A stretch of 63,236 bases of DNA from a virus: the IMG/VR virus record IMGVR_UViG_3300045988_160579; one strand, written 5' to 3'. Made by a program: the position numbers and the translations under genes. Positions 1 through 63,236 of the stretch are shown here, in pieces; position 1 is the stretch's first letter; each line of letters starts with the position of its first letter. A model generated the notes under the pieces. The model saw nothing but the letters and a program-made list of their open reading frames with translations, searched no databases and had not been told where the DNA came from.

Positions 1-23
1 GTCTAGTTTAGTTTTTGTGTTGA
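1..23. repeat. 23-bp terminal direct repeat, left copy (att core, or overlap of a circular genome)
   Basis: gtctagtttagtttttgtgttga at 1..23 is identical to 63214..63236. The integrase gene lies ~250 nt inside. Confidence 0.85.
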
Positions 24-60
24 TCGGAAGCCTGCGAGCGAGCATGAGCTTCCGATTTTT
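23..60 (+). terminator. hairpin plus T-run just inside the left repeat
   Basis: atcggaagc (23-31) pairs with gcttccgat (48-56), followed by tttt. Confidence 0.45.
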
Positions 61-65
61 ATTTT

Positions 66-82
66 ATTGATATACAGCATAT
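66..82 (+). promoter_or_regulatory. att-flanking repeat ATTGATATACAG(C/A)ATAT, left copy
   Basis: attgatatacag (66-77) is repeated exactly at 63175-63186. Both copies have the same orientation, one on each side of the 23-bp core. Confidence 0.4.
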
Positions 83-162
83 TAAAAGCACAATCGAACT
101 ATTTTTCCTATCAATTAGTAGTCTATAATAGAGAGCAAAAACGTCACTTTTGACGCTATAAA

Positions 163-248
163 ATGGTCGGATTATGGTCGGAAAATTCCCGGATTAGAAT
201 CTGATTATAAGTAAATTACAATAGGATGTTAAAAAAATAATGGTCGAA
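163..248 (+). promoter_or_regulatory. three direct ATGGTCGRA repeats, candidate integrase arm-type sites (left arm)
   Basis: atggtcgga at 163-171 and 174-182 (11-bp phasing); atggtcgaa at 240-248. Confidence 0.45.
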
Positions 249-278
249 AACGCCATTTTTACCCTAAAAACACAAATT

Positions 279-1463
279 ATGGCTACATTAACATTGGTAA
301 TAGTTCCCGCAAAAAGGTTATCAGACGGGACACACAAAATAAGAATTCGAGTCGCACACAACTCTGAAACGAGATTCATCACCACGGATATAGTGGTAAG
401 GGAAAACGAGTTTAAGAACGGTAAAATAGTACACCGTCCAGACAAGGATTTTCTCAATACAAAATTACAACAGCTATACAACCTTTATTTCAAGCGATAC
501 ATGGAACTGGACTACCCTGATTCGCTCACGTGCACGCAATTAGTCAAAATGATAACTAACCCGTTAAACGGAGAAAAGCATCGTAAGTTCGAGGATATCG
601 TGGATGAATATCTGTCCCAAATAGATGAAGAAGAACGTACCAAGACATACAAGCTCTATCGGCTGGCCACAAACAAGTTTATGCAATTCATCGGGAACGG
701 TTCTCTCATGGAACATATTACCCCTATCAGAATGAACCAGTACATATCATGGCTCAAAAAGACAAAGCTGTCAAGCACCACAATCAACATCTACATAACC
801 CTGTTAAAGGTTATCATTAACTATGCTATAAAGATGAGATACGTCACCTACGATATCGACCCTTTCATCACAGCCAGAATTCCATCAGCCCAAAAGAGGG
901 AAACGCAAATCACCGTCGAAGAACTCAAGACAATCAGGGACGCCAATTTAGAGCATTACAATCTCAACGTCACACGGGACATTTTCATGCTTACTTATTA
1001 TCTTGCCGGCATGAACCTAGTAGACATACTAGCATACGATTTCCGGACGGATGAAATAAACTACATCCGAAAAAAGACCAAAAACACCAAAGAGGGGGAC
1101 TCCCTGATTTCCTTTTCCATTCCCGAAGAAGCAAAGCCCATTATAAAAAAGTATATGAAAAAGAATACAGGGAAAATTATATTCGGGAAATACAAGAACT
1201 ATACCTCCTGCTATAACCTGCTGGCTAGGAAAATCAGTCAATTAGGCAAGGTGGCAGGAATCAGGCATAAATTCACCCTATATTCAGCCCGCAAATCTTT
1301 CGTCCAACATGGATATGACCTGGGAATTCCTCTTAGTACACTGGAATACTGTATCGGGCAGTCAATGAAAGAAGATAGACCAATCTTCAACTATGTCACA
1401 ATAATGAGAAAACACGCTGATAAAGCAATCAGGGAAATACTTGACAACTTGAAAAATGAATAA
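279..1463 (+). CDS. int: tyrosine recombinase / phage integrase
   Basis: ORF 240..1463; likely start is ATG 279 (MATLTLVIV...). N-terminal arm-binding-like region, SAM-like core (INIYITLLKVIINYA) and C-terminal catalytic region (LYSARKSFVQHG ... NYV). Adjacent to the att repeat. Confidence 0.85.
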   Translation: MATLTLVIVPAKRLSDGTHKIRIRVAHNSETRFITTDIVVRENEFKNGKIVHRPDKDFLNTKLQQLYNLYFKRYMELDYPDSLTCTQLVKMITNPLNGEKHRKFEDIVDEYLSQIDEEERTKTYKLYRLATNKFMQFIGNGSLMEHITPIRMNQYISWLKKTKLSSTTINIYITLLKVIINYAIKMRYVTYDIDPFITARIPSAQKRETQITVEELKTIRDANLEHYNLNVTRDIFMLTYYLAGMNLVDILAYDFRTDEINYIRKKTKNTKEGDSLISFSIPEEAKPIIKKYMKKNTGKIIFGKYKNYTSCYNLLARKISQLGKVAGIRHKFTLYSARKSFVQHGYDLGIPLSTLEYCIGQSMKEDRPIFNYVTIMRKHADKAIREILDNLKNE

Positions 1464-1489
1464 TCACATATAAAATAAATCACTAAGAA

Positions 1490-1521
1490 TTTGCATAATA
1501 ACCAAATGCTTATTATCTTTG
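1490..1521 (+). promoter_or_regulatory. Bacteroides-type promoter
   Basis: TTTG (1490-1493), N20, TATCTTTG (1514-1521). Confidence 0.55.
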
Positions 1522-1560
1522 TAGTGTCAAATAAGAGTTCTTAATTTTAATGTTTAACTG

Positions 1561-1731
1561 ATGAAAGATGAAGAAAAAAAAGAATTAGAACAAGAGTATG
1601 AGAATTTAAAACTTCTCGCTTCATTTCACGAGGCCTATGGGGTTCCTGAAAATGCCAAAGAACGGGAAGCGCTTATAAATGACATACTCGATCGGATGAA
1701 CGAAATCCAAGAGAAATTAAAAAAGTTGTAA
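1561..1731 (+). CDS. small hypothetical protein (56 aa, coiled-coil)
   Basis: ATG..TAA ORF below the track cutoff (MKDEEKKELEQEYENLK...EKLKKL). Starts 40 nt after the promoter and is followed by the tccctccc-ttcg-gggaggga hairpin at 1738..1757. Confidence 0.4.
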   Translation: MKDEEKKELEQEYENLKLLASFHEAYGVPENAKEREALINDILDRMNEIQEKLKKL

Positions 1732-1772
1732 TTAACATCCCTCCCTTCGGGGAGGGACAAACATTAAAAGCT

Positions 1773-2222
1773 ATGATAGATTGGAATGATTGCCTGCCAA
1801 CAAAAGAAATGCAGGCTGACTTTGAAAGATTCAAAGAACTAAAAACCACAGAAGAAAAAGAAGCTTTCAAAAAGGAAATGCAGGATAAATATAATAAACT
1901 ACCGGAAGCCCAAAAGGAAGCCTACAAAAAAGCATCTGAAGCTGGGCTAAAAGCAACGGTAAATGCCTGCAATGATTATATAGAAAGAGCGGAAGAAGCC
2001 ATATTACGTGATAAACTTGGAGAATTGCCCGAAGCAATCTCATTCAGTTATATTGCAAAGAAATATTTTGGTAAAAGTAGAAACTGGCTATATCAGCGTA
2101 TTAACGGGAATATAGTCAACGGGAAAAAGGCTCGCTTTACTGACAATGAACTCAAAACGTTCCTGAACGCTTTGAACGATGTTAGCGAAATGATTCATCA
2201 GACATCATTAAAAATCAGTTAA
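1773..2222 (+). CDS. hypothetical protein, DUF5053-like putative DNA-binding C-terminus
   Basis: 149 aa. ...SFSYIAKKYFGKSRNWLYQRINGNIVNGKKARFTDNELKTF resembles a Bacteroides-specific family. A strong terminator follows. Confidence 0.5.
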   Translation: MIDWNDCLPTKEMQADFERFKELKTTEEKEAFKKEMQDKYNKLPEAQKEAYKKASEAGLKATVNACNDYIERAEEAILRDKLGELPEAISFSYIAKKYFGKSRNWLYQRINGNIVNGKKARFTDNELKTFLNALNDVSEMIHQTSLKIS

Positions 2223-2238
2223 GCTCTTATTTGACACC

Positions 2239-2272
2239 ATCCCTGCATTGAGCCGATGCAGGGATTTTTATT
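2239..2272 (+). terminator. rho-independent terminator
   Basis: atccctgcat (2239-2248) pairs with atgcagggat (2256-2265), followed by ttttatt. Confidence 0.75.
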
Positions 2273-2300
2273 GTCTAATCGAAAAATAATTGTATCTTTG
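2271..2300 (+). promoter_or_regulatory. Bacteroides-type promoter
   Basis: TTG (2271-2273), N19, TATCTTTG (2293-2300). Confidence 0.45.
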
Positions 2301-2304
2301 CAAC

Positions 2305-2378
2305 ATCAAGATAATACGGACATAATTCGGATTATTTTGGTTTGACTTTGGTGAGGGGGTGGTTCCCCTCACTTTTTT
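2305..2378 (+). ncRNA. candidate ~70-nt small RNA (promoter to terminator, no ORF)
   Basis: Lies between the TATCTTTG box and the terminator gtgagggg(2351-2358)/cccctcac(2365-2372)+tttttt. Contains GGTTTGACTTT (2339-2349), the complement of the early-operon 5'-UTR box. Confidence 0.35.
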
Positions 2379-2394
2379 ATTTCTACCGAACATT

Positions 2395-3507
2395 CTATAG
2401 TATATTATTTTCTGAAAGAATCACATTGTACAATTTTTCCAACAAATCACTAGACATATATTCGTTTTTGTTTGCCTTTTGAAACAAGACTGGTGGAAAA
2501 TGTATATATTCCATTCGGCGGGATACAGATTCATCATTTATCCCCTCTTTCAATCGCACATCTTTCAACTCAAGGTTATTGAACAAATCGGCATTCAAGT
2601 ATAACCTTCGTGTCTCAATTGTTGATAATGAACTAAATGAGTTAAAAAACAACAACACAAGTTCATACTTTGACAGTTGCGCTCGAAATATATTCGAATA
2701 TTTTAGGGGCGAAGTGAATTCCGAAGTCATTTCCAAAATATAATAAGCATTCCTAAAATATGTGCCAAGTTGATTTTTATATGGGGCAAAACAATGATCA
2801 GCGGCTTTAGCACAAGCTTCAGCTATGGGCTTGAAATTATTCTGTTCAAAATAGATCTTAATCGCATTTAAACAGAGGTAATCATAAGTGTTTATATGTA
2901 CAGGATAAATATTAATCTTTCCTTTATGTATTCCAAATTCATGCTCTGAATAAATGTTGTTAATGGCAGCATTCAATTGACCATATATAAACATCCATTG
3001 CTCTTTAGACATATTTTTGGGAATAACCCTCCTTACAAATTCCTCTTTGGAAAAATTTTCAGGAATACCTCTTCTTATTTCCAAATAGAAAATATGGTAT
3101 AACTCTACATAAATCTGTCGATAAGTTTTATCTGGTGTACAAAACTCATTGTAAGGAGTTATTTTCCATTCACATTGTTTTTCATCATATACCCAATCTA
3201 TTCTTTTCACTTGCAAGGCATCCCGATATGAAATAAAAATCCTAAGCAACTCAAAAAAGACAGCTCTATCCTCGCTATTCAAGAATTGCTGTTTATTCTG
3301 TCTTAATGTAAATAAAACTCCGACGAATGCTATTAATCCTGCAATCGCTCCTAATAGACTTCCAAACTCACCCCAGTCGGTCTGTTTATCCGCAAACTTA
3401 CCTTTGGTCTGAATAAAATAGAAAGCTAAAATGACTATTATAATTAATATGAGGATGACAGTTCCCCAAACGAGCCAACCTTTTACATTTCTTTTCATTC
3501 TTATCAT
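2395..3507 (-). CDS. membrane protein, AbiC-like putative abortive-infection protein
   Basis: 370 aa. Two N-terminal TM helices followed by LRQNKQQF...AVFFELLRIF, the pattern I associate with the putative AbiC family. Isolated gene with AT-rich flanks. Confidence 0.45.
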   Translation of the reverse strand: MIRMKRNVKGWLVWGTVILILIIIVILAFYFIQTKGKFADKQTDWGEFGSLLGAIAGLIAFVGVLFTLRQNKQQFLNSEDRAVFFELLRIFISYRDALQVKRIDWVYDEKQCEWKITPYNEFCTPDKTYRQIYVELYHIFYLEIRRGIPENFSKEEFVRRVIPKNMSKEQWMFIYGQLNAAINNIYSEHEFGIHKGKINIYPVHINTYDYLCLNAIKIYFEQNNFKPIAEACAKAADHCFAPYKNQLGTYFRNAYYILEMTSEFTSPLKYSNIFRAQLSKYELVLLFFNSFSSLSTIETRRLYLNADLFNNLELKDVRLKEGINDESVSRRMEYIHFPPVLFQKANKNEYMSSDLLEKLYNVILSENNIL

Positions 3508-3802
3508 AAATCAAAATCTAATAAGTTTTAAAACAATATTATCAATTCAAATATAATCATGATTTTGATAAATAAAAAATATTTCCAGAAATAATAGATT
3601 CCAAAGGTACTAAAGTTTGTTCTTATTTATCACAGCAAACAATATAATATAAGTGCTCACCAATTATAGCTATACTTGACTTAAAAGAAAAGTGCTCACT
3701 TTTTTATATCCTTACCGAACTTTTCAATTATATATTAGTACTATCTTATGTAACCCTTCTGGAGAGTTTGTTGATTCATGTGTTGTTGATTAGAAGGATT
3801 AC

Positions 3803-3846
3803 AAAATAAAAGAGGTAGCCAAATTGTGGCTACCTCTCATTTTTTC
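3803..3846. terminator. bidirectional hairpin terminator
   Basis: agaggtagcc (3811-3820) pairs with ggctacctct (3828-3837). A-run before and T-run after. Confidence 0.6.
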
Positions 3847-3864
3847 TTGTACAATAATGAATTA

Positions 3865-4389
3865 TTAATCAGTTTCTAAAATAACCGCATCTATTAATTT
3901 TTGCATATCTTCGATAAGATACAGAGGAACACAAACTATAATATCTTTCACACCAATGTATTGGGCCATTATAGCTCGATGTCTTCCTTCTTTTATGATG
4001 AGATCGTCTTGTTTCATCTCCAAAATAGGAGGATCAACATATTCTTTATTAAGCCATCTGTTTATAGTTCTGGCAAAACGAGATTCTTCAGGCCAATATC
4101 CATCAAATGTTTTGTTAAAAACCACATCATCCAAATTACTTGAATGTTCTATCAACTTTTCAAGATTACATCGCATAAAAACACAATTTGAACCAGGATA
4201 TGCAGGATGATAAATTGGCCCTTGCATTTTTTCAATATTAGTTGTCCAAACAGGAACTATGTTTTTAAGTTCCTCATCACTCATTTCTCGACATTTATTC
4301 CTTAATAAAATATCTTCTTCATCTAAATCTTCATCATCATTTTTTTTCCAATCTTCCATAGTTATCACATTAGTTATAAAAAATAGCAA
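3865..4389 (-). CDS. ParB/sulfiredoxin-fold nuclease-like protein
   Basis: 174 aa. C-terminal IIKEGRHRAIMAQYIG matches the (D/E)GxHR ParB N-domain motif. Acidic N-terminus. Confidence 0.45.
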   Translation of the reverse strand: MLFFITNVITMEDWKKNDDEDLDEEDILLRNKCREMSDEELKNIVPVWTTNIEKMQGPIYHPAYPGSNCVFMRCNLEKLIEHSSNLDDVVFNKTFDGYWPEESRFARTINRWLNKEYVDPPILEMKQDDLIIKEGRHRAIMAQYIGVKDIIVCVPLYLIEDMQKLIDAVILETD

Positions 4390-4423
4390 TATTATGCTAT
4401 GTTACAAAATACAACTACAAATT

Positions 4424-4452
4424 TAGAAAGCCCCGTATCCTTGAACGGGGCT
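4424..4452 (-). terminator. hairpin terminator after the 63-aa ORF
   Basis: agccccg (4429-4435) pairs with cggggct (4446-4452). T-rich tail on the minus strand. Confidence 0.45.
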
Positions 4453-4461
4453 AAATTCTAA

Positions 4462-4653
4462 CTAATCATTTTCAGCTAATTTCCGAATAGCTTTTAGTCT
4501 TTCTTTTATAGCTAAAATTCTTTGTTTATCATCCGAAGAAGATAAGGATTTTAGCTCATCTTTAAGTAAATCGGCTTGTTGCCTTTCAAGTTCCCGAGCA
4601 TCTTCCTGACTTATCGCTCCAAAGCCAGTAATTCTACAATTGTCATGTTCCAT
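4462..4653 (-). CDS. hypothetical protein (63 aa)
   Basis: ORF track. Bracketed by terminator-like hairpins on both sides. Confidence 0.4.
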   Translation of the reverse strand: MEHDNCRITGFGAISQEDARELERQQADLLKDELKSLSSSDDKQRILAIKERLKAIRKLAEND

Positions 4654-4691
4654 ACAAATAATTATTTAAGTTAAACATTTGTATTCCGAGC

Positions 4692-4730
4692 AAAAAAATA
4701 TGCCGGAACACATTTTCTTTGTATTCCGGC
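4692..4730 (-). terminator. terminator of the lysis cassette
   Basis: gccggaa (4702-4708) pairs with ttccggc (4724-4730). On the minus strand a T-run follows (plus-strand aaaaaaa at 4692-4698). Confidence 0.5.
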
Positions 4731-4822
4731 ACGAAGGCACTTGTTTATACAGTTGCAAATATATATATTATTTCTCAAATATTGTATTTTTAACCATATA
4801 TTTTTAATCAAGAATTGTATTC

Positions 4823-5341
4823 TCAACAAAATGGCTTCTTTCTTAATCCATACGCTAGCCAACAGATAATAATCAAAATAATTACTCCTATATAAACTTT
4901 ATCTTTATGTAAATCCCACCAAGATAACTCGACTACCTTCTCTCTTTGATTTAGTAAAGCATTCACCTTGTTACTTATAGTATCAAGTCGATTCGAGAAC
5001 TGCTGCAAAGTAATGGATAATGTTTCATCAACTTCACTCCGTTCTTGCTCCTGTTTGGAAGCGGTGGTAGTACTTTCTTTGACTAGATACTGTTTTCCGG
5101 TTGAATCCGGAAGCGACAAGTAAACTGTTTTATTCTCAATTTTCAGATCACTCAACTTGTCAGTAGTAACTTTCGTTTGCTTATTCACATCCAGCTGTAA
5201 TGATTCAATTAAGTTTCGCAAATACAAAAAATCCCCTGAATAGTCAATCTGCTTTTGTGACTCAATGTTATGAGAAGTTTTGCAGGAAGTAAACCATATT
5301 CCTGACATCAGGAACATGGTTATATAGATTAGCATTTTCAT
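4823..5341 (-). CDS. candidate unimolecular spanin (lipoprotein with C-terminal TM anchor)
   Basis: 172 aa. Signal plus lipobox MKMLIYITMFLMSGIWFTSC, coiled-coil middle, C-terminal TM VYIGVIILIIICWLAYGL. 4-nt overlap with the amidase gene. Confidence 0.5.
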   Translation of the reverse strand: MKMLIYITMFLMSGIWFTSCKTSHNIESQKQIDYSGDFLYLRNLIESLQLDVNKQTKVTTDKLSDLKIENKTVYLSLPDSTGKQYLVKESTTTASKQEQERSEVDETLSITLQQFSNRLDTISNKVNALLNQREKVVELSWWDLHKDKVYIGVIILIIICWLAYGLRKKPFC

Positions 5342-5916
5342 ACTTTCAGATATTTACAAATACCTTTCACATGAAGAGAGACAATAGTCCGTTTCCCCTC
5401 CTCTGACAGCAGGAAATCCACATCTTCTTTGTTATCCTGAAACAGATTCTCCGTCAGAACAGCCGGACACTTCGTATGTTTCAAGATATAAAAACTACTC
5501 TCCTTATCTGGATCACCGTCTGCCATATCCTTCCGTATTTTCATTCCAAACAAACATTCTTCAGCAGTAGCATACAGACAGTCAGCCAGCTTATCGGCTT
5601 TTGTCTGTCCCACACTGGTCCATGCTTCCCAACCACGTGCTTGCATCCAATTTGAACCATTACCGGCTGCATTGCAATGGATAGAAATAAGAATTGCTTC
5701 AGAAGTTTTATATTCATTCACTCGCCTACAACGTTCTGACAAAGGAACATCTATTTCCTCTTTCACGACCAATTCCGCATCAATACCTAATTTACGCAAT
5801 TCAAATACTACACGCCCAGCAATTTCACGGGTATAGGAGTATTCCCTTAACCTGCCATCTGGAGAACACTTACCCGGAGTATTACTACCGTGACCGTTAT
5901 CAATCAATATTTTCAT
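5338..5916 (-). CDS. N-acetylmuramoyl-L-alanine amidase (endolysin)
   Basis: 192 aa. Amidase_3-like motifs: IDNGHGSNTPGK, ILISIHCNAAGNG, VLTENLFQDN. Confidence 0.85.
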   Translation of the reverse strand: MKILIDNGHGSNTPGKCSPDGRLREYSYTREIAGRVVFELRKLGIDAELVVKEEIDVPLSERCRRVNEYKTSEAILISIHCNAAGNGSNWMQARGWEAWTSVGQTKADKLADCLYATAEECLFGMKIRKDMADGDPDKESSFYILKHTKCPAVLTENLFQDNKEDVDFLLSEEGKRTIVSLHVKGICKYLKV

Positions 5917-6427
5917 ATCTTTCCTCTTTATCTAGTTCGTTTTCGATTCTATCAATAATTCCTTGTACATGTGTAGGCGTAGCCCGCTTAAATTCAAAAC
6001 GTATTACATGGTAAATTATACGAAACCCTTTGTTTCTAGGATAAGCAATAATCAGATTCTTAAATGCGTTCTGAAGATATACATAAGAAAATACATACGT
6101 AATAGTCTTAATAACTAACAATGAGTTCTCACCATCTCCTATCAAGCTCATAAAGGAGAAGACTACTTCAATGATTATAAGATAGAGGAGAAGTTCGACC
6201 AAGGCATTTTTAAACTTATCCCACTTAAAGTTTTTACAACGTATAATTGAAACACCATCAGCCCTCATTCCGCACCAAATATTAAATCCAAACATTACAA
6301 CTAATGCTATAAGAAAACCTTTAGTCGGCGTTAAATAAGCAAGAAGAGAACTGAACATCGAAACGAAAATAATTCGTATCTGGTCTACATTAAATAACTC
6401 ATATAACCATCTCATAATATTAATCAT
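5900..6427 (-). CDS. holin-like multi-pass membrane protein
   Basis: 175 aa with several hydrophobic helices. Overlaps the amidase start and the upstream membrane-protein stop. Confidence 0.5.
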   Translation of the reverse strand: MINIMRWLYELFNVDQIRIIFVSMFSSLLAYLTPTKGFLIALVVMFGFNIWCGMRADGVSIIRCKNFKWDKFKNALVELLLYLIIIEVVFSFMSLIGDGENSLLVIKTITYVFSYVYLQNAFKNLIIAYPRNKGFRIIYHVIRFEFKRATPTHVQGIIDRIENELDKEERYENID

Positions 6428-6717
6428 AAAGTTACTACCAATATTGAAAACACAGTAATCAGCCCAGGAAGCAAAACAGTAGCTAATGCGTCAAGCCAAT
6501 CAAAGATGAACCCGCACTTTTTCTGAATGTACTCAACCACTATTGCGGCAATGGCGGTTGTCGTTAAAGAAACAATAGCAGATTTACAGAAATCAATGCC
6601 TAATAGAAGGAAACAGAAAACAAGCATTACAACAAAGACGAACATCCCGGCTTTGACGTGTGCCGGTCGGTTAGATTGCAAAAGCCAATCATACAATACT
6701 TTTATACCCATACTCAT
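6424..6717 (-). CDS. holin/antiholin-like small membrane protein
   Basis: 97 aa with three hydrophobic segments. First gene of the lysis cassette, with an ATGA-type overlap. Confidence 0.5.
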   Translation of the reverse strand: MSMGIKVLYDWLLQSNRPAHVKAGMFVFVVMLVFCFLLLGIDFCKSAIVSLTTTAIAAIVVEYIQKKCGFIFDWLDALATVLLPGLITVFSILVVTL

Positions 6718-6861
6718 AGCGTTTAATTATTAATAAAATATTCTGTATGGAACAAATGTATTGAGTATAATAACGAGTTTTACAAAAATGGAAAATCTTG
6801 GAAATCAATTCTATGATAAATATCTATAAAACAAGACATTATAATTTTCACTTTTTCCATA

Positions 6862-6891
6862 AATAAAAAAGGGATGCTTGATAAGCACCCC
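6862..6891 (-). terminator. rho-independent terminator ending the fibre/DGR operon
   Basis: gggatgctt (6871-6879) pairs with aagcacccc (6883-6891), one mismatch. The T-run on the minus strand is plus-strand aaaaaa at 6865-6870. Confidence 0.6.
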
Positions 6892-6914
6892 TAAACAACC
6901 AACAGATTGAACTA

Positions 6915-7193
6915 TTAATCCGTAAACATATACACGGAAAGATCAACCTTTTCTATTTCGTCTGAAATTGTATCTCCATACATTGTTAGACACACCCGAT
7001 AACGGTCAATACTTCTTTGAATCTGTTGCAAGGTAGGTTTCTCGGGATATTCCGAACTGGCAAAAGTTACCAGTTCTTCACCATTCTCACTGGTACCAAC
7101 CACCCGGAAGTGATGACGTACAATCCAAGTTCCGTCCGGCTGTTGCTCGATAGGCTTAGCAATCCCACGCGGTAAGATATTTTTTTGATCCAT
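6915..7193 (-). CDS. hypothetical protein (92 aa) overlapping the RT 3' end
   Basis: ORF track. Overlaps the RT ORF by 38 nt. Confidence 0.45.
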   Translation of the reverse strand: MDQKNILPRGIAKPIEQQPDGTWIVRHHFRVVGTSENGEELVTFASSEYPEKPTLQQIQRSIDRYRVCLTMYGDTISDEIEKVDLSVYMFTD

Positions 7194-8577
7194 GTTTTTT
7201 GATATGTTTAATTAGTTGTTTTCTATGGTTATATTTATTCTTCAATACAAACTTTTCAAAATGTCCTTCGATATAAACATATTCCCACCATTCAGGAAGC
7301 AACATCGCTGCAATTTTACGGCGGATATTGTACGTTGCAAAGTGTTTCATCAGGCCATAATAAGAGTTCATCGTACTCACAAACTTCTCAACATACGCTT
7401 CTGCAAATCCATTTTCAGCTATTCTATTAAATTTCCTGACAGCGTTATATGTGTTACCAACCACCCTGTTAGATACATAAATTCTACCAGGCAAAATGAA
7501 CGCCCCTACAAACAAGACTCCTTTTTTATAATGCTGAAGATACAGTTTGCGTGGATGCAACCGTAAAAGGAGTTGTTCTTTCAGGAAACCATCAAGAAGA
7601 TGGACTTTGGACAATATTTCTTCCGGTGATTTCACTACGATACAAAAGTCATCAACAAAGCGTACATAATATATGAATCCCAGTATTTCCATCACGAAAT
7701 AATCATATACAGACGCCAGAAAGTTGGCTATGAGTTGCGACGGCAGGTTCCCGATAGCCACTCCCCTGTCAGGGTCATTATGAAACAGACTTTTATTACT
7801 GGGAAGTTTGTCCCACATGGAGACGGGAGAGCGTCTGATACACTTATTTTGTGGACAATGAAAGATAGTAACGGCTAGAAGGTAAAGCAGACATTCAATA
7901 TCATCGCCTTTATAATTGTCCCTTACGAATATGTTCAGCATTTCCCATACCAACGATTTCGAGATAGACATGAAGAAACTGAACAGGTCATCTTTGAAAA
8001 TGTACGCATCGGCAGTATAATTCTCACTGACCTCGACTATCATGTTATTCAGATAGTGCACGGCAGACAGACATCCCTCACCTTTCCGGCAGTTCTTCGA
8101 GACGTTCCCTTGTTCCCGAAAACGTTCCTCTAAAATCGGCTCGATACGAAGAGCGATCCAGTGATGGACAACACGATCAATGAAAGCGGCGGCAAAAACC
8201 TCCCGATATACCGGGTAAGTCCGTATGAATACTTTTGAAAAGTCCGGTACATATTCACCGTAAATAATAGAATACCATAGCCGCACCAATGCAGACTGAT
8301 AATCATTATAAAACTCAACACAATCCGTACTCGTTCTTTTCTGTCTGGCACAATCTTCGGATGCTTCGAAAATACTGCTAAGAAGTATGTCATAGATTAT
8401 ATTACCTGTTGCGGCGAGGGGACGAACCCGGTTCGCGTTCTGGCGGTTGTTCGTGTTGACGTTGCCGTTGTTGAAGTTCACGTTCCAACTGCTGGAAGCC
8501 GTTGCATCCGCTATCTTAGTCTTTCCCGGCTCATCACCGGGGGGATGCCCAATAAATAATTCTAATTGCTCACTCAT
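7156..8577 (-). CDS. DGR reverse transcriptase (ORF includes the TR in frame at its 5' end)
   Basis: 473 aa. DGR-type motif AIGNLPSQLIANF, catalytic YYVRFVDDFCIV, and N-terminal RT motif AAAFIDRVVHHW. Only one in-frame ATG (8577) lies upstream of the RT domain. Confidence 0.9.
   Translation of the reverse strand: MSEQLELFIGHPPGDEPGKTKIADATASSSWNVNFNNGNVNTNNRQNANRVRPLAATGNIIYDILLSSIFEASEDCARQKRTSTDCVEFYNDYQSALVRLWYSIIYGEYVPDFSKVFIRTYPVYREVFAAAFIDRVVHHWIALRIEPILEERFREQGNVSKNCRKGEGCLSAVHYLNNMIVEVSENYTADAYIFKDDLFSFFMSISKSLVWEMLNIFVRDNYKGDDIECLLYLLAVTIFHCPQNKCIRRSPVSMWDKLPSNKSLFHNDPDRGVAIGNLPSQLIANFLASVYDYFVMEILGFIYYVRFVDDFCIVVKSPEEILSKVHLLDGFLKEQLLLRLHPRKLYLQHYKKGVLFVGAFILPGRIYVSNRVVGNTYNAVRKFNRIAENGFAEAYVEKFVSTMNSYYGLMKHFATYNIRRKIAAMLLPEWWEYVYIEGHFEKFVLKNKYNHRKQLIKHIKKHGSKKYLTAWDC
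8411..8499 (-). repeat. DGR template repeat (TR)
   Basis: 89-nt ungapped match to 9168..9256 with 12 differences, all at TR adenines (coding strand). Encodes Asn-rich NVNFNNGNVNTNNRQNANRV. Confidence 0.9.
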
Positions 8578-8591
8578 AATCCCCTTGGCGA

Positions 8592-8999
8592 TTATGACTC
8601 CGGCTTTGCGACTTGTTGCGATCCGTTAGCTTTTTGCCGTTGGAGATCTGCAACCGTTTTTTTGTACCAACCGGTACTTTGCTTACCGATGCTCTCTGCA
8701 AGCAGACAGATTTCGGCAGTTTGAGTCAGGCTGGTCAAATGTCGTTCTTCACACACTCTTAGCAGTAATTTCAATGCATCAAACTCACACAAAAACTTCA
8801 TCAGATAATCTGCACGATGCTCAAGGTTCATATCTGTATTTGCATAACGGATATATTCGCAACAATGAACGGCAAGCATCATCAACTCCGTACCAAATTC
8901 ATACCGGAACGCCTTGGGGAATTGTTGCCGGGCATCAATGATAAGGTTCAGAAGCTTATACATCGAATTTGATATAGGAAGGTCTTGTGTAAGTGCCAT
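8592..8999 (-). CDS. avd: Avd-like accessory variability determinant (four-helix-bundle protein)
   Basis: 135 aa. QFPKAFRYEFGTEL...IRYAN...YLMKFLCEFDALKLLLRVCEE...IGKQSTGWYKK fits the four-helix-bundle/Avd family. Located between the target gene and the TR. Confidence 0.75.
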   Translation of the reverse strand: MALTQDLPISNSMYKLLNLIIDARQQFPKAFRYEFGTELMMLAVHCCEYIRYANTDMNLEHRADYLMKFLCEFDALKLLLRVCEERHLTSLTQTAEICLLAESIGKQSTGWYKKTVADLQRQKANGSQQVAKPES

Positions 9000-9093
9000 G
9001 TTAATTTTTTAATATTTTAATGTATGTATTAGAGGGCGCAAAGTTAATAACTGTAAAGCAATTAACACAATTTTAGCTCAAAAAAGTGAAACT

Positions 9094-9117
9094 AAAAAGC
9101 CCCTACCGGGGCTTTTA
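9094..9117. terminator. symmetric hairpin between the VR gene and avd (terminator and/or DGR target-recognition hairpin)
   Basis: aaagcccc (9096-9103) pairs with ggggcttt (9108-9115) around a 4-nt loop, with an A-run and a T-run on either side. Sits 51 nt downstream of the VR end. Confidence 0.55.
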
Positions 9118-9145
9118 TTTAGCTAACTCTCTAAGGGATAAATAA

Positions 9146-9994
9146 TTAAAGGGATAAAGTGTTTATTGCGGCGAGGGGACGAACCCGGTACGCGCCCTGG
9201 CGGCTGTTCGTGCCGACGATGCCGTAGGAGAAGTACACGCTCCAACTGCTGGAAGCGTCATATTCGGTACTAGACCAATACCAGTCGTTTGTAAATATAT
9301 TTTGATTGCCAAACATAGAAGTTATGAGCTCATTGATTTCGGTTTTATACTTGGCCATAAGCATAAGTTCACCCAATGCGGGCAGGTTCCACACGGTTGT
9401 ATCTTCAATTCCGTCAGATTCAAGCGTACAGGCTTTATAGGCTCTGGCAACTTCGGCGGCAGGGGCGCCGACAGTTCCCTGGGTGTCCTTGACGCCTGCA
9501 AGGGTTTCTATTATAACATCGGTATTTTCCTTGCCGTCGAAGGTATCATAGAGTCCTTGGTTACCACTGCCGTAGTTTTTCAGGCCGCGTAGGTCGGTAC
9601 CGTAGCCACCCCATTTGAACGTTTTATTGCCGCCTGCGTCAACGCAGTCGCTTTTGGCGATAATGAACTGGTGGCATTCGGCGCGAAGTCGGATGCCGAT
9701 ACGGATATACTTGGAGCGATTATTCGCGCTCATGGAGTTCCATTCGGAAGCCGTGAAAAAGACTTGTTCACCGTCTTCAATCCGGAGCGTAGCCAAAGAA
9801 AGGTCAAGAAGCGTACCTGACCATTGCATATATTTGGCGATGTCGCTTGCGGGGGTGTTTTCATTCACGGTTGTAAAACCTATTGATTTTAAGGCTTCTA
9901 TCTGGTCTTGTTTATTCAAGCGCAGAAGCATGGCGTTGGCGATATTTTTATCCATTTTATTGTATAATATTAAGTTAATACTATTCGGAAGCAA
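9146..9994 (-). CDS. DGR target protein, fibre-tip protein with DUF1566/C-type-lectin-like C-terminus
   Basis: 282 aa. C-terminus WYWSSTEYDASSSWSVYFSYGIVGTNSRQGAYRVRPLAA carries the VR. Lies directly downstream of the giant fibre gene. Confidence 0.85.
   Translation of the reverse strand: MLPNSINLILYNKMDKNIANAMLLRLNKQDQIEALKSIGFTTVNENTPASDIAKYMQWSGTLLDLSLATLRIEDGEQVFFTASEWNSMSANNRSKYIRIGIRLRAECHQFIIAKSDCVDAGGNKTFKWGGYGTDLRGLKNYGSGNQGLYDTFDGKENTDVIIETLAGVKDTQGTVGAPAAEVARAYKACTLESDGIEDTTVWNLPALGELMLMAKYKTEINELITSMFGNQNIFTNDWYWSSTEYDASSSWSVYFSYGIVGTNSRQGAYRVRPLAAINTLSL
9168..9256 (-). repeat. DGR variable repeat (VR)
   Basis: See TR. Located in the last ~35 codons of ORF 9146..9994. The 3' 21 nt (ccgggttcgtcccctcgccgc on the coding strand) are A-free and identical to the TR (IMH-like). 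Confidence 0.9.
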
Positions 9995-10769
9995 CAGCTC
10001 TCACATGAAGAAGGGCTGAATTTTTGTTTTGATTCGTAATACGCCCGGTATTCAGTTCGAACGCCCAGGCGGAGTTAGTATCCCAAATTGTTGATGACCA
10101 GTAGTATTTATCAGTCATCAGCATACTGTCACTACTCCAAAAGGTACGCATCATCTCATTGATTTTATCGCGGTAGCGGTACATCAGAAGCATTTGGCCG
10201 GATGAAGGAAGGAACCAGTTGGATTCATCCTCGATACCGTCACTTTCCAAAGTGTAGGCACGGTATGCACGGGCGGCTTCGGCAGCCGGCGCACCGATTA
10301 CACCGCTATTGTTTTGGTCTTTCAGGCCGGTGATAATCAGGTCGGTATCTTCCTCACCCGTGAAGCAGCCGTACATGGCACCCAGTCCTTTTTGGTTCAG
10401 GCCGTCTATGGCTTTACCCTGACCGCCCCAATAGAAGGTAGTAGTCATATCGGCATTATAGCACTCCTGGGCGGCGATTACGAAGGAGTGTCCATGGGCA
10501 CGGATACGAAGCCCGCGTTTGATATACAGTTGCTTATTAGCGAGCGTAAGGGAGTTCCATTCGGCAGCAGTAAAGTATGCCTTGGAGTTATCCGAAATAC
10601 GATTACAGGCAAGATGCAGATCAAGCAGACCGGCGGCCCACTTGATACGTTGTCCAAATTCAGATGCGCGGGAATTCTCGGTGACATCCGAGAAGCCCAC
10701 GGCGTTCAGTGCTGCCACTTGTGCCTGTTTATTCAAGCGAAGCAGCGTTGCGCTTTGTTCATTCGTCAT
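9981..10769 (-). CDS. paralogous fibre-tip protein (DUF1566-like) without a recognisable VR
   Basis: 262 aa, collinear with the target protein (LLRLNKQ.Q..AL...GF ... APAAE.ARAY.A.TLESDGIED). C-terminus YYWSSTIWDTNSAWAFELNTGRITNQNKNSALLHVRAV has no nucleotide match to the TR. Confidence 0.8.
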   Translation of the reverse strand: MTNEQSATLLRLNKQAQVAALNAVGFSDVTENSRASEFGQRIKWAAGLLDLHLACNRISDNSKAYFTAAEWNSLTLANKQLYIKRGLRIRAHGHSFVIAAQECYNADMTTTFYWGGQGKAIDGLNQKGLGAMYGCFTGEEDTDLIITGLKDQNNSGVIGAPAAEAARAYRAYTLESDGIEDESNWFLPSSGQMLLMYRYRDKINEMMRTFWSSDSMLMTDKYYWSSTIWDTNSAWAFELNTGRITNQNKNSALLHVRAVASE

Positions 10770-10771
10770 AG

Positions 10772-13700
10772 TTACTTGTTGATTAAATCATTAATATCCA
10801 TATTGTCTTCAGCGAAGCGTTCGAGATATTCTTCGTAGGTTTCGCCGTTATAATATTCAAGGACTTCATTGATGTTGTCCAGCGTTACGTTATCGTAGTA
10901 CGGTTCTCCGCCATAAGACTCATTATTGAACCAGTTGATCAGGTCGATGTAGGCATCTATGACGGTAAGGATGACAAGGCCGTCGATACCGGATTCAAGG
11001 GATTCGATTTCATCCGTTTCACGGATAACTGTCAGTTCATACGTGCCGTTGACTACCGGTTTATCCTGTCTGTTGCCGTCCTCATCCATTCCGGCAACTC
11101 CATATTCGAGAATGGCAAGAAGCTCGGAGCCGTCAGCCTTCAGTGTCATGTTCGAGATACGGAGCATGGAAAGTTTACGGGATGCCGTTTGTGAAGCGAG
11201 GACGTCACGGAGCATCTGAATGGCGTCAAGTTTAGGCGACGTTTCAAGACGCAGGCGTTGGACGTTCGGCATGGATTCTATTTGCAGGCCGGACGGGGCG
11301 GAAAGACCTGTATAGGTCAGTTCAGGAAGACCGACAAAACGGAGGCTTGTCATTGTTGGTGGAAGAGAGATGTCATTAATCGGAGAAGTCTCTGCAAGAG
11401 TGATGTTCTCCAGTTTGCTACCGGACGCATTGATATGGGCGATACGTGGGCATTTGTCGGTGACGAGCGTAGCGATTTGTGTGTTCCGGATATCGAGTGA
11501 TACGAGGAAGGGCATTTCGCCGCAGTTCAGCGAGGTAAGCGGTGCGTAAGAACCGATGGATTGTTCTGTATGGGTGTCAGAGCCCAAGATAAGGGTTTCC
11601 ACAAGTTGCATGGCGGAGAAGCTCACCGTACTTGCCAGGGAGATTTCAGACAGGTCGAGCAGCTTCATGCGGTCAGCCTGATAGATATACAGCAAGGCGC
11701 CTTCCTCATGTGAGAAGTTGGTGAATACATATTCTTCGCCCGCTTCAAGGAAACAGCTTTCGGAAAGGTTGCCGCTAGCGTCATTGCCGACACCGAAGTA
11801 ACCGTTTTTAGCAGCGACAATCCGGATGGTGGCGTTTGATTTGGAAGATACGCGCCCGGAAATTACACCGCTGAAAAAATCACCGGTTTGGAAATAGCCG
11901 TCACGAATACGCCAACGTCTTTCGATGAAAGACGGAAGGGCGGTAAGTCCAAGACCTTGCAGGGCATAGAAGTAAATAGCATCAGAGGTGGCGGTATAGG
12001 AGATGTATTTCCGTTCACCGTCGTAAGAACTAACCAGTTTCTGCCATTTTTTGAGCCGTTTGTCAATGAAGAAATGCGTAGCTCCTTCGGGTGAGAACGG
12101 GTGCAGGGTGACGCCGTCAATGGTCGCCTGAACGTTACGCATGGCGGCGGCAACGGTACGCAGGGAGAGTTCCGTACCGGATGAGTCAGTCCACACTACT
12201 TGCTGGAGATAGATGTTATTAAACAGAACGGAGCCGTAGCCAGCATAAGGGTTAGTGAATGTTTCATCGCTCGTCCGGTTGGGGTCCACCTCGGCGTCAA
12301 CCGTGCAACCACCGTCGTTGTCCTTGCTATTGAGCGTATCGCAGTCATAGATTTTATTCAGGTACATGCGCATGGCATCCTCGGAGCTGTACACACCGTC
12401 TGTTACGGAAGCATACTCTTCCAAGAACCACATCGGCTGCATATTCTTGGCGCGTTGGTCAGTGGCGGCAAGGTAGTCGGTGAAGATGTCATAACTCAAG
12501 ACACTTTCTGGGCAGGCGAATTTATACAGGTTTTCCTTCCATGTTCTTTGCCAGTTCCCGCCTTTGGAGTAATCGCAGGAATCACAGAAGCGCAACCATC
12601 GGTAGAGGTTATAGGGCACTTTCTTACCCAAAGCGTAATCAATGGCGAGCTGGTCATCATCGACAAGCGATTCAAAGTAGTAAGTCCATGCCGGGAAGGT
12701 ATCAGCAGAGATAGTTCCGTTATCCACGAGTTTTTGAACCCATGAGGACTTGTCCGTTTTCATGGCCATCATATCCTGAACAGAACCGACGCCCTGAAAC
12801 CAGTCCATACCTTGGTAGTTAAGAAGTTCGAAACCTTCAACCGGATTCAGGACGTCACCGGTGACATTCCATTTGCCGTTTTCATACTTCATGGAACCGG
12901 ACTGCTTTTTCCATGAGCTGTCCTGATACCTCATTATCCGGTACGAACTACCGCAATACAGGGAAAGCAGGTACACGCTGTCCGTATCGAGTCCGTCAGT
13001 CTGTTTGAAGCGTATCTCAATTGCGTCTAAAGTTTCGTCAGGAGTACCGAAGAACTCTATGAAGTCACCATAATTCAGGCAACCTTTGTTATAGCCGGGG
13101 GTATCTTTGAAGCCGAGGGCGAACTGTTCCCCTTTGTCTTCTTTCCAGTTGCCTTTGGCATGGAAATAGACGTTTTGCAGGCTGTCATCCTTACACCGAT
13201 AGGTGGCTACCGGGTGATTGGCGGTAGAGTGGTTCATCTGCAAGTCTTCGATATGCAAGTCACCGCTGTCAAATGTTCCGTCAAATGCACGTTGGACAGG
13301 TGTCATATAGTTACCACCTAAGGCACGGTATGTAACGTTCATCATTTCACAGGCGCCGCAGTCGTTCGCATTGCCGGAATCGGAGTAATCGACTTTTACG
13401 GTAATGACATCGACCGGGATTGTATTATCACCGACCTGTACTTTGTTGATGGCAGCCAAGGCTATTGCACGGCGTCCTTCCTCCGTCGTATCGTCTGGAT
13501 TAAGTAGTATGATTCGAGTGTCCTTGTTTTTGCCTTTGCTCTTGGCGAGGTAGTAGCGTTTATTCTTTACCGGGCGTTTGGCAGAGGTGGTTCCCTGGTT
13601 GCGGGTTTGGACACTCACGGCCTTGAAGTTACGCCACGGGTGTTCGGGGTCAAAGTAATAGAGCGTGATGTATATCTTCGTACTGGTGGAAGTGGTGCCG

Positions 13701-16700
13701 TCCAGTGCTTCTATATCGGAGCCTTCATAGGGGCATTCGACAATGTAAGGCATACCGCGTGAATAGATTTCGGCAGCCGACGGGCGGCTTTGGGTACTAC
13801 CCTCGGCTGTCTGGCTTTTAAGGATGTCCTCAAAGGCGTATTCCTTCACCATTACCTCTGTATCGGTCAGACGGACAAGGTAGTTCTTGAACGCCTGTGC
13901 CCATTCCATATAGGAGTTCCAGGCCATCATGTAATAAAGATACAAATCACCCAGTTTGCCGTCCATCGTTATATACTTGGTCTGAATCAGGGAGCCGCCG
14001 CCCGGAACATAACCAAGGCAGGCGACTTCCTCACCGTTGAGGAAGAGTTTCATCATGGAATACCGTGTGCCGTCACGTTCAACGTAGTTGCTTGCAGGTT
14101 CAACAACCACGGCTACGGTTATCTTTTCACCCTGTCGATAGGCGCGTTCTTCACGACGGGAAACGCCATTGTTACAGAAGATGCCGACCACCCGGCCGGT
14201 GACATAGAAGCCGGCACCGGACGTTTCGTCATAGCAGCTAAGGAGCAGGGCATCATCATCGGTCACGTTCTTGGAAGCGAAAGCGAACTGGATGGCGGCA
14301 CCGTTGGATTCGATGGACGAGCCGGCAAACGGGGCATGGTTTAATGACACGCCCACATTCTCGGCTACGCGAAGGCAGTTCTCACCCAAGAATGTGCCAA
14401 AACCGTTGGTAGTCCAGTTGGCACCGTCCACTTTCATTTCATAATTACCGCTGACAATGCTATGGTCAGTTTCCTGATTGGTACGGGATGAGAAGTCAAA
14501 GTTATAGATGGCGCCTTCTTTTATGGCGGCGTCAATGGCGGAACCGCTAACTGTCACCCGGACAGGTTCGCTAGTCACGTCCTTGCATACGGCAGTATAG
14601 TTGACCGTATCGGTGCCGTCAGCCTTGTAGCCCTGCAGTTGTTGTTTGACCTGATAGGTTTTGTTACGACTGGCAGCAATTTGTGTTACCTGCACGTTAT
14701 TGGCTTTCACGCTGACGGGTGAAGTCATTTCCAACGGGTCATAACAGGCAACATCAAGTTCTACGGTTTCGTACAGTCGGACTACTCCACCGTTTTTATC
14801 ATCGTATCTCAAGGCGACAAGAGGTGTGGAACTATTCGGGTCAATTACCATGACAGCCGTGTAGATGACATTTCCTTTCACTCCGGATGCGACATCCGTT
14901 CCTTGGATGCGCAAGGGATAGGTACCGTGTTCTAGGCCGAGGGAAGCAGGGCGGATTACAACGGAGTGCGAGTAGTTGTCATTTACAACGGTGGTAGACA
15001 GGGATTGCCATTCACCATTAATCTTGATGTCAACCTGGGCACTGATACCTTTATCAGAGGTGTTGTTTCCGAACTTATAGAGTGGAAGGCTGAAACTTTC
15101 AGTTGTCGGAGTAAGCAGAGTTTCAGGGGTATAGTTGAGCACCTGCACACAGGTACAGGTAATATCAACAGCTGTTACATTGACATTCTTGGAACCGGTG
15201 TTGCCGCTTTCGTCAGTGGCTATCAGCTTGAATTTCCGAGTACCAGCAGCCGTAAAGTATGTGGTGAAGTCCAGTTCAAAGGAGAAGTCCTTCATGTCAC
15301 CGGAAGATGCTTTGTTGACGGTTTCAGTCCAGACGGTAAGCCCGCTTTCACGGTCTACGAGTTCCAGTTTCTCAATCAGGTTGTCAGAGGATTCGACACC
15401 GTTCGAGGTCACGGAACGAATGGCGGCAAAGGTTCGTAGCGTGGAGCCGTAAGAGCCATAGACAGGTGTCGACTGGAAAGCAATGGCAACAATGGTACCA
15501 CCAGTTTGACCGCCGCCACCCGTGCCGATAGCGAACTGCACTTCATCGCCAAGGGTTTCACCGGCAGCGTTCTTCATCTGAAGTTTTACAATGCCTTCTG
15601 TTTCCACGTTTACGTCGAGGTTGGCCGGAACATAGGCATAGGCGCCACCAGTTGAAAAGGCGTCCTTTCCCCCTTCCGCCGGTTCATCGGAAGTTTCAAA
15701 AACGGAACTGCCACCACCATTCCCGAAGGGTTTCCAAAGAGAAGGGGTCGCAAAATCGGACACAGCACCCTGGAACTGCCGGGTTTCCATTTCATACTCG
15801 CCTGTTTTGTAAGTAATGATGAGACCCGTTCGCTCATATTTGACGCCAGATTCCTGTTGATAGGAGACAATGGCGGCAATAGCGGTTTCAAGGGTATAGT
15901 AGCCGTCTTTCAATGGGCGGATCTCATCAACAATGACGATGGGGTGTGTTACATCGTCAGCGGGCGTGCCGCTCTTCATATCCTCAAGGGCTTGCTTATC
16001 CTCGGCGGACAAAAGGCCGGCTTGTTCAAGGGTAGCAGAAGGCAAACGGAAGCTGTCATCCGTTTCTTTACCGGTTGTTTTGGACACTTTTTTGAAAGAT
16101 ACATTGAGATAGGAAGCGTCAGACAGGACAGAGAATGAATCAGGTTTGATTATGTCGGAAGGGATATTTGTCATTGCATCCTCTAAAGCCTTTCCACGGT
16201 CGCCGGGGAAGGCTTCATCTTCACTTTCCCCAAGAGACAACGGTTCAGGCAGACATTCAGAAGGAACTTTACTTTCTTCGTTCAAAGGAGCGATACCGTT
16301 CGCTTTTCCTATCCTTTCCTCAAAGTCATTTATTACAGAGGTCCATTTGCCCCATGTAACACTCTCATTGGAAACAATACCTATTCGTGAGATTGTACAA
16401 ACTGTACCTAAATATACACCTTCGGCATTGTCTGACATGGTAGCCAGTTGTATACACGAAGTGAATGATTGACAAACCTTATTAAGCTCCAACCGTTCAA
16501 TTTGTATATTTACAGGAATCTTAGACGAATCAACAGACAAAATACACCGATAATTCCCAATAGAAGAATCCCCGGAATACATTGTTTTTAATTTATCTTT
16601 AAAGCTACCAATAGTAGTAAAAGAGCCAATACTTTTAAATGGGTCAGTCAAAGGATTGGATTTATCAGACACTCCTGTTATACGTTTCAATAACTCGGCG

Positions 16701-16945
16701 TCTCCATCCGATAAATCTTTTGCAATCTTATTGACATTCTCCACTAATGCATCAAAATCACCATTCACCATTTTAGCAATGGTACTTGAAAGTAAATCAA
16801 TAGATATTTTCCGACCGCCACTAACTTCAACGTACATATCTTTGGATAGCTCTGTTGTATCAGTCAGTTGCTCTATTGTAAGACTGTTTGTCTTCAACGC
16901 TTGTAACACAAGGCTAATAATCTGTTGTTTTTCTGTTTCTGTCAT
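10772..16945 (-). CDS. giant tail fibre / host-specificity protein (2057 aa, multi-domain)
   Basis: Uninterrupted 6.2-kb ORF after the baseplate-like genes. Possible LamG-like segment (MKLFLNGEEVACLGY), CotH-like segment (RNQGTTSAKRPVKNKRYYL) and C-terminal leucine-rich repeats (LVSLDIRNTQIATL...ASGSKLENITL). Confidence 0.7.
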   Translation of the reverse strand: MTETEKQQIISLVLQALKTNSLTIEQLTDTTELSKDMYVEVSGGRKISIDLLSSTIAKMVNGDFDALVENVNKIAKDLSDGDAELLKRITGVSDKSNPLTDPFKSIGSFTTIGSFKDKLKTMYSGDSSIGNYRCILSVDSSKIPVNIQIERLELNKVCQSFTSCIQLATMSDNAEGVYLGTVCTISRIGIVSNESVTWGKWTSVINDFEERIGKANGIAPLNEESKVPSECLPEPLSLGESEDEAFPGDRGKALEDAMTNIPSDIIKPDSFSVLSDASYLNVSFKKVSKTTGKETDDSFRLPSATLEQAGLLSAEDKQALEDMKSGTPADDVTHPIVIVDEIRPLKDGYYTLETAIAAIVSYQQESGVKYERTGLIITYKTGEYEMETRQFQGAVSDFATPSLWKPFGNGGGSSVFETSDEPAEGGKDAFSTGGAYAYVPANLDVNVETEGIVKLQMKNAAGETLGDEVQFAIGTGGGGQTGGTIVAIAFQSTPVYGSYGSTLRTFAAIRSVTSNGVESSDNLIEKLELVDRESGLTVWTETVNKASSGDMKDFSFELDFTTYFTAAGTRKFKLIATDESGNTGSKNVNVTAVDITCTCVQVLNYTPETLLTPTTESFSLPLYKFGNNTSDKGISAQVDIKINGEWQSLSTTVVNDNYSHSVVIRPASLGLEHGTYPLRIQGTDVASGVKGNVIYTAVMVIDPNSSTPLVALRYDDKNGGVVRLYETVELDVACYDPLEMTSPVSVKANNVQVTQIAASRNKTYQVKQQLQGYKADGTDTVNYTAVCKDVTSEPVRVTVSGSAIDAAIKEGAIYNFDFSSRTNQETDHSIVSGNYEMKVDGANWTTNGFGTFLGENCLRVAENVGVSLNHAPFAGSSIESNGAAIQFAFASKNVTDDDALLLSCYDETSGAGFYVTGRVVGIFCNNGVSRREERAYRQGEKITVAVVVEPASNYVERDGTRYSMMKLFLNGEEVACLGYVPGGGSLIQTKYITMDGKLGDLYLYYMMAWNSYMEWAQAFKNYLVRLTDTEVMVKEYAFEDILKSQTAEGSTQSRPSAAEIYSRGMPYIVECPYEGSDIEALDGTTSTSTKIYITLYYFDPEHPWRNFKAVSVQTRNQGTTSAKRPVKNKRYYLAKSKGKNKDTRIILLNPDDTTEEGRRAIALAAINKVQVGDNTIPVDVITVKVDYSDSGNANDCGACEMMNVTYRALGGNYMTPVQRAFDGTFDSGDLHIEDLQMNHSTANHPVATYRCKDDSLQNVYFHAKGNWKEDKGEQFALGFKDTPGYNKGCLNYGDFIEFFGTPDETLDAIEIRFKQTDGLDTDSVYLLSLYCGSSYRIMRYQDSSWKKQSGSMKYENGKWNVTGDVLNPVEGFELLNYQGMDWFQGVGSVQDMMAMKTDKSSWVQKLVDNGTISADTFPAWTYYFESLVDDDQLAIDYALGKKVPYNLYRWLRFCDSCDYSKGGNWQRTWKENLYKFACPESVLSYDIFTDYLAATDQRAKNMQPMWFLEEYASVTDGVYSSEDAMRMYLNKIYDCDTLNSKDNDGGCTVDAEVDPNRTSDETFTNPYAGYGSVLFNNIYLQQVVWTDSSGTELSLRTVAAAMRNVQATIDGVTLHPFSPEGATHFFIDKRLKKWQKLVSSYDGERKYISYTATSDAIYFYALQGLGLTALPSFIERRWRIRDGYFQTGDFFSGVISGRVSSKSNATIRIVAAKNGYFGVGNDASGNLSESCFLEAGEEYVFTNFSHEEGALLYIYQADRMKLLDLSEISLASTVSFSAMQLVETLILGSDTHTEQSIGSYAPLTSLNCGEMPFLVSLDIRNTQIATLVTDKCPRIAHINASGSKLENITLAETSPINDISLPPTMTSLRFVGLPELTYTGLSAPSGLQIESMPNVQRLRLETSPKLDAIQMLRDVLASQTASRKLSMLRISNMTLKADGSELLAILEYGVAGMDEDGNRQDKPVVNGTYELTVIRETDEIESLESGIDGLVILTVIDAYIDLINWFNNESYGGEPYYDNVTLDNINEVLEYYNGETYEEYLERFAEDNMDINDLINK

Positions 16946-16956
16946 AATTCTCTTTT

Positions 16957-18270
16957 TTAATCATTTTCATATACCCATACAAGCTCAATGGTCATACCAA
17001 GATTATCTATGTCGCAATCATAGACATTATCAAGATAAAGTTGGAACTCCTTCAGAGCACCAATATCTCCACCGTTAATACCTTTCAAGACACATACACC
17101 ATCCCTACTGATTACACTCCCTTCAATGAGGTTAGTATACGAATCTCCTTTATATAGTACAGCACGCAAATTTATCGAACCGTTGTCCAAATCGTTCTTT
17201 AGTCTATCCAGTCCATTAACTGTAAGTTTACCGTAACCTCTTCTACCAATATACTTGTTATCTATGTCAGTCGTCTTGATTGCAATCAAATCCCAATATG
17301 AATTTTTATCAACACCTGGGTGATGAATACTGTTGACAGTAACCATAGTATCACTATTAATAGAAACTCCAGTATTAGGAATAGCCTTAGTCATATTGAT
17401 ATATGCTCCGACCTCTGCAACCCCACTTTCTGAACCATACTTGATACTACGCATTCCTTCATCATCTGCTATCCTATAAGCACCGCTTTGTACACACCTC
17501 ATAGCAAGCTGGTTATTCCATTCCAAAACTGGATTCATCGTTCTTACCTTCTGTAACATTTGATTGAACACAAAACTCTTCAATCCCTCTATTTGCTGGT
17601 TAAGTTCCGGAACATTACTTTCCTTTCTGGTATATCGAACACCATCAAAGTAGACGTAATTACAGCATAAGACACGATTCAATAATTCAGCAAACCACAC
17701 AGGGCATCCCATCCCATTTCCAAGCGTGAATAATACTGTTGTATATTCGTGGCTGAATAGCTCAACAATATCCTCATCAGAGGTCACGAACTGCTCATTA
17801 TCCACACCGAACGTCCATCCGTTATCTTTGAAACCACCAGGAACGCGAAAATCAAAAAAGTATTGCATCCCATCTATCCACCAGACAGCATCAAGACGCT
17901 GCTTATTATCTTTCATTGAATACTGAATAAGGCTGGTTTCTGATAACTCACATTCATCGTCCGTAACTTTAAAAATCTCACTCGTATTCCCATTAACTGT
18001 TACAGTATAGTATCCACATGGAAGCAATGAAATGTTATAGAAATAAAGAATCTTATCATCATTCATCTTCCATGAGCTTAATGATACAGGTGTAGATATA
18101 TTACTTAAAAGATTATTAATGTAAACTATAGGCTCCTGCTCTTTGGCTGTCAAAATCAATTCAACAAAAATCCTGTCTGTACGTGCGAATAATTGCACAT
18201 ATTTACTCTTCGCTCCAAATTTATCGGTAGACGGAGAAAAAAACAGTGGGGTAAACGGGCTTATAATCAT
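16957..18270 (-). CDS. tail/baseplate structural protein (assigned by position)
   Basis: 437 aa. Lies between the 663-aa protein and the fibre gene, with short gaps. Confidence 0.45.
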   Translation of the reverse strand: MIISPFTPLFFSPSTDKFGAKSKYVQLFARTDRIFVELILTAKEQEPIVYINNLLSNISTPVSLSSWKMNDDKILYFYNISLLPCGYYTVTVNGNTSEIFKVTDDECELSETSLIQYSMKDNKQRLDAVWWIDGMQYFFDFRVPGGFKDNGWTFGVDNEQFVTSDEDIVELFSHEYTTVLFTLGNGMGCPVWFAELLNRVLCCNYVYFDGVRYTRKESNVPELNQQIEGLKSFVFNQMLQKVRTMNPVLEWNNQLAMRCVQSGAYRIADDEGMRSIKYGSESGVAEVGAYINMTKAIPNTGVSINSDTMVTVNSIHHPGVDKNSYWDLIAIKTTDIDNKYIGRRGYGKLTVNGLDRLKNDLDNGSINLRAVLYKGDSYTNLIEGSVISRDGVCVLKGINGGDIGALKEFQLYLDNVYDCDIDNLGMTIELVWVYEND

Positions 18271-18274
18271 ATTT

Positions 18275-20266
18275 CTAGGCTTTTGTTATTGAACGGACAA
18301 ATAAATCATACTTCACTCCCTCGTTTCTCTCAACTGTACTACTCACCTCTTTGATGTAGCCCTCGTAAACTAGATCATCTTTTAAGATTTTAATCGTTTC
18401 ATCATCTGTTGGTGGAATATCTTCATTATAAGTTGTGAATGAAACATCTCCACAAGTTATAATACCACTTTCAACGTTAAAATCATCTTTCATTCCTATA
18501 CCATTGACAACAACATCACTATTACCGTCAGAAGAAGAATAAGATAGTTTTTTAGTGAACATACCAATATAGCCGGCATTTGCTTGCAATATGCCTCCTT
18601 GCCAATACATGGTATTAAACATCGTTTCAGGATCAAGTACACCACTTATTTCCCAACCGCTCCTTATAAGCCTATACTCTTTATATGTTTGTACTCCGCC
18701 ATTATCATGTAATGTAGTACTGGCACAAACAAAAAACACATCATTGTCACTTTCACTATCCGTTGTATCTTGGCCTCTCTTTTGCGATAAGAATTCAATT
18801 CCATAAACATCAGCACGGTAAGGGCTAATCAACTCTAATACATTATCAGTTATATCAATGCCAGTAGTATATTCAGTAGTAAATCGGAATTCGTCACGAC
18901 CATTCATACTTTCATAGTCCTGTTTATCATATCCTACCCTAACCAAAGAATATATTCTTGATGAATCAACCTTATACTCAAAACTAGAAAAGCTGCTATT
19001 TAAATCCTTTACATTGTTATCACTAAACAATTTGTCCCGGTGTTTAAAAAAAACAGTGACACCATTGATCACAGGCACAAAGCCAAAAACTGTTTCCATC
19101 CAGTTTTTAAACTTTGTATAAGAAGTATATAGCTTAGCTTGGGGGATTCCACGGATACTTTCAGCAGCTAATATCACGCAATTATCTAACCTTTCATCAA
19201 CACCTGAAGCTATTTCACCATAGATACCTTCATTTCCACCATTCATGCTTTTAAGCAATCGGTTTAATACATCAATAGGTCTTATTGCATCCACATAGAT
19301 AGGGTTAGCTCGAGAAGTAAAGCGTGTCTCAAATTTGAAATTACGAAAATAAATATTGCCAGTAGAAGCATTAACTCTGTTAAATGTTACCATCAAATCA
19401 AAAAATAAAGCCTGCCCTTTAGTCAGATGAATCTTGATGGATTCATTCAGATTACTTGGGGTAACATCCCCCTTATTATACCCCCATCTTTTCAACTCGA
19501 CTAAACGACCATCTTCGTAACGCCCGCCTAGAACTATTTCAGCTTTAGTTGTATACGCATCACTATAACTGATATAGTATTCAAAACTAAAATTCAATAC
19601 TATATCAATGTCGGACAAGGCTTTAACAAATACATTTGGATCATCTTTCGATTCCTGTGGTACATCATAAAACTCAAGAGGTGAATCCCGTGACGGAAGT
19701 TCACCACCAGAAATATATAAGGGAAGCGAATATGTTATAGCTTCTACATATATTCCTTTGTCAATTACAATATATTGCAAAGAAGCATCATTTTCTACAA
19801 TATTACCACCTAATGTATGCGGTTGACTATAATTCATACTTACAGAATCATAATAAAGCTGATATACATCTTTTATCTCATCTACCGAATATTCGTACTG
19901 CGTTCCCTTGTTAGCCTTTATGATATTAGCGACACTATCATCTATCGAATTAATAGAAACAGTATTTCCATCATAGGTCAATGAACCGAAATCCAATCGG
20001 CAACTGAAGAATTCTTCATAAGTATGAGAATTAGTTATAGTATAAACAGTGATACTAGCATTAGAAGCCAGGTATTTGCTCAAATACTCCTCCAATATGA
20101 GATCATAGGCTTCTCCCACAAACTGGAATTTTGAAGTAAAGGTTCTAGTTATTCCTTCAAGTCCGGAGCGTTTACGGGAAAACTTTATTTCATCCCAATT
20201 CTGAATACAAGATTTGGGAATATCATAGGAAATACTATCAACGGTAAGTACATATTTACAAAGCAT
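18275..20266 (-). CDS. tail/baseplate structural protein (assigned by position)
   Basis: 663 aa. First gene of the distal-tail block. TATATTTG box ~30 nt upstream. Confidence 0.45.
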   Translation of the reverse strand: MLCKYVLTVDSISYDIPKSCIQNWDEIKFSRKRSGLEGITRTFTSKFQFVGEAYDLILEEYLSKYLASNASITVYTITNSHTYEEFFSCRLDFGSLTYDGNTVSINSIDDSVANIIKANKGTQYEYSVDEIKDVYQLYYDSVSMNYSQPHTLGGNIVENDASLQYIVIDKGIYVEAITYSLPLYISGGELPSRDSPLEFYDVPQESKDDPNVFVKALSDIDIVLNFSFEYYISYSDAYTTKAEIVLGGRYEDGRLVELKRWGYNKGDVTPSNLNESIKIHLTKGQALFFDLMVTFNRVNASTGNIYFRNFKFETRFTSRANPIYVDAIRPIDVLNRLLKSMNGGNEGIYGEIASGVDERLDNCVILAAESIRGIPQAKLYTSYTKFKNWMETVFGFVPVINGVTVFFKHRDKLFSDNNVKDLNSSFSSFEYKVDSSRIYSLVRVGYDKQDYESMNGRDEFRFTTEYTTGIDITDNVLELISPYRADVYGIEFLSQKRGQDTTDSESDNDVFFVCASTTLHDNGGVQTYKEYRLIRSGWEISGVLDPETMFNTMYWQGGILQANAGYIGMFTKKLSYSSSDGNSDVVVNGIGMKDDFNVESGIITCGDVSFTTYNEDIPPTDDETIKILKDDLVYEGYIKEVSSTVERNEGVKYDLFVRSITKA

Positions 20267-20302
20267 TTTAACTCCTTTTGAACGTTCATGAGCAAATATA
20301 TA

Positions 20303-20331
20303 GAAAAAGCCAACCGGTTTTCCGATTGGCT
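20303..20331 (-). terminator. minus-strand terminator just upstream of the distal-tail block
   Basis: agccaaccgg (20308-20317) pairs with ccgattggct (20322-20331), one mismatch, loop tttt. The T-run on the minus strand is plus-strand aaaaa at 20304-20308. Confidence 0.5.
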
Positions 20332-20553
20332 AAATTCTTGAAACTCCCCCCTTATCAAATCATCATATAATCATCTATTTATCAAAGGAATACATTATAA
20401 GAGAAGAAATTCTCATTTTAAAACTCCCTATATATAGTTATTTACTTTCAAAAGAAATATCGCCATTCGCATCACAGCTTCCTTTTTATACCGATATCTA
20501 TATTAAAAAATTATCATAGCTTTCAAAAGTGAGAATATTTCATATTAGCATTC

Positions 20554-20582
20554 TTGTTTTCAATTTAATATTTATATCTTTG
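20554..20582 (+). promoter_or_regulatory. Bacteroides-type promoter of the deaminase moron
   Basis: TTG (20554-20556), N18, TATCTTTG (20575-20582), 25 nt before ATG 20607. Confidence 0.5.
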
Positions 20583-20606
20583 AAAAAAACAAATACAATA
20601 ATCAAA

Positions 20607-21410
20607 ATGGAACAGAAATTATCAAATGTCGATTTAATGAAGATTGCAATAGAAGAACAATCAAAATGTACTTCATTTCCTAAAGTTGGAGCTGTAATAG
20701 CAAAAGACGGAATCATATTGGCAAAAGCTTTTAAGGGTGAAGAGTCCTCAAAACATGCTGAAAGAATAGCGATAGAGAAACTTGATAAATCTACTCTTAA
20801 TGGAGCAACTTTAGTGACAACTCTAGAACCGTGCATAAATATAGCAAATAATCAGCCACTGCAATCCTGCACAGATTTAATCATAGAGAGTGGTATCAAA
20901 GATGTAATTATAGGAATATTAGACCCCAATGGGGCAATTTATTGCCAAGGTTATGAAAAACTACTTGAAAATAATATTAATGTTAGCTTTTTCACACCTA
21001 AACTAAGGAATAAAATTGAATCATCGACTTTTATTTATGGTGACTGTAATATTGGATATGGATCAGGTATAAGACGAGTAGCGGTAATTGGCAGTGGTAA
21101 AAATTTTGAAATAAAATTTTCTGAAAAAGATAATCGTTCCATCAAATTCAGATGGTGTACATTGCAATATGTACATGGGATCGTAGATTTAATGGGACCA
21201 AATGAATCAATTCGCAGTGCTAAAGGAGCCCAAAAATTTGAAGATATTACAGACCCTTTTGTGTTTAGAGAGCCTTCTCATTTTGCCAGAATGAAAGTTG
21301 GAGATATTGCAATTATTTCTCCAACGGATAGTACCTTTGTTATATTAATAAAGTTATTAGAGATGACTGAAACTGATATAACTTTTCAATGGCAAGTTAG
21401 AAACAGATAA
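20607..21410 (+). CDS. cytidine/deoxycytidylate (RibD-like) deaminase domain fused to an unknown C-terminal domain
   Basis: The track ORF starts at GTG 20529; likely start is ATG 20607 (MEQKLSN). Zinc motifs SKHAERIAI and TLEPC...C, then GIKDVIIGILDPNG. The C-terminal ~140 aa are unassigned. Confidence 0.7.
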   Translation: MEQKLSNVDLMKIAIEEQSKCTSFPKVGAVIAKDGIILAKAFKGEESSKHAERIAIEKLDKSTLNGATLVTTLEPCINIANNQPLQSCTDLIIESGIKDVIIGILDPNGAIYCQGYEKLLENNINVSFFTPKLRNKIESSTFIYGDCNIGYGSGIRRVAVIGSGKNFEIKFSEKDNRSIKFRWCTLQYVHGIVDLMGPNESIRSAKGAQKFEDITDPFVFREPSHFARMKVGDIAIISPTDSTFVILIKLLEMTETDITFQWQVRNR

Positions 21411-21422
21411 TAATTTAATAAA

Positions 21423-21473
21423 TTACTGACAATCGGAAAAAATTATATAATATTTCTTTTCGATTGCCAGTAA
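21423..21473. terminator. long inverted repeat between convergent genes
   Basis: ttactgacaatcg (21423-21435) pairs with cgattgccagtaa (21461-21473), 12 of 13 positions. Confidence 0.45.
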
Positions 21474-21494
21474 TCACTACAATAACATATAAAA

Positions 21495-21968
21495 TTAATA
21501 TTTAAGTTCTTGACATAATTGTTTTCGTCCAGAAGAAATACGACTTCTTACAGTTCCGACAGGAATGTTCAGGATTTCACTTATCTCATCATAAGAATAC
21601 CCACTAGCATAATATATCACACTATCAATACAACGGGATTTTTTAGCACACCGTTGTATTGTGGAAACCAAATCATCAAACAGTATTGAATGAGCTGTAC
21701 AGTTAGAAATGGCACTTCCGTCTACCATATCAAGCCCTGTAAAATGTATAAGGGAATTTCTATTGTATCTTATTATATAAGTATTCCTCATTATAATAAG
21801 GCACCACGGTTGAAGTGGTTTAGAACAATCAAATTTATCACGATTCACAAGTAGCTTATAAACTGTATCACCGGCTAAGTCTTCAGCATCTTGCATGGAA
21901 CAGCAGAATTTTCTTGCCACCTTTAATATCCAAGGATATATTTCTGATAATTCCTTTTCAAAGTCCAT
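21495..21968 (-). CDS. sigma-70 family (ECF-like) RNA polymerase sigma factor
   Basis: 157 aa. Region 2-like DAEDLAGDTVYKLL and a classic region 4.2, YSYDEISEILNIPVGTVRSRISSGRKQL. Confidence 0.75.
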   Translation of the reverse strand: MDFEKELSEIYPWILKVARKFCCSMQDAEDLAGDTVYKLLVNRDKFDCSKPLQPWCLIIMRNTYIIRYNRNSLIHFTGLDMVDGSAISNCTAHSILFDDLVSTIQRCAKKSRCIDSVIYYASGYSYDEISEILNIPVGTVRSRISSGRKQLCQELKY

Positions 21969-22281
21969 TGTCAGCCCTCCTTATTAGGTGTATCTTCGGT
22001 TCGCCATTAATGCACCTTTCCACATATTTCCGGTGCATGATACTTTGTTCGTGCATTTCCTTAGCAGAACGCTCGATTGAACTAATAAGAGTGCCTATAT
22101 CGGGGGGCAATAAGGCAATCATTTTTTTTACCTCGGACACTTCTGCTGTTATCCGATTACACTTCGTCTCTAATGTACGTAATTCTGACAATAAAACATT
22201 GTATAAATGCCTATTTATACAATGGATGCTGTTTTTTCTATTCATAAAAAAGTCGTTTGTGATTCTAAAGGAGATGTACAA
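21958..22281 (-). CDS. hypothetical protein upstream of the sigma factor, overlapping it
   Basis: 107 aa. 11-nt overlap with the sigma gene start. Confidence 0.45.
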   Translation of the reverse strand: MYISFRITNDFFMNRKNSIHCINRHLYNVLLSELRTLETKCNRITAEVSEVKKMIALLPPDIGTLISSIERSAKEMHEQSIMHRKYVERCINGEPKIHLIRRADNGL

Positions 22282-22352
22282 ACGACTGTATGAAATAATT
22301 CGCTTTAATTAAAAATTAATCGAATTACAGCATATATGTAGTACCAATATTA

Positions 22353-22934
22353 TCATGTGCTTCTTTTTCTGATCGATATTTCAACATCAGCTTGATGAAC
22401 GATATTCGCATAAACAGCAGCATTAATTACGCGGGAATCAATACTCATTTTAAAGAATGTCATTAGAAAAGCAATCTCTGCATCAAAAGAAGAACGAATT
22501 TGTTCAGGAGTAGCCTTACTTCCTTTATGTTCCTCACTGCGTCTCTCCTCATTCCGTTTTTGCTCAAAAATTGCAGAATGAAGTAAATAATCAAGCTTCG
22601 ATATAACTTGCTCATCACTCATATTTCGGGTATCTACATTTAGTTGACCCAATACCTGACGAACATCATCATAAAAGCCAAGAGAAACAAGAGCCTGACA
22701 AATATGAAGACTCAATAGTTTGGCACGTTCTTTCAGCATATCCTCTTTGTCCATTACCATAGCCTTCATATTTGAAGGGTTAACAATACTTCTGTATTCG
22801 ACAAGTAATTTAGACGCTATTTCTTTAAGCGTGCTTTCGGACATAGATTTGCAGTCCGAAAGCAAACAAGCATAGTTTCCGCATGAAAGTTCAATGAAAT
22901 CACTCAATGTTATCTGATTTAATCTTTCAATCAT
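22353..22934 (-). CDS. hypothetical protein following the tape measure gene
   Basis: 193 aa, helical. 2-nt gap after the tape measure stop. Confidence 0.5.
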   Translation of the reverse strand: MIERLNQITLSDFIELSCGNYACLLSDCKSMSESTLKEIASKLLVEYRSIVNPSNMKAMVMDKEDMLKERAKLLSLHICQALVSLGFYDDVRQVLGQLNVDTRNMSDEQVISKLDYLLHSAIFEQKRNEERRSEEHKGSKATPEQIRSSFDAEIAFLMTFFKMSIDSRVINAAVYANIVHQADVEISIRKRST

Positions 22935-22936
22935 AG

Positions 22937-25900
22937 TTATTTCAGTTTAGATAACTTATACAGTTCAAATTCACGGTTAGAAGCATCTTGGCGTTGCATT
23001 TTTAGACTCTTCATCAAAAGGAAATTTGTTCTATCAACCCTTTTTTCTAATCGGGAATAATCATTGAAAACAATGGTGTCACCGGAAGAAGATGCAAAAT
23101 ATGTCGGTGAAAATGTGGGAAAGTCCCAATCCGGTATATCAAAATTAGAGATATCTACCTTATCAACATCAGGAAAGACTTGCGCACCTTTAGGAATATC
23201 AACTAAAGTTGGAGTATCAGGAGTAATCCATGCTTTTCCAGAATACATGATAACTTCATGTTTACCGGCATCACCAACTAAAGCGGCACCGCCGGGATGC
23301 CTATCATTACCTTGAGTACCGTCTGCATAGGAAGGAATAGGAGTTGCAAGAATAGTTGCAACCTGAATTGCTCCCATGGCACCAATAACAATAGATAAAG
23401 GAATATTCGGTAAAGCTTCAGTTATTGCCAGTGCAGTGGCTATTCCAGCTTGAGCGACACTAGTCGCCTTTTCCCAAATGGCTTGTTTACGTGCCATTTC
23501 TTGTTTTTGTTTTTCAAGTTCAGCATTCTTAGCTTCAGTTCTTTCCTTGGCCGCACGCTTACGAGCTTCTGCTTCTTCTTCGGAGATTGCTCCCGAATCA
23601 GCTAGATTCTGTATTCGTTCTACATCCTTATCATATTTCTCATCATTAGCTTCCTGCTCTTCTTCTATTTTCTGAATCTGACCATCATAAATAGTAGAGA
23701 CTAGATCACCAATAGCACCCACTGCTTGAGATGCAGTTTGAAGCCATTTTTTCAGATTCCTCTGACGTTCTTTCTGTGCTTTCTCATCCGCTTTAGTAAC
23801 TTTATTGATAGCATCTATTTCCGCTTCTGCTTCTTGCTGGGAAAGGTCCGCTTTCAATTTCCGTAACTGCTCTGCAATCTTTGCCCTATCCTCTGCACTC
23901 AAATTTTCGTTTCGAAGTTCCAACTCCAACGCATCAATTGCAGCTTCGGTTGTTTTACGTACATAATCTAATTTTAACTGATACTCAAGTTCTGCATACT
24001 CTTGCTGGGTTATTTCCTTAGAAGCTAACTGTTTTTTAAGAGCAAGCGTATCCATAACATATGCAGCATCCCGGATTTCCTGCTCATGCGCTGCATTCTC
24101 TGCTATTAATTGCACCTGATCGGATGCATGTCTTTCGTAAAGTTCTTGTTTCTTTTTTGCATATTTGTCGTCAATGAGAAAAACATCTTCACCTGTTTTC
24201 TCTGCTGCATCAATTTCTGCTTCACGTTGCAATTCCAACTGGTGCAATTTCAAATCAAGTTCTTCCTGGGACCCCTTTTTTACAACAGCAAGAGCGTTCT
24301 CAACATCCTTCTTCTCACGATCAGAATTATACTTAATAGTAAACTCATCTAGCTTTTCCTGCATTTCCTTAGCTAAATTCTGACGTGTAGCAATTTCCTC
24401 TTTGCTATTACCCTTGACGGCAGCAATCTTCTTCGAGTAAGCAACACCAATTTTAGCAAGTTCTTTCTCCAGTCCCTCATCCATAAGAGCTAGTTCTGAC
24501 TCCTGATAAGTTTCATGAATTTTCAGCTTCTCTTTGAGAGCTTTTTCCTGTTCACGTTTTTCTTTATCAGTAAGTACCTTTACTGAATTCCCCTTTGTAC
24601 CACCATTCTCTTTCAAATCAATGGTATCAAGTTGTTCAATAAGAGATTCTGTTATTGATGAAATAGCCTTCTTACCTGCAGCAGCTTTAGTTGCAACATC
24701 GATCTCATCTTTAATGACATTATTTGTGCGTCTCCATGAGGTCAGAATTGTAAAGAATCCCCTGTCTTTCAATTCTCCTTCCAATTTCTTACGATTATCT
24801 ATAGCTAATTGATAATCACTATTTTCATATTCCAAACGAGACTTCAATGTTTCAATATAATCTTCTTTAGCCTTTTTGGCCGCCTCATCAGCAGACATTC
24901 CTGAATTTATATATTCTTTATACAACCTCTGCATATTTCTAGCATTCTTCTCCAAAATATCAGATTTCATCATCTCTTTCTGTGCAAAGGCAACAGCCTT
25001 ATTGTCTGCTTCATCTTGTAATTCAGAATACCCCTTCAGCTGTGTAGCAACATTCCTCAACCCTCTTGCCAGAAAATCCAGGACATCCTTCATTATACCC
25101 TTGGAATCATAGAAGGATAACATAAATGCTTCCCACGCAGAAGAAAGTCCCGCAATAGAACCTTTAACATTGTTACTCATGGTATCTGCCATATCTGTTA
25201 GTTCTTTATCCACGCCTGTAATTTGGTCCCTCAATGGAACAATTTTATCAGAAGCTGTAAGAAAAGCATTGAAAGCGGCGACACTCCGTTTATCTGTTAA
25301 TTCTAAAGTTGTATTTAAATCTACACCTTGTTCTTTCAGTTTCTTTAAGCCAACAACCAACTCAGGCAATGTTTTTACAGGTTCTCCAAGTGCTTTAGCT
25401 AATTTGCCATTGCCATCAGCCAAATTCAACAAAATATTACGAGTGGCTGTTGCAGACATTGAAGCATCAAAACCTGCATCTGCAAGCTTTCCTAACAATG
25501 CCAAAGTATCTTCTATTTGGAAATTGAATGCCTTTGCAACCGGACCAACAATAGGCAAGGCAGTAGCTAGGTAAGAAAAAGATAAGGCACTCTTTGATGT
25601 AGCAACAGCCATAGCAGATACATAACGTTCTGTTTCTTTAGTGCTAGCATTAAACATTCTCAATGCAGCACCAGACAATGCGGCTGCATCCGAAAGTTCA
25701 GCTCCAGTTGCTTGTGCGAATCGTAAGATGGCACCTGTCGAATCTAATATTTCACGACGTGTAAAACCTAATTTGGCTAATTCTATCTGTAGTTCAGTAG
25801 CTTGTGCAGCTGTATATTTCGTTGTTGCTCCTAATTGACGCGCATCAGTGGTTAATTCTTTAATATTGTCAGCCGTCGTACCTAAAATCGCTGCAAGTTT

Positions 25901-26842
25901 GCTATTAGCAAATTCAAATTCAACAATGGAACCAACACCTTCACGCAGTTGTGTAAACATCTTAACAATCCCTCCAGCAACAGCTTGTGCACCAATATAT
26001 CCAGCAGCCCATCCTTTCAATCCTGCACTAACTTGGCTTAGCCCAGGAGCCATCTCCGTTTTAAGCATCCTTCCTGCATTCCGGGCAATAATACCCATAT
26101 TCTGCATGGACTTATTACCGTTCTGTATCTCAACCCATGCAGCCTTCACTTCTTCCCGGTATGCACCAATTGTCATTTTCTGTTGACTATATCGATCGGA
26201 ATTTCGCTTTATGTAATCAGTGTTGATTCCAATAGTAGAATTAAGACGGGCAAGTGTACGAATATAGTTTTCATCCGTATCTTTCAAAACATCAACAGCC
26301 TTTTGCAGCTGCTTATTCATTTCCTTTGCTTGTGAACGGCTATGTACTTCCTGATTAGTCAAGGTAATAGCAGTTCTGATAAGTTTTAAACGTTCTTCTT
26401 CAGATAAAACAGCTTTCTTACGAGTAGTATTACCGGCATTCTGCGCTTTTGTCAAGTTAGCTTCCGCTTTAGCAGCCTTTTCCAAGGACGCAGCATTATC
26501 CGAGTTTGCCTTGGTTAGTTTCTTCAATTCAGCAGCAGATAATTTCTCTACATTTAGCTTTTCCTCTATCTTCTTACTGACAGTTTGAGTTATTTCAGAC
26601 TGTTTTCTAAGAGCCTCGGTTAATTCAGCAGATGCAGAACCAGCCGTTTTTGCTTGAGTATTATAAAGATTACTCAACTTTTCAAGATCAGCAACGCCTT
26701 CTACATTTAGTTTCAAACCTTTTGCTAATTCTTTGGCCGCATTAACATAATCAGCCCTCACACGCTCAATAGTATTATCAAGCTCCACCAATTTCTGCAA
26801 ATCGTTCTCATCAACGAAATCTTTTAATTTTAAATCTGCCAT
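22937..26842 (-). CDS. tail tape measure protein
   Basis: 1301 aa with long coiled coils. TP901-type core: LAAILGTTADNIKELTTDARQLGATTKYTAAQATELQIELAKLGF. Confidence 0.9.
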   Translation of the reverse strand: MADLKLKDFVDENDLQKLVELDNTIERVRADYVNAAKELAKGLKLNVEGVADLEKLSNLYNTQAKTAGSASAELTEALRKQSEITQTVSKKIEEKLNVEKLSAAELKKLTKANSDNAASLEKAAKAEANLTKAQNAGNTTRKKAVLSEEERLKLIRTAITLTNQEVHSRSQAKEMNKQLQKAVDVLKDTDENYIRTLARLNSTIGINTDYIKRNSDRYSQQKMTIGAYREEVKAAWVEIQNGNKSMQNMGIIARNAGRMLKTEMAPGLSQVSAGLKGWAAGYIGAQAVAGGIVKMFTQLREGVGSIVEFEFANSKLAAILGTTADNIKELTTDARQLGATTKYTAAQATELQIELAKLGFTRREILDSTGAILRFAQATGAELSDAAALSGAALRMFNASTKETERYVSAMAVATSKSALSFSYLATALPIVGPVAKAFNFQIEDTLALLGKLADAGFDASMSATATRNILLNLADGNGKLAKALGEPVKTLPELVVGLKKLKEQGVDLNTTLELTDKRSVAAFNAFLTASDKIVPLRDQITGVDKELTDMADTMSNNVKGSIAGLSSAWEAFMLSFYDSKGIMKDVLDFLARGLRNVATQLKGYSELQDEADNKAVAFAQKEMMKSDILEKNARNMQRLYKEYINSGMSADEAAKKAKEDYIETLKSRLEYENSDYQLAIDNRKKLEGELKDRGFFTILTSWRRTNNVIKDEIDVATKAAAGKKAISSITESLIEQLDTIDLKENGGTKGNSVKVLTDKEKREQEKALKEKLKIHETYQESELALMDEGLEKELAKIGVAYSKKIAAVKGNSKEEIATRQNLAKEMQEKLDEFTIKYNSDREKKDVENALAVVKKGSQEELDLKLHQLELQREAEIDAAEKTGEDVFLIDDKYAKKKQELYERHASDQVQLIAENAAHEQEIRDAAYVMDTLALKKQLASKEITQQEYAELEYQLKLDYVRKTTEAAIDALELELRNENLSAEDRAKIAEQLRKLKADLSQQEAEAEIDAINKVTKADEKAQKERQRNLKKWLQTASQAVGAIGDLVSTIYDGQIQKIEEEQEANDEKYDKDVERIQNLADSGAISEEEAEARKRAAKERTEAKNAELEKQKQEMARKQAIWEKATSVAQAGIATALAITEALPNIPLSIVIGAMGAIQVATILATPIPSYADGTQGNDRHPGGAALVGDAGKHEVIMYSGKAWITPDTPTLVDIPKGAQVFPDVDKVDISNFDIPDWDFPTFSPTYFASSSGDTIVFNDYSRLEKRVDRTNFLLMKSLKMQRQDASNREFELYKLSKLK

Positions 26843-26844
26843 AA

Positions 26845-27033
26845 TTACAGGTAATGTCTATATTCAACAATCTTTCCTTTTATCTCAACTCCTAGTTTAT
26901 CAAAAGCATAGGTACCATCTTCTTTCTGATAAACGACATACATGCAACCATCCAAGACAGCTGCTTTCTTTGCAAGATCACTGATACGTTCCAGTTCACT
27001 CTGCATCTTTTTTATTTCGCAACTACAAGCCAT
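26845..27033 (-). CDS. hypothetical protein (possible tail assembly chaperone part)
   Basis: 62 aa. Immediately upstream of the tape measure gene. Confidence 0.4.
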   Translation of the reverse strand: MACSCEIKKMQSELERISDLAKKAAVLDGCMYVVYQKEDGTYAFDKLGVEIKGKIVEYRHYL

Positions 27034-27036
27034 TTT

Positions 27037-27558
27037 CTACCGATATCCACATTCTGAAAAGAAACGTTCCATCCAGGGACGGAGATACATAATATTAAAG
27101 TACTCTTTAGCTGTATCACCAATGCCTAAAATCTGCTCACCGTATTTCTTCTCAATAGAACTACCGTCCGTAAATCCTTTCGTTGAGAATCGAAGCCCGG
27201 AATCAATTCTATCGGCAGTTATGCTATCATAGAAAGTACCAGTAATAAAGAGGTTAGGTACCTCAACCGGACGCGGTGGCAAATAAAGCATCTCACTTCT
27301 AAGAGGTGGAGTTATCCTCTCCTTCCATCGTTTATATTGTTCCGCACGGTTCTGCCAGGGACCGGGCTCGTTAAAATAGGTGTCAGTATCATAATCAGGA
27401 TTCAATAGATGTTCAGTACCGTCCAGACCGGAATATAATTGCTCCTGAATGCAATCAACGAGCACATTCTTATGTTCTTCCATACACCTAATACATTCCT
27501 CTTCAAACCCGGATGCAATGGAATGAATAACTCTATGTAATTCATCAAAATCTGCCAT
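27037..27558 (-). CDS. hypothetical virion/tail assembly protein
   Basis: 173 aa. Lies between the tail tube candidate and the tape measure gene. Confidence 0.45.
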   Translation of the reverse strand: MADFDELHRVIHSIASGFEEECIRCMEEHKNVLVDCIQEQLYSGLDGTEHLLNPDYDTDTYFNEPGPWQNRAEQYKRWKERITPPLRSEMLYLPPRPVEVPNLFITGTFYDSITADRIDSGLRFSTKGFTDGSSIEKKYGEQILGIGDTAKEYFNIMYLRPWMERFFSECGYR

Positions 27559-27607
27559 ACAGTAAAAATATAACGGGCCGGGCTGTAATCACACCCCAGC
27601 CCGTCGG

Positions 27608-27763
27608 TTACTTAGTTATCGCATCGTACACTTCCGAGAGCTTCTTCTTGCGGTCAGCTTCCTTCAGTTCCTGCCACACGACTTTAATGTGTGCATTAAT
27701 AAACTCTTCCTTCGTCATGCCCTTCACAGCAACCTCGACGAACGTAACATTATCTACCTTCAT
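27608..27763 (-). CDS. small hypothetical protein (51 aa)
   Basis: ORF below the track cutoff (MKVDNVTFVEVAVKGMTKEEF...VYDAITK). ATGA overlap with the stop of 27760..28599. Confidence 0.4.
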   Translation of the reverse strand: MKVDNVTFVEVAVKGMTKEEFINAHIKVVWQELKEADRKKKLSEVYDAITK

Positions 27764-28599
27764 GACACCTGCTCGATACCTCTGATTCCTTTTTCATACA
27801 ATACAGAAGGAGCTTTCAACGAAGGAACCGCCCCGGCTTTAGGAACAATGGTAATGATACCATCCGAATATGTAGCAGAAGTTACGTTATTCATAACTTC
27901 AGCAGCACCATCAGCAATAAGACTGCCAAATTCTTCTGTACGGTCATAACCACCAACAACTTCAACTATTTTGTAAGTATTTTCGGCCTCCAACTTTTGA
28001 AACACAACATCAACCAAGCCTTTAACGAAATTCTTGGGATTGAAGTCTAACTGCACGTAGTCAAAGTGCAACTGGCTGTCTTCCACATCTTCATGTGAAA
28101 AACTAACAGTCATCGCAGATTTAGCACTACTGGTCGGGTACTGTGTCACGGTCGGGTAAACAGTAGACATCGGAATACCGGCAAGGATATCAGTGTCATC
28201 ATTATAACCGATCAACATATTATCCTGATTCCAAAAGTAAACGTCCCATCCTTTATTGGCACATTTCAGAAGCTGGGCATTCAAAACCTCATCAAATTTC
28301 TTCAAAGTGAAGGTGTCTGTTTGAGCGCTAAGCCCGTTGTATTCACTTGCACCGTACCCTACAGCATTAACTTGGGGCTCTCCACCATTCTTGGCATACT
28401 CCAGAAATGGCAAAATAGGGTAAATACGCCCGGGACGGTCTGCATGGCACAATTCGAGCAACTTCTCACCTGTTATATCAGCAGGGAGTTTGACACCATG
28501 TTCTGTCAAGATAGCACCTTTGACTTTTTTCCAGTCAATGCTACAAGCAGAACTACCAGTGTTCATCCGGGAACCCTTACACGTTCTAATCTTTCTCAT
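27760..28599 (-). CDS. candidate major tail (tube) protein
   Basis: 279 aa. Positioned after the head-tail connector genes and before the chaperone and tape measure genes. Confidence 0.4.
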   Translation of the reverse strand: MRKIRTCKGSRMNTGSSACSIDWKKVKGAILTEHGVKLPADITGEKLLELCHADRPGRIYPILPFLEYAKNGGEPQVNAVGYGASEYNGLSAQTDTFTLKKFDEVLNAQLLKCANKGWDVYFWNQDNMLIGYNDDTDILAGIPMSTVYPTVTQYPTSSAKSAMTVSFSHEDVEDSQLHFDYVQLDFNPKNFVKGLVDVVFQKLEAENTYKIVEVVGGYDRTEEFGSLIADGAAEVMNNVTSATYSDGIITIVPKAGAVPSLKAPSVLYEKGIRGIEQVS

Positions 28600-29168
28600 T
28601 TTCTTCTACAATTAAGATTATTAATTTTTATTTCCATCGAGCGTATATTTATGGCATCAATCGGCTCGCTCACAGCCTCACCGGAATCTGTATAGGCTCC
28701 GTATCTGCCATATGAATAGTTTTCTGAATAACTATGTTTCACTTTTTCGTCATAGTCGCAGTCGAACCGAGAATCTTCATATAATACTTCCAATAAACGT
28801 TTATAAATTGGCCGAAGGATATTTTTAAAAGATGTGGTTCTGCGCATCTCATTGCTCCACTCTTTACAAGAAGAACATGCTATAATTAACGAAACCTTTG
28901 CTTTTGAAAAATAATCCGCGTCACCTCTATCCTCACTAATTGGAGTGAATAGTGCAACCAATGGAAACTTCCTTTCAGACTGGGCAGAAGACTTACTGTA
29001 TTCATCTAAAATATCTTTGATATATTGACTGCTACCGAAGATGTAATTCAACCTTGGGGACTTCACAACTTTAGTTCCCCCTTTCCCATTTGGATAGAGG
29101 ATTTCAAGCCCTTCTGGAAGTTCCTTTACAATCTCCTCAAACAGTTCTGTTATATCTAAATCTATCAT
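28596..29168 (-). CDS. head-tail joining protein (assigned by position)
   Basis: 190 aa with 4-nt overlaps on both sides. Confidence 0.4.
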   Translation of the reverse strand: MIDLDITELFEEIVKELPEGLEILYPNGKGGTKVVKSPRLNYIFGSSQYIKDILDEYSKSSAQSERKFPLVALFTPISEDRGDADYFSKAKVSLIIACSSCKEWSNEMRRTTSFKNILRPIYKRLLEVLYEDSRFDCDYDEKVKHSYSENYSYGRYGAYTDSGEAVSEPIDAINIRSMEIKINNLNCRRK

Positions 29169-29707
29169 AAATTGAAAGCATTAATTGGGGTCAAAAGATC
29201 CTTGGTTATTTTCACATCGAAAGGACAATCATTCGACATAGCCCATTCAACAAACTGTTTATTCTTCTCTACCATGCTATTCCATGTGCTTACTTGTCTC
29301 TTCAAAGGAGCTACATATTCATTAGCACATTTCAAACGGACAAGCCCGGTTATTGTAGCCTGGGTGTTTGCGTCACGAAGAATATGATAAAAGACATAGT
29401 CAGCGAACGGTTCACACAGCTTCTCGCATAATACTGCATATCCGGACTGGGGGGCTTCCTTCTCTTCTGAAATATCAACTTCATCTGAAGAATCTTCCTT
29501 TTCCCGTTCAATAAGCTCCAAATAATCTGTGATAGCTTGGGAAAGAGTCACACCAACAACATTCCGGAGAAATTCGGGCTGAAATACCTTAATATACCCA
29601 TTTATCACCTCATTCACAGCAAGAGATTGGGGCGAAGGCATTTCAGCGACCGAAACATTCTCAATATGCCTGGGACCTGACATAAAATATGAAACATCAA
29701 TCAACAT
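29165..29707 (-). CDS. head-tail connector/adaptor protein (assigned by position)
   Basis: 180 aa. Downstream of the capsid genes. Confidence 0.4.
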   Translation of the reverse strand: MLIDVSYFMSGPRHIENVSVAEMPSPQSLAVNEVINGYIKVFQPEFLRNVVGVTLSQAITDYLELIEREKEDSSDEVDISEEKEAPQSGYAVLCEKLCEPFADYVFYHILRDANTQATITGLVRLKCANEYVAPLKRQVSTWNSMVEKNKQFVEWAMSNDCPFDVKITKDLLTPINAFNL

Positions 29708-29715
29708 AGCGATAG

Positions 29716-30138
29716 TTATTTAGAAGTCTTGCCTTTCCCGGTTTTCTTTTCATCTTCCACGGAAACGGCTTTATCATCTGTAACAGTTACCTCCTTGGCA
29801 TCTTCCTCTTGCAAATCTTTTGAATCGGCAACCGGAAGATTCTTTTCATCAGAAGGCACCTGTACTTCAAGTTCTGCAATGCGAGCTTTCATTGTTTCAC
29901 GCTCTTCTGTCAGTTCAACAATTGTCTTATCTTTCTCTACAATGGATGCAGTAAGCCTGCCAATCTCTTCATTTTTCTCTGCAAGCATACATTCCAATGT
30001 CTTTCGGGCATCTTCTTCTGTAACAAGACCACATTCGGAAATAGGGATGAGTTGAATCATCCCTCTATTAATCCGAATGCGTTGCTCTTTAAGCACATTG
30101 GTTACATCCTTATCGTTACCTCTAAGTATGTAATCCAT
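29716..30138 (-). CDS. hypothetical coiled-coil protein after the capsid gene
   Basis: 140 aa with an acidic, Lys-rich tail. Confidence 0.45.
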   Translation of the reverse strand: MDYILRGNDKDVTNVLKEQRIRINRGMIQLIPISECGLVTEEDARKTLECMLAEKNEEIGRLTASIVEKDKTIVELTEERETMKARIAELEVQVPSDEKNLPVADSKDLQEEDAKEVTVTDDKAVSVEDEKKTGKGKTSK

Positions 30139-30142
30139 AATC

Positions 30143-31720
30143 CTACGCTTTAGTTATTGCAGTCTTCAATGCGGCCAAATCCCCATAAGCGAAAGCCCAC
30201 GGCATATAAATCGGGAAGATAACTTCTTCTTGTGCCATCAGCACAACTTCATTGCAAAGCTTGGTCTCCACATCTTCAGCCCATTCAAGTGTCAAAGTGG
30301 TATAATCAACCAAATTTGCAGCTTGGTTAAAGTCACCTAAAAGATACTTACCTGGAAGAATACCACCATACTCGATAATCGGACGACCGGCAATATATTT
30401 CACCCCATCAACCATTTTAACGATACCAAGATTACGTCCTGTCGTATCTTTCTCTGATTCCATACCGTTAACAGTCATTGGATTAAGAATAATAGCATTC
30501 GGAAAATACTGGGCATATGTCATTGCGGCGAAAGCTGTTTTCACTACATCTTCAGAGTTGGGTTCCTCAATGTTCTTAAAGCCGGCTTCATGAACACTGA
30601 ATGTCATTTTATCCGTAGCCGTTTCAGCACCGGAGAACGCGACACCAGGAATAAGGATACGACCATCTTCCATTTTCACAAGAGCGTGTGTTTTGTTCAG
30701 TTCTGTAAGAACAGCGGCGCCAGCGAACGTGATACTCATTCCATCAAGAATCAAATCCTGTGGTTCTGCAAACTCTACAATCACATCCTTATCACCGTTA
30801 TATCCGGTAATAGCTTTTACAGCACCGGCGGCACCTGTAACAATGGCTGTACTAATAATCTTCTCTACAGAAGTCACCCCAGTATTATTAATAATACCAA
30901 GCAAATTCTCACCATTACCGTCACCAAACAAGATGTTCCAGTCTTCTGCCATCCAAACAGCTTCAGGAAGCATGTTCAAGATGTAGGAACGAATGTACAC
31001 TCTTGATTTCAACATACGTTTTGAAATACGGATATGAGTACCAAGGCGCTTAGTTCCTGTCTGTATCTCTTTTACCTTGATGCTTGATTCAGGCAAACGC
31101 CCATTCTCTGTTACAAAACGGGCATTGCGGTTGAAAGCATATACTTGTGCATAGGCAAGTTGAGGGTATGCAGGATCAGCAGTCAACGTCGTTAATACAT
31201 CACGCATATGCAACTTTTTGTTGGCAACCTGAGTCACAACACGTTTCTGTTGTTGAGTAATCAACAAATCACCGGTGTAATTGTCAGTCATGGAAACGAC
31301 ATCTTTCAAGGAGAAGCCGTCAAACTCTCCTGATTTGCGTGTTTTTCCTTCTGCGAAATCTCTGAATTTTTCAGAATCAAGCATCTCGTTCAACTTCTCA
31401 TCGAACTTGTTGATAGCATTCATAGACAAGCCCTTTTGTTTCATTTTCTCAATACTTTCTCCAAGGGTCTTTACCTGGGCAACGAGTTCTTCATTGTCTT
31501 TAACCAATTGCTGGAACTTCTCATTGTCATAGGATTTCAGCAATTTATTAATATCGTCAAACTGTTTTGATACCTCATCCGGTGATGCAATTCCTTCAAG
31601 GGACTTGTTTACTACTTCACACATCATGCCGACGATGTTTTCCATAAACGCCTTCTGTTCTGCCGGCAAGCCGTCCGTTTTCAGATTAAAATCTGATACT
31701 GTAAATTTTCTAATTGGCAT
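30143..31720 (-). CDS. major capsid protein (HK97-fold type with N-terminal coiled-coil delta region)
   Basis: 525 aa. Follows the prohead protease. N-terminal coiled coil (QQLVKDNEELVAQVKTLGESIEKMKQKG), then a large beta-rich domain. Confidence 0.75.
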   Translation of the reverse strand: MPIRKFTVSDFNLKTDGLPAEQKAFMENIVGMMCEVVNKSLEGIASPDEVSKQFDDINKLLKSYDNEKFQQLVKDNEELVAQVKTLGESIEKMKQKGLSMNAINKFDEKLNEMLDSEKFRDFAEGKTRKSGEFDGFSLKDVVSMTDNYTGDLLITQQQKRVVTQVANKKLHMRDVLTTLTADPAYPQLAYAQVYAFNRNARFVTENGRLPESSIKVKEIQTGTKRLGTHIRISKRMLKSRVYIRSYILNMLPEAVWMAEDWNILFGDGNGENLLGIINNTGVTSVEKIISTAIVTGAAGAVKAITGYNGDKDVIVEFAEPQDLILDGMSITFAGAAVLTELNKTHALVKMEDGRILIPGVAFSGAETATDKMTFSVHEAGFKNIEEPNSEDVVKTAFAAMTYAQYFPNAIILNPMTVNGMESEKDTTGRNLGIVKMVDGVKYIAGRPIIEYGGILPGKYLLGDFNQAANLVDYTTLTLEWAEDVETKLCNEVVLMAQEEVIFPIYMPWAFAYGDLAALKTAITKA

Positions 31721-31737
31721 AAAATTTAAATTTTAAG

Positions 31738-32814
31738 TTATTTATTCTCGAAACAGCTATTCAAACTCTTAAAATCGAGTAAAGTGCCATTATCAGCGGC
31801 TTTAATCGTCACTTCATCGTTCCCATTTTCCCCGTCATTCTTTTCTTGAGTGTCAACAGACGGCTCATTTTTTCCGGTGGTATCTTCAGAAGTGTTTTGC
31901 AGAATAGCATTCGAACGATATACTTTTCCCCAACAGTGGGGACATCTTACATAATTCATAAGGTCTTGTAGACCCTTTTGAGAAAATTCTTTCTTTTCTG
32001 ATTTGACAGAATCAATAAGAGAAATTACTTGGGTTCTAATCTCCGGAGTGAGCTTCTCCATTTCTTCCCTTACAATGTCCTGTGTTATCCATCTCTGATA
32101 ATCAGCAGCATAATCTAATACCTGTTGGGCAAAGGTATGCTCTGTTTCTGCATCATAATCAAATTGATGACCACAATGAGGACATGAGACAACGGCACCA
32201 CCGTTGAGGCTCTTCAGTAATAAACTTAATTCCATATCGTATCCTTTTAAACGTTCATCACTATATCCATGCTGCAAGAACGCTTTCCGAACGAAATCAA
32301 CAGCCTCCTTTACCTGGTCGGCAGTAGCAGACTTAATATTCACAAGGAAAGTCTGGGGATTACTCCCCCAACTTGTCAATGTTGAATATTCCATCATACG
32401 CCATTCAAGCACTTTACAGGGATCAACAGAATCTCTTTTAATGGCCTTGACCCCAATAGAATGTTCAAGTGTTCTGCCATTCTCTGCAAACAGTTTATAA
32501 TCAGCTAACGTATCACGGCCAATCTGTTTTTCAAGATTTAACTGACCGACCATAACCAAATTACCTTCTGTTTCCTTACCACTCAACGGAACACCTAACA
32601 ACTGGTCTGTACGATGATTCAGGAACCAACGCATCCGACCAATATTTTCTTTCAATGTCTTATTGAATGAGCCGGGCATAGATATGTCATTTTGTGAGTC
32701 CTTCACACCGATACCATTCACCGCAACGGTAACGATACCCTTCTCATCAACATCATTTGCCTTTGTCTTGTACTGAAGGCTTTTGATTTTCTCTTCCATC
32801 TTTTTCATCTCCAC
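31738..32814 (-). CDS. prohead protease (HK97 family-like) with a Cys-containing C-terminal extension
   Basis: 358 aa. N-terminal VNGIGVKDSQNDISMPGSFNKTLKEN..RMRWFLNHRTDQLLGVP. C-terminal half contains SCPHCGHQF and RCPHCWGKV. Confidence 0.65.
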   Translation of the reverse strand: MEMKKMEEKIKSLQYKTKANDVDEKGIVTVAVNGIGVKDSQNDISMPGSFNKTLKENIGRMRWFLNHRTDQLLGVPLSGKETEGNLVMVGQLNLEKQIGRDTLADYKLFAENGRTLEHSIGVKAIKRDSVDPCKVLEWRMMEYSTLTSWGSNPQTFLVNIKSATADQVKEAVDFVRKAFLQHGYSDERLKGYDMELSLLLKSLNGGAVVSCPHCGHQFDYDAETEHTFAQQVLDYAADYQRWITQDIVREEMEKLTPEIRTQVISLIDSVKSEKKEFSQKGLQDLMNYVRCPHCWGKVYRSNAILQNTSEDTTGKNEPSVDTQEKNDGENGNDEVTIKAADNGTLLDFKSLNSCFENK

Positions 32815-34198
32815 TTTTAGTGTTAAAAACTCGATTTACTTTATCCAGTTCCTCATCTGACATATCAAATTTCAATTTGTCAAACAAGGGATTTTCTATC
32901 ATACTTTCACCTATTTGGGCACGCCAGTCATTGAGCGTTATAAGTCCACATGAGAATTGTTCACGACAACGTTTATTTATATTTGTCTTTACGTCCTCGG
33001 ATTCTTTCAATCCTTCCTGCAAACAATCAACATCAGAGAAATCACAATCCAAATAATATCCCCCTCCTTCAAGACCAAGGAAAGCTGTAAAATCCTTGCA
33101 GAATTGTTTGGCCATAGGAATAACAGTTGAACAATATACGCTCTTTTCAGCAGTAGCCTGATTGCTAAATGTGGACTGGTCTTTTCGCGGAACAAGAACG
33201 GCAGGGATGCCGTATGCCCCTGCAATATTTATTGCATCAGCCAAAGTCTCTTCAAACGGCTGTAACTCTGCAATAGAAAGATTAGTACGAACAAAGTCAA
33301 TATCTGCATCTGAAATACCATAAGGTACCTGACCCTTCCTTACACCATACTTCTCAAAATTTTGCTTCAAAAGCTGTTCCTTTTCATCGTCAGTCAACGC
33401 TATTGAACCGGTAGCATCAGTTTTCTTACTTACAATAAAGCCCAATCCACCCCGCTTTACATAAATCACATTTCTAGCTTCATATACAGCTATTAGATTT
33501 GACATTGGCTTATTTTGGGAAGCAAGACGACTTTTGGACTTCAAGAACATAGCCCCTGAATAGAACTCTGCACTTCCGTCTCTATCATGCCATATTTGGT
33601 ATGGAGGAATTTCCAAACTACCATTCCAACCATACTCCAAACGATAGCTACGAATAATATCTTCTGTTTGGGCAATACCAAACAATGGCATATTCCCGTA
33701 AACAGGTTCTACAATAGTCTTATCAGAAGGTAGCACCCAATAATTATCGCAATATCTCCATTTTTCAGCTGTAGAAAAGACATCAGGCATAGCGGCACGA
33801 ATAAAGCTATTCCCTGTACACAATTTATAAATATGGTGCTGATAAATCAATTCTTTCCAACGCATCAAACAATTAGGACGACTAAGTATGCCATTCATTC
33901 GTTTATTCGCCCATACTATACTGTCATCCTTAGTTTTCTTCAATTGAAAATTAGCACCTGCAATTCGCGATGCAATATAATCGATCGGGAAAAAGACTTC
34001 AGGTATCGTACTGAATAGCGTTAGATAGTTACTGCCCGCTACAATAGGACTAGTAAGGTCCTCAATGTATGCAACTGACCATTTTTCAGCCTTGCCACTT
34101 TGAGTATCTATATCCTTATTTTCAGATGAAGTAACTATTTCAACTTCACCTTTAGTCTTAGATTTCTTTCCAAATAGATTATCAAAAAAAATATTCAT
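32753..34198 (-). CDS. portal protein
   Basis: 481 aa. Lies between the large terminase and the protease. Acidic C-terminus. Confidence 0.7.
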   Translation of the reverse strand: MNIFFDNLFGKKSKTKGEVEIVTSSENKDIDTQSGKAEKWSVAYIEDLTSPIVAGSNYLTLFSTIPEVFFPIDYIASRIAGANFQLKKTKDDSIVWANKRMNGILSRPNCLMRWKELIYQHHIYKLCTGNSFIRAAMPDVFSTAEKWRYCDNYWVLPSDKTIVEPVYGNMPLFGIAQTEDIIRSYRLEYGWNGSLEIPPYQIWHDRDGSAEFYSGAMFLKSKSRLASQNKPMSNLIAVYEARNVIYVKRGGLGFIVSKKTDATGSIALTDDEKEQLLKQNFEKYGVRKGQVPYGISDADIDFVRTNLSIAELQPFEETLADAINIAGAYGIPAVLVPRKDQSTFSNQATAEKSVYCSTVIPMAKQFCKDFTAFLGLEGGGYYLDCDFSDVDCLQEGLKESEDVKTNINKRCREQFSCGLITLNDWRAQIGESMIENPLFDKLKFDMSDEELDKVNRVFNTKSGDEKDGRENQKPSVQDKGK

Positions 34199-34324
34199 TG
34201 GGTTCCTTTTTGAGCAAAACTAAGTAAAAAGGAAAACCGTTTTCCAAAACACTAAAATCTTGAAATTACGAAAACATAACACCAACAATATAACATCCTT
34301 ATTTTCAATCACATATAACGTAAT

Positions 34325-36340
34325 TCAATTCAAACCTAATTTTACAACGAACTGTACTAGCCCACTCAAAACAGCACTGGCCTCTTTTGTTTCACTATCT
34401 TTATTATAGTCCATCAGGTTATTCATGAAGGCAACATATTCCGTATCAGATTCTACTTTTGATGCAGAAAAAAGAATACTATTTTTCACATAATCAGATG
34501 TTGCAGCAATACGCTTATCTACATCCGGAAACTCTTTCATTACACGAATCTCCTTGTTTGTACTAGAACGGAGTTCCCGAATAAAAGGGAAATAAGCATC
34601 CGTACATTCAATTACACATGAATCAGATTCATGGGACAAAATAGAAGAACGTATATCTTCTGTTGAAGTAGTATCCATAAATACGACATCAACAACATGC
34701 CATTTATTTCCACATCTAAACGCTTGTATAAGAACAAATTTCCCATTAACATTCGGCATCACATATAGAATCTTCTTAGTGTATTTACATTCGGTATCTG
34801 GATTGAAGAAATTAATAGTGCCATTACAAGCATACAAGTTTCTTTTTCGCCGGTTACTAAACTCTATATACTGCTCACTACACAAATCCACAACGACATA
34901 TCGGAACGTATCAGACAGGTGCCCGTGCTCCTCATAAGTCTGCAAGGTAGTTTTATTCTTGACCTTAGTTTTAAGAATGGCACCGTTAGCATCTTTCTGT
35001 ACGCTCATGTAGTCCTCAATAGATACCGAACATGATTCGTCAATGTATATCTCTATACCGGGAACAGTACAATCAAAAATGGCATTAACAAACTCACCGG
35101 TCATGGCAACACTCGGATTCTTGTTGCCTACCTTATCTTCAATCTCGAATCCTTCTTTCTGCAATGTATCTATGAATAAGTCCATCCAGGAACGCTTCTC
35201 ATCGTCAATGCTGTTTGCCGCTTTCGTTGATGCATCACCATGTACATATAACCTATCAGAATATTGGATAGATTTTAGATACTTTGCAACAAGTTTGGAG
35301 GCTTTCTTTACTGTATTGTTTGGGCTTTCAGCGCACGTTTCATGGAATTGCCAAACCTTGGTACCAGTTGTGAAATCGACCTGCCAATATGATACACTGA
35401 TATACGGAAGCACGTTGTTATCGACAGAGATATGAATAGGTAAGTCCGGAACATACTTATGTTCACCGGAATGTTTGCCACGATTGAAGGAACCGAAGAA
35501 CTCACTACCGGTACGAATGACACCCCATTCTCCCAATGCGTACACATTGTAATAGTCCGGGTCGTGAACTCTATCATACTCAAAATCGGCAACACATTGC
35601 TCATCATAGAAACCATACGTACCGTCAGGACTACCAACAACCCAAAAATTATTCAAATAGGTAGATTGGATAATAACTGTATTAGGGGCCTGTTCCTCGA
35701 TTTGCTTAGTACGAAGATTAAGTATTTGCCTGGGTGCGTTCTTTTTTACGGATTTGACTTTGGTAAGTTCTTCCGGCAACTCTTTGCCGGCAATGGTAAC
35801 AGTCATCGGTACATCATGCCATTTATCTTTATCAATAAACTCTTTCTTTATCCAATGGCTTTCACTGATCGGGTTAAAGGTACAAATAATCTGCTGCCCT
35901 TTCTTACCACGCAAACGTTTACGTAGCTGCTTGAAATCCGGATGCTCGAACTCTGACCATTCCTCTAACTGAACTCGCTTATAGTTAGAGATACCTTTTA
36001 TCTTCTCCGGATCGTCAAGACCGGAGAAATCTATCTTCGCACCATTTACCAGACATTTAATAGTATTCTGTTGGAGTTTGAACAAATGGGATATCCCAAG
36101 ACCGATCGCAGCGACCTTATAATCTTCATAAATGGTTTTGAGAATAGAAGCTCCTACCTTACGCATGACAAGAGTGTTCTCACCATCCTGTAATGTCTGT
36201 ATCAGTATTGTTTGTGCCACACTATACGACTTACCGGAAGATGAACCTCCATAGAGAATGATAAAACGGATAGTCTCATCATTCAAGTACTTCAATAGAT
36301 AGAATCCGTTAGGATTTAGCTTCTTATAATTTATAACCAT
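34325..36340 (-). CDS. terL: terminase large subunit
   Basis: 671 aa. Walker A at IILYGGSSSGKSYSVAQ, with a C-terminal nuclease-size domain. Confidence 0.85.
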   Translation of the reverse strand: MVINYKKLNPNGFYLLKYLNDETIRFIILYGGSSSGKSYSVAQTILIQTLQDGENTLVMRKVGASILKTIYEDYKVAAIGLGISHLFKLQQNTIKCLVNGAKIDFSGLDDPEKIKGISNYKRVQLEEWSEFEHPDFKQLRKRLRGKKGQQIICTFNPISESHWIKKEFIDKDKWHDVPMTVTIAGKELPEELTKVKSVKKNAPRQILNLRTKQIEEQAPNTVIIQSTYLNNFWVVGSPDGTYGFYDEQCVADFEYDRVHDPDYYNVYALGEWGVIRTGSEFFGSFNRGKHSGEHKYVPDLPIHISVDNNVLPYISVSYWQVDFTTGTKVWQFHETCAESPNNTVKKASKLVAKYLKSIQYSDRLYVHGDASTKAANSIDDEKRSWMDLFIDTLQKEGFEIEDKVGNKNPSVAMTGEFVNAIFDCTVPGIEIYIDESCSVSIEDYMSVQKDANGAILKTKVKNKTTLQTYEEHGHLSDTFRYVVVDLCSEQYIEFSNRRKRNLYACNGTINFFNPDTECKYTKKILYVMPNVNGKFVLIQAFRCGNKWHVVDVVFMDTTSTEDIRSSILSHESDSCVIECTDAYFPFIRELRSSTNKEIRVMKEFPDVDKRIAATSDYVKNSILFSASKVESDTEYVAFMNNLMDYNKDSETKEASAVLSGLVQFVVKLGLN

Positions 36341-36401
36341 ATTGTTCTAAAAGTAAGGTTTCTCCGTAAGATGAATACCGGATTTTGTAGTTCAAATTGT
36401 T

Positions 36402-36947
36402 CTATTCTTCCGAATTCTCATTATCTTCAAATCCGATACGAAGTTCACCGACTTTATTTCCGTCTCCACCTTTGATGTTGACATTCTTATCGGCTTCCCA
36501 TCCATTCCAGGCACCAAGAATCCGGGCGGCTTCTGTCTTGCCGTTGAACTCATAATTAACCACTCCTCTATTATTCTGAATCTTCTTCAACGCATTACGG
36601 GCGCGCTTTGGAAGTTGGGACGGACTTCTCATCTTTGTTTTCCCGGTAACAGGGTCTACATAATGTAAATCATCGGGATCAGCGAGTACAATATCCATTA
36701 ATACCTTCTCGACCGTTTTCCTCTCTACTTCAGTCTCTTTCGCCCTCTGTTGCTTAATCTCACTTATCCTTGCACTAACCTTGCTATTGGCTAACAATCT
36801 GCTAGCAGCACTCCAAATCGTTTCAGGTTTCATCTTTGACGCATCATAAGACATCCTATATGCTTCACTAGCATTACCTTCTGTATCAACGTAGTATTTA
36901 CAGAATTTCTCTTGCTTGAATGTTAATGGTTTCTCTTGCTTTCCCAT
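36402..36947 (-). CDS. terS: terminase small subunit
   Basis: 181 aa. LTFKQEKFCKYYVDTEGNASEAYRMSYDASKMKPETIWSAASRLLANSKV matches the Terminase_2/P27-type small subunit pattern. Confidence 0.8.
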   Translation of the reverse strand: MGKQEKPLTFKQEKFCKYYVDTEGNASEAYRMSYDASKMKPETIWSAASRLLANSKVSARISEIKQQRAKETEVERKTVEKVLMDIVLADPDDLHYVDPVTGKTKMRSPSQLPKRARNALKKIQNNRGVVNYEFNGKTEAARILGAWNGWEADKNVNIKGGDGNKVGELRIGFEDNENSEE

Positions 36948-36948
36948 A

Positions 36949-37515
36949 TCAATTGTTATTTATTCCTACGAGAAAAAGAAGCTGCCCTCTATCCTTTAAA
37001 AGCTCATAGGTGGCAAGCAGTGTGCTGCCAGTTGTTAATATGTCATCATACACTATTATTTTCTTTTCCTTTATCGGACGAAGAAGAAAGAATTCTGGAT
37101 TCAATCTATCTTTAGTTAGGCACTGAATTGCATTCTCATAGAATGGTATTTTCACCGCCCCAGCTATTTTCGTGCAGATAGAGGTTGCAAAATGAAAGCC
37201 CTCGTTGTGTCTCCGTCGCGGTGTGGTGACTATACACCATCCTTCATATCCCCCTACTATGAAGCGGTGGAGAAACTCACACGCTCTCTCTGCAAAGAAT
37301 GATGCAAGTTCCTCCGACTGTTTAATTTCTGAAAAGCTGGTACCAGTCTTGGAACGAGTGAACTGGGAGATGTAATAGATATCACCCTTTTTATGAAGTG
37401 ATACCTTTTCTTTCAGATCACATAACCGTTCCTGATGAGACCAGCTCTTACATTTCACCGCTTCCGGCTTATCCCAGTCATCAATACGACATATCTTTCC
37501 CTTTCTTTTCATCAA
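36949..37515 (-). CDS. ComF-like phosphoribosyltransferase-domain protein
   Basis: 188 aa. PRPP-binding motif KKIIVYDDILTTGSTLLATYELLKD. Confidence 0.65.
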   Translation of the reverse strand: MMKRKGKICRIDDWDKPEAVKCKSWSHQERLCDLKEKVSLHKKGDIYYISQFTRSKTGTSFSEIKQSEELASFFAERACEFLHRFIVGGYEGWCIVTTPRRRHNEGFHFATSICTKIAGAVKIPFYENAIQCLTKDRLNPEFFLLRPIKEKKIIVYDDILTTGSTLLATYELLKDRGQLLFLVGINNN

Positions 37516-38272
37516 AAATCTTCTTTACTCCATCCTCGACAGATGTATAAGACAAAGGTACTAAATAGATATCCCGGTTCACCGACTGCTCTAAATTGTC
37601 AAAATCCCGTTTTTCATTAATTAGCTCAATTTCAAGCGGTTTGTAGTATTTTACTAAAGAAGCAAAATACATAGTAGTCACAGGTTGGACGTTACAAATA
37701 TTGATAAGCTGCCGGTTACAGCCCACCGCATAAATAAGCCCTTCGACGACATCATCTATGTAAGTGAAGCACCGGATATTCTGACCACAGTTGTATAATG
37801 ACACGTTTTCCTTTTCCATCAGGAACCAGAGAAGAGTTCTTTTTCGCGGATTAGGTCCATATACATTATGCAGCCGACACCCGGTCGCAGCCTTACAATA
37901 GATAGATGCATACTGTTCATCAAAGTACTTACTTATACCATAGAGACTTGTTGTGTTCTCCGGGTTCGCGGTCGATGAACTGGCATATACTAATTTTACA
38001 TGGTATTGGTTACATGCATCGGCTATGCACATAAAGGTATCAATATTATCTTTCCGGATCTGTTCCAGATTTCCATTGAATACACTTGTTTGTGCTGCCA
38101 GGTGAAATACACAGTCGATATCACCGTACTTTAGAAGTTCACATACTTTTGAAGCTTCAGTACCGTTCTTTCGATCGATACCTATCACTTCAACATTTCT
38201 TTTCGCTAATTCTTGGCAGAGGGCTTTACCTATGAAGCCTTCACTGCCGGTTACAATCATTTTTCTCATCAT
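37481..38272 (-). CDS. NAD-dependent epimerase/dehydratase (short-chain dehydrogenase fold)
   Basis: Track ORF extends to 38335; likely start is MMRKMIVTG. Rossmann motif VTGSEGFIGKAL and catalytic YGISK. Confidence 0.7.
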   Translation of the reverse strand: MMRKMIVTGSEGFIGKALCQELAKRNVEVIGIDRKNGTEASKVCELLKYGDIDCVFHLAAQTSVFNGNLEQIRKDNIDTFMCIADACNQYHVKLVYASSSTANPENTTSLYGISKYFDEQYASIYCKAATGCRLHNVYGPNPRKRTLLWFLMEKENVSLYNCGQNIRCFTYIDDVVEGLIYAVGCNRQLINICNVQPVTTMYFASLVKYYKPLEIELINEKRDFDNLEQSVNRDIYLVPLSYTSVEDGVKKIFDEKKGKDMSY

Positions 38273-38377
38273 CACAAAATATAAAAGGGTGCATCTTTTC
38301 AGATACACCCAAGTCAACAACATAAAAAAGGTCACTGATATAAACCAACAACCTTACTCAATATTAAAATACATCTA

Positions 38378-39337
38378 TTACTTCATAAATATTTTTCTTG
38401 TTCCATGGCACTTAAAACATATCCCGTTTTGCACATGGTTATATTGTGGCAGAAAGCCAATTCCGTTACAACGATCACACGTTTCTAACTCATCATTAAT
38501 TTTACGCATATCAACATCATAAATAGGAACTTCTTGTTTCTCATGTAAATGGCGATGACAATCTTCACAAAGCGTTACAAGATCTTTCCAATAATACCCC
38601 CACGGCAAAGTATTTCCATAATAATAAAACGTATGATGAACATTTAGTTTAGGAAAAAACTTATTCTGCCCATCACACATTAAATCTATAAATATACAAA
38701 ACTCATTGGTTGTAATCTTAACCGATTGATGATTATTTTCGTGATCTATCACTTGAATATACCCACCTTCATCACTACCTGTCTTATTGAAATGATCTAT
38801 TATAAAACCAACACCATAAAAACTATTACTACCATTTTTTTCCTCAAGTGGCTGTTCTCGTACATTATTTTTTCGTTCTATAAAAGTTTTTATTGTCTGA
38901 ATATCAGAATCTTTATGTGCCATTAATTTATAATGTAATGGCTTATGAGAAAAAAGTATTTTATCTTTGGGAATATGATCACAATAAAGTCGAATATCTT
39001 TATAATTAAAAATTTCCACCGCATATTGATAATCTGTTTGACCATCTTTCTGGTTAATCAACGGGCGATAATAATTATTCCATTTGGTAGGCTTAAAGAA
39101 ATATTCTTTACTGATACAATTTTCTTTATCAATAATAATTTCTTGTATTGTTTTTCCATCAAATCTATAATCTGAAAAAAAATCCAGCGCTTCAGTTAGT
39201 GAGGTGATTGGTACAAATAGATGATTCTGAAACCCTTTCTTATGGCATATTTGGCACGTATAGTTATCACGCTTTAGTATCTCACCCTTAAATTTTTTCC
39301 ACTCTTCAGCATTTAGCAACTCTTGGTAGTTATACAT
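38378..39337 (-). CDS. HNH endonuclease with extra zinc-ribbon motifs
   Basis: 319 aa. N-terminal YTCQICHKKG, then NVHHTFYY...LVTLCEDCHRHLHEK, and C-terminal CDRCNGIGF...CFKCHGTRK. Confidence 0.55.
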   Translation of the reverse strand: MYNYQELLNAEEWKKFKGEILKRDNYTCQICHKKGFQNHLFVPITSLTEALDFFSDYRFDGKTIQEIIIDKENCISKEYFFKPTKWNNYYRPLINQKDGQTDYQYAVEIFNYKDIRLYCDHIPKDKILFSHKPLHYKLMAHKDSDIQTIKTFIERKNNVREQPLEEKNGSNSFYGVGFIIDHFNKTGSDEGGYIQVIDHENNHQSVKITTNEFCIFIDLMCDGQNKFFPKLNVHHTFYYYGNTLPWGYYWKDLVTLCEDCHRHLHEKQEVPIYDVDMRKINDELETCDRCNGIGFLPQYNHVQNGICFKCHGTRKIFMK

Positions 39338-39458
39338 AATATCATAAAATAAATTATACCTGCAAATATATATATATTCATATTATGACATAAACTCATG
39401 CTTTTAATTTAGAATTATTTACCACAGTATCGGCACCTGAATTCCCCATATAATTACA

Positions 39459-39944
39459 TCACTTGAATTTCTTTTTTGGAAGAGATAACACATAGACAAG
39501 TGTCTTCCCTGAATTAATATTTTCATATTCCCAAAATGACAATTTCCCTTTAGTCGGTATCGGTTCTGGAAATAATATAGGATTGGCTAACACCCAATTA
39601 TAAATAGGATTTTCATAATGGCCTTTACTATTATCTGTTTTCTCCGCCCATTTAGAAGGATGATTGATAGAGCATCCAATTTTTTCTACACTTCCAATGA
39701 TAGCAGAATTGACAATGCCCTCTGCGCATATTATTTTTCGTTGAAACTCAACAGGCAGACTATCCCATTGAGCCTTTGTAAATACACTATTGGGATTTCT
39801 CATTTATACAGTTTTTCCACTTGCATGGATTAACACTTTATGCCCGATGTATTTCCATGGACACGCCCAAGTACGATTTTCGACATCCTTGATACCGTGG
39901 ACTATCAAAGAGGCCCACGGTTGTTTTATTGTTATTGCTTTCAT
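39459..39944 (-). pseudogene. ASCH-like gene split by an in-frame TAA (46-aa N-fragment plus 114-aa ORF)
   Basis: 39944..39807 encodes MKAITIKQPWASLIVHGIKDVENRTWACPWKYIGHKVLIHASGKTV. TAA (39806-39804) is followed directly by ATG (39803-39801) of ORF 39459..39803, in the same frame. Confidence 0.5.
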
Positions 39945-39945
39945 T

Positions 39946-39976
39946 TTTGTTTTATACAATTAATTTTATACTTTTG
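39946..39976 (+). promoter_or_regulatory. Bacteroides-type promoter of the plus-strand island
   Basis: TTTG (39946-39949), N19, TACTTTTG (39969-39976), 26 nt before ATG 40003. Confidence 0.55.
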
Positions 39977-40002
39977 CTGCCAAATAATTAAACTCTAATA
40001 TT

Positions 40003-40518
40003 ATGACTGATTTAAATGATTTTTTAAGCTATAACGATCCTTGGAATAATGATCCTTTTTATTTGTTTGAAAATGATAGTGAACGAATTGCATTTAAAGA
40101 GTGGTTTCTTAAAGAAGCAAAGAAATACAATTACCATACTCACTATAAATATAGCCAAGAATTATTAGAAAGTATCATTCCTGCGGGTTGTTATGGTAAT
40201 GGACAGTATCTAGCAATTAAAAATAAAAATAAATACGTCGAAGGTTTAGTATCTCCAAATGGAACCTATGTTAATGATGAATATATTCCTCATGGGTTTA
40301 ACCTCGCACAAAAAAGAGTTGTTGATTTTACATATAAAAAAATAGTAAATGAAACTCCTAAATATCTATCAAAACTTCCAACGGAATATTGGGGAATTGA
40401 AATTCCATATGATTATATTTTACAAGAGAGTAAAAAAAACGAAAAGATATCTCCTTACTTTCTACACAAACCTTTGCTACTTCAATATTGGAGAGACCAG
40501 ATTAAATCAAATGAATAA
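40003..40518 (+). CDS. hypothetical protein (171 aa), first gene of the plus-strand island
   Basis: ORF track. Own promoter; opposite strand to the flanking phage genes. Confidence 0.55.
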   Translation: MTDLNDFLSYNDPWNNDPFYLFENDSERIAFKEWFLKEAKKYNYHTHYKYSQELLESIIPAGCYGNGQYLAIKNKNKYVEGLVSPNGTYVNDEYIPHGFNLAQKRVVDFTYKKIVNETPKYLSKLPTEYWGIEIPYDYILQESKKNEKISPYFLHKPLLLQYWRDQIKSNE

Positions 40519-40674
40519 AATTATTCAAGTTTACTCTAAAATTTTATTTCTTTTTCATCAAGATTTGAATTATTATATTTGCAAAATTCTATACTGTTTT
40601 TAATGCAGAATATTTAATTCGCCCCCTCATACTATCCATAGAATTATTTACAATATATTTTAATAACTATAAAT

Positions 40675-41718
40675 ATGAAACATCTTGTAGAACAAATATA
40701 TAATTTTTTTAAACAAAACATTGAATTGGAGAAGAAAGTCACATTATATGATTTCTTAAAAACAATTCCTGGATTTGAGATTCAAACGCCTGACAGTTCT
40801 AGTATGGTTAGTATGAATATGGATATAGCAAACAATATTTCTTCTCTATGCAAGAAGATGGCGTCACAAGATATGCTATTAATACCCATTAAGACCAATC
40901 CAACAATATTTCTAAACGATGAATATCTTTCTATTGGAGAAGTAAATTATACAGACCCTATAGAATTTATACGCGATCTTAAATATGGTACTTATGATTT
41001 TAAATATCAAGGATTCGTATACACACGAAGCTGGTTTAAGCATTCTGTCTTGCCGATAAGTGGAATCAACGCAAAAGGAGATGAAGACATGGGAACTGCC
41101 TATTACATAGGTGACAACATGTTTGTAACTGCGGCTCATTGTATTAATGGACTAGAACGATTTAATCTTTTATTAAATGATACGATTCCAATTAAGCTTC
41201 GTGAAGTATGGTTTGCTGCAGGAGAGGATTCTAACGATTATGATCTAGCAATTATAATGGCGGATGAAACTATTAAAGTACCAGCTTTTATGCTTGATAA
41301 ACCTTCTGTTCTAGATCCTGTACTTACTATAGGATATCCTCTAATACCTGGTATGTTTACTATACAAACGTCAGAAACAGCCTCTGTCGGAGCTTATATC
41401 AGATCTGACCAGAAAGCAGCAGTTGGCCAAGTTGTTACACCTGTAAATAGCTATTTATCCAAACTGGATTTCTTTATTATCAATGCAAGAGTGAAGGGTG
41501 GTAATAGTGGTGGCCCTGTCATCAATGAATCTGGAAAAGTCATAGGAACAGTAGTACAAATTCCGTTTGATAACCAAGGAGGATCAGATGGTGGCCGTTA
41601 TGACATTATGGGATATGGTGTATGTTTACCTTCAGAATATATCAAAATCTTAATAAATAATCGCGACACAAAATCATTGGTTGCCAAAGATGGATATTAT
41701 AGTATAAAGCATGGCTGA
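40675..41718 (+). CDS. trypsin-like (S1 family) serine protease with a ~130-aa unknown N-terminal domain
   Basis: Catalytic triad context: FVTAAHCING (His), DYDLAIIMAD (Asp), KGGNSGGPVINESGKVIG (Ser). Confidence 0.75.
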   Translation: MKHLVEQIYNFFKQNIELEKKVTLYDFLKTIPGFEIQTPDSSSMVSMNMDIANNISSLCKKMASQDMLLIPIKTNPTIFLNDEYLSIGEVNYTDPIEFIRDLKYGTYDFKYQGFVYTRSWFKHSVLPISGINAKGDEDMGTAYYIGDNMFVTAAHCINGLERFNLLLNDTIPIKLREVWFAAGEDSNDYDLAIIMADETIKVPAFMLDKPSVLDPVLTIGYPLIPGMFTIQTSETASVGAYIRSDQKAAVGQVVTPVNSYLSKLDFFIINARVKGGNSGGPVINESGKVIGTVVQIPFDNQGGSDGGRYDIMGYGVCLPSEYIKILINNRDTKSLVAKDGYYSIKHG

Positions 41719-42013
41719 AACAAGAAGAAAGTATATCATAACCCTTATAAATAGAAAATCACCCTCGTCACTTCATATTCCATGGCGAGGGTAACTTCAT
41801 TGAAAGGAGAATTATTTATTCGAAATTTCAGTTTTGATAGGATTCATTCCATCATTAAAGATAATCTCTGAACTTTTTTTCAGCAAGCTTTTCCATTTTC
41901 TCACCATTCATTCTTGCCATTCGTTCTATTTTAAGAAAATATGCTTCATCCACAACATAGGCGTTTGAATCAAATTTATATCTAAACTTTATTTCACTCA
42001 TTTTTTCTTGTAA

Positions 42014-42241
42014 TTAAAAAATAATCTCTGTAAACTCATATGAACTAAGTGCATTTTCCAAACTATCGAAAGAGTCAAATTCTCTTTTAATGCGTCCAAA
42101 CTGATATGAATACACTTCTTCACCTCGTTTACGCTCCATGCTAATAATATATCTGAAACCATCTTCCCGTGTAACTGTAACAGGATAACCTTCTGTTATA
42201 TTATCAATTATCTTTTGTTCGTTTAAAATCACTTTATTCAT
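42014..42241 (-). CDS. hypothetical protein (75 aa)
   Basis: ORF track. First gene after promoter cassette copy 1. Confidence 0.5.
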   Translation of the reverse strand: MNKVILNEQKIIDNITEGYPVTVTREDGFRYIISMERKRGEEVYSYQFGRIKREFDSFDSLENALSSYEFTEIIF

Positions 42242-42351
42242 AGTTCTATTTGTTATTTACATGTTTGACTTTTAATTATTTACTCCTATAAAGGTAATCA
42301 TTATTGACAAGTTTAACAAACAGAAACTTCGCCATTTTAACGCCATTTTCA
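42242..42351 (-). promoter_or_regulatory. repeated promoter/operator cassette, copy 1
   Basis: Minus-strand reading: AAAATGGCG x2 (42349-42341, 42338-42330), TTTG-N20-TACCTTTA, then the AAAAGTCAAAC box (42273-42263), 20 nt before the ATG. Confidence 0.55.
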
Positions 42352-42669
42352 TTCGGTCTTTTTCTTCAGCAATTCAAGTACAATTCTTTCCCCTTCTTTC
42401 ATTCCATCAAGATAGCCTTTTGCATGTTCACCGACATTATACACTATAAAAGAGAGGATCAACAAAAACAGTCCGAGCGAACGATGCCAGTATGGAAGTT
42501 GGACTGTAAACGGCTTGACTGTTATAGAAAAGTGTCCTACATATAGCAGGAACACAAACAAAATCACACATGAAATAATTGTTGTTTTCATATTACTCTG
42601 TAAATAAATTAAGTTGAGTTGTAAACTCGGGTTTATAAATTCTAAATTTACGGTTAAAGAAAGTCTCAA
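42349..42669 (-). CDS. small membrane protein
   Basis: 106 aa with two hydrophobic helices. Confidence 0.4.
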   Translation of the reverse strand: MRLSLTVNLEFINPSLQLNLIYLQSNMKTTIISCVILFVFLLYVGHFSITVKPFTVQLPYWHRSLGLFLLILSFIVYNVGEHAKGYLDGMKEGERIVLELLKKKTE

Positions 42670-43066
42670 AGGCTGTTACAATTTCAGAGATGGTATTATC
42701 CGCAATTCCTAATAATTTATCATCGGCAACTATAAGAGATAAAGCCTTGTCAAGAGTCATTTTCTTCTCAATAAACAGGGAATACACTAAATGTCTACGG
42801 GTATATTCCCCAGCCTTGAGTGACTCAACTTCTTCAGGAGTGGCCTTTCTCTTGTACAATACTTTATACCAATGTGTTTCAGCAGTACGAGCACGCTTTT
42901 GTCTCGGTAACAAGTCATAAAACACGGCAATTTCATTCTTTTGGATACACTTATGTTTTTTACGAACACCATACATCACATAAGGAGTGTTCCAATCAGG
43001 ATGAGTCTTTCGATATTCAAGCTCGAGCTCTCGATCAATAAGATCTTGCTCAAAGTCTTGTTTCAT
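42593..43066 (-). CDS. hypothetical protein (157 aa)
   Basis: ORF track. Confidence 0.5.
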   Translation of the reverse strand: MKQDFEQDLIDRELELEYRKTHPDWNTPYVMYGVRKKHKCIQKNEIAVFYDLLPRQKRARTAETHWYKVLYKRKATPEEVESLKAGEYTRRHLVYSLFIEKKMTLDKALSLIVADDKLLGIADNTISEIVTAFETFFNRKFRIYKPEFTTQLNLFTE

Positions 43067-43149
43067 TAATCATTCCTCGAACCAGGCAGCAAGTGCTTCT
43101 TCTCGATCATAATAATCTTTTCCATTTATACATAAGGGAATCATAATAA

Positions 43150-43863
43150 CTATTTTTGTTGCATTTCACGTTTAAATCTTTCCTCTAAATCAAAAATGGT
43201 TTCTCCACTATTACGCCGATAGGGCCTATCGGTATTTAACTGAAGTTCTTTCAGCTTTTTCCAATACCATGGAAGGTACAAATACATATTCTTCAACTCC
43301 TTCAAGTTCTTATTTCCACAACACCAGCAACTCACACGATCAAGTAGCTCATATAGCCTTACTCCATCCTCATGCCAAACAAAGCCTTTTGTGTAACAAT
43401 ACTGGAGTGCATCTGCTTCAGTAATGCCCCAATCACGAAGTGGTAAAACCCGATTTGGTCGTTTTTCCTTTTCAAAGCGATGGGTCTCATCGGCAGCAAT
43501 ACCGACATAATCAATTCCGTCTTTTGTGTGAGCTTTCAATGTACGAAGTTTTTCACTCGTTCCCCACCGGCATGTTCCCCCACACCAACTATATCCTTTT
43601 TTATGGATAATATTGGTCCCTCTTTTCTTAACCGGCCTTTCAAACATTGTCCAAAGAAAAGGTTGCTCCGGATGCAGTTCTGTATATTTAATGCCAAGTT
43701 TTTTAAGAATTGGAAGAACAGCATCACGAGTGTTATAGATTGCCTGAAATTCCATACCTGTATCATAGAAAACGACTTCATCCAACTGATATCCTTTATC
43801 TATTAGCATGAAAAGCATTGCCAAGGAATCCTTTCCAAAGCTGACTGAAGCATAATATTTCAT
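43150..43863 (-). CDS. PAPS reductase-family / PP-loop ATPase protein
   Basis: 237 aa. N-terminal PP-loop ASVSFGKDSLAML, with Cys-rich SWCGGTCRWGT and VSCWCC motifs. Confidence 0.7.
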   Translation of the reverse strand: MKYYASVSFGKDSLAMLFMLIDKGYQLDEVVFYDTGMEFQAIYNTRDAVLPILKKLGIKYTELHPEQPFLWTMFERPVKKRGTNIIHKKGYSWCGGTCRWGTSEKLRTLKAHTKDGIDYVGIAADETHRFEKEKRPNRVLPLRDWGITEADALQYCYTKGFVWHEDGVRLYELLDRVSCWCCGNKNLKELKNMYLYLPWYWKKLKELQLNTDRPYRRNSGETIFDLEERFKREMQQK

Positions 43864-44000
43864 ACAAAAAATTTAATAGACAAGTCACTTTTTCTTCTTT
43901 GCCCTCTGATTATTAATCTGTGACATACACATACGGCACCAGGAAGTCAACAAATGATATTCCTTACCTTTTCTCACCACTATACGATTGTAGAACCGGT

Positions 44001-44210
44001 TCAAGTAGAAGTAATTCCGCAATGGGTACATTTTTTCATTTCACGTCCTGAATCATCTATAATCCGATTACGCGGCTTACGACGAATTAGAGTACAACTT
44101 TTACACTTCTCATCAGTTTCGCGGTGCCGCCGGCAATGTGGTAAGGATTTTGCTCCACATTTAGCAAACACTTTACAATCTCTACGAGGTATTGATTGAC
44201 ACACATTCAT
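44001..44210 (-). CDS. small Cys-rich hypothetical protein
   Basis: 69 aa with several CxxC-like pairs. 4-nt overlap with the upstream gene. Confidence 0.4.
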   Translation of the reverse strand: MNVCQSIPRRDCKVFAKCGAKSLPHCRRHRETDEKCKSCTLIRRKPRNRIIDDSGREMKKCTHCGITST

Positions 44211-44671
44211 GGCTTCCTCGCATTCAAGAATTTATTTACTACACGAGAAAGTACATCCTCATTCTCCGGCATCAGCCATTCTTTTGCAACGTTCCAAGCA
44301 ATACTCATAGCAGGATTGAAGTTATCCTTCCTGACTGTGTGATGAGACAAACGTCCTTCAGTGGGCTTCAAACCCTTATCATGTAAGATACACAGTCCAT
44401 TCTCGAAAAAAGCACAATACCCCTTACCAGCAACGGGCTGAATCATCGGAATAGCAATATTAATAACCCCTAAGAATATACCAGCAGCCCAGTTCGTCAG
44501 CGCTAACCTGTCGGCATAACCTGCATCAATAATTCGTTCAATATCATCAGGAGTACCTAAACATGGCGTATGACATTGTTGTTTACAAACACTGCATGAG
44601 CATTGTACAGGTACACGACCTGAAGCCCTCATTACCCTTTGTAATGAGGTTTCTTTTGATAATTCTCTCAT
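44207..44671 (-). CDS. cysteine-cluster protein (YkgJ/CxxCxxCC-like)
   Basis: 154 aa. CSCSVCKQQCHTPC and GYCAFFENGLCILHDKGLKP. Confidence 0.4.
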   Translation of the reverse strand: MRELSKETSLQRVMRASGRVPVQCSCSVCKQQCHTPCLGTPDDIERIIDAGYADRLALTNWAAGIFLGVINIAIPMIQPVAGKGYCAFFENGLCILHDKGLKPTEGRLSHHTVRKDNFNPAMSIAWNVAKEWLMPENEDVLSRVVNKFLNARKP

Positions 44672-44699
44672 AGTAAATTATTTGAGATACTACAAATTA

Positions 44700-45347
44700 T
44701 TAAACATCGCCCCACAGCTTTACTGCAAGGTCATAATTTTTTTTAGCCTCTTTTACTGCTTTATTGGCATAAGCCATAGCGTATGTATGCTCGCGTCGGT
44801 ACTTACCGGACTTCAATCCTTCGTGATATTCTTTTGCTTGTTCCAACTTATGTTCGTAGAAATCTATACTTTCCGGCATGGACAAGTTTATCGTATTAGC
44901 CCTTTTTTCCCAATACTTCGCAACTCTTTCATGTTCGGCAGCCTTATCGCTAAACTCAACGCTTTTCCCCATATTGTTCCACGCATCATCTATCGCTTTT
45001 CTGTGTCGCTTCTCGCTATGATGTCCCACTTTGATAGGCTCACCTAGAGAAAGAAAATCCTTATCTTTATTGGACTTGTTGTAATATTCACAGCTTTTCT
45101 GTACAGCAGATGTAGCCCATTCATGACGACGTTCAGCTCTTTGTTTGGCCCACTCTTGCACATTAAAGCCATCAGCCCGTACGATTGAGTAGTAATAGAA
45201 TCCATCACGTTCGTAAATGAGGTTGAAAACAATACATTCATTTTCTTTTCCATACTTGGTGGTAACTTCAATAGTTTCACCTTTTTCGTGCTTCTCATCA
45301 CACTTTGCCAAAAATACATTTGGCGCAAATTTGTAATACGTGTTCAT
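44700..45347 (-). CDS. DUF3560-like protein
   Basis: 215 aa. GEPIKVGHHSEKRHRKAIDDAWNNMGKSVEFSDKAAEHERVAKYWEKRA. Confidence 0.5.
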   Translation of the reverse strand: MNTYYKFAPNVFLAKCDEKHEKGETIEVTTKYGKENECIVFNLIYERDGFYYYSIVRADGFNVQEWAKQRAERRHEWATSAVQKSCEYYNKSNKDKDFLSLGEPIKVGHHSEKRHRKAIDDAWNNMGKSVEFSDKAAEHERVAKYWEKRANTINLSMPESIDFYEHKLEQAKEYHEGLKSGKYRREHTYAMAYANKAVKEAKKNYDLAVKLWGDV

Positions 45348-45395
45348 TTTTTTAATTAAATTGGTTTGACTTATATGAAAAATGAGAAACCACAG

Positions 45396-45971
45396 CTACT
45401 TAGCCGTGGTTTCATCATTAAATAACTTTGGTTGACTGGGTTGAACCAAATCATCGAATAAACCAGGAACACGAGGTTGTAACGCCTTGTATTCTTCCTG
45501 AAAGAATTCTTCTTTGGTTCTCCCATGTTTTTTACCCTTTCGTGTATGTACATCGAAAGTGTAATCTGGAATAGGAATAGGATAACGCCTGACATCATTT
45601 ATCCACTTTTCTATATCAATATCCTTTCTATCATAGATGAAGTTTTGCAAATGATCCGCATCACGATTCTTTCTACATTCACAAAGGAGAATGACAGCTT
45701 TACTCACAAATATCCTCCCTTTGGGTTCAGTAGCAACCTTGTTTACCAGCTCATGTCCCTGCCATAATGCTTCTATCTCTTTCGTAATGATTCCAAAACA
45801 GTCTTCAGCACTAATGGTAAACAAACGCTTCCACACATAGTCGCGGTACCCACTCGCCCAAAGTTCCAATGCAAAAAAGCCGGCTACCCCGGTGTCGGCT
45901 CGTCTAATGGCTTTCTGCATTGCAGAACTCACCTCAAAGAAATCATATCCGCAAATTGTTCTAATAATCAT
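45396..45971 (-). CDS. hypothetical protein with MgsA C-terminal-like helical motif
   Basis: 191 aa. FFEVSSAMQKAIRRADTGVAGFFALELWASGY. Confidence 0.4.
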   Translation of the reverse strand: MIIRTICGYDFFEVSSAMQKAIRRADTGVAGFFALELWASGYRDYVWKRLFTISAEDCFGIITKEIEALWQGHELVNKVATEPKGRIFVSKAVILLCECRKNRDADHLQNFIYDRKDIDIEKWINDVRRYPIPIPDYTFDVHTRKGKKHGRTKEEFFQEEYKALQPRVPGLFDDLVQPSQPKLFNDETTAK

Positions 45972-46075
45972 AATTCTAATTTAATGGTTTGACTTTTAAT
46001 TGATTACATCAGTAAAATTAGCTAAAAAAGACGAATATGGCAAACAGAATGGACACCATTTAAGCGCCTTTTTTA
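45972..46075 (-). promoter_or_regulatory. repeated promoter/operator cassette, copy 2 (degenerate upstream half)
   Basis: aattctaatttaatGGTTTGACTTTTAAT..ATTACATCAGTAAA is identical or near-identical to copy 4. TTTG-N20-TAATTTTA. The AAAATGGCG repeats are degenerate. Confidence 0.5.
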
Positions 46076-46082
46076 CAGACTA

Positions 46083-46835
46083 TTAGAATTTGAATTTGCA
46101 TGATATATTATATTGAACGAGCTGCTTTGTTTTGTCTTTCCCATTAGTGGTTGCACTCTTTAGCAAAATACTATCACCAAAATTCTTTTTGATAAAGAGG
46201 ATAGATTTACGTTCCTCTTCCTGATTCCTTATAGAAGCAAGCCCGCCAGCATTTACAAAAGTGTTCTTTTGCTCAAAATTATACCGCAAATCGGTTAAAA
46301 CCTTACGCTCTTTGTACTTCATATAACAAGAAATCCAAAAATCTTCCTTCAAACGTATTTCCTCGTTCCACCAGGTGTTTTTGTTATAGATTACTCCATA
46401 GCTACAACCGGTTATCATTTTCGAAAGAGAAAGAAAAGCAGATTCATCATACATTACCGGCGATATCCGAGCGGTGAAGCCAAACAGATGAACATCCATC
46501 ATACTGGCCATTTCATATAATGACTGAATGATGTTAGTTATCTTATCTTTATCCTTTATCCGGCTAGGTTCTCCTTTTTCCGCATAAATAGGTTTACAGG
46601 CATGGACATCATCATCGAGCATGAAGAGCTCACCAAAATGTTTCGCCATCCAATTACGTTTAGGGATGAGGCCGATTACATCGTCCGGATGAGTAACTAT
46701 TTCACATTCCGGGTTAAACTGCTGGTACAAGTCAGCTTGACTTTCGGCAACGCAAATGATAGGATCGTTCACCAACTTTTTAGCGAACACCCGGTCATGG
46801 CGTTTATGACTTGGTATTACTATCTTGCAGGGCAT
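46083..46835 (-). CDS. hypothetical protein, possible GT-A-like glycosyltransferase
   Basis: 250 aa. KIVIPSHKRHDRV near the N-terminus and FMLDDDVH (DxD-like). Weak assignment. Confidence 0.35.
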   Translation of the reverse strand: MPCKIVIPSHKRHDRVFAKKLVNDPIICVAESQADLYQQFNPECEIVTHPDDVIGLIPKRNWMAKHFGELFMLDDDVHACKPIYAEKGEPSRIKDKDKITNIIQSLYEMASMMDVHLFGFTARISPVMYDESAFLSLSKMITGCSYGVIYNKNTWWNEEIRLKEDFWISCYMKYKERKVLTDLRYNFEQKNTFVNAGGLASIRNQEEERKSILFIKKNFGDSILLKSATTNGKDKTKQLVQYNISCKFKF

Positions 46836-47460
46836 GGCGAACGTCTTTTATATCAATTACATTGGATTTACTTATTTTCCCGGTCTTGTACGACTTCATG
46901 TGCTGCATATCCAGCCTTTCACGAAGCCAGTTGCTATCTACCTCATTACTTGATGTGATGATAAACAACTCATGTTTTTCGTCATACTTTGGAATGAGAG
47001 GATAAATGGCTGTATCATCCGTAATGGTATCGAAGCGCTCTTTAAATTCATCCTCTTTCTTCTCTGGGGCAAATTCGATACCCCAGTCTTGGAGTTCCGC
47101 CTTATTCCACTCGTTTTCCATAACGTCCAAATCATTCTCACCAAAATTGACATTATCTTTAGTGGCATATTCCCTCAACTTCTTAACGGGGGTATCAGGT
47201 GCCAGGATTTTACAGGATAGTTCTTTATAACCTAACTCCTTGCAAGCTCGCAAACGTAAATTACCACAAACAACAATATATCTGCCATCATTGTAGGGAA
47301 AAACTATAAGTTCTCGAAGCTCAAGCATCTCTGGCGAATCCTGAATGCTTTTCTTCATCGCTTCAAAGCGGTAATCACGAAAAAAACGTGGATTTTTCGG
47401 CAATCCCGTGAGCTGCCCCTTATTAAAATCAAGTAGGCAGACTTGAATAATCTCTGTCAT
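46804..47460 (-). CDS. ParB N-terminal domain (nuclease-like) protein
   Basis: 218 aa. IVVCGNLRLRACKELGYKE matches the GxRRxRA ParB box. Confidence 0.6.
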   Translation of the reverse strand: MTEIIQVCLLDFNKGQLTGLPKNPRFFRDYRFEAMKKSIQDSPEMLELRELIVFPYNDGRYIVVCGNLRLRACKELGYKELSCKILAPDTPVKKLREYATKDNVNFGENDLDVMENEWNKAELQDWGIEFAPEKKEDEFKERFDTITDDTAIYPLIPKYDEKHELFIITSSNEVDSNWLRERLDMQHMKSYKTGKISKSNVIDIKDVRHALQDSNTKS

Positions 47461-47520
47461 AACTAACTATATTAAAATCAACAACACAAAATCAACAACA
47501 CAAACAGTCAGTAACAACAC

Positions 47521-47814
47521 CTAATCATTTTTTCTATCATCGAACTCTATCTTATCTTTGATAAGCTGTTCAATGTCCTCACAACCAAATCTTTTTAAAT
47601 AGGCAACAAGGTAAATTATCATCTCGGCTGCCAATTCTTCATCTTCCGAATATTTAGGAAGATTATCACTCCTATATTTAGAAGCAATATCGAATTTTCT
47701 CCAAACAGCTTCAATTCTTATGCTAAACGCTTTTCTTGAGCTATGCTCATTCATCTTAAAGCGCTTCTTCATGATATTCAAGCATCTTTGGGCAAACCTA
47801 TTCAATGTTATCAT
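47521..47814 (-). CDS. small hypothetical protein, possibly MazG-like NTP pyrophosphohydrolase
   Basis: 97 aa. EELAAEMIIYLVAYLKRFGCEDIEQLIKDKIEF. Confidence 0.35.
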   Translation of the reverse strand: MITLNRFAQRCLNIMKKRFKMNEHSSRKAFSIRIEAVWRKFDIASKYRSDNLPKYSEDEELAAEMIIYLVAYLKRFGCEDIEQLIKDKIEFDDRKND

Positions 47815-47919
47815 ATCGATCGGGTTAAATTGTTAGACTATGAATAATCTCACATGATTCTTTTAGGCTGGTCCCTGATGCGAAACCAATAAACATATTC
47901 TTTATCTATCAGCATACTA

Positions 47920-48360
47920 TTATTTATTTTGAGGATCTGTTGTATCCAAATACTTCCTGTATTCCAATTCTGTTTTGGCAAGATTGATTACGGTATTAAC
48001 CCCTTGGAAAACTTGTTTTGCTTGGCTCACTTTACTAGGATCTTCTTTCACATCCTTAATTTGTTGAAGAACCAAATTCCTCAAATCTTGTAAAATGGTA
48101 GGGTTCACTGTAGACACCTTATTCAACCGTTCATTAGCCAACACGACAACTGTGTTTGTTATTGGCCGGAAACGATTCAATTTGGAAGCCAAATCAAACA
48201 TACTAAATACCAATACTTTGCCATTATTCAAGTATATTTCAACTTCGGTACCATCATCACCAGTACCGTCACAGTAATTGAGAATTACAACTTCTTCATT
48301 CTGATAAAGGAATGGTTTATTAACCATTTCTTTCAATCTATCTATTGCTCCATCAGTCAT
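47920..48360 (-). CDS. hypothetical protein (146 aa)
   Basis: ORF track. 4-nt overlap with the upstream HNH gene. Confidence 0.5.
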   Translation of the reverse strand: MTDGAIDRLKEMVNKPFLYQNEEVVILNYCDGTGDDGTEVEIYLNNGKVLVFSMFDLASKLNRFRPITNTVVVLANERLNKVSTVNPTILQDLRNLVLQQIKDVKEDPSKVSQAKQVFQGVNTVINLAKTELEYRKYLDTTDPQNK

Positions 48361-49121
48361 GATTCATTCTTTTTTGTTGCTTTATTAATTTGTCTATTCA
48401 AAGCTCCTTTTAGCTTGATTAGGTATTGAACATCTTCCGGATATCGGGCATACAAAGAATTCTCTTTTTTTAATTGTTCAGGACGACTAATCATGTAAAG
48501 GTTCTCAATGGAAACGTTTTGCCTGTTGCCATCCTTAAACTGAATATTATAACCAGGGGGGGATTCTCCATTATGCTCAATCCATACAAGCCGATGTTTA
48601 AGTTCAAAGACATTCGGTTCGGCAGTTTTCACTTCAATGTAACCGTCACGAGTTATGCGTTCATAACCGACTGGTTTATGATTTTTGGGGATATGTCCTT
48701 TCTTAAATCGAGTAGCTTTCGTTTTTGCCAATTGTTCCTCTGACATATATTCCGTTTGCTTACGTCCCTTGTTCATCGGTTGGTGGCCTTTGGGAAAGAA
48801 GCTTTTAGAAGCGCATTGAAATTTAAATTCTTTAGATTTAAAGAGCCGTAATTTAAATGCAATTCCATTTACAGCAGAATAAGTGGTACCTAATATCTGT
48901 GCTATTTCCTCATTAGTATGATTGGGATACAACTTTTTCAATTTATCAAGTCTCTCACTATTCCAAAACGAGATTCTCGGAGAGCGCCTAAGTTTTCGAA
49001 TCAAGGCCTTTGTTTTAACAGCACTAAGTGTTTTATCAAGACGCCTAGCAAGTTCTTTTAAATCAGCAGTCGGGTACTCACTGTCAAGTATAGCAAGTTG
49101 TTCGCCAGTCCACGTTTTCAT
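48357..49121 (-). CDS. HNH (HNH_3-type) homing-endonuclease-like protein with N-terminal HTH repeats
   Basis: 254 aa. LKHRLVWIEHNGESPPGYNIQFKDGNRQNVSIENLYMISR. Confidence 0.65.
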   Translation of the reverse strand: MKTWTGEQLAILDSEYPTADLKELARRLDKTLSAVKTKALIRKLRRSPRISFWNSERLDKLKKLYPNHTNEEIAQILGTTYSAVNGIAFKLRLFKSKEFKFQCASKSFFPKGHQPMNKGRKQTEYMSEEQLAKTKATRFKKGHIPKNHKPVGYERITRDGYIEVKTAEPNVFELKHRLVWIEHNGESPPGYNIQFKDGNRQNVSIENLYMISRPEQLKKENSLYARYPEDVQYLIKLKGALNRQINKATKKNES

Positions 49122-49148
49122 AAGTGCGTCAATAAAGAGAGGAAACCA

Positions 49149-50867
49149 CTAGGCTTCCTCTGTGTTATCGTTATTTAGCTCTTTCAGTCTTTCTTTGAGC
49201 TTCTTTTCTTTCTTATCATATGAATCCGCAAGTTTCTTAGAGAGCGCTTTGAAATCATCCGGATATTGTTCTGCAAAAAGGATTTTCTGACACTTTTGCA
49301 AATAGGAGTAGAAATTCACATTATTCGATGATAAGCATTCAGCAATAAAGGCTCTATACCATTGGTGTCGGTCAGCTTGGTTGTTTTTGACATAATTTAC
49401 AAAATCACTCTCACCATTCCATTTTTTCAAATTCAGTTTTTCAAGATAAGTACTGCTACAACCGCTAAGAACCAGCACATCAAAAACAAGTTGTTCATTT
49501 TCAGAGAATTCTTTTGTTCTCTGATAATATGTTTTCTCTTGCGCCCACTTACGCATTTCTTCAGCAGACTTCTCCTTGACTATATCCTTCGCTCTTTTTA
49601 ATTGGGCGTTTATTTTTTCCCTTTCTATCTCTTTTAGATCGGCAACGGCGGAAGTAGAGGAAGCCGTTTCTTTTCTAACATAATAGAAACTAACGTTAAA
49701 TTCGGGAGAATAATGTCCAAAAAATGAAAGACAACGATAAACTTCTCCATCTTCAAGCATTTTCAAAGTGCGTTCATCATCTTCTGAATACCAGCACTTA
49801 CATCTAAAGATTTCATCAGGATCAACTATTTCAAATCCAAGTTGTTTAACAGCTTCCAAAGTTTTTTCATAGAAAACCTTTCTATCTTCTCCCCAATATG
49901 TATCAGGACGTCTAGCGATAATTACTGTTTTTCCAAATGAAAGAGGTTCGCCAACTTTAACAAGATGTTCATATTCTAGTTGAATTTTCCGCGTCACATA
50001 AGCAATTTGTTTTTTCTCATAGCAAGCAGCATTGATACATCTAGCATCCTTACTATTCATTTCATAGAACAAACAACCATGATTACACGTATTATTCTCA
50101 CATTGAGAACATGATTTAATATCAGTATTTTCCCAATTATCGGAATCATCTTTAATCCAAGGTGCGTTACCAAGCTCCATGAAAGAATTACTCACAAATT
50201 CTCGAATCATAGCAGTAGTACATTGTTCTTCCTCCTCCTCATGAAACTCTTTTTGAGTATCTTCATCCAATTTAGAAAGAATCATAGCACCGGACAATGG
50301 TATATCTCCATTTCTTACCCGCTCTTTTAGTTCAGGAATAAGAGAATTCAATTTAATACGGTCAAATACAAACCGGGTAGACTTTCCTATTTTAAGAGCG
50401 ATATCTTCCAAAGTTCGTCCTTTTTCAGCCAACTGCGCAAAGGCAAAAGCTTCTTCGATGGGATCAACATCTTTTCTTTGAAGATTCTCGGTAATCATCG
50501 CTTCAAAAGCCTCATCATCTGTCATTTCTCTGACAATGCAGGAAATCGCTTGGAATTGTTCTGATTTCTTGCGATGTGCCTTGATTTTAGCAACATTCTC
50601 TTTATCTTCCTTCTCTTTCAATAGTGATACAGCACGGAAGCGGCGCTCACCACATACAATTTCATACGAACAGGGAATTGTTGTCACATCACCAGTCTCC
50701 AAGTTGGTCACATCCTCGGATTTGGCAACTCGAACAGTGATAGGCTGTAATAAGCCTTGTTTCTCAATATTACTTGCAAGCTCTTGAAGAGCTACTTCAT
50801 CAAAAGTCTTTCTCGGATTCAAAGGAGAAGGACTGATAAGGTCAATTCTAATGTTTTGTACTTCCAT
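49149..50867 (-). CDS. large ParB-family protein
   Basis: 572 aa. N-terminal IDLISPSPLNPRK...GLLQPITVR...VCGERRFRAV. Cys-rich middle region. Confidence 0.7.
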   Translation of the reverse strand: MEVQNIRIDLISPSPLNPRKTFDEVALQELASNIEKQGLLQPITVRVAKSEDVTNLETGDVTTIPCSYEIVCGERRFRAVSLLKEKEDKENVAKIKAHRKKSEQFQAISCIVREMTDDEAFEAMITENLQRKDVDPIEEAFAFAQLAEKGRTLEDIALKIGKSTRFVFDRIKLNSLIPELKERVRNGDIPLSGAMILSKLDEDTQKEFHEEEEEQCTTAMIREFVSNSFMELGNAPWIKDDSDNWENTDIKSCSQCENNTCNHGCLFYEMNSKDARCINAACYEKKQIAYVTRKIQLEYEHLVKVGEPLSFGKTVIIARRPDTYWGEDRKVFYEKTLEAVKQLGFEIVDPDEIFRCKCWYSEDDERTLKMLEDGEVYRCLSFFGHYSPEFNVSFYYVRKETASSTSAVADLKEIEREKINAQLKRAKDIVKEKSAEEMRKWAQEKTYYQRTKEFSENEQLVFDVLVLSGCSSTYLEKLNLKKWNGESDFVNYVKNNQADRHQWYRAFIAECLSSNNVNFYSYLQKCQKILFAEQYPDDFKALSKKLADSYDKKEKKLKERLKELNNDNTEEA

Positions 50868-50971
50868 AATTTAATTATATTGGTTTGACTTTTAATTCAT
50901 TACATCAGTAAAGTTATCGTAAAATAACAAGTTATGCAAACAGAAACTTCGCCATTTTAACGCCATTTTCA
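50868..50971 (-). promoter_or_regulatory. repeated promoter/operator cassette, copy 3
   Basis: AAAATGGCG x2 (50969-50961, 50958-50950), TTTG-N20-TAACTTTA, and the AAAAGTCAAACC box (50893-50882), 14 nt before the ATG. Confidence 0.55.
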
Positions 50972-51190
50972 TGCGGGCTTATTACGTATTTGAATGAAGC
51001 CACGTTTTTCCGTTTCCCGAAGCAATTCCATATCTTCCTCACGGATATAACAATCCGTTTCACCATTAACAGTTGTGTGATTAGGAATACCAAAACGCTC
51101 CCGTATTCTTCTTTTCACTTCAGGAATATCTTCAAGTTTGATATGCCTAGTGTTCCAGTAAATTGTCACCTTCTGCTTCTTGTTTGCCAT
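50969..51190 (-). CDS. hypothetical protein (73 aa)
   Basis: ORF track. Confidence 0.45.
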   Translation of the reverse strand: MANKKQKVTIYWNTRHIKLEDIPEVKRRIRERFGIPNHTTVNGETDCYIREEDMELLRETEKRGFIQIRNKPA

Positions 51191-51794
51191 TTTCTCTTTT
51201 GTTTAGATAAGAGATTATTTCATTTGAGAGACTTAACGCTTTAGCAGCTTCTTCATCTCCTTGCTCAACTCTAAGTTTGAGTTCGTTCCGGTATTCTTCA
51301 TACGACAAGCCACTTGTAAAACTCGTTTCCCCTGACAATTTAGCCTTATGAGTATTCCATGACTGATTATCAGCAACAGCACAACGTTCTTTGTTGTATT
51401 CACGAAGCCATCCCATAATGATAGAACCATCAATACGATTGTAATTTTCACCATATTTCATTTTCATTGCATTCTTGAAACACAGTTTAAAATCATCAGT
51501 TTTCATATAGGGATATTCTTCAATGATTAAATCTACTGTAGTAGCAACTTGGGTAGCAGACATTGTATTACTAACATTGAAAAACTCCAAGGCATCAGCT
51601 ATCAATATGACCAGCACTGCTCTAGCCTGTGGTTCACCAAACTTTCTTATGATAGTGCCAATAGAAGGTTCATCACTTTGAAATACATCTTCAACCTTCT
51701 TTGGGCATAGAGCTTTGCAGTAGTTCTTCGGCGAGGTCCGTAAGACTGCTAACCGATTCTCTTCTTGTGGCCGCAGTATCAGTTCGTTTTCCAT
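51147..51794 (-). CDS. hypothetical protein (215 aa)
   Basis: ORF track. The 5' end overlaps the upstream ORF by ~100 nt, so the true start is uncertain. Confidence 0.45.
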   Translation of the reverse strand: MENELILRPQEENRLAVLRTSPKNYCKALCPKKVEDVFQSDEPSIGTIIRKFGEPQARAVLVILIADALEFFNVSNTMSATQVATTVDLIIEEYPYMKTDDFKLCFKNAMKMKYGENYNRIDGSIIMGWLREYNKERCAVADNQSWNTHKAKLSGETSFTSGLSYEEYRNELKLRVEQGDEEAAKALSLSNEIISYLNKRENGKQEAEGDNLLEH

Positions 51795-52503
51795 TATAAT
51801 TACCTTCTAAAATATTTGTAAATTTTGTAGGCAAGAATATCCAGTCAAAAGTGCACCTCCAATTTTTATCGTTTTGTCCAAGCAAGAAAGGACTGTCTAA
51901 AACCAATTGGAACACATCGAATATAGCTTGCTTCCCGTATTGTGCGACACGTGCTTTAATAGCTTTCTTTCGTTTTGCATCTATGGACTTTATAGCAGGA
52001 AGTTTACCTTTAAACGTGGAATTAAAATAATCCATTAGCCCACCCCAATCAATCTTTTCCTCGGGGAACAAAGAAAGCTCGTCTTTCTTTGATTCTCCTT
52101 TAGGAGAAGTTTCTTTCTTTTTTAAATGAGAATCATTATCATCTACATAATCATTATCATATTCATTATCATTATCGGGTTTTGTGGGTTCTTTTGGGTT
52201 TCCAAATAACCCAGTGGGTTTTGTGGGTTCTTTGGGTTCTTTTGGGTTTTCACTTTTCGGACGTCCCCCCTTAGAACCATTGCTCTTATTCCTTTCCACA
52301 ATAGACATATACTTTTCAGTATCCCTGTCTATATCTATCTTTATAAAGTTGAAAGCAATATTTGCCATAGGTTTCAACCCCCGAAGATTTCCCGTTGTCG
52401 CATACTCAATTATGCTTTCGTAAATCTCCAGCCTGACATCATCCGGCAAATCCTTGATTGCTTCTCTCCACCCTTTATAAAAGATGAATGAATTTCTTTC
52501 CAT
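51691..52503 (-). CDS. replisome-organizer-like protein (conserved phage C-terminus)
   Basis: 270 aa. N-terminal FIFYKGWREAIKDLPDDVRLEIYESIIEY, C-terminal FLLGQNDKNWRCTFDWIFLPTKFTNILEGNY. Internal PKEPTKP repeats. Confidence 0.5.
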   Translation of the reverse strand: MERNSFIFYKGWREAIKDLPDDVRLEIYESIIEYATTGNLRGLKPMANIAFNFIKIDIDRDTEKYMSIVERNKSNGSKGGRPKSENPKEPKEPTKPTGLFGNPKEPTKPDNDNEYDNDYVDDNDSHLKKKETSPKGESKKDELSLFPEEKIDWGGLMDYFNSTFKGKLPAIKSIDAKRKKAIKARVAQYGKQAIFDVFQLVLDSPFLLGQNDKNWRCTFDWIFLPTKFTNILEGNYNGKRTDTAATRRESVSSLTDLAEELLQSSMPKEG

Positions 52504-52538
52504 ATTTTAAGGGATTATACTCCGATTAGTAATAAAAC

Positions 52539-53003
52539 TCACAGACCTTTTGCTTCCTTCAGTTTTTTCGCTTCTTCCTTGTAATGAGTAATCAGCTTTT
52601 CTAATTGAAAGTCACTAAATTGCTTAGTAACATTTTTCTTGGCTTCCAGGATCAGCACATTTCGTTCACCATACTTGGCAACTAGACGTCTGCGATAATC
52701 CTGAATATTTCCTTCCATGAAGCGGTTACAATGTGAACATTGAGCATTGCAGTTCATTTCATCAAAGCGAGTACTCATGTGTTGGCGGTTGATGTAATGA
52801 CCGCAATCTGCTTTATTGAAAGGCTTTATTTTACCACATGAAATACACTGAAAATATCCATTAGGCATCGTATCACGATAACGGATGAATAAACTAAATA
52901 TTCTGTCTAGTTTATCGACAAGATCAGGTTTCTTCTTGACCTTAACACCTTCTACCTCGAAAAGAGGCTTTTTCTTTTCTTTCTTCTTGTAATTTCTCCA
53001 CAT
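52539..53003 (-). CDS. ninG: NinG/Rap-like recombination protein
   Basis: Track ORF extends to 53057; likely start is MWRNYKK. FSLFIRYRDT...CISCG...CGHYINR...RFDEMNCNAQCSHCNRFMEGN. Confidence 0.7.
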   Translation of the reverse strand: MWRNYKKKEKKKPLFEVEGVKVKKKPDLVDKLDRIFSLFIRYRDTMPNGYFQCISCGKIKPFNKADCGHYINRQHMSTRFDEMNCNAQCSHCNRFMEGNIQDYRRRLVAKYGERNVLILEAKKNVTKQFSDFQLEKLITHYKEEAKKLKEAKGL

Positions 53004-53008
53004 GATAA

Positions 53009-54166
53009 TTAAAATACTACATTGGTTAATTGACGGCCACGACTCATTATACACCATTTTCCCTTTTCAGGCTGTTCTATGCGTAACTCTTCAACACGCC
53101 CAAAACGCCGGAAATTCCCACTCAAATCAACAACCCAACCCTCTTTACCTTGGCAGGGACGAATAACACGACCGACCATTTGATAATAGAGGGAAAGGGA
53201 TTTGGTTGGACGTGCAAGAACAATCGTATCAAGCTCCGGGTAATCGAATCCGGTTGTAAGTACTCCGACATTAGCAACAACTTTTATTCTTCCATCTTTA
53301 AAACCTTTCAGAATTCGTGCCCTTTCCTCCTTTGGAGTAGAACCGCTAACGATCGCACAATTAGGAATTTCGGAAGCCAGTTTTTCAGCTTCACGAATAA
53401 ACCTCGTGAATATTAAAATACCTTTGCGTGGTATGCCCGATTTGGGGTTCAACAGACGTTTTGTCCATCCAACTATATCTTTGTATATGTCCACACGTTC
53501 AAACTCTTGCAGAAGACTTTTTTCATCGTAATCTGCACCAGTAGAATTAGTCCTGACTCTACTTAAATCCAACTTTGTAATATCATAGTATTTCAAACTT
53601 GCGAGAAATCCTTTAGCAAGCAGTTCACTCACCTGACAGTGATAAATAACATCAGTGAAAACCTTTGGCCGGGTACGAGTTATAAATTTAAGCATAGCAC
53701 CACCTCTTCCTGAACATAATCTGTAAGGAGTCGCTGTCAGCCCAATAACTTTCCTTTGCTCATCTTCAAAGAATTCCTTATACATTCCTTTCTCCGGATT
53801 CACTAAATGACATTCATCAATCAGAACGTGCTTGAAATGTTTGAAGAAACTCATGTGTTTCATCACACTACCAATCATAGCAAACGTAATACGATTGATA
53901 TCCTTTCTTCCGGCAGAAGCTGAATAAACTCCACAATCGAATATGCCGTATGATTGAAGTTTCGCAAAATTTTGTTCGAGTATTTCCTTGCTAGGCTGGA
54001 ACACTATCAGCGGCCCGTCTATCCGTGCAGCTATATTGGCAATGACAAGGGACTTCCCGGCACCAGTGGGAAGAACTATCACGTAGTTTTTCTTTTCCTT
54101 GGATTTAAAAACGCTGACCGCTGCATCACTAGCACTTTTTTGGTAGTCTCTTAACTGGTATGTCAT
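53009..54166 (-). CDS. SF2 DEAD/DEAH-box helicase
   Basis: 385 aa. Walker A at LPTGAGKSLV, motif II at LIDECH, and helicase C-terminal motifs (VLTTGFDYPELD, QMVGRVIR). Confidence 0.85.
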   Translation of the reverse strand: MTYQLRDYQKSASDAAVSVFKSKEKKNYVIVLPTGAGKSLVIANIAARIDGPLIVFQPSKEILEQNFAKLQSYGIFDCGVYSASAGRKDINRITFAMIGSVMKHMSFFKHFKHVLIDECHLVNPEKGMYKEFFEDEQRKVIGLTATPYRLCSGRGGAMLKFITRTRPKVFTDVIYHCQVSELLAKGFLASLKYYDITKLDLSRVRTNSTGADYDEKSLLQEFERVDIYKDIVGWTKRLLNPKSGIPRKGILIFTRFIREAEKLASEIPNCAIVSGSTPKEERARILKGFKDGRIKVVANVGVLTTGFDYPELDTIVLARPTKSLSLYYQMVGRVIRPCQGKEGWVVDLSGNFRRFGRVEELRIEQPEKGKWCIMSRGRQLTNVVF

Positions 54167-54438
54167 AATTTGATGTGATATTTATGAACTTTCGAATGAC
54201 AGTCACCACAAAGGGTAACGAGACAATCAAGATGTTCAAGCTCATGACCAACGATTGATTTTCCGTTAACCCTGTATGTTTTGTGGTGAATCTCTAAATT
54301 AAAGTCTTTACCGCACATCTGGCATTTATGTCCGTCCCTAATACGAACTTTACGCTTGGCTTCTTCCCAATCTGGATTATTCACAAGCCGCTTCACATAG
54401 TTGGACTTCCTGCCTTTTTTGTGCTGCAATCTACTCAT
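54163..54438 (-). CDS. HNH endonuclease
   Basis: Track ORF extends to 54516; likely start is MSRLQHKK. RDGHKCQMCGK...EIHHKTY...LVTLCGDCHSKVH. Confidence 0.7.
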   Translation of the reverse strand: MSRLQHKKGRKSNYVKRLVNNPDWEEAKRKVRIRDGHKCQMCGKDFNLEIHHKTYRVNGKSIVGHELEHLDCLVTLCGDCHSKVHKYHIKL

Positions 54439-55099
54439 CGTCTTCCGGTTCTTCTTCAGGAAGTTTATCAGACAGGTCTTCTTCGAACTTGTCCCCATAA
54501 TCTTCTGTATCATCAATAGGACGTTCTACTTCAGGATATTCAATACCAAACAAATCAAGCATCGCTTTTCTGTTTCGATCTTCCTGTGCCCAAAGAGAAC
54601 GTTTGTCCCAATCAGGAATTTTTTCAGCTTTCACAAGCTTAAACTCACCGTTCACCCATGAATAATACAGGAAATATCCATCAAGAGCAAACCGGATCGT
54701 ATTCTTACTTGAAAGATGATACTCCCTCGTCCCCTTTTTGACCTCGGCAGCCAGGTCTTTAATTTCAGTCTTAATAGAAGCTAACCTGTCTTGTGCATCA
54801 CTCTTAATTTTCTTTGCACGTTCAATGGCTTCCAACAGTTCACGTTCGCGTTTGGGGACCTCATTCTCTTGCTTGATGCAATACTCTTCACGAATTTCGG
54901 AAATCTCAAATTCATCCAGTAAACGTTGTGTCACCTCACTTTCAGGGAATGTAGCATTGAAATGCTCATTCACCAACTTTATCAATTCATCTACATTCGT
55001 AGAACCCTGAAATAAAACAGGGGGAAATTTTTCCCGAATAGAATCGGGAACTACAAACTCGATTGTCTCGGGTTCGTAGTTTCTCAAATTTGCAATCAT
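54431..55099 (-). CDS. hypothetical acidic coiled-coil protein
   Basis: 222 aa; ORF track. Confidence 0.5.
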   Translation of the reverse strand: MIANLRNYEPETIEFVVPDSIREKFPPVLFQGSTNVDELIKLVNEHFNATFPESEVTQRLLDEFEISEIREEYCIKQENEVPKRERELLEAIERAKKIKSDAQDRLASIKTEIKDLAAEVKKGTREYHLSSKNTIRFALDGYFLYYSWVNGEFKLVKAEKIPDWDKRSLWAQEDRNRKAMLDLFGIEYPEVERPIDDTEDYGDKFEEDLSDKLPEEEPEDDE

Positions 55100-55117
55100 A
55101 AATTATAAAAGGATTAA

Positions 55118-55570
55118 TTAGTACCGGTTTTGGTACTCATGAATAAAATCTAAGTAATGCTGGTCTTCAGGCAATGGAAGTGTAATACCAAACTCGGTGG
55201 CCGCATCTATTTTCACGCTTTCCATGAAATTATGCATCTCTAAAGTATTAAGTTTACTTGTTCCTCGCACAATAGTTTCCACCTTACCATTCACATGAAC
55301 CTGTTTCACAAGAAACTTCTTACAATACAAGTCATGTATATCCTGAACTCCAGCAGCAGTGCTCCAATACTCTTCACCTGTGTATTCACGCAAACAGGCA
55401 CCAATACACTGAAACCATTTCCACATGAGAGCATTTTGATTTAATGTTCTCGGCTGTGTTTTTTTCTTAATGGTTACAGTGTATTCTCCATTACGAAGTG
55501 TGCTGCACATGAACTCGAAAGACTTATCCATTTGGATTTTGCCATCTTTCTTCGTCAATGTTGCTTCCAT
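55118..55570 (-). CDS. ninB: NinB/Orf-like recombination mediator
   Basis: 150 aa. TIKKKTQPRTLNQNALMWKWFQCIG and RGTSKLNTLEMHNFMESV match the lambda NinB pattern. Confidence 0.65.
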   Translation of the reverse strand: MEATLTKKDGKIQMDKSFEFMCSTLRNGEYTVTIKKKTQPRTLNQNALMWKWFQCIGACLREYTGEEYWSTAAGVQDIHDLYCKKFLVKQVHVNGKVETIVRGTSKLNTLEMHNFMESVKIDAATEFGITLPLPEDQHYLDFIHEYQNRY

Positions 55571-55576
55571 AACCTA

Positions 55577-56026
55577 TCAGAATGGCAAATCGTCCTTGGT
55601 CGGTGGTGGCGGTGGCGGGCACTCATTCACCGCACTTCGAGTCTGATTATTGGTGTGTTCCGGAAGAGGTGGCGGTGGTGGCGCTTGTTGAGGCTTAACA
55701 GAAAGCATCTCCATATTATCAACAAAAAGTTCTGTAATATACCGTTTAATTCCTCTGCTATCATCATAACTCCGAGTTCTTATCTTTCCTTCCAGATACA
55801 ACTTGTCTCCCTTATGGACATACTTCTCAACAACATCGGCAAGACCACGCCAAACAACAATATTATGCCATTCAGTTCTTTCAGGAACCTGTGTTCCATT
55901 GGCAAGGGTATAACCTTTTTCAGTGGTGGCAAAGGAGAAAGTGGCCACTTTAGAACCAGCTTCCAAAATTCTAATATCGGGGTCTTTGCCAACATGCCCG
56001 ATAAGCATCAATTTATTTAAACTCAT
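55577..56026 (-). CDS. ssb: single-stranded DNA-binding protein
   Basis: 149 aa. OB-fold LNKLMLIGHVGKDPDIR...TEWHNIVVWRGLA, Pro-rich linker and DDLPF tail. Confidence 0.9.
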   Translation of the reverse strand: MSLNKLMLIGHVGKDPDIRILEAGSKVATFSFATTEKGYTLANGTQVPERTEWHNIVVWRGLADVVEKYVHKGDKLYLEGKIRTRSYDDSRGIKRYITELFVDNMEMLSVKPQQAPPPPPLPEHTNNQTRSAVNECPPPPPPTKDDLPF

Positions 56027-56946
56027 GATTTATCCTCCCTTATTGTTACACGGATACTATCAGCTTTAGGAACTGTTTTGATATACTTAGAATATAATTC
56101 CGGATAGTCAGCCTGAAACTTTTTAGTATCAAAATTGTCACTCGTAGAAGCGGGTGTATAACTAACTCGCAATCTTCCGGCATCCCATGACTTGACACCA
56201 TTCTCACGCATAGCAGTTTTCAATTTTGCCTTATAATCTTTCTGAATCTTGGTTAGACCTGCAAGTTCTTCCTCAATCCCGATTATAGTATTTACAAGCT
56301 GCACTGGAATAAGTAACTTGTCATCATCAGGGGTAGGAACGGGAAGATTGGATAGATATTGCTCACCCTTCTTCTCGCATTCCATTAACTTCTTGACTTC
56401 TTTATCAGGCTTACGAGGAATTTCAACCAATTCATGTTTATCACCACGTACCCAAATGCCGAACAATTTATCAACTTTGAGTAATGGATTTTGAAGTTCA
56501 AAGAAATAAGCATAGATTGACAACTGCCAACTTAAATACTCCTTATCAAGATGAAGGGTAGTTTTGATGTCAACAAGACTAATCCTACCGGCTTTCTCCC
56601 AAACACAATCTATATTCGATGCAAAGTATTCGTTATCAGAAACGGTATATTCATTGGCAAGCGCCTTATATCCGGCATTTACCCTCATTCTGATATAATT
56701 CTCTGCTTCAATACTTTCAGGAGGTAAGCCTGTTACATCAGCAAACTGGCATTGAGCATGAATAAGGCTACCCTTCTCTGCAGCTCTCTTCAATACAAAA
56801 TCGGGGACATCTTTATATTTGTCAGGGAACAACTGCCGGCTAATCATACCGGTTATACCTTGCAACTGTTTTTCACCGAGCATATAAGTGTGGTTTTCCT
56901 CATTGAAAACCACACTGGATTTCACTAATTCTATCATTATTATCAA
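56023..56946 (-). CDS. PD-(D/E)XK family exonuclease (recombination exonuclease)
   Basis: 307 aa. NIDCVWEK...ISLVDIKT (D...DxK). Coupled to the upstream annealing-protein gene by a 4-nt overlap. Confidence 0.6.
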   Translation of the reverse strand: MIIMIELVKSSVVFNEENHTYMLGEKQLQGITGMISRQLFPDKYKDVPDFVLKRAAEKGSLIHAQCQFADVTGLPPESIEAENYIRMRVNAGYKALANEYTVSDNEYFASNIDCVWEKAGRISLVDIKTTLHLDKEYLSWQLSIYAYFFELQNPLLKVDKLFGIWVRGDKHELVEIPRKPDKEVKKLMECEKKGEQYLSNLPVPTPDDDKLLIPVQLVNTIIGIEEELAGLTKIQKDYKAKLKTAMRENGVKSWDAGRLRVSYTPASTSDNFDTKKFQADYPELYSKYIKTVPKADSIRVTIREDKS

Positions 56947-57725
56947 TTTCTAGGAGGATACGTTTTCTGCATGTCAATAGTTATGTTTCTGAACTCCTTA
57001 TTATTGTGAAGTTCGGGATGTTCAGTCCAAACTCTCTCAAGCTCTTCGCGGCTTTTAACACCAGTCATTTGTTTAATTGCACGATCCAGGTCTACACCAG
57101 TATATACTTTGCCCGAAGCGTTTGAAGCAGAAACATTGGGAGCATATACTTTTTCCTTTGTATTACCATAAGCAAAACGAACGCGGTTTTTATTGTCCAC
57201 AATAACAAGTAAAATAATCTCCTTTTGCTCGTTATAACCAATCTCTTTTACACTGAATTTGGTGTATAGAGCAGGAGAACCTGTTTTGCTCTGATATATT
57301 TCATTTTTCTCAAGTGGAATCCAAATGAAAGGACCCGTATAAAGTTCACGCCCAATTCCCCAGTTAAATCCTGCACGTTTAAAGGCGTCCGAAGCCTGCC
57401 CTTTCTCTTTTTCTGTGCTAGATTCTGTCCCAACATCCTGTTTACTCACCCATTCCTTCTTTTCATTATCCCAAATGGACAACGTACAGAATAGATTCCC
57501 ATTAACGACATCATGGTGCCGTTTCCAGTTCATTTCTCCGAACACTTCATCAAGTATTCTCATGTCTACTCGAGCATCCTTGTATAATAGCAAGGAGCAG
57601 CCCGAACCGTCCGGTTTCATAGTACCAACCCTACATTCAATTTCAGAAGCTAGAAGCGGTCTGATAGAATTTTTCTTCTTCTCTTCATTCTGAACCGTTG
57701 ATACAGTGTTTTTTCTCGCTGTCAT
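56943..57725 (-). CDS. Rad52/Sak-like single-strand annealing protein
   Basis: 260 aa. MRILDEVFGEMNWKRHHD...GQASDAFKRAGFNWGIGRELY. Confidence 0.6.
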   Translation of the reverse strand: MTARKNTVSTVQNEEKKKNSIRPLLASEIECRVGTMKPDGSGCSLLLYKDARVDMRILDEVFGEMNWKRHHDVVNGNLFCTLSIWDNEKKEWVSKQDVGTESSTEKEKGQASDAFKRAGFNWGIGRELYTGPFIWIPLEKNEIYQSKTGSPALYTKFSVKEIGYNEQKEIILLVIVDNKNRVRFAYGNTKEKVYAPNVSASNASGKVYTGVDLDRAIKQMTGVKSREELERVWTEHPELHNNKEFRNITIDMQKTYPPRN

Positions 57726-57829
57726 AATTCTAATTTAATGGTTTGACTTTTAGCTCATTACATCAGTAAAGGTAATCGTTATTGACAAGTTTAGCAAACA
57801 GAAACTTCGCCATTTTAACGCCATTTTCA
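57726..57829 (-). promoter_or_regulatory. repeated promoter/operator cassette, copy 4
   Basis: AAAATGGCG x2 (57827-57819, 57816-57808), TTTG (57798-57795), N20, TACCTTTA (57774-57767), and the AAAAGTCAAACC box (57751-57740), 14 nt before the ATG. Confidence 0.55.
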
Positions 57830-57835
57830 GGTAGT

Positions 57836-57871
57836 AAAAACTGCCTGTACGATATTGTACAGGCAGAAAAA
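57836..57871 (-). terminator. strong terminator ending the tRNA-like RNA block
   Basis: ctgcctgtac (57841-57850) pairs with gtacaggcag (57857-57866), a 10-bp stem. The T-run on the minus strand is plus-strand aaaaa at 57836-57840. Confidence 0.7.
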
Positions 57872-57961
57872 TAAGAAAATGAATAATCCAATGTACCTTA
57901 TGGAACGGCTACGCTTTGAAGGGTGTACGGCTCCCTGATTTATACATAATGTAAATGCTAG

Positions 57962-58044
57962 TGGACGGAACCGGAGTCGAACCGGTCTCACGGAATATTG
58001 GTGCACCTCACCGCAGTTTCAACCAACGATATACATATCCGCCC
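57962..58044 (-). tRNA. tRNA-like RNA T1 (83 nt) without a canonical D or anticodon arm
   Basis: Acceptor GGGCGGA/TCCGTCC with G3-U70 and A73; T arm ACCGG-TTCGACT-CCGGT. The 49 nt in between contain GTTGGTT, but I found no 5-bp stem with a 7-nt loop. Confidence 0.4.
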
Positions 58045-58145
58045 GATTAATTAAAAAGGTGCACTATCTTCACAGACCATACACCCCAATCACAAACACA
58101 AAACAAAACTCATGAACTACTATAATTTAATTAGGATCAGAAGGG

Positions 58146-58212
58146 TGAATGGCGTGGGGATCGACCCCACATCACGCATATCTGCGTATGCTGCCAATTA
58201 CACCAGCCATCC
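58146..58212 (-). tRNA. tRNA-like RNA T2 (67 nt) with a tetraloop in place of the anticodon loop
   Basis: Acceptor GGATGGC/GCCATTC; D arm GTGT-AATTGGCA-GCAT; T arm GTGGG-GTCGATC-CCCAC. The anticodon position is occupied by ACGCA-GATA-TGCGT. Confidence 0.4.
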
Positions 58213-58439
58213 GTTTTAAGTGAACTATTCTCACGAACCATTCACCTAGAACACAAACACAAAATAAAACACGACATTAACTATTAAATAGCACTCTCAC
58301 GAGCTTCTTGCTTCCGGATAGCCGTTCAAAGCACACCGGAATAGTATAGAACAATTAAAACTCAAATAACAGGGGCTTTAACCCTACAGCGTCCTTTTCG
58401 CTGGCAACATTAGTTAAACATAAAAAGAAAAATTCTCTG

Positions 58440-58537
58440 TGAAGGAACCCGGACTCGAACCGGGATGATAGATTACCTATGTATGACTTTCTTCAATCTA
58501 TCTGCATACTTGCGTTTACCAATTCCGCCATTCCTTC
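58440..58537 (-). tRNA. class II (Leu-like) tRNA-like RNA T3 (98 nt) with a 19-nt anticodon loop
   Basis: Acceptor GAAGGAA/TTCCTTC; D arm TGGCGGAATTGGTAAACGC; variable arm ATAG-GTAAT-CTAT; T arm CCCGG-TTCGAGT-CCGGG. The GTATG/CATAC stem encloses CAGATAGATTGAAGAAAGT. Confidence 0.4.
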
Positions 58538-58629
58538 AGGTCGTAGCCAGACGCTTCCGGCTACATTGATTGTATATATAATGCAAATATATTTTCACCC
58601 TCACGGGTTACTTAACTCTGATTGAGTTG

Positions 58630-58700
58630 AGCCGGGAAACGGATTCGAACCGCTGACCTCATGTAGAAACATGCGCTCTGACCAACTGGGCTATCCCGGC
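58630..58700 (-). tRNA. tRNA-like RNA T4 (71 nt; Arg-UCU-like) with an anticodon arm 3 nt too short
   Basis: Acceptor GCCGGGA/TCCCGGC; D arm GCCC-AGTTGGTCA-GAGC; variable loop AGGTC; T arm AGCGG-TTCGAAT-CCGTT. The anticodon arm is only 14 nt (CATGT-TTCT-ACATG, or CATG-TTTCTA-CATG). Confidence 0.45.
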
Positions 58701-58762
58701 AGATGCCCGGCGAACCGGGCTAAATAAACATGACAAATACTAAAATTAAGCAATGCAGACCT

Positions 58763-58954
58763 TCACAGGCTATCTTTATTTTGTTTCCTATCTTCGTAGT
58801 ATCGAAAACAGATATAATTCACTGATACGACAGTCACCAATACAAAAGCAGCAATAAATTCTTTCTTGCTAACTTCAATGCTATCTATAAGATACAGTGT
58901 TGTCCATAAGGCAATGAACATCATGGCATACTGTATCACTTTAATCTTTTTCAT
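58763..58954 (-). CDS. small membrane protein (63 aa)
   Basis: Two hydrophobic helices. Followed by the gcccgg-cgaa-ccgggc hairpin (58704-58719). Confidence 0.4.
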   Translation of the reverse strand: MKKIKVIQYAMMFIALWTTLYLIDSIEVSKKEFIAAFVLVTVVSVNYICFRYYEDRKQNKDSL

Positions 58955-59208
58955 TTCTTCCGTTTTTTAGATTTAACTTTCCTTCCCGCACATCGGCAAT
59001 GAAGTAATACTTGAGCAGCATTACAATGCCACTTGCCGTTTTGGACATTAGTGGGCTTATCACTTTCAATCTTACCCGCTTCTATAAGATTCATCAATTT
59101 CTTTTCCCCACCCACATAATACGCAGACTTATCTTTTCCAAACGTTTCTGTAGAAAACAGACGGAGAATATTATCTAGCAATATTTCAGCCATTTCACCT
59201 CTGATCAT
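58951..59208 (-). CDS. hypothetical basic protein
   Basis: Track ORF extends to 59283; an internal start (MIRGEMAEILL) avoids overlap with the upstream ORF. Lys/Arg-rich tail. Confidence 0.4.
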   Translation of the reverse strand: MIRGEMAEILLDNILRLFSTETFGKDKSAYYVGGEKKLMNLIEAGKIESDKPTNVQNGKWHCNAAQVLLHCRCAGRKVKSKKRKK

Positions 59209-59225
59209 CTCAACAAGCAAGGTAG

Positions 59226-59456
59226 TTATGCAATTCTGGTTACTATAAACTGCATATTTTTTACATCTGACTTTGTTTTCCAAGCCATTCCTTCAGCTTT
59301 TTCTTTATAAAGCCGAGCATTCAATGTATTAGTTACAGACGGTTTCTGAACGATAGGAAATACTTCTATTGCACCAACATCCATACTCCGTAATACATCA
59401 ATTACGTTACGTCTCTGAATATCCTTTTCCATACAATCTAATTTTAAATTAAACAT
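59226..59456 (-). CDS. hypothetical protein (76 aa)
   Basis: ORF track. Starts 3 nt after the 3' end of the tRNA-shaped RNA T5. Confidence 0.4.
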   Translation of the reverse strand: MFNLKLDCMEKDIQRRNVIDVLRSMDVGAIEVFPIVQKPSVTNTLNARLYKEKAEGMAWKTKSDVKNMQFIVTRIA

Positions 59457-59458
59457 TG

Positions 59459-59592
59459 AAGCGATGAGCGGATTCGAACCGCCGACCTCTGCTTGTGGTG
59501 CTCTTCCGTTAAGCTAAGAGTATTTCTTGAGAGACTCGAACTCTCAACCATCCACCACACACAGCGCTCTAACCTGCCTGAGCTACATCACC
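59459..59592 (-). ncRNA. 134-nt tRNA-shaped RNA T5 with a 12-bp helix plus two hairpins replacing the anticodon loop
   Basis: GGTGATG-TA-GCTC-AGGCAGGTTA-GAGC-G-CTGTGTGTGGTG-[GATGG TTGAGAG-TTCGAGT-CTCTCAA GAAATA CTCTT-AGCTTAACGG-AAGAG]-CACCACAAGCAG-AGGTC-GGCGG-TTCGAAT-CCGCT-CATCGCT-T. Confidence 0.45.
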
Positions 59593-59866
59593 TTTATATA
59601 CATAAAGCAAATACCTCGATTTGCCGACAAACGTCTAACTGATTTAGTTTTACAACGATACGGCTTGACCATTAACCACAGCATTATATCGTTGAGAAGC
59701 CCGCCTACGTCAGTAATCCCTTTCGGCACGTGTCGGCTTCCAAAACACCATTTTACCAATATGTCAAAGAACTCTTCTCTGTTGTTCCCAGTCTCCCTTC
59801 AAGGGCAGGCTCAAAGACCGGACTGGGTACCGGATAACCGGCGGTTTGGTTTGACTTTAATGAGGG
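59593..59866 (-). ncRNA. ~270-nt structured non-coding leader upstream of T5
   Basis: No credible ORF. Multiple helices on the minus strand: CCCAGTC/GACTGGG, GAAGCC/GGCTTC, AACGATA/TATCGTT, GCAAAT/ATTTGC, GCCGACA/TGTCGGC. Starts with AAAGTCAAACC. Confidence 0.35.
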
Positions 59867-60103
59867 TTAGAGAATACTTTGGTTGTTCTTCAAAACTATG
59901 TCCATTAAGTTTCGTTGCGATTCAATAAATTTCTTCAAATCATCACATTGGGAAACTTTCTCTCTATAAAATCCACGTTCTGATTCTAAATCTCGTTTGA
60001 GTTTTTCATTTTCACCTCTCAAAGAGCTGATCAACGCGTCTCGTTCTTCAATCACAGCTTCATATTTGTCTCGCTGTATTTCTAGTTCGGTTCTTTTATC
60101 CAT
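59867..60103 (-). CDS. hypothetical coiled-coil protein (78 aa)
   Basis: ORF track; early leftward operon. Confidence 0.45.
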   Translation of the reverse strand: MDKRTELEIQRDKYEAVIEERDALISSLRGENEKLKRDLESERGFYREKVSQCDDLKKFIESQRNLMDIVLKNNQSIL

Positions 60104-60118
60104 TGTTGTATAATTTGA

Positions 60119-60412
60119 TTAATCTCCGACGTAATGTGCACCGTAATGAGTACTATTTGGGTTGTAGTAAGCGGAAGCGGGAATATTAAGGTTATTATAT
60201 TCCTTGCTAGGTGTATCTTTGGCAGTCTTGCTCATAGCTTCATGTCTTTCAGCTAAAAATTTATCAGTTCTTGATTTCACTGCTTCCGGTGAGAAACTTT
60301 CTTGGAGTTTTGCGAAGCTCCATGCAGATTTTAAACACTCTGAAAATGTTTTTCCACCCTTCTTGTAATTGCGGTGTGCAGACTTCATTATTTGTGATAA
60401 ATTGTAGCTCAT
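60119..60412 (-). CDS. first early (leftward) gene, hypothetical (97 aa)
   Basis: Divergent from the repressor gene across the 60413..60565 switch region. Confidence 0.5.
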   Translation of the reverse strand: MSYNLSQIMKSAHRNYKKGGKTFSECLKSAWSFAKLQESFSPEAVKSRTDKFLAERHEAMSKTAKDTPSKEYNNLNIPASAYYNPNSTHYGAHYVGD

Positions 60413-60484
60413 AATCGTTATTTTTTAATTGGTTTTATCAATCATTTTTTGTATGTTTGTATGATTGATTGATTTATGATGCAA

Positions 60485-60549
60485 ATATATCCTCAAATGT
60501 GGATATATAAAAATTAAAAACCTATTTTATATCACCATTTGTGGATATT
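60485..60549. promoter_or_regulatory. operator-like inverted repeats in the immunity switch region
   Basis: ATATATCC-N8-GGATATAT (60485-60508) and TATATCACC-N6-GGATAT (60526-60548). The TGTGGATAT half-site recurs at 60498 and 60540, 42 bp apart. Confidence 0.5.
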
Positions 60550-60565
60550 TAACTTTTGATTGATT

Positions 60566-60946
60566 ATGATAAACAGAATTAAAGAAGTAATAACCTATTC
60601 AGGGCTATCAGAGAGGGGATTTGCTATTAAGTGTGGATTAAAGCCCACAACTATTAATAATCAACTGATAGGAAAAAGAGAAATTAGCCTTGCAACAATA
60701 ATAGCAATTTCATCCTCATTTGAGGAAATTTCCGCTGAATGGTTGTTAAGAGGAACTGGTTCCATGCTCATTCAAAAAGAAGAAACAGAACCAGGAATGG
60801 ACAAATTGAAAAGTATTGTATATACCATAGCCAATTTGCAGGATGAAATCAATGAAAAGACAGTACTTACTCAACGCCTTTTGGAAGAAAACCAGAAATT
60901 AAAGGGTGAACTGGCTATGTTGAAGAACGAACGAAATATAGGATAA
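60566..60946 (+). CDS. HTH (XRE/CI-like) repressor with C-terminal leucine-zipper-like coiled coil
   Basis: Track ORF starts at TTG 60560; ATG is at 60566. IKEVITYSGLSERGFAIKCGLKPTTINNQLIGKREISLATIIAISSSF, then LLEENQKLKGELAMLKNE. Confidence 0.7.
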   Translation: MINRIKEVITYSGLSERGFAIKCGLKPTTINNQLIGKREISLATIIAISSSFEEISAEWLLRGTGSMLIQKEETEPGMDKLKSIVYTIANLQDEINEKTVLTQRLLEENQKLKGELAMLKNERNIG

Positions 60947-61045
60947 GCCGTGAAAAGGACATATCATAGCATTTTAAGTATGCGCCAAATTGAAACAGTA
61001 GAGCCTAATTATTATATAGCTAACACTATAATTTAATTCATACAT

Positions 61046-61624
61046 ATGGCAAAAATAAAACAAGATAGAGAGCTTTTAAAAATTATAGATGACTATAAAA
61101 CTTTCATTAATGCTGAAAAGAGAATTAATGCACCAATCATTGTTTCTGAACCTAAAGGAAATCATGGTACATCTCTTTATACTAAAAAACATCTTCACTC
61201 AGAGTTCCACTTCGGAAATACCTTCATGACTTGTGAAGTACGAAATGGAGATAAAACAGATTGTTCATTCCAGATAGTTTCGGATAAATTCAAAAAAGGA
61301 GTAGTTATCCGCTATGACAGTGGTGGAGGTACTCATAAAAACGAAGTTCCGTTTATACCTTTAGCTGAGCAAAGTGTTACAACTCCTCATTTTCACAAAT
61401 ATGATGATAATGGATATTTCTTAGCCTATAAAACAGACTTATTGAATAATCCCAAACAAGCTGAGCATTTATTTGACATTGACTTTGGTTTTCCTTACTT
61501 TTGCCAAGAAAGTGTGATCTACACTAATGATGAGCATGAATTACCTGAAATACAAGTATTTCGAGAAGGCTATCTTCCTTTCGAAAGAGAAGACAAAGAC
61601 CCACTTGAAGGAATAAATTTTTAA
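61046..61624 (+). CDS. hypothetical protein (192 aa), co-oriented with the repressor
   Basis: ORF track. His-rich motifs RYDSGGGTHKN...TPHFHKYDD. No family recognised. Confidence 0.55.
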   Translation: MAKIKQDRELLKIIDDYKTFINAEKRINAPIIVSEPKGNHGTSLYTKKHLHSEFHFGNTFMTCEVRNGDKTDCSFQIVSDKFKKGVVIRYDSGGGTHKNEVPFIPLAEQSVTTPHFHKYDDNGYFLAYKTDLLNNPKQAEHLFDIDFGFPYFCQESVIYTNDEHELPEIQVFREGYLPFEREDKDPLEGINF

Positions 61625-61627
61625 GAG

Positions 61628-62434
61628 ATGGAAAAACTTATTGAATATATCATCAAATCCTACAATTCTTTATGGAAAATAAAGAAACATGGAAATACTT
61701 TTGAGATCATAACACCGATAGCAACAACAAGTAATATCTTTGTTTCCGTCTTTTTAACTCGAAGAGGAGATGATTTTATTGTTACTGATGGTGGTTGGAT
61801 AGACAGTGGTATGTATGAATGTGAAGCTAATTCTGATGACATATACTATTTCAAACTATTCCAGTATTATTTAGAAGATTATGAAATAGATATTTTAGAA
61901 CATGCTGGCTATCATTACTATTATAAAAAAATAGAGAAAGCAGAGCTAGTACCAAATATAGTATACGACTTGTCCAGTTTCATTAATGCCGTAGTTAGTG
62001 CATCTTTTATCTCTTTTGAAGAAAAAAAGGAAAAAGAACAAATTGGTAGATTTAAAAGGAATGCCACTAATTTCATACATAACCTTGTAGATAAGGAACA
62101 CTTAAAAACCAACTACTCTATACATGAAGGATTAGCAATTAAATTCAATGCTGTTGTTCTTCGAAATAATAGAATGACGCTTATTAATTACGTTACAGGT
62201 TCTAATGATACAAATTTCATATTAAGTTTAGGGCGTTCTAATTTGAATTATGATGCAGTAGATGCACATGCCATCAATAGCCGTATCAATCATAAAATAA
62301 CTCTAATAGATGATACTACAAAATCTATTCAATCTCCTAAAATTGCTCCTTACTTAAAGTCTATTGAAACCAAATCAGGGCGTACGTATTTAAAATGGCA
62401 TGAAAAATCCCATTTAAAAGAATTAGTGGAATAA
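61628..62434 (+). CDS. DUF1828/DUF1829-like protein
   Basis: 268 aa. N-terminal FEIITPIATTSNIFVSVFLTRRGDDFIVTDGGWIDSG resembles DUF1828. 3-nt gap after the previous gene. Confidence 0.45.
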   Translation: MEKLIEYIIKSYNSLWKIKKHGNTFEIITPIATTSNIFVSVFLTRRGDDFIVTDGGWIDSGMYECEANSDDIYYFKLFQYYLEDYEIDILEHAGYHYYYKKIEKAELVPNIVYDLSSFINAVVSASFISFEEKKEKEQIGRFKRNATNFIHNLVDKEHLKTNYSIHEGLAIKFNAVVLRNNRMTLINYVTGSNDTNFILSLGRSNLNYDAVDAHAINSRINHKITLIDDTTKSIQSPKIAPYLKSIETKSGRTYLKWHEKSHLKELVE

Positions 62435-62498
62435 ATTACGCTTTATAAATAAAATATGATTCTTAAACAATGATACAAACTAGAAGTAAACACTATAT

Positions 62499-62843
62499 AT
62501 GGAACTAAAAGAATTTATAAAAGACACAGTTACTCAAATAGCAGATGCAGTAACAGAGTTAAATGGTGGAACATCAAAATATCCACTAACCATTAATCCT
62601 ATTGGTGATATAGGGAAACAGGATTCAAATTACATAGAGATAGCGTCAAAACATTGTTATATCACAAATATTGAATTTAATCTGTCATTGACAACATCTG
62701 ACAATAAAGGAAACAATACAAAAGTTGGTGTGTTTGCAAGCATTATAGGAGTAGGTGTATCTTCTAATGAAGATGCACAAAATGAATCTGTAAGCAGAAT
62801 AAAGTTCTCCTTACCCATGCTTTTACCAAACAAGGAAGTTTAA
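62499..62843 (+). CDS. small protein resembling trypsin-co-occurring domain 2 (Trypco2-like)
   Basis: 114 aa. LKEFIKDTVTQIADAVTEL...ITNIEFNLSLTT...KVGVFASIIGVGVSS...SRIKFSLPM. Confidence 0.4.
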   Translation: MELKEFIKDTVTQIADAVTELNGGTSKYPLTINPIGDIGKQDSNYIEIASKHCYITNIEFNLSLTTSDNKGNNTKVGVFASIIGVGVSSNEDAQNESVSRIKFSLPMLLPNKEV

Positions 62844-62848
62844 AATTA

Positions 62849-63034
62849 TTAAGGCAATTTTCCTTCTTTGATATATTTATATGTATAATCAGCCACATTA
62901 ATGAAAGAACTGGTTCCATTCACTTTTGTGACATAACCAATGCAGCGTTCTCTTAAAGCTTGATCTTTTTTAAGTTCTCTACGAACTTTACGCACTCTCA
63001 TCCATTTTTGGATGCTTCTAAAAAACATTTTCAT
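62849..63034 (-). CDS. small basic hypothetical protein (61 aa)
   Basis: ORF track. Convergent with the plus-strand cluster. Confidence 0.35.
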   Translation of the reverse strand: MKMFFRSIQKWMRVRKVRRELKKDQALRERCIGYVTKVNGTSSFINVADYTYKYIKEGKLP

Positions 63035-63129
63035 AAACGCACTATTTTAGTTTGACAATGCGCAAATATAATATTTAAAGTAATATAAAACATGAAACTC
63101 AAAAATCTTGATAGTACATAAAACAGCAA

Positions 63130-63149
63130 ATGGTCGAATTATGGTCGAA
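63130..63149 (+). promoter_or_regulatory. two direct ATGGTCGAA repeats, candidate integrase arm-type sites (right arm)
   Basis: atggtcgaa at 63130-63138 and 63141-63149 (11-bp phasing), the same motif and orientation as 163..248. Confidence 0.45.
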
Positions 63150-63174
63150 CCATAAAAAAAAGCAGGACTATATA

Positions 63175-63191
63175 ATTGATATACAGAATAT
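63175..63191 (+). promoter_or_regulatory. att-flanking repeat ATTGATATACAG(C/A)ATAT, right copy
   Basis: attgatatacag (63175-63186) equals 66-77. Confidence 0.4.
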
Positions 63192-63213
63192 ACAACTAGA
63201 TTTCCAAAAATGT

Positions 63214-63236
63214 GTCTAGTTTAGTTTTTGTGTTGA
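63214..63236. repeat. 23-bp terminal direct repeat, right copy
   Basis: Identical to 1..23. Confidence 0.85.

What the first reader, a model, noticed from the sequence alone, without database searches (positions are those of the whole stretch)
59459..59592. 134-nt tRNA-shaped RNA in which the anticodon loop is replaced by a 12-bp helix bearing two hairpins, one with a second T-loop
Two half-tRNA-like stretches at 59521..59592 and 59459..59520 each fail as a tRNA on their own, because their acceptor strands do not pair. Together they form one nested molecule.

The outer structure is acceptor GGTGATG/CATCGCT (7 pairs, two of them G-U), a perfect D arm (GCTC-AGGCAGGTTA-GAGC), variable loop AGGTC and T arm GGCGG-TTCGAAT-CCGCT. 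In place of the anticodon arm, CTGTGTGTGGTG pairs with CACCACAAGCAG (11 of 12 pairs). That helix encloses hairpin TTGAGAG-TTCGAGT-CTCTCAA, which is itself a T-arm look-alike, and hairpin CTCTT-AGCTTAACGG-AAGAG, which is D-arm-like.

This is not a tmRNA (too short, no ORF) and it is far too short for a group I intron. It may be a tRNA-like scaffold displaying a second tRNA-elbow mimic. It sits 3 nt upstream of the ATG of ORF 59226..59456.
Basis: partly seen in the sequence, partly recalled or inferred. Interest (0 to 1): 0.75.

Follow-up and report, generated by a model that had tools for sequence, protein, structure and literature searches.

The report
Two-elbow tRNA-like RNA, Bacteroides prophage
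A Bacteroides prophage encodes a conserved 134-nt RNA that has a tRNA's acceptor, D and T arms but carries a second, acceptor-less tRNA-like core where the anticodon loop should be, so it cannot decode and most likely acts as a tRNA mimic.

Summary
Window 59459-59592 (- strand) matches Rfam tRNA end to end at 39.1 bits (cut-off 29), with 70 nt where the anticodon region should be. The acceptor stem, the T stem and the base of the long helix show compensatory changes.

The 66-nt insert (RNA 34-99) replaces the 7-nt anticodon loop. It carries a T arm followed by a D arm. This order resembles the tRNA-like domain of bacterial Y RNA-like YrlA, but the YrlA match is sub-threshold (21.7 bits, cut-off 69). 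There is no Ro-binding motif, no closed acceptor hairpin and no TROVE gene, so it is not a YrlA member.

It is not an intron-bearing tRNA. The window has five tRNA-like genes and none has an anticodon loop. Related Bacteroides prophages keep the same few tRNA bodies with either a 3-4-nt cap or unrelated 25-95-nt inserts.

Most likely these are processed, non-decoding tRNA mimics on a tRNA scaffold, possibly decoys for host tRNA-binding factors. That function is inferred, not shown. I found no published description.

The parts
59459..59592 (-). Whole 134-nt tRNA-like RNA gene. RNA position p = 59593 - window coordinate. No CCA is encoded and the discriminator is U.
   Evidence: Rfam tRNA 39.1 bits, model positions 1-71 with a 70-nt insert. 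RNAalifold consensus structure. Pair counts.
59586..59592 (-). Acceptor stem, 5' strand (RNA 1-7, GGUGAUG).
   Evidence: Pairs with RNA 127-133. Six of 7 pairs show changes on both sides across 23 variants and 100% of cells pair.
59460..59466 (-). Acceptor stem, 3' strand (RNA 127-133, CAUCGCU). The discriminator is at 59459.
59566..59583 (-). Outer D arm (RNA 10-27, GCUC-AGGCAGGUUA-GAGC), preceded by U8 A9.
   Evidence: Aligned to the tRNA model D arm. 100% of cells pair.
59560..59564 (-). Remnant of the outer anticodon stem, 5' strand (RNA 29-33, CUGUG). It pairs with RNA 100-104 (59489-59493, AGCAG). The last position is an invariant G33.A100 mismatch that marks the boundary with the insert.
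   Evidence: Pair 30-103 switches UA<->CG in 4 variants. Pair 32-101 is UG, UA or CG. G.A is present in 23 of 23.
59494..59559 (-). 66-nt module that replaces the 7-nt anticodon loop (RNA 34-99). It comprises a 7-bp helix UGUGGUG/CACCACA, a junction GAUGG(UU), the T' hairpin, a variable linker and the D' arm.
   Evidence: 57 of 68 columns 33-100 are invariant, against 28 of 66 columns of the outer body. Part of the module was fixed by the search patterns. In the pattern-free columns 33-37 and 68-100, 31 of 38 are invariant.
59527..59547 (-). Inner T'-arm hairpin (RNA 46-66, UUGAGAG-UUCGAGU-CUCUCAA). The core 5-bp stem GAGAG/CUCUC has a G53'-C61' closing pair and a UUCGAGU T-loop.
   Evidence: One of only 5 strict T-arm motifs in the window. 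Aligned to the YrlA T arm. Only wobble-preserving changes are seen.
59500..59520 (-). Inner D'-arm region (RNA 73-93).
   Evidence: Aligned as a D arm by both the tRNA and the YrlA models. Both registers pair in 100% of cells without compensatory changes.
59467..59483 (-). Outer T arm (RNA 110-126, GGCGG-UUCGAAU-CCGCU). The variable loop AGGUC lies at 59484-59488.
   Evidence: Two pairs have compensatory changes. tRNA model alignment.
59608..59613 (-). Promoter-like TATTTG box, short by one base of the Bacteroides -7 consensus TAnnTTTG. It starts 21 nt upstream of the RNA 5' end and sits in a 16-nt element shared with the region upstream of the tRNA-like gene at 58440-58537.
   Evidence: The function is inferred from the known Bacteroides promoter consensus and was not tested.
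58630..58700 (-). Second tRNA-like gene (71 nt). Its anticodon arm is CAUGU-UUCU-ACAUG, a capped stem with no 7-nt loop.
   Evidence: Rfam tRNA 54.6 bits. ARAGORN reports 'tRNA-???' with a 2-base anticodon.
58440..58537 (-). Third tRNA-like gene (98 nt). It has a tRNA-Leu-like D arm and A73, and 47 nt of non-canonical sequence lie between the D and T arms.
   Evidence: Rfam tRNA 40.8 bits. Scanner results.
58146..58212 (-). Fourth tRNA-like gene (67 nt). Its anticodon arm is ACGCA-GAUA-UGCGU, a tetraloop cap.
57962..58044 (-). Fifth tRNA-like gene (83 nt). The acceptor and T arm are intact and the central region is non-canonical.
57841..57866 (-). Strong intrinsic terminator (10-bp stem followed by a run of U) that closes the tRNA-like cluster ahead of the Erf/Rad52-like recombinase gene.

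Best explanation
What it is (shown): a non-decoding tRNA-like RNA gene of a temperate Bacteroides phage. The outer part is a complete tRNA body: a 7-bp acceptor stem, a D arm, a 5-bp anticodon stem, a variable loop and a T arm. The 7-nt anticodon loop is replaced by a 66-nt module. That module extends the anticodon stem by 7 bp and ends in a second, circularly permuted tRNA core: a T arm, a short linker and then a D arm, with no acceptor stem. The RNA therefore has two tRNA-like halves joined end to end through one long helix.

How it most likely works (inferred):
1. It is transcribed from its own Bacteroides-type promoter.
2. Host RNase P and RNase Z trim it and the CCA-adding enzyme completes the 3' end, because those enzymes recognise only the acceptor/T-arm stack and the elbow.
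3. The mature RNA is stable and tRNA-shaped but cannot read a codon. Most aminoacyl-tRNA synthetases need anticodon bases, so it is probably not charged.
4. It acts as a tRNA mimic. The body, and here a second elbow, bind host factors that recognise the top half or elbow of tRNA.

Its position in the early accessory region, the exchange of modules between near-identical phages, and the sister genes that are bare capped scaffolds all point to a decoy or sponge for tRNA-targeting host factors. Those could be defence nucleases, enzymes that modify the 3' end, or RNA surveillance and repair proteins. Removing the anticodon loop would keep such a decoy off the ribosome.

My confidence is about 0.85 for the identity and architecture, and about 0.35 for the decoy or mimic function.
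For: Identity and structure:
- Full-length Rfam tRNA match with a 70-nt insert.
- RNAalifold independently gives the nested structure.
- 97.5% of cells pair, and 9 pairs have compensatory changes, in the acceptor stem, the T stem and the base of the helix. No shuffle of 500 reaches this.
- All elbow-forming nucleotides of the inner T' and D' loops are invariant.
- The inner hairpin is one of 5 strict T-arm motifs in the window, against 0.23 expected.
- The module aligns with the T and D arms of YrlA.

Non-decoding:
- There is no 7-nt anticodon loop in this RNA or in the other four tRNA-like genes of the window.
- Nearly all of the 98 sequences my scanner returned from 193 related loci lack one. 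The clear exception is a tRNA-Arg(UCU) in L123, possibly a host gene.
- IMG/VR holds no canonical-anticodon tRNA with this body.

Modularity and selection:
- The same genomic slot holds the two-elbow RNA in 55 of 68 relatives and a capped-stem version in 12 of 68.
- The same module sits in at least 8 different acceptor/body sequences in 11 Bacteroides genome contigs, and it is always inside a tRNA body.
- The module is more conserved than the body.

Context:
- The cluster lies between the repressor-like gene (60560-60946, +) and the Erf-like recombinase.
- Promoter-like boxes lie upstream of three of the five RNA genes and a terminator follows the last.
- The phage encodes no RNA-processing, CCA-adding, ligase, synthetase or TROVE protein, so host enzymes would have to act.
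Against: - No expression, processing or binding data exist.
- The inner module has no compensatory changes. Its fold rests on conservation and motif content, and a 10-bp alternative pairing (RNA 44-53 with 72-81) is about as stable (-44.8 against -45.0 kcal/mol).
- The single-sequence fold is not better than shuffles (z -1.65).
- No candidate host target was identified, and no partner protein is consistently linked to the RNA.
- The decoy idea is an argument from context and from analogy with phage tRNA genes that counter tRNA-cleaving defences. That analogy is background knowledge, not a result obtained here.
Confidence: 0.55

Rival explanations
1. It is a genuine Y RNA of the YrlA type fused into a tRNA. 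The conserved helix binds a host Ro60/Rsr protein, and the tRNA-like parts tether it to an effector such as PNPase or RtcB.
For: - The module has the same T-arm then D-arm order closed by a helix, as in YrlA.
- It aligns to the YrlA T and D arms at 21.7 bits.
- YrlA-like RNAs are common in phage contigs and also score below the Rfam cut-off, at 34-45 bits.
- The YrlA stem that corresponds to the anticodon stem is kinked (10.1101/312249). Here an invariant G.A mismatch sits in the helix.
Against: - There is no GNCGAAN0-1G motif, which is read directly from the sequence. The motif is defined in PMC4201824.
- There is no closed acceptor-like hairpin.
- The score is far below the cut-off of 69 bits.
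- No TROVE domain occurs in any window ORF of 300 aa or more.
- Whether Bacteroides hosts encode Rsr could not be tested.
Confidence: 0.1
2. The tRNA-like elements are processing and stability signals, like plant mitochondrial t-elements or mascRNA. RNase P and RNase Z cleavage at them cuts the early transcript into units, and the inserts have no function of their own.
For: - Only the parts those enzymes need (acceptor stem, T arm, elbow) are common to all members.
- Small ORFs lie between some of the elements.
Against: - Three of the five elements follow one another with no ORF between them and are then followed by a terminator.
- Three have their own promoter-like boxes.
- The 66-nt module is more conserved than the body and keeps all elbow nucleotides across 8 bodies. 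A neutral insert would not do that.
Confidence: 0.12
3. It is a tRNA gene interrupted by an intron in the anticodon loop, and splicing yields a decoding tRNA.
For: - The insert sits exactly at the anticodon loop.
- Related genes carry inserts of many lengths at the same place.
Against: - Removing the module leaves no U33 and no anticodon-loop residues. The helix is continuous, with no bulge-helix-bulge motif.
- 66-70 nt is too short for a group I or group II intron, and no intron or ribozyme family matches.
- The insert-free alleles have 3-4-nt caps, not 7-nt loops.
- No canonical version of this body exists in IMG/VR.
Confidence: 0.03
4. It is a decaying tRNA pseudogene or a recombination by-product of tandem tRNA genes, with no function.
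For: - A T arm followed by a D arm is what the junction of two tandem tRNA genes looks like. PMC4201824 gives this caution.
- One variant (L086 and L323) has lost the D' arm.
Against: - Pairing is maintained by compensatory changes.
- The module is nearly invariant in at least 8 bodies, in 11 contigs from at least 10 Bacteroides genomes and in more than 116 viral contigs.
- The slot is filled in 67 of 68 relatives.
Confidence: 0.05
5. It is aminoacylated despite lacking an anticodon and donates an amino acid outside normal decoding, or it enters the ribosome as tmRNA does.
For: - Two variants (L314, L316) have G3.U70 with A73, the alanine identity set that tmRNA uses.
- A sister gene has a tRNA-Leu-like D arm and A73. 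From general knowledge, LeuRS does not read the anticodon.
Against: - G3.U70 is present in only 2 of 23 variants. The window copy has U3.G70.
- There is no tag ORF and no tmRNA call.
- The phage encodes no transferase or SmpB-like partner.
Confidence: 0.05

Closest known systems
YrlA, the bacterial Y RNA-like tRNA mimics (Rfam RF02553; PMC4201824; structure preprint 10.1101/312249)
   Same: - It has a tRNA-like core built from a T arm followed by a D arm, closed by a helix that stands where the anticodon stem would be.
- It conserves the elbow nucleotides and the 'GUU' that precedes the T stem.
- It is non-decoding.
- The family also occurs in phages.
   Different: - There is no Ro60-binding GNCGAAN0-1G motif.
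- There is no closed acceptor-like hairpin, only a 9-12-nt variable linker.
- There is no V arm.
- There is no neighbouring TROVE gene.
- The closing helix does not end in free 5' and 3' ends. It runs into a complete second tRNA body that has its own acceptor stem.
- The score is 21.7 bits against a cut-off of 69.
Canonical tRNA (Rfam RF00005)
   Same: The acceptor stem, D arm, anticodon stem, variable loop, T arm and tertiary-interaction nucleotides are all present. It matches full length above the cut-off.
   Different: There is no anticodon loop and no anticodon. A 66-nt structured module stands in its place. ARAGORN does not call it.
tmRNA tRNA-like domain
   Same: It is a tRNA top half used outside normal decoding, with the rest of the molecule inserted between the two halves of the tRNA-like part.
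   Different: There is no tag reading frame and there are no pseudoknots. It has a full D stem. The G3.U70 alanine identity is absent from most variants. It is much shorter.
Engineered 'tRNA scaffold' for expressing recombinant RNA (Ponchon and Dardel 2007; cited from memory, not read here)
   Same: The design is the same: the tRNA body is kept, the anticodon stem is kept as a connector, and the loop is replaced by a cargo RNA so that the chimera is processed and stabilised like a tRNA.
   Different: This is a natural gene family. The cargo here is itself tRNA-like, and sister genes are empty scaffolds with a 3-4-nt cap.
RNase P-processed phage immunity RNAs (P1/P7 C4, P4 CI; Rfam C4 family; cited from memory)
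   Same: They are small phage RNAs with tRNA-like processing, encoded next to the immunity region.
   Different: Those RNAs act by antisense pairing to sites in the same operon. Here no complementarity longer than chance was found in the window, and no Rfam C4 match was reported in the evalue scan of 57500-60500.
Viral and cellular non-aminoacylated tRNA-like RNAs (murine gammaherpesvirus 68 vtRNAs/TMERs, mascRNA; cited from memory; PMC11693755 was seen only as a listed title and abstract)
   Same: They are tRNA-shaped RNAs, matured by the tRNA-processing enzymes, that do not decode.
   Different: Those are eukaryotic systems. Their cargo is placed downstream of the tRNA-like unit, not inside the anticodon arm.

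Membership tests
tRNA (RF00005) | Cloverleaf with a 7-bp acceptor stem, D arm, T arm and conserved tertiary nucleotides, scoring at or above the Rfam cut-off. | tested here: met
   39.1 bits against 29, model positions 1-71. Covariation in the acceptor and T stems.
tRNA (RF00005) | A 7-nt anticodon loop with U33 and a 3-base anticodon. | tested here: not met
   The loop is replaced by 66 nt of paired or structured sequence. ARAGORN makes no call.
YrlA / Y RNA-like (RF02553) | Score at or above the Rfam cut-off of 69 bits. | tested here: not met
   21.7 bits, E 0.23. Phage YrlA-like RNAs found here score 34-45 bits.
YrlA / Y RNA-like (RF02553) | T stem-loop followed by D stem-loop, closed by a helix, with the tRNA tertiary nucleotides. 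| tested here: met
   Alignment to the model's T and D arms. The elbow nucleotides are invariant.
YrlA / Y RNA-like (RF02553) | Acceptor-like stem-loop (AS) between the T and D arms. | tested here: not met
   Only a 9-12-nt linker of variable sequence is present. At most a 3-bp AGA/UCU pairing is possible.
YrlA / Y RNA-like (RF02553) | GNCGAAN0-1G motif in the 5' strand (the proposed Ro60/Rsr contact). | tested here: not met
   The motif is absent from the 134-nt sequence. It is defined in PMC4201824.
YrlA / Y RNA-like (RF02553) | Encoded within about 4 kb of a Ro60/TROVE gene on the same strand. | tested here: not met
   No TROVE hit in any window ORF of 300 aa or more, nor in the ORFs near the RNA.
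YrlA / Y RNA-like (RF02553) | Bound by Rsr in vivo. | not testable with these tools
   This needs immunoprecipitation. The presence of Rsr in the Bacteroides hosts was not checked.
tmRNA | tRNA-like domain plus a tag-peptide reading frame and pseudoknots. | tested here: not met
   ARAGORN finds no tmRNA in the window. No Rfam tmRNA match.
Intron-containing tRNA (group I, or archaeal bulge-helix-bulge type) | Exons that rejoin into a 7-nt anticodon loop, and an intron with a group I core or a bulge-helix-bulge motif. | tested here: not met
   No intron family match. The junction is a continuous helix without bulges. Insert-free alleles have 3-4-nt caps.
C4 / P4 CI-type antisense immunity RNA | Loops complementary to target sites in the same phage operon. 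| tested here: not met
   Outside the shared T-arm sequence, the longest complementary match in the window is 11 nt for this RNA and at most 13 nt for any of the five. That is the chance level for 63 kb on two strands.

The most novel reading that the evidence does not exclude
Temperate Bacteroides phages carry a natural 'tRNA scaffold' system. It is a cluster of promoter-driven, anticodon-less tRNA bodies whose anticodon loop is a cassette site for exchangeable RNA modules, which the phages use as RNA-based counter-defence or host-takeover effectors. The two-elbow RNA would be a bivalent tRNA mimic. It would either trap a host factor that binds tRNA elbows, or bridge two such factors, for example a tRNA-targeting defence nuclease or an Rsr/PNPase/RtcB-type surveillance complex. 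That would make it a new class of phage anti-immunity RNA.
Probability: 0.3. Interest if true: 0.85.

Novelty: new variant of a known kind. Interest (0 to 1): 0.7.

Why it matters
tRNA mimicry by non-coding RNAs is known from tmRNA, YrlA, viral tRNA-like structures and mascRNA. I know of no natural RNA that is a complete tRNA body with a second tRNA core grafted in place of its anticodon loop, and six full-text searches of the paper library found none.

It also matters that this RNA is one of a family. Common human-gut Bacteroides prophages carry up to seven anticodon-less tRNA-like genes each. These share a few bodies and differ in the cassette at the anticodon position.

If they are expressed and bind host tRNA-handling proteins, they would show three things:
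- phages use the tRNA fold as a general carrier for small RNA effectors;
- phage 'tRNA genes' flagged as odd or pseudo by annotation tools can be a distinct functional class;
- there is a natural counterpart to the engineered tRNA scaffold.

The question is directly testable, because the RNA is present in cultured strains such as Bacteroides xylanisolvens XB1A.

Tried and rejected
- Antisense regulator. I searched both strands of the window for complementarity to each of the five tRNA-like RNAs. Nothing exceeded 13 nt apart from the shared T-arm sequence, which is the chance level.
- YrlA membership. It fails on score, motif, acceptor-like hairpin and gene neighbourhood.
- Intron. No family match, no bulge-helix-bulge motif, and no canonical insert-free allele.
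- A linked protein partner. The flanking small ORFs (PHROGs 21219, 18744 and 26666, all of unknown function) are not consistently next to the RNA in other contexts.
- More divergent homologues, to obtain covariation in the inner module. An IMG/VR scan that allowed other T' stems gave only three chance hits. The genome scan gave 11 Bacteroides contigs, all with a nearly invariant module. The inner fold therefore cannot be tested by covariation with the data at hand.
- Known RNA families for the other inserts. Only the tRNA bodies match Rfam.
- Cultured-phage relatives. Nothing similar at the DNA level in 50,697 phage records apart from tRNA fragments, and the terminase is at most 43% identical.
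- Literature. Six full-text searches found no description of this RNA. Burroughs and Aravind 2016, on RNA repair systems and tRNA-like RNAs, could not be retrieved.
- My quick D-arm regular expression missed the inner D' arm because of greedy matching. I do not use that count.
Full report
THE OBSERVATION. Read on the minus strand, window 59459-59592 is GGUGAUGUAGCUCAGGCAGGUUAGAGCGCUGUGUGUGGUGGAUGGUUGAGAGUUCGAGUCUCUCAAGAAAUACUCUUAGCUUAACGGAAGAGCACCACAAGCAGAGGUCGGCGGUUCGAAUCCGCUCAUCGCUU. Rfam's tRNA model matches the whole interval, model positions 1-71, at 39.1 bits (cut-off 29). It places 70 nt where about 11 positions of the anticodon region belong. ARAGORN calls no tRNA and no tmRNA there. 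The single-sequence minimum-free-energy fold keeps the acceptor stem, the T arm and the long helix, but it is no better than shuffles (z -1.65). Thermodynamics alone therefore proves nothing.

COMPARATIVE TEST. The element is very common.
- An exact 23-nt pattern from the inner hairpin hit more than 116 IMG/VR contigs.
- A degenerate pattern hit 11 contigs of GTDB representative genomes, all Bacteroides: xylanisolvens XB1A, congonensis, acidifaciens, faecichinchillae, bouchesdurhonensis and several unnamed species.

I collected 27 distinct versions and aligned 23 full-length ones. The alignment has 134 columns, which equal the RNA positions. Pair counts on that structure:
- 97.5% of cells form standard pairs, against 40-60% when the 3' partners are slid by 1-3 columns.
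- Nine pairs change on both sides, and 0 of 500 shuffles reach that.
- The compensatory changes lie in the acceptor stem (6 of 7 pairs), the outer T stem (2 pairs) and the base of the long helix (30-103 switches UA to CG; 32-101 is UG, UA or CG).

From G33 inward the RNA is almost invariant. The G33.A100 mismatch is present in 23 of 23 variants, the next seven pairs never vary, and the two inner hairpins show only wobble-preserving changes. The outer tRNA and the helix base are therefore supported by covariation. The inner part is supported by conservation only.

WHAT THE INSERT IS. The conservation boundary shows the anatomy. RNA 29-33 with 100-104 is an ordinary 5-bp anticodon stem whose last position is G.A. 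The 7-nt loop is replaced by a 66-nt module (RNA 34-99). The module consists of:
- a 7-bp helix, UGUGGUG/CACCACA;
- a junction, GAUGG(UU);
- a T arm, GAGAG-UUCGAGU-CUCUC, extendable to 7 bp;
- a variable linker of 9-12 nt;
- the sequence U-A-GCUU-AACGGAA-GAGC, which both the tRNA and the YrlA covariance models align as a D arm.

Every nucleotide that builds a tRNA elbow is present and invariant: U8', A14', A15' with U48', G18'G19', A21', U54'U55'C56', A58', and G53'-C61'. A strict T-arm motif occurs only five times in the whole 63-kb window on both strands. All five are in this cluster, including this inner hairpin, and shuffles give 0.23.

A third pairing (44-53/72-81) is about as stable. These cannot be separated by computation.

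RELATION TO YrlA. A T arm followed by a D arm and closed by a helix is the architecture of the tRNA-like domain of bacterial Y RNA-like YrlA (PMC4201824; structure preprint 10.1101/312249). The module gives a sub-threshold YrlA match: 21.7 bits against a cut-off of 69, E 0.23 for 3 kb across 4227 families. A pattern scan shows that YrlA-like RNAs are abundant in phage contigs. Those have an anticodon-like V arm, a 'GGUU' junction, a T arm, a closed acceptor hairpin and a D arm, and they score 34-45 bits.

This RNA fails the family's other defining features. It has no GNCGAAN0-1G motif and no acceptor-like hairpin. No TROVE/Ro60 gene is found among all window ORFs of 300 aa or more or among the neighbouring ORFs. 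I therefore describe it as YrlA-like in design, not as a YrlA member. What is new is that the closing helix does not end in free termini. It continues into a complete tRNA body with its own acceptor stem.

IT IS ONE OF A FAMILY. A simple scanner (T arm plus 7-bp acceptor complementarity) finds five tRNA-like genes on the minus strand of the window:
- 59459-59592 (134 nt);
- 58630-58700 (71 nt);
- 58440-58537 (98 nt);
- 58146-58212 (67 nt);
- 57962-58044 (83 nt).

None has a 7-nt anticodon loop. Two have a 5-bp stem capped by four nucleotides (CAUGU-UUCU-ACAUG and ACGCA-GAUA-UGCGU). The others carry non-canonical central regions.

Across 193 related loci the scanner returned 98 distinct sequences. 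Most are tRNA-like genes built on a few bodies and a few are spurious. Apart from the tRNA bodies, none of the inserts matches an Rfam family.

At the very slot of the finding, with the same upstream and downstream sequence, some near-identical phages carry a 71-nt capped-stem version with the same body. Of 68 relatives retrieved through the recombinase protein, 55 have the two-elbow RNA, 12 have the capped version and 1 has neither.

The two-elbow module itself sits in at least eight different bodies. The acceptor 5' strands are GGUGAUG, AGCGAUG, AGUGAUG, GGGAAUG, GGGAGUG, GGGAGCG, GCCUGAG and GGAGAUG. The module is more conserved than those bodies. No canonical-anticodon tRNA with this body exists in IMG/VR. 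This excludes an intron-bearing decoding tRNA and a decaying pseudogene. It shows that the anticodon position behaves as a cassette site.

CONTEXT. The window is a temperate Bacteroides phage. It encodes:
- a Bacteroidota-type integrase, a large terminase, a portal, a capsid protein and a tape-measure protein;
- SSB, NinB-like and NinG-like proteins, and an Erf/Rad52-like recombinase;
- a repressor-like HTH protein at 60560-60946 on the plus strand.

There is no close cultured relative. The RNA cluster lies in the leftward unit between the repressor gene and the recombinase gene.

TATTTG/TAnnTTTG boxes stand 21 nt upstream of the finding's 5' end, 39 nt upstream of the second RNA gene and 54 nt upstream of the third. 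They resemble the Bacteroides -7 promoter element, which I know from the literature and did not test here. The same box precedes the first ORF of the unit. A strong terminator (57866-57841) follows the fifth RNA gene. Three of the RNA genes are consecutive with no ORF between them.

The ATG 3 nt downstream of the finding is not the real start. PHROG 21219 aligns from residue 9 of that ORF, and in relative L027 the first ATG runs into a stop after three codons. The small flanking ORFs are not consistently linked to the RNA elsewhere. The phage encodes no RNA ligase, CCA-adding enzyme, synthetase, nuclease of obvious RNA function or TROVE protein.

MECHANISM.

Shown:
- a conserved, structurally constrained tRNA body without an anticodon loop;
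- a conserved second T/D core in the loop's place;
- exchange of that core for a bare cap between near-identical phages.

Inferred from what is known about tRNA-processing enzymes: RNase P, RNase Z and the CCA-adding enzyme recognise the acceptor/T-arm stack and the elbow and do not need the anticodon arm. The RNA should therefore mature and persist like a tRNA. Because it has no anticodon, it cannot decode, and most synthetases would not charge it.

Inferred from context: this is an early accessory region next to the immunity switch, the cassette content differs between near-identical phages, and bare scaffolds exist. I therefore think these RNAs are tRNA mimics that occupy host factors which bind the top half or elbow of tRNA. 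The two-elbow version would offer two such sites about one long helix apart. A decoy for tRNA-targeting defence or surveillance proteins is the most economical reading, but it is untested. I put about 0.35 on it, against about 0.85 on the structural identity.

RIVALS. These are a true Rsr-binding Y RNA, a processing or punctuation signal, an intron-bearing tRNA, a pseudogene and an aminoacylated non-decoding donor. Each is listed with its evidence in the Rival explanations section. Only 2 of 23 variants have the G3.U70/A73 alanine identity, so tmRNA-like charging is not a family trait.

NOVELTY. Six full-text searches found no description of this RNA or of the family. tRNA mimicry is a known kind. 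A tRNA body carrying a permuted second tRNA core in its anticodon loop, within a modular family of anticodon-less tRNA-like genes, is a new variant of it.

Noticed in passing
window 58630-58700, 58440-58537, 58146-58212 and 57962-58044 (- strand): There are four more tRNA-like genes with intact acceptor and T arms and no 7-nt anticodon loop. Two are stems capped by 4 nt. ARAGORN calls one of them 'tRNA-???' with a 2-base anticodon. The third has a tRNA-Leu-like D arm and A73.
   Followed up: partly
related loci, e.g. L047:4424-4582, L105:2700-2826, L073:5750-5898, L317:2322-4287, L316:920-1083: The same tRNA bodies in related Bacteroides prophages carry unrelated inserts at the anticodon position, giving total lengths of 80-164 nt. 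One 149-nt version contains two further T-loop-like motifs. L317 has six such genes in a row. None of the inserts matches Rfam.
   Followed up: partly
IMG/VR loci L327, L333, L359, L332, L334, L340, L326, L365: Unrelated phages carry tRNA-like genes in which the D arm is followed after only about 12 nt by the T arm. They have no anticodon arm at all, yet their acceptor strands are complementary. Anticodon-less tRNA-like genes may be widespread in phages.
   Followed up: no
IMG/VR loci L200, L210, L211, L277, L290 and others: Many phage contigs carry YrlA-like RNAs whose 'V' arm looks like a normal anticodon stem-loop (7-nt loops of the form CUNNNAA). They are laid out like circularly permuted tRNAs closed by a long stem. 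They score 34-45 bits, below the Rfam YrlA cut-off of 69.
   Followed up: partly
window 58220-58270 and 58059-58109: A 51-nt repeat (78% identical) lies just upstream of the fourth and fifth tRNA-like genes. The copy upstream of the fourth gene contains a 7-mer, GAAUGGU, that could pair with that gene's acceptor 3' strand in place of the real 5' strand.
   Followed up: no
window 57841-57956 (- strand): A third copy of the 16-nt promoter-like element (ATTTACATTATGTATA) lies just downstream of the fifth tRNA-like gene. It is followed by about 75 nt and then by the strong terminator, so this may be a further small RNA gene. It includes GCCGTACACCCTTC, which resembles the 3' end of the fourth tRNA-like gene.
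   Followed up: no
window 7156-8577, 8592-8999, 9146-9994 and 10772-16945: A reverse transcriptase of the type found in diversity-generating retroelements lies next to an Lcl_C-domain protein. Nearby is a 2057-aa ORF with no Pfam match whose G+C content (about 0.50) is far above the phage background (about 0.38).
   Followed up: no
window 43150-50867 (- strand): This is a likely DNA-modification block. It encodes a TET-associated glycosyltransferase (46083-46835), two ParB_N-domain proteins (49149-50867 and 46804-47460), a PAPS-reductase-like protein (43150-43863), an HNH endonuclease (48357-49121) and a DUF3560 protein.
   Followed up: no
L047:325-441 and L072:285-389, corresponding by offset to window about 62620-62736 (+ strand): In relatives there is a sub-threshold match to the Bacteroides sRNA BTnc049 (RF04179): 55.5 and 53.8 bits against a cut-off of 81.9. 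The equivalent window position overlaps ORF 62499-62843.
   Followed up: no
window 59614-59866 (- strand): A non-coding stretch of about 250 nt with higher G+C lies between the 78-aa ORF and the promoter-like box of the finding. Its fold is not significant (z -1.39) and it has no Rfam match.
   Followed up: partly
window 2395-3507 (- strand): An AbiC-like abortive-infection protein (Pfam putAbiC) is encoded next to the integrase. It is a likely prophage-borne defence gene.
   Followed up: no
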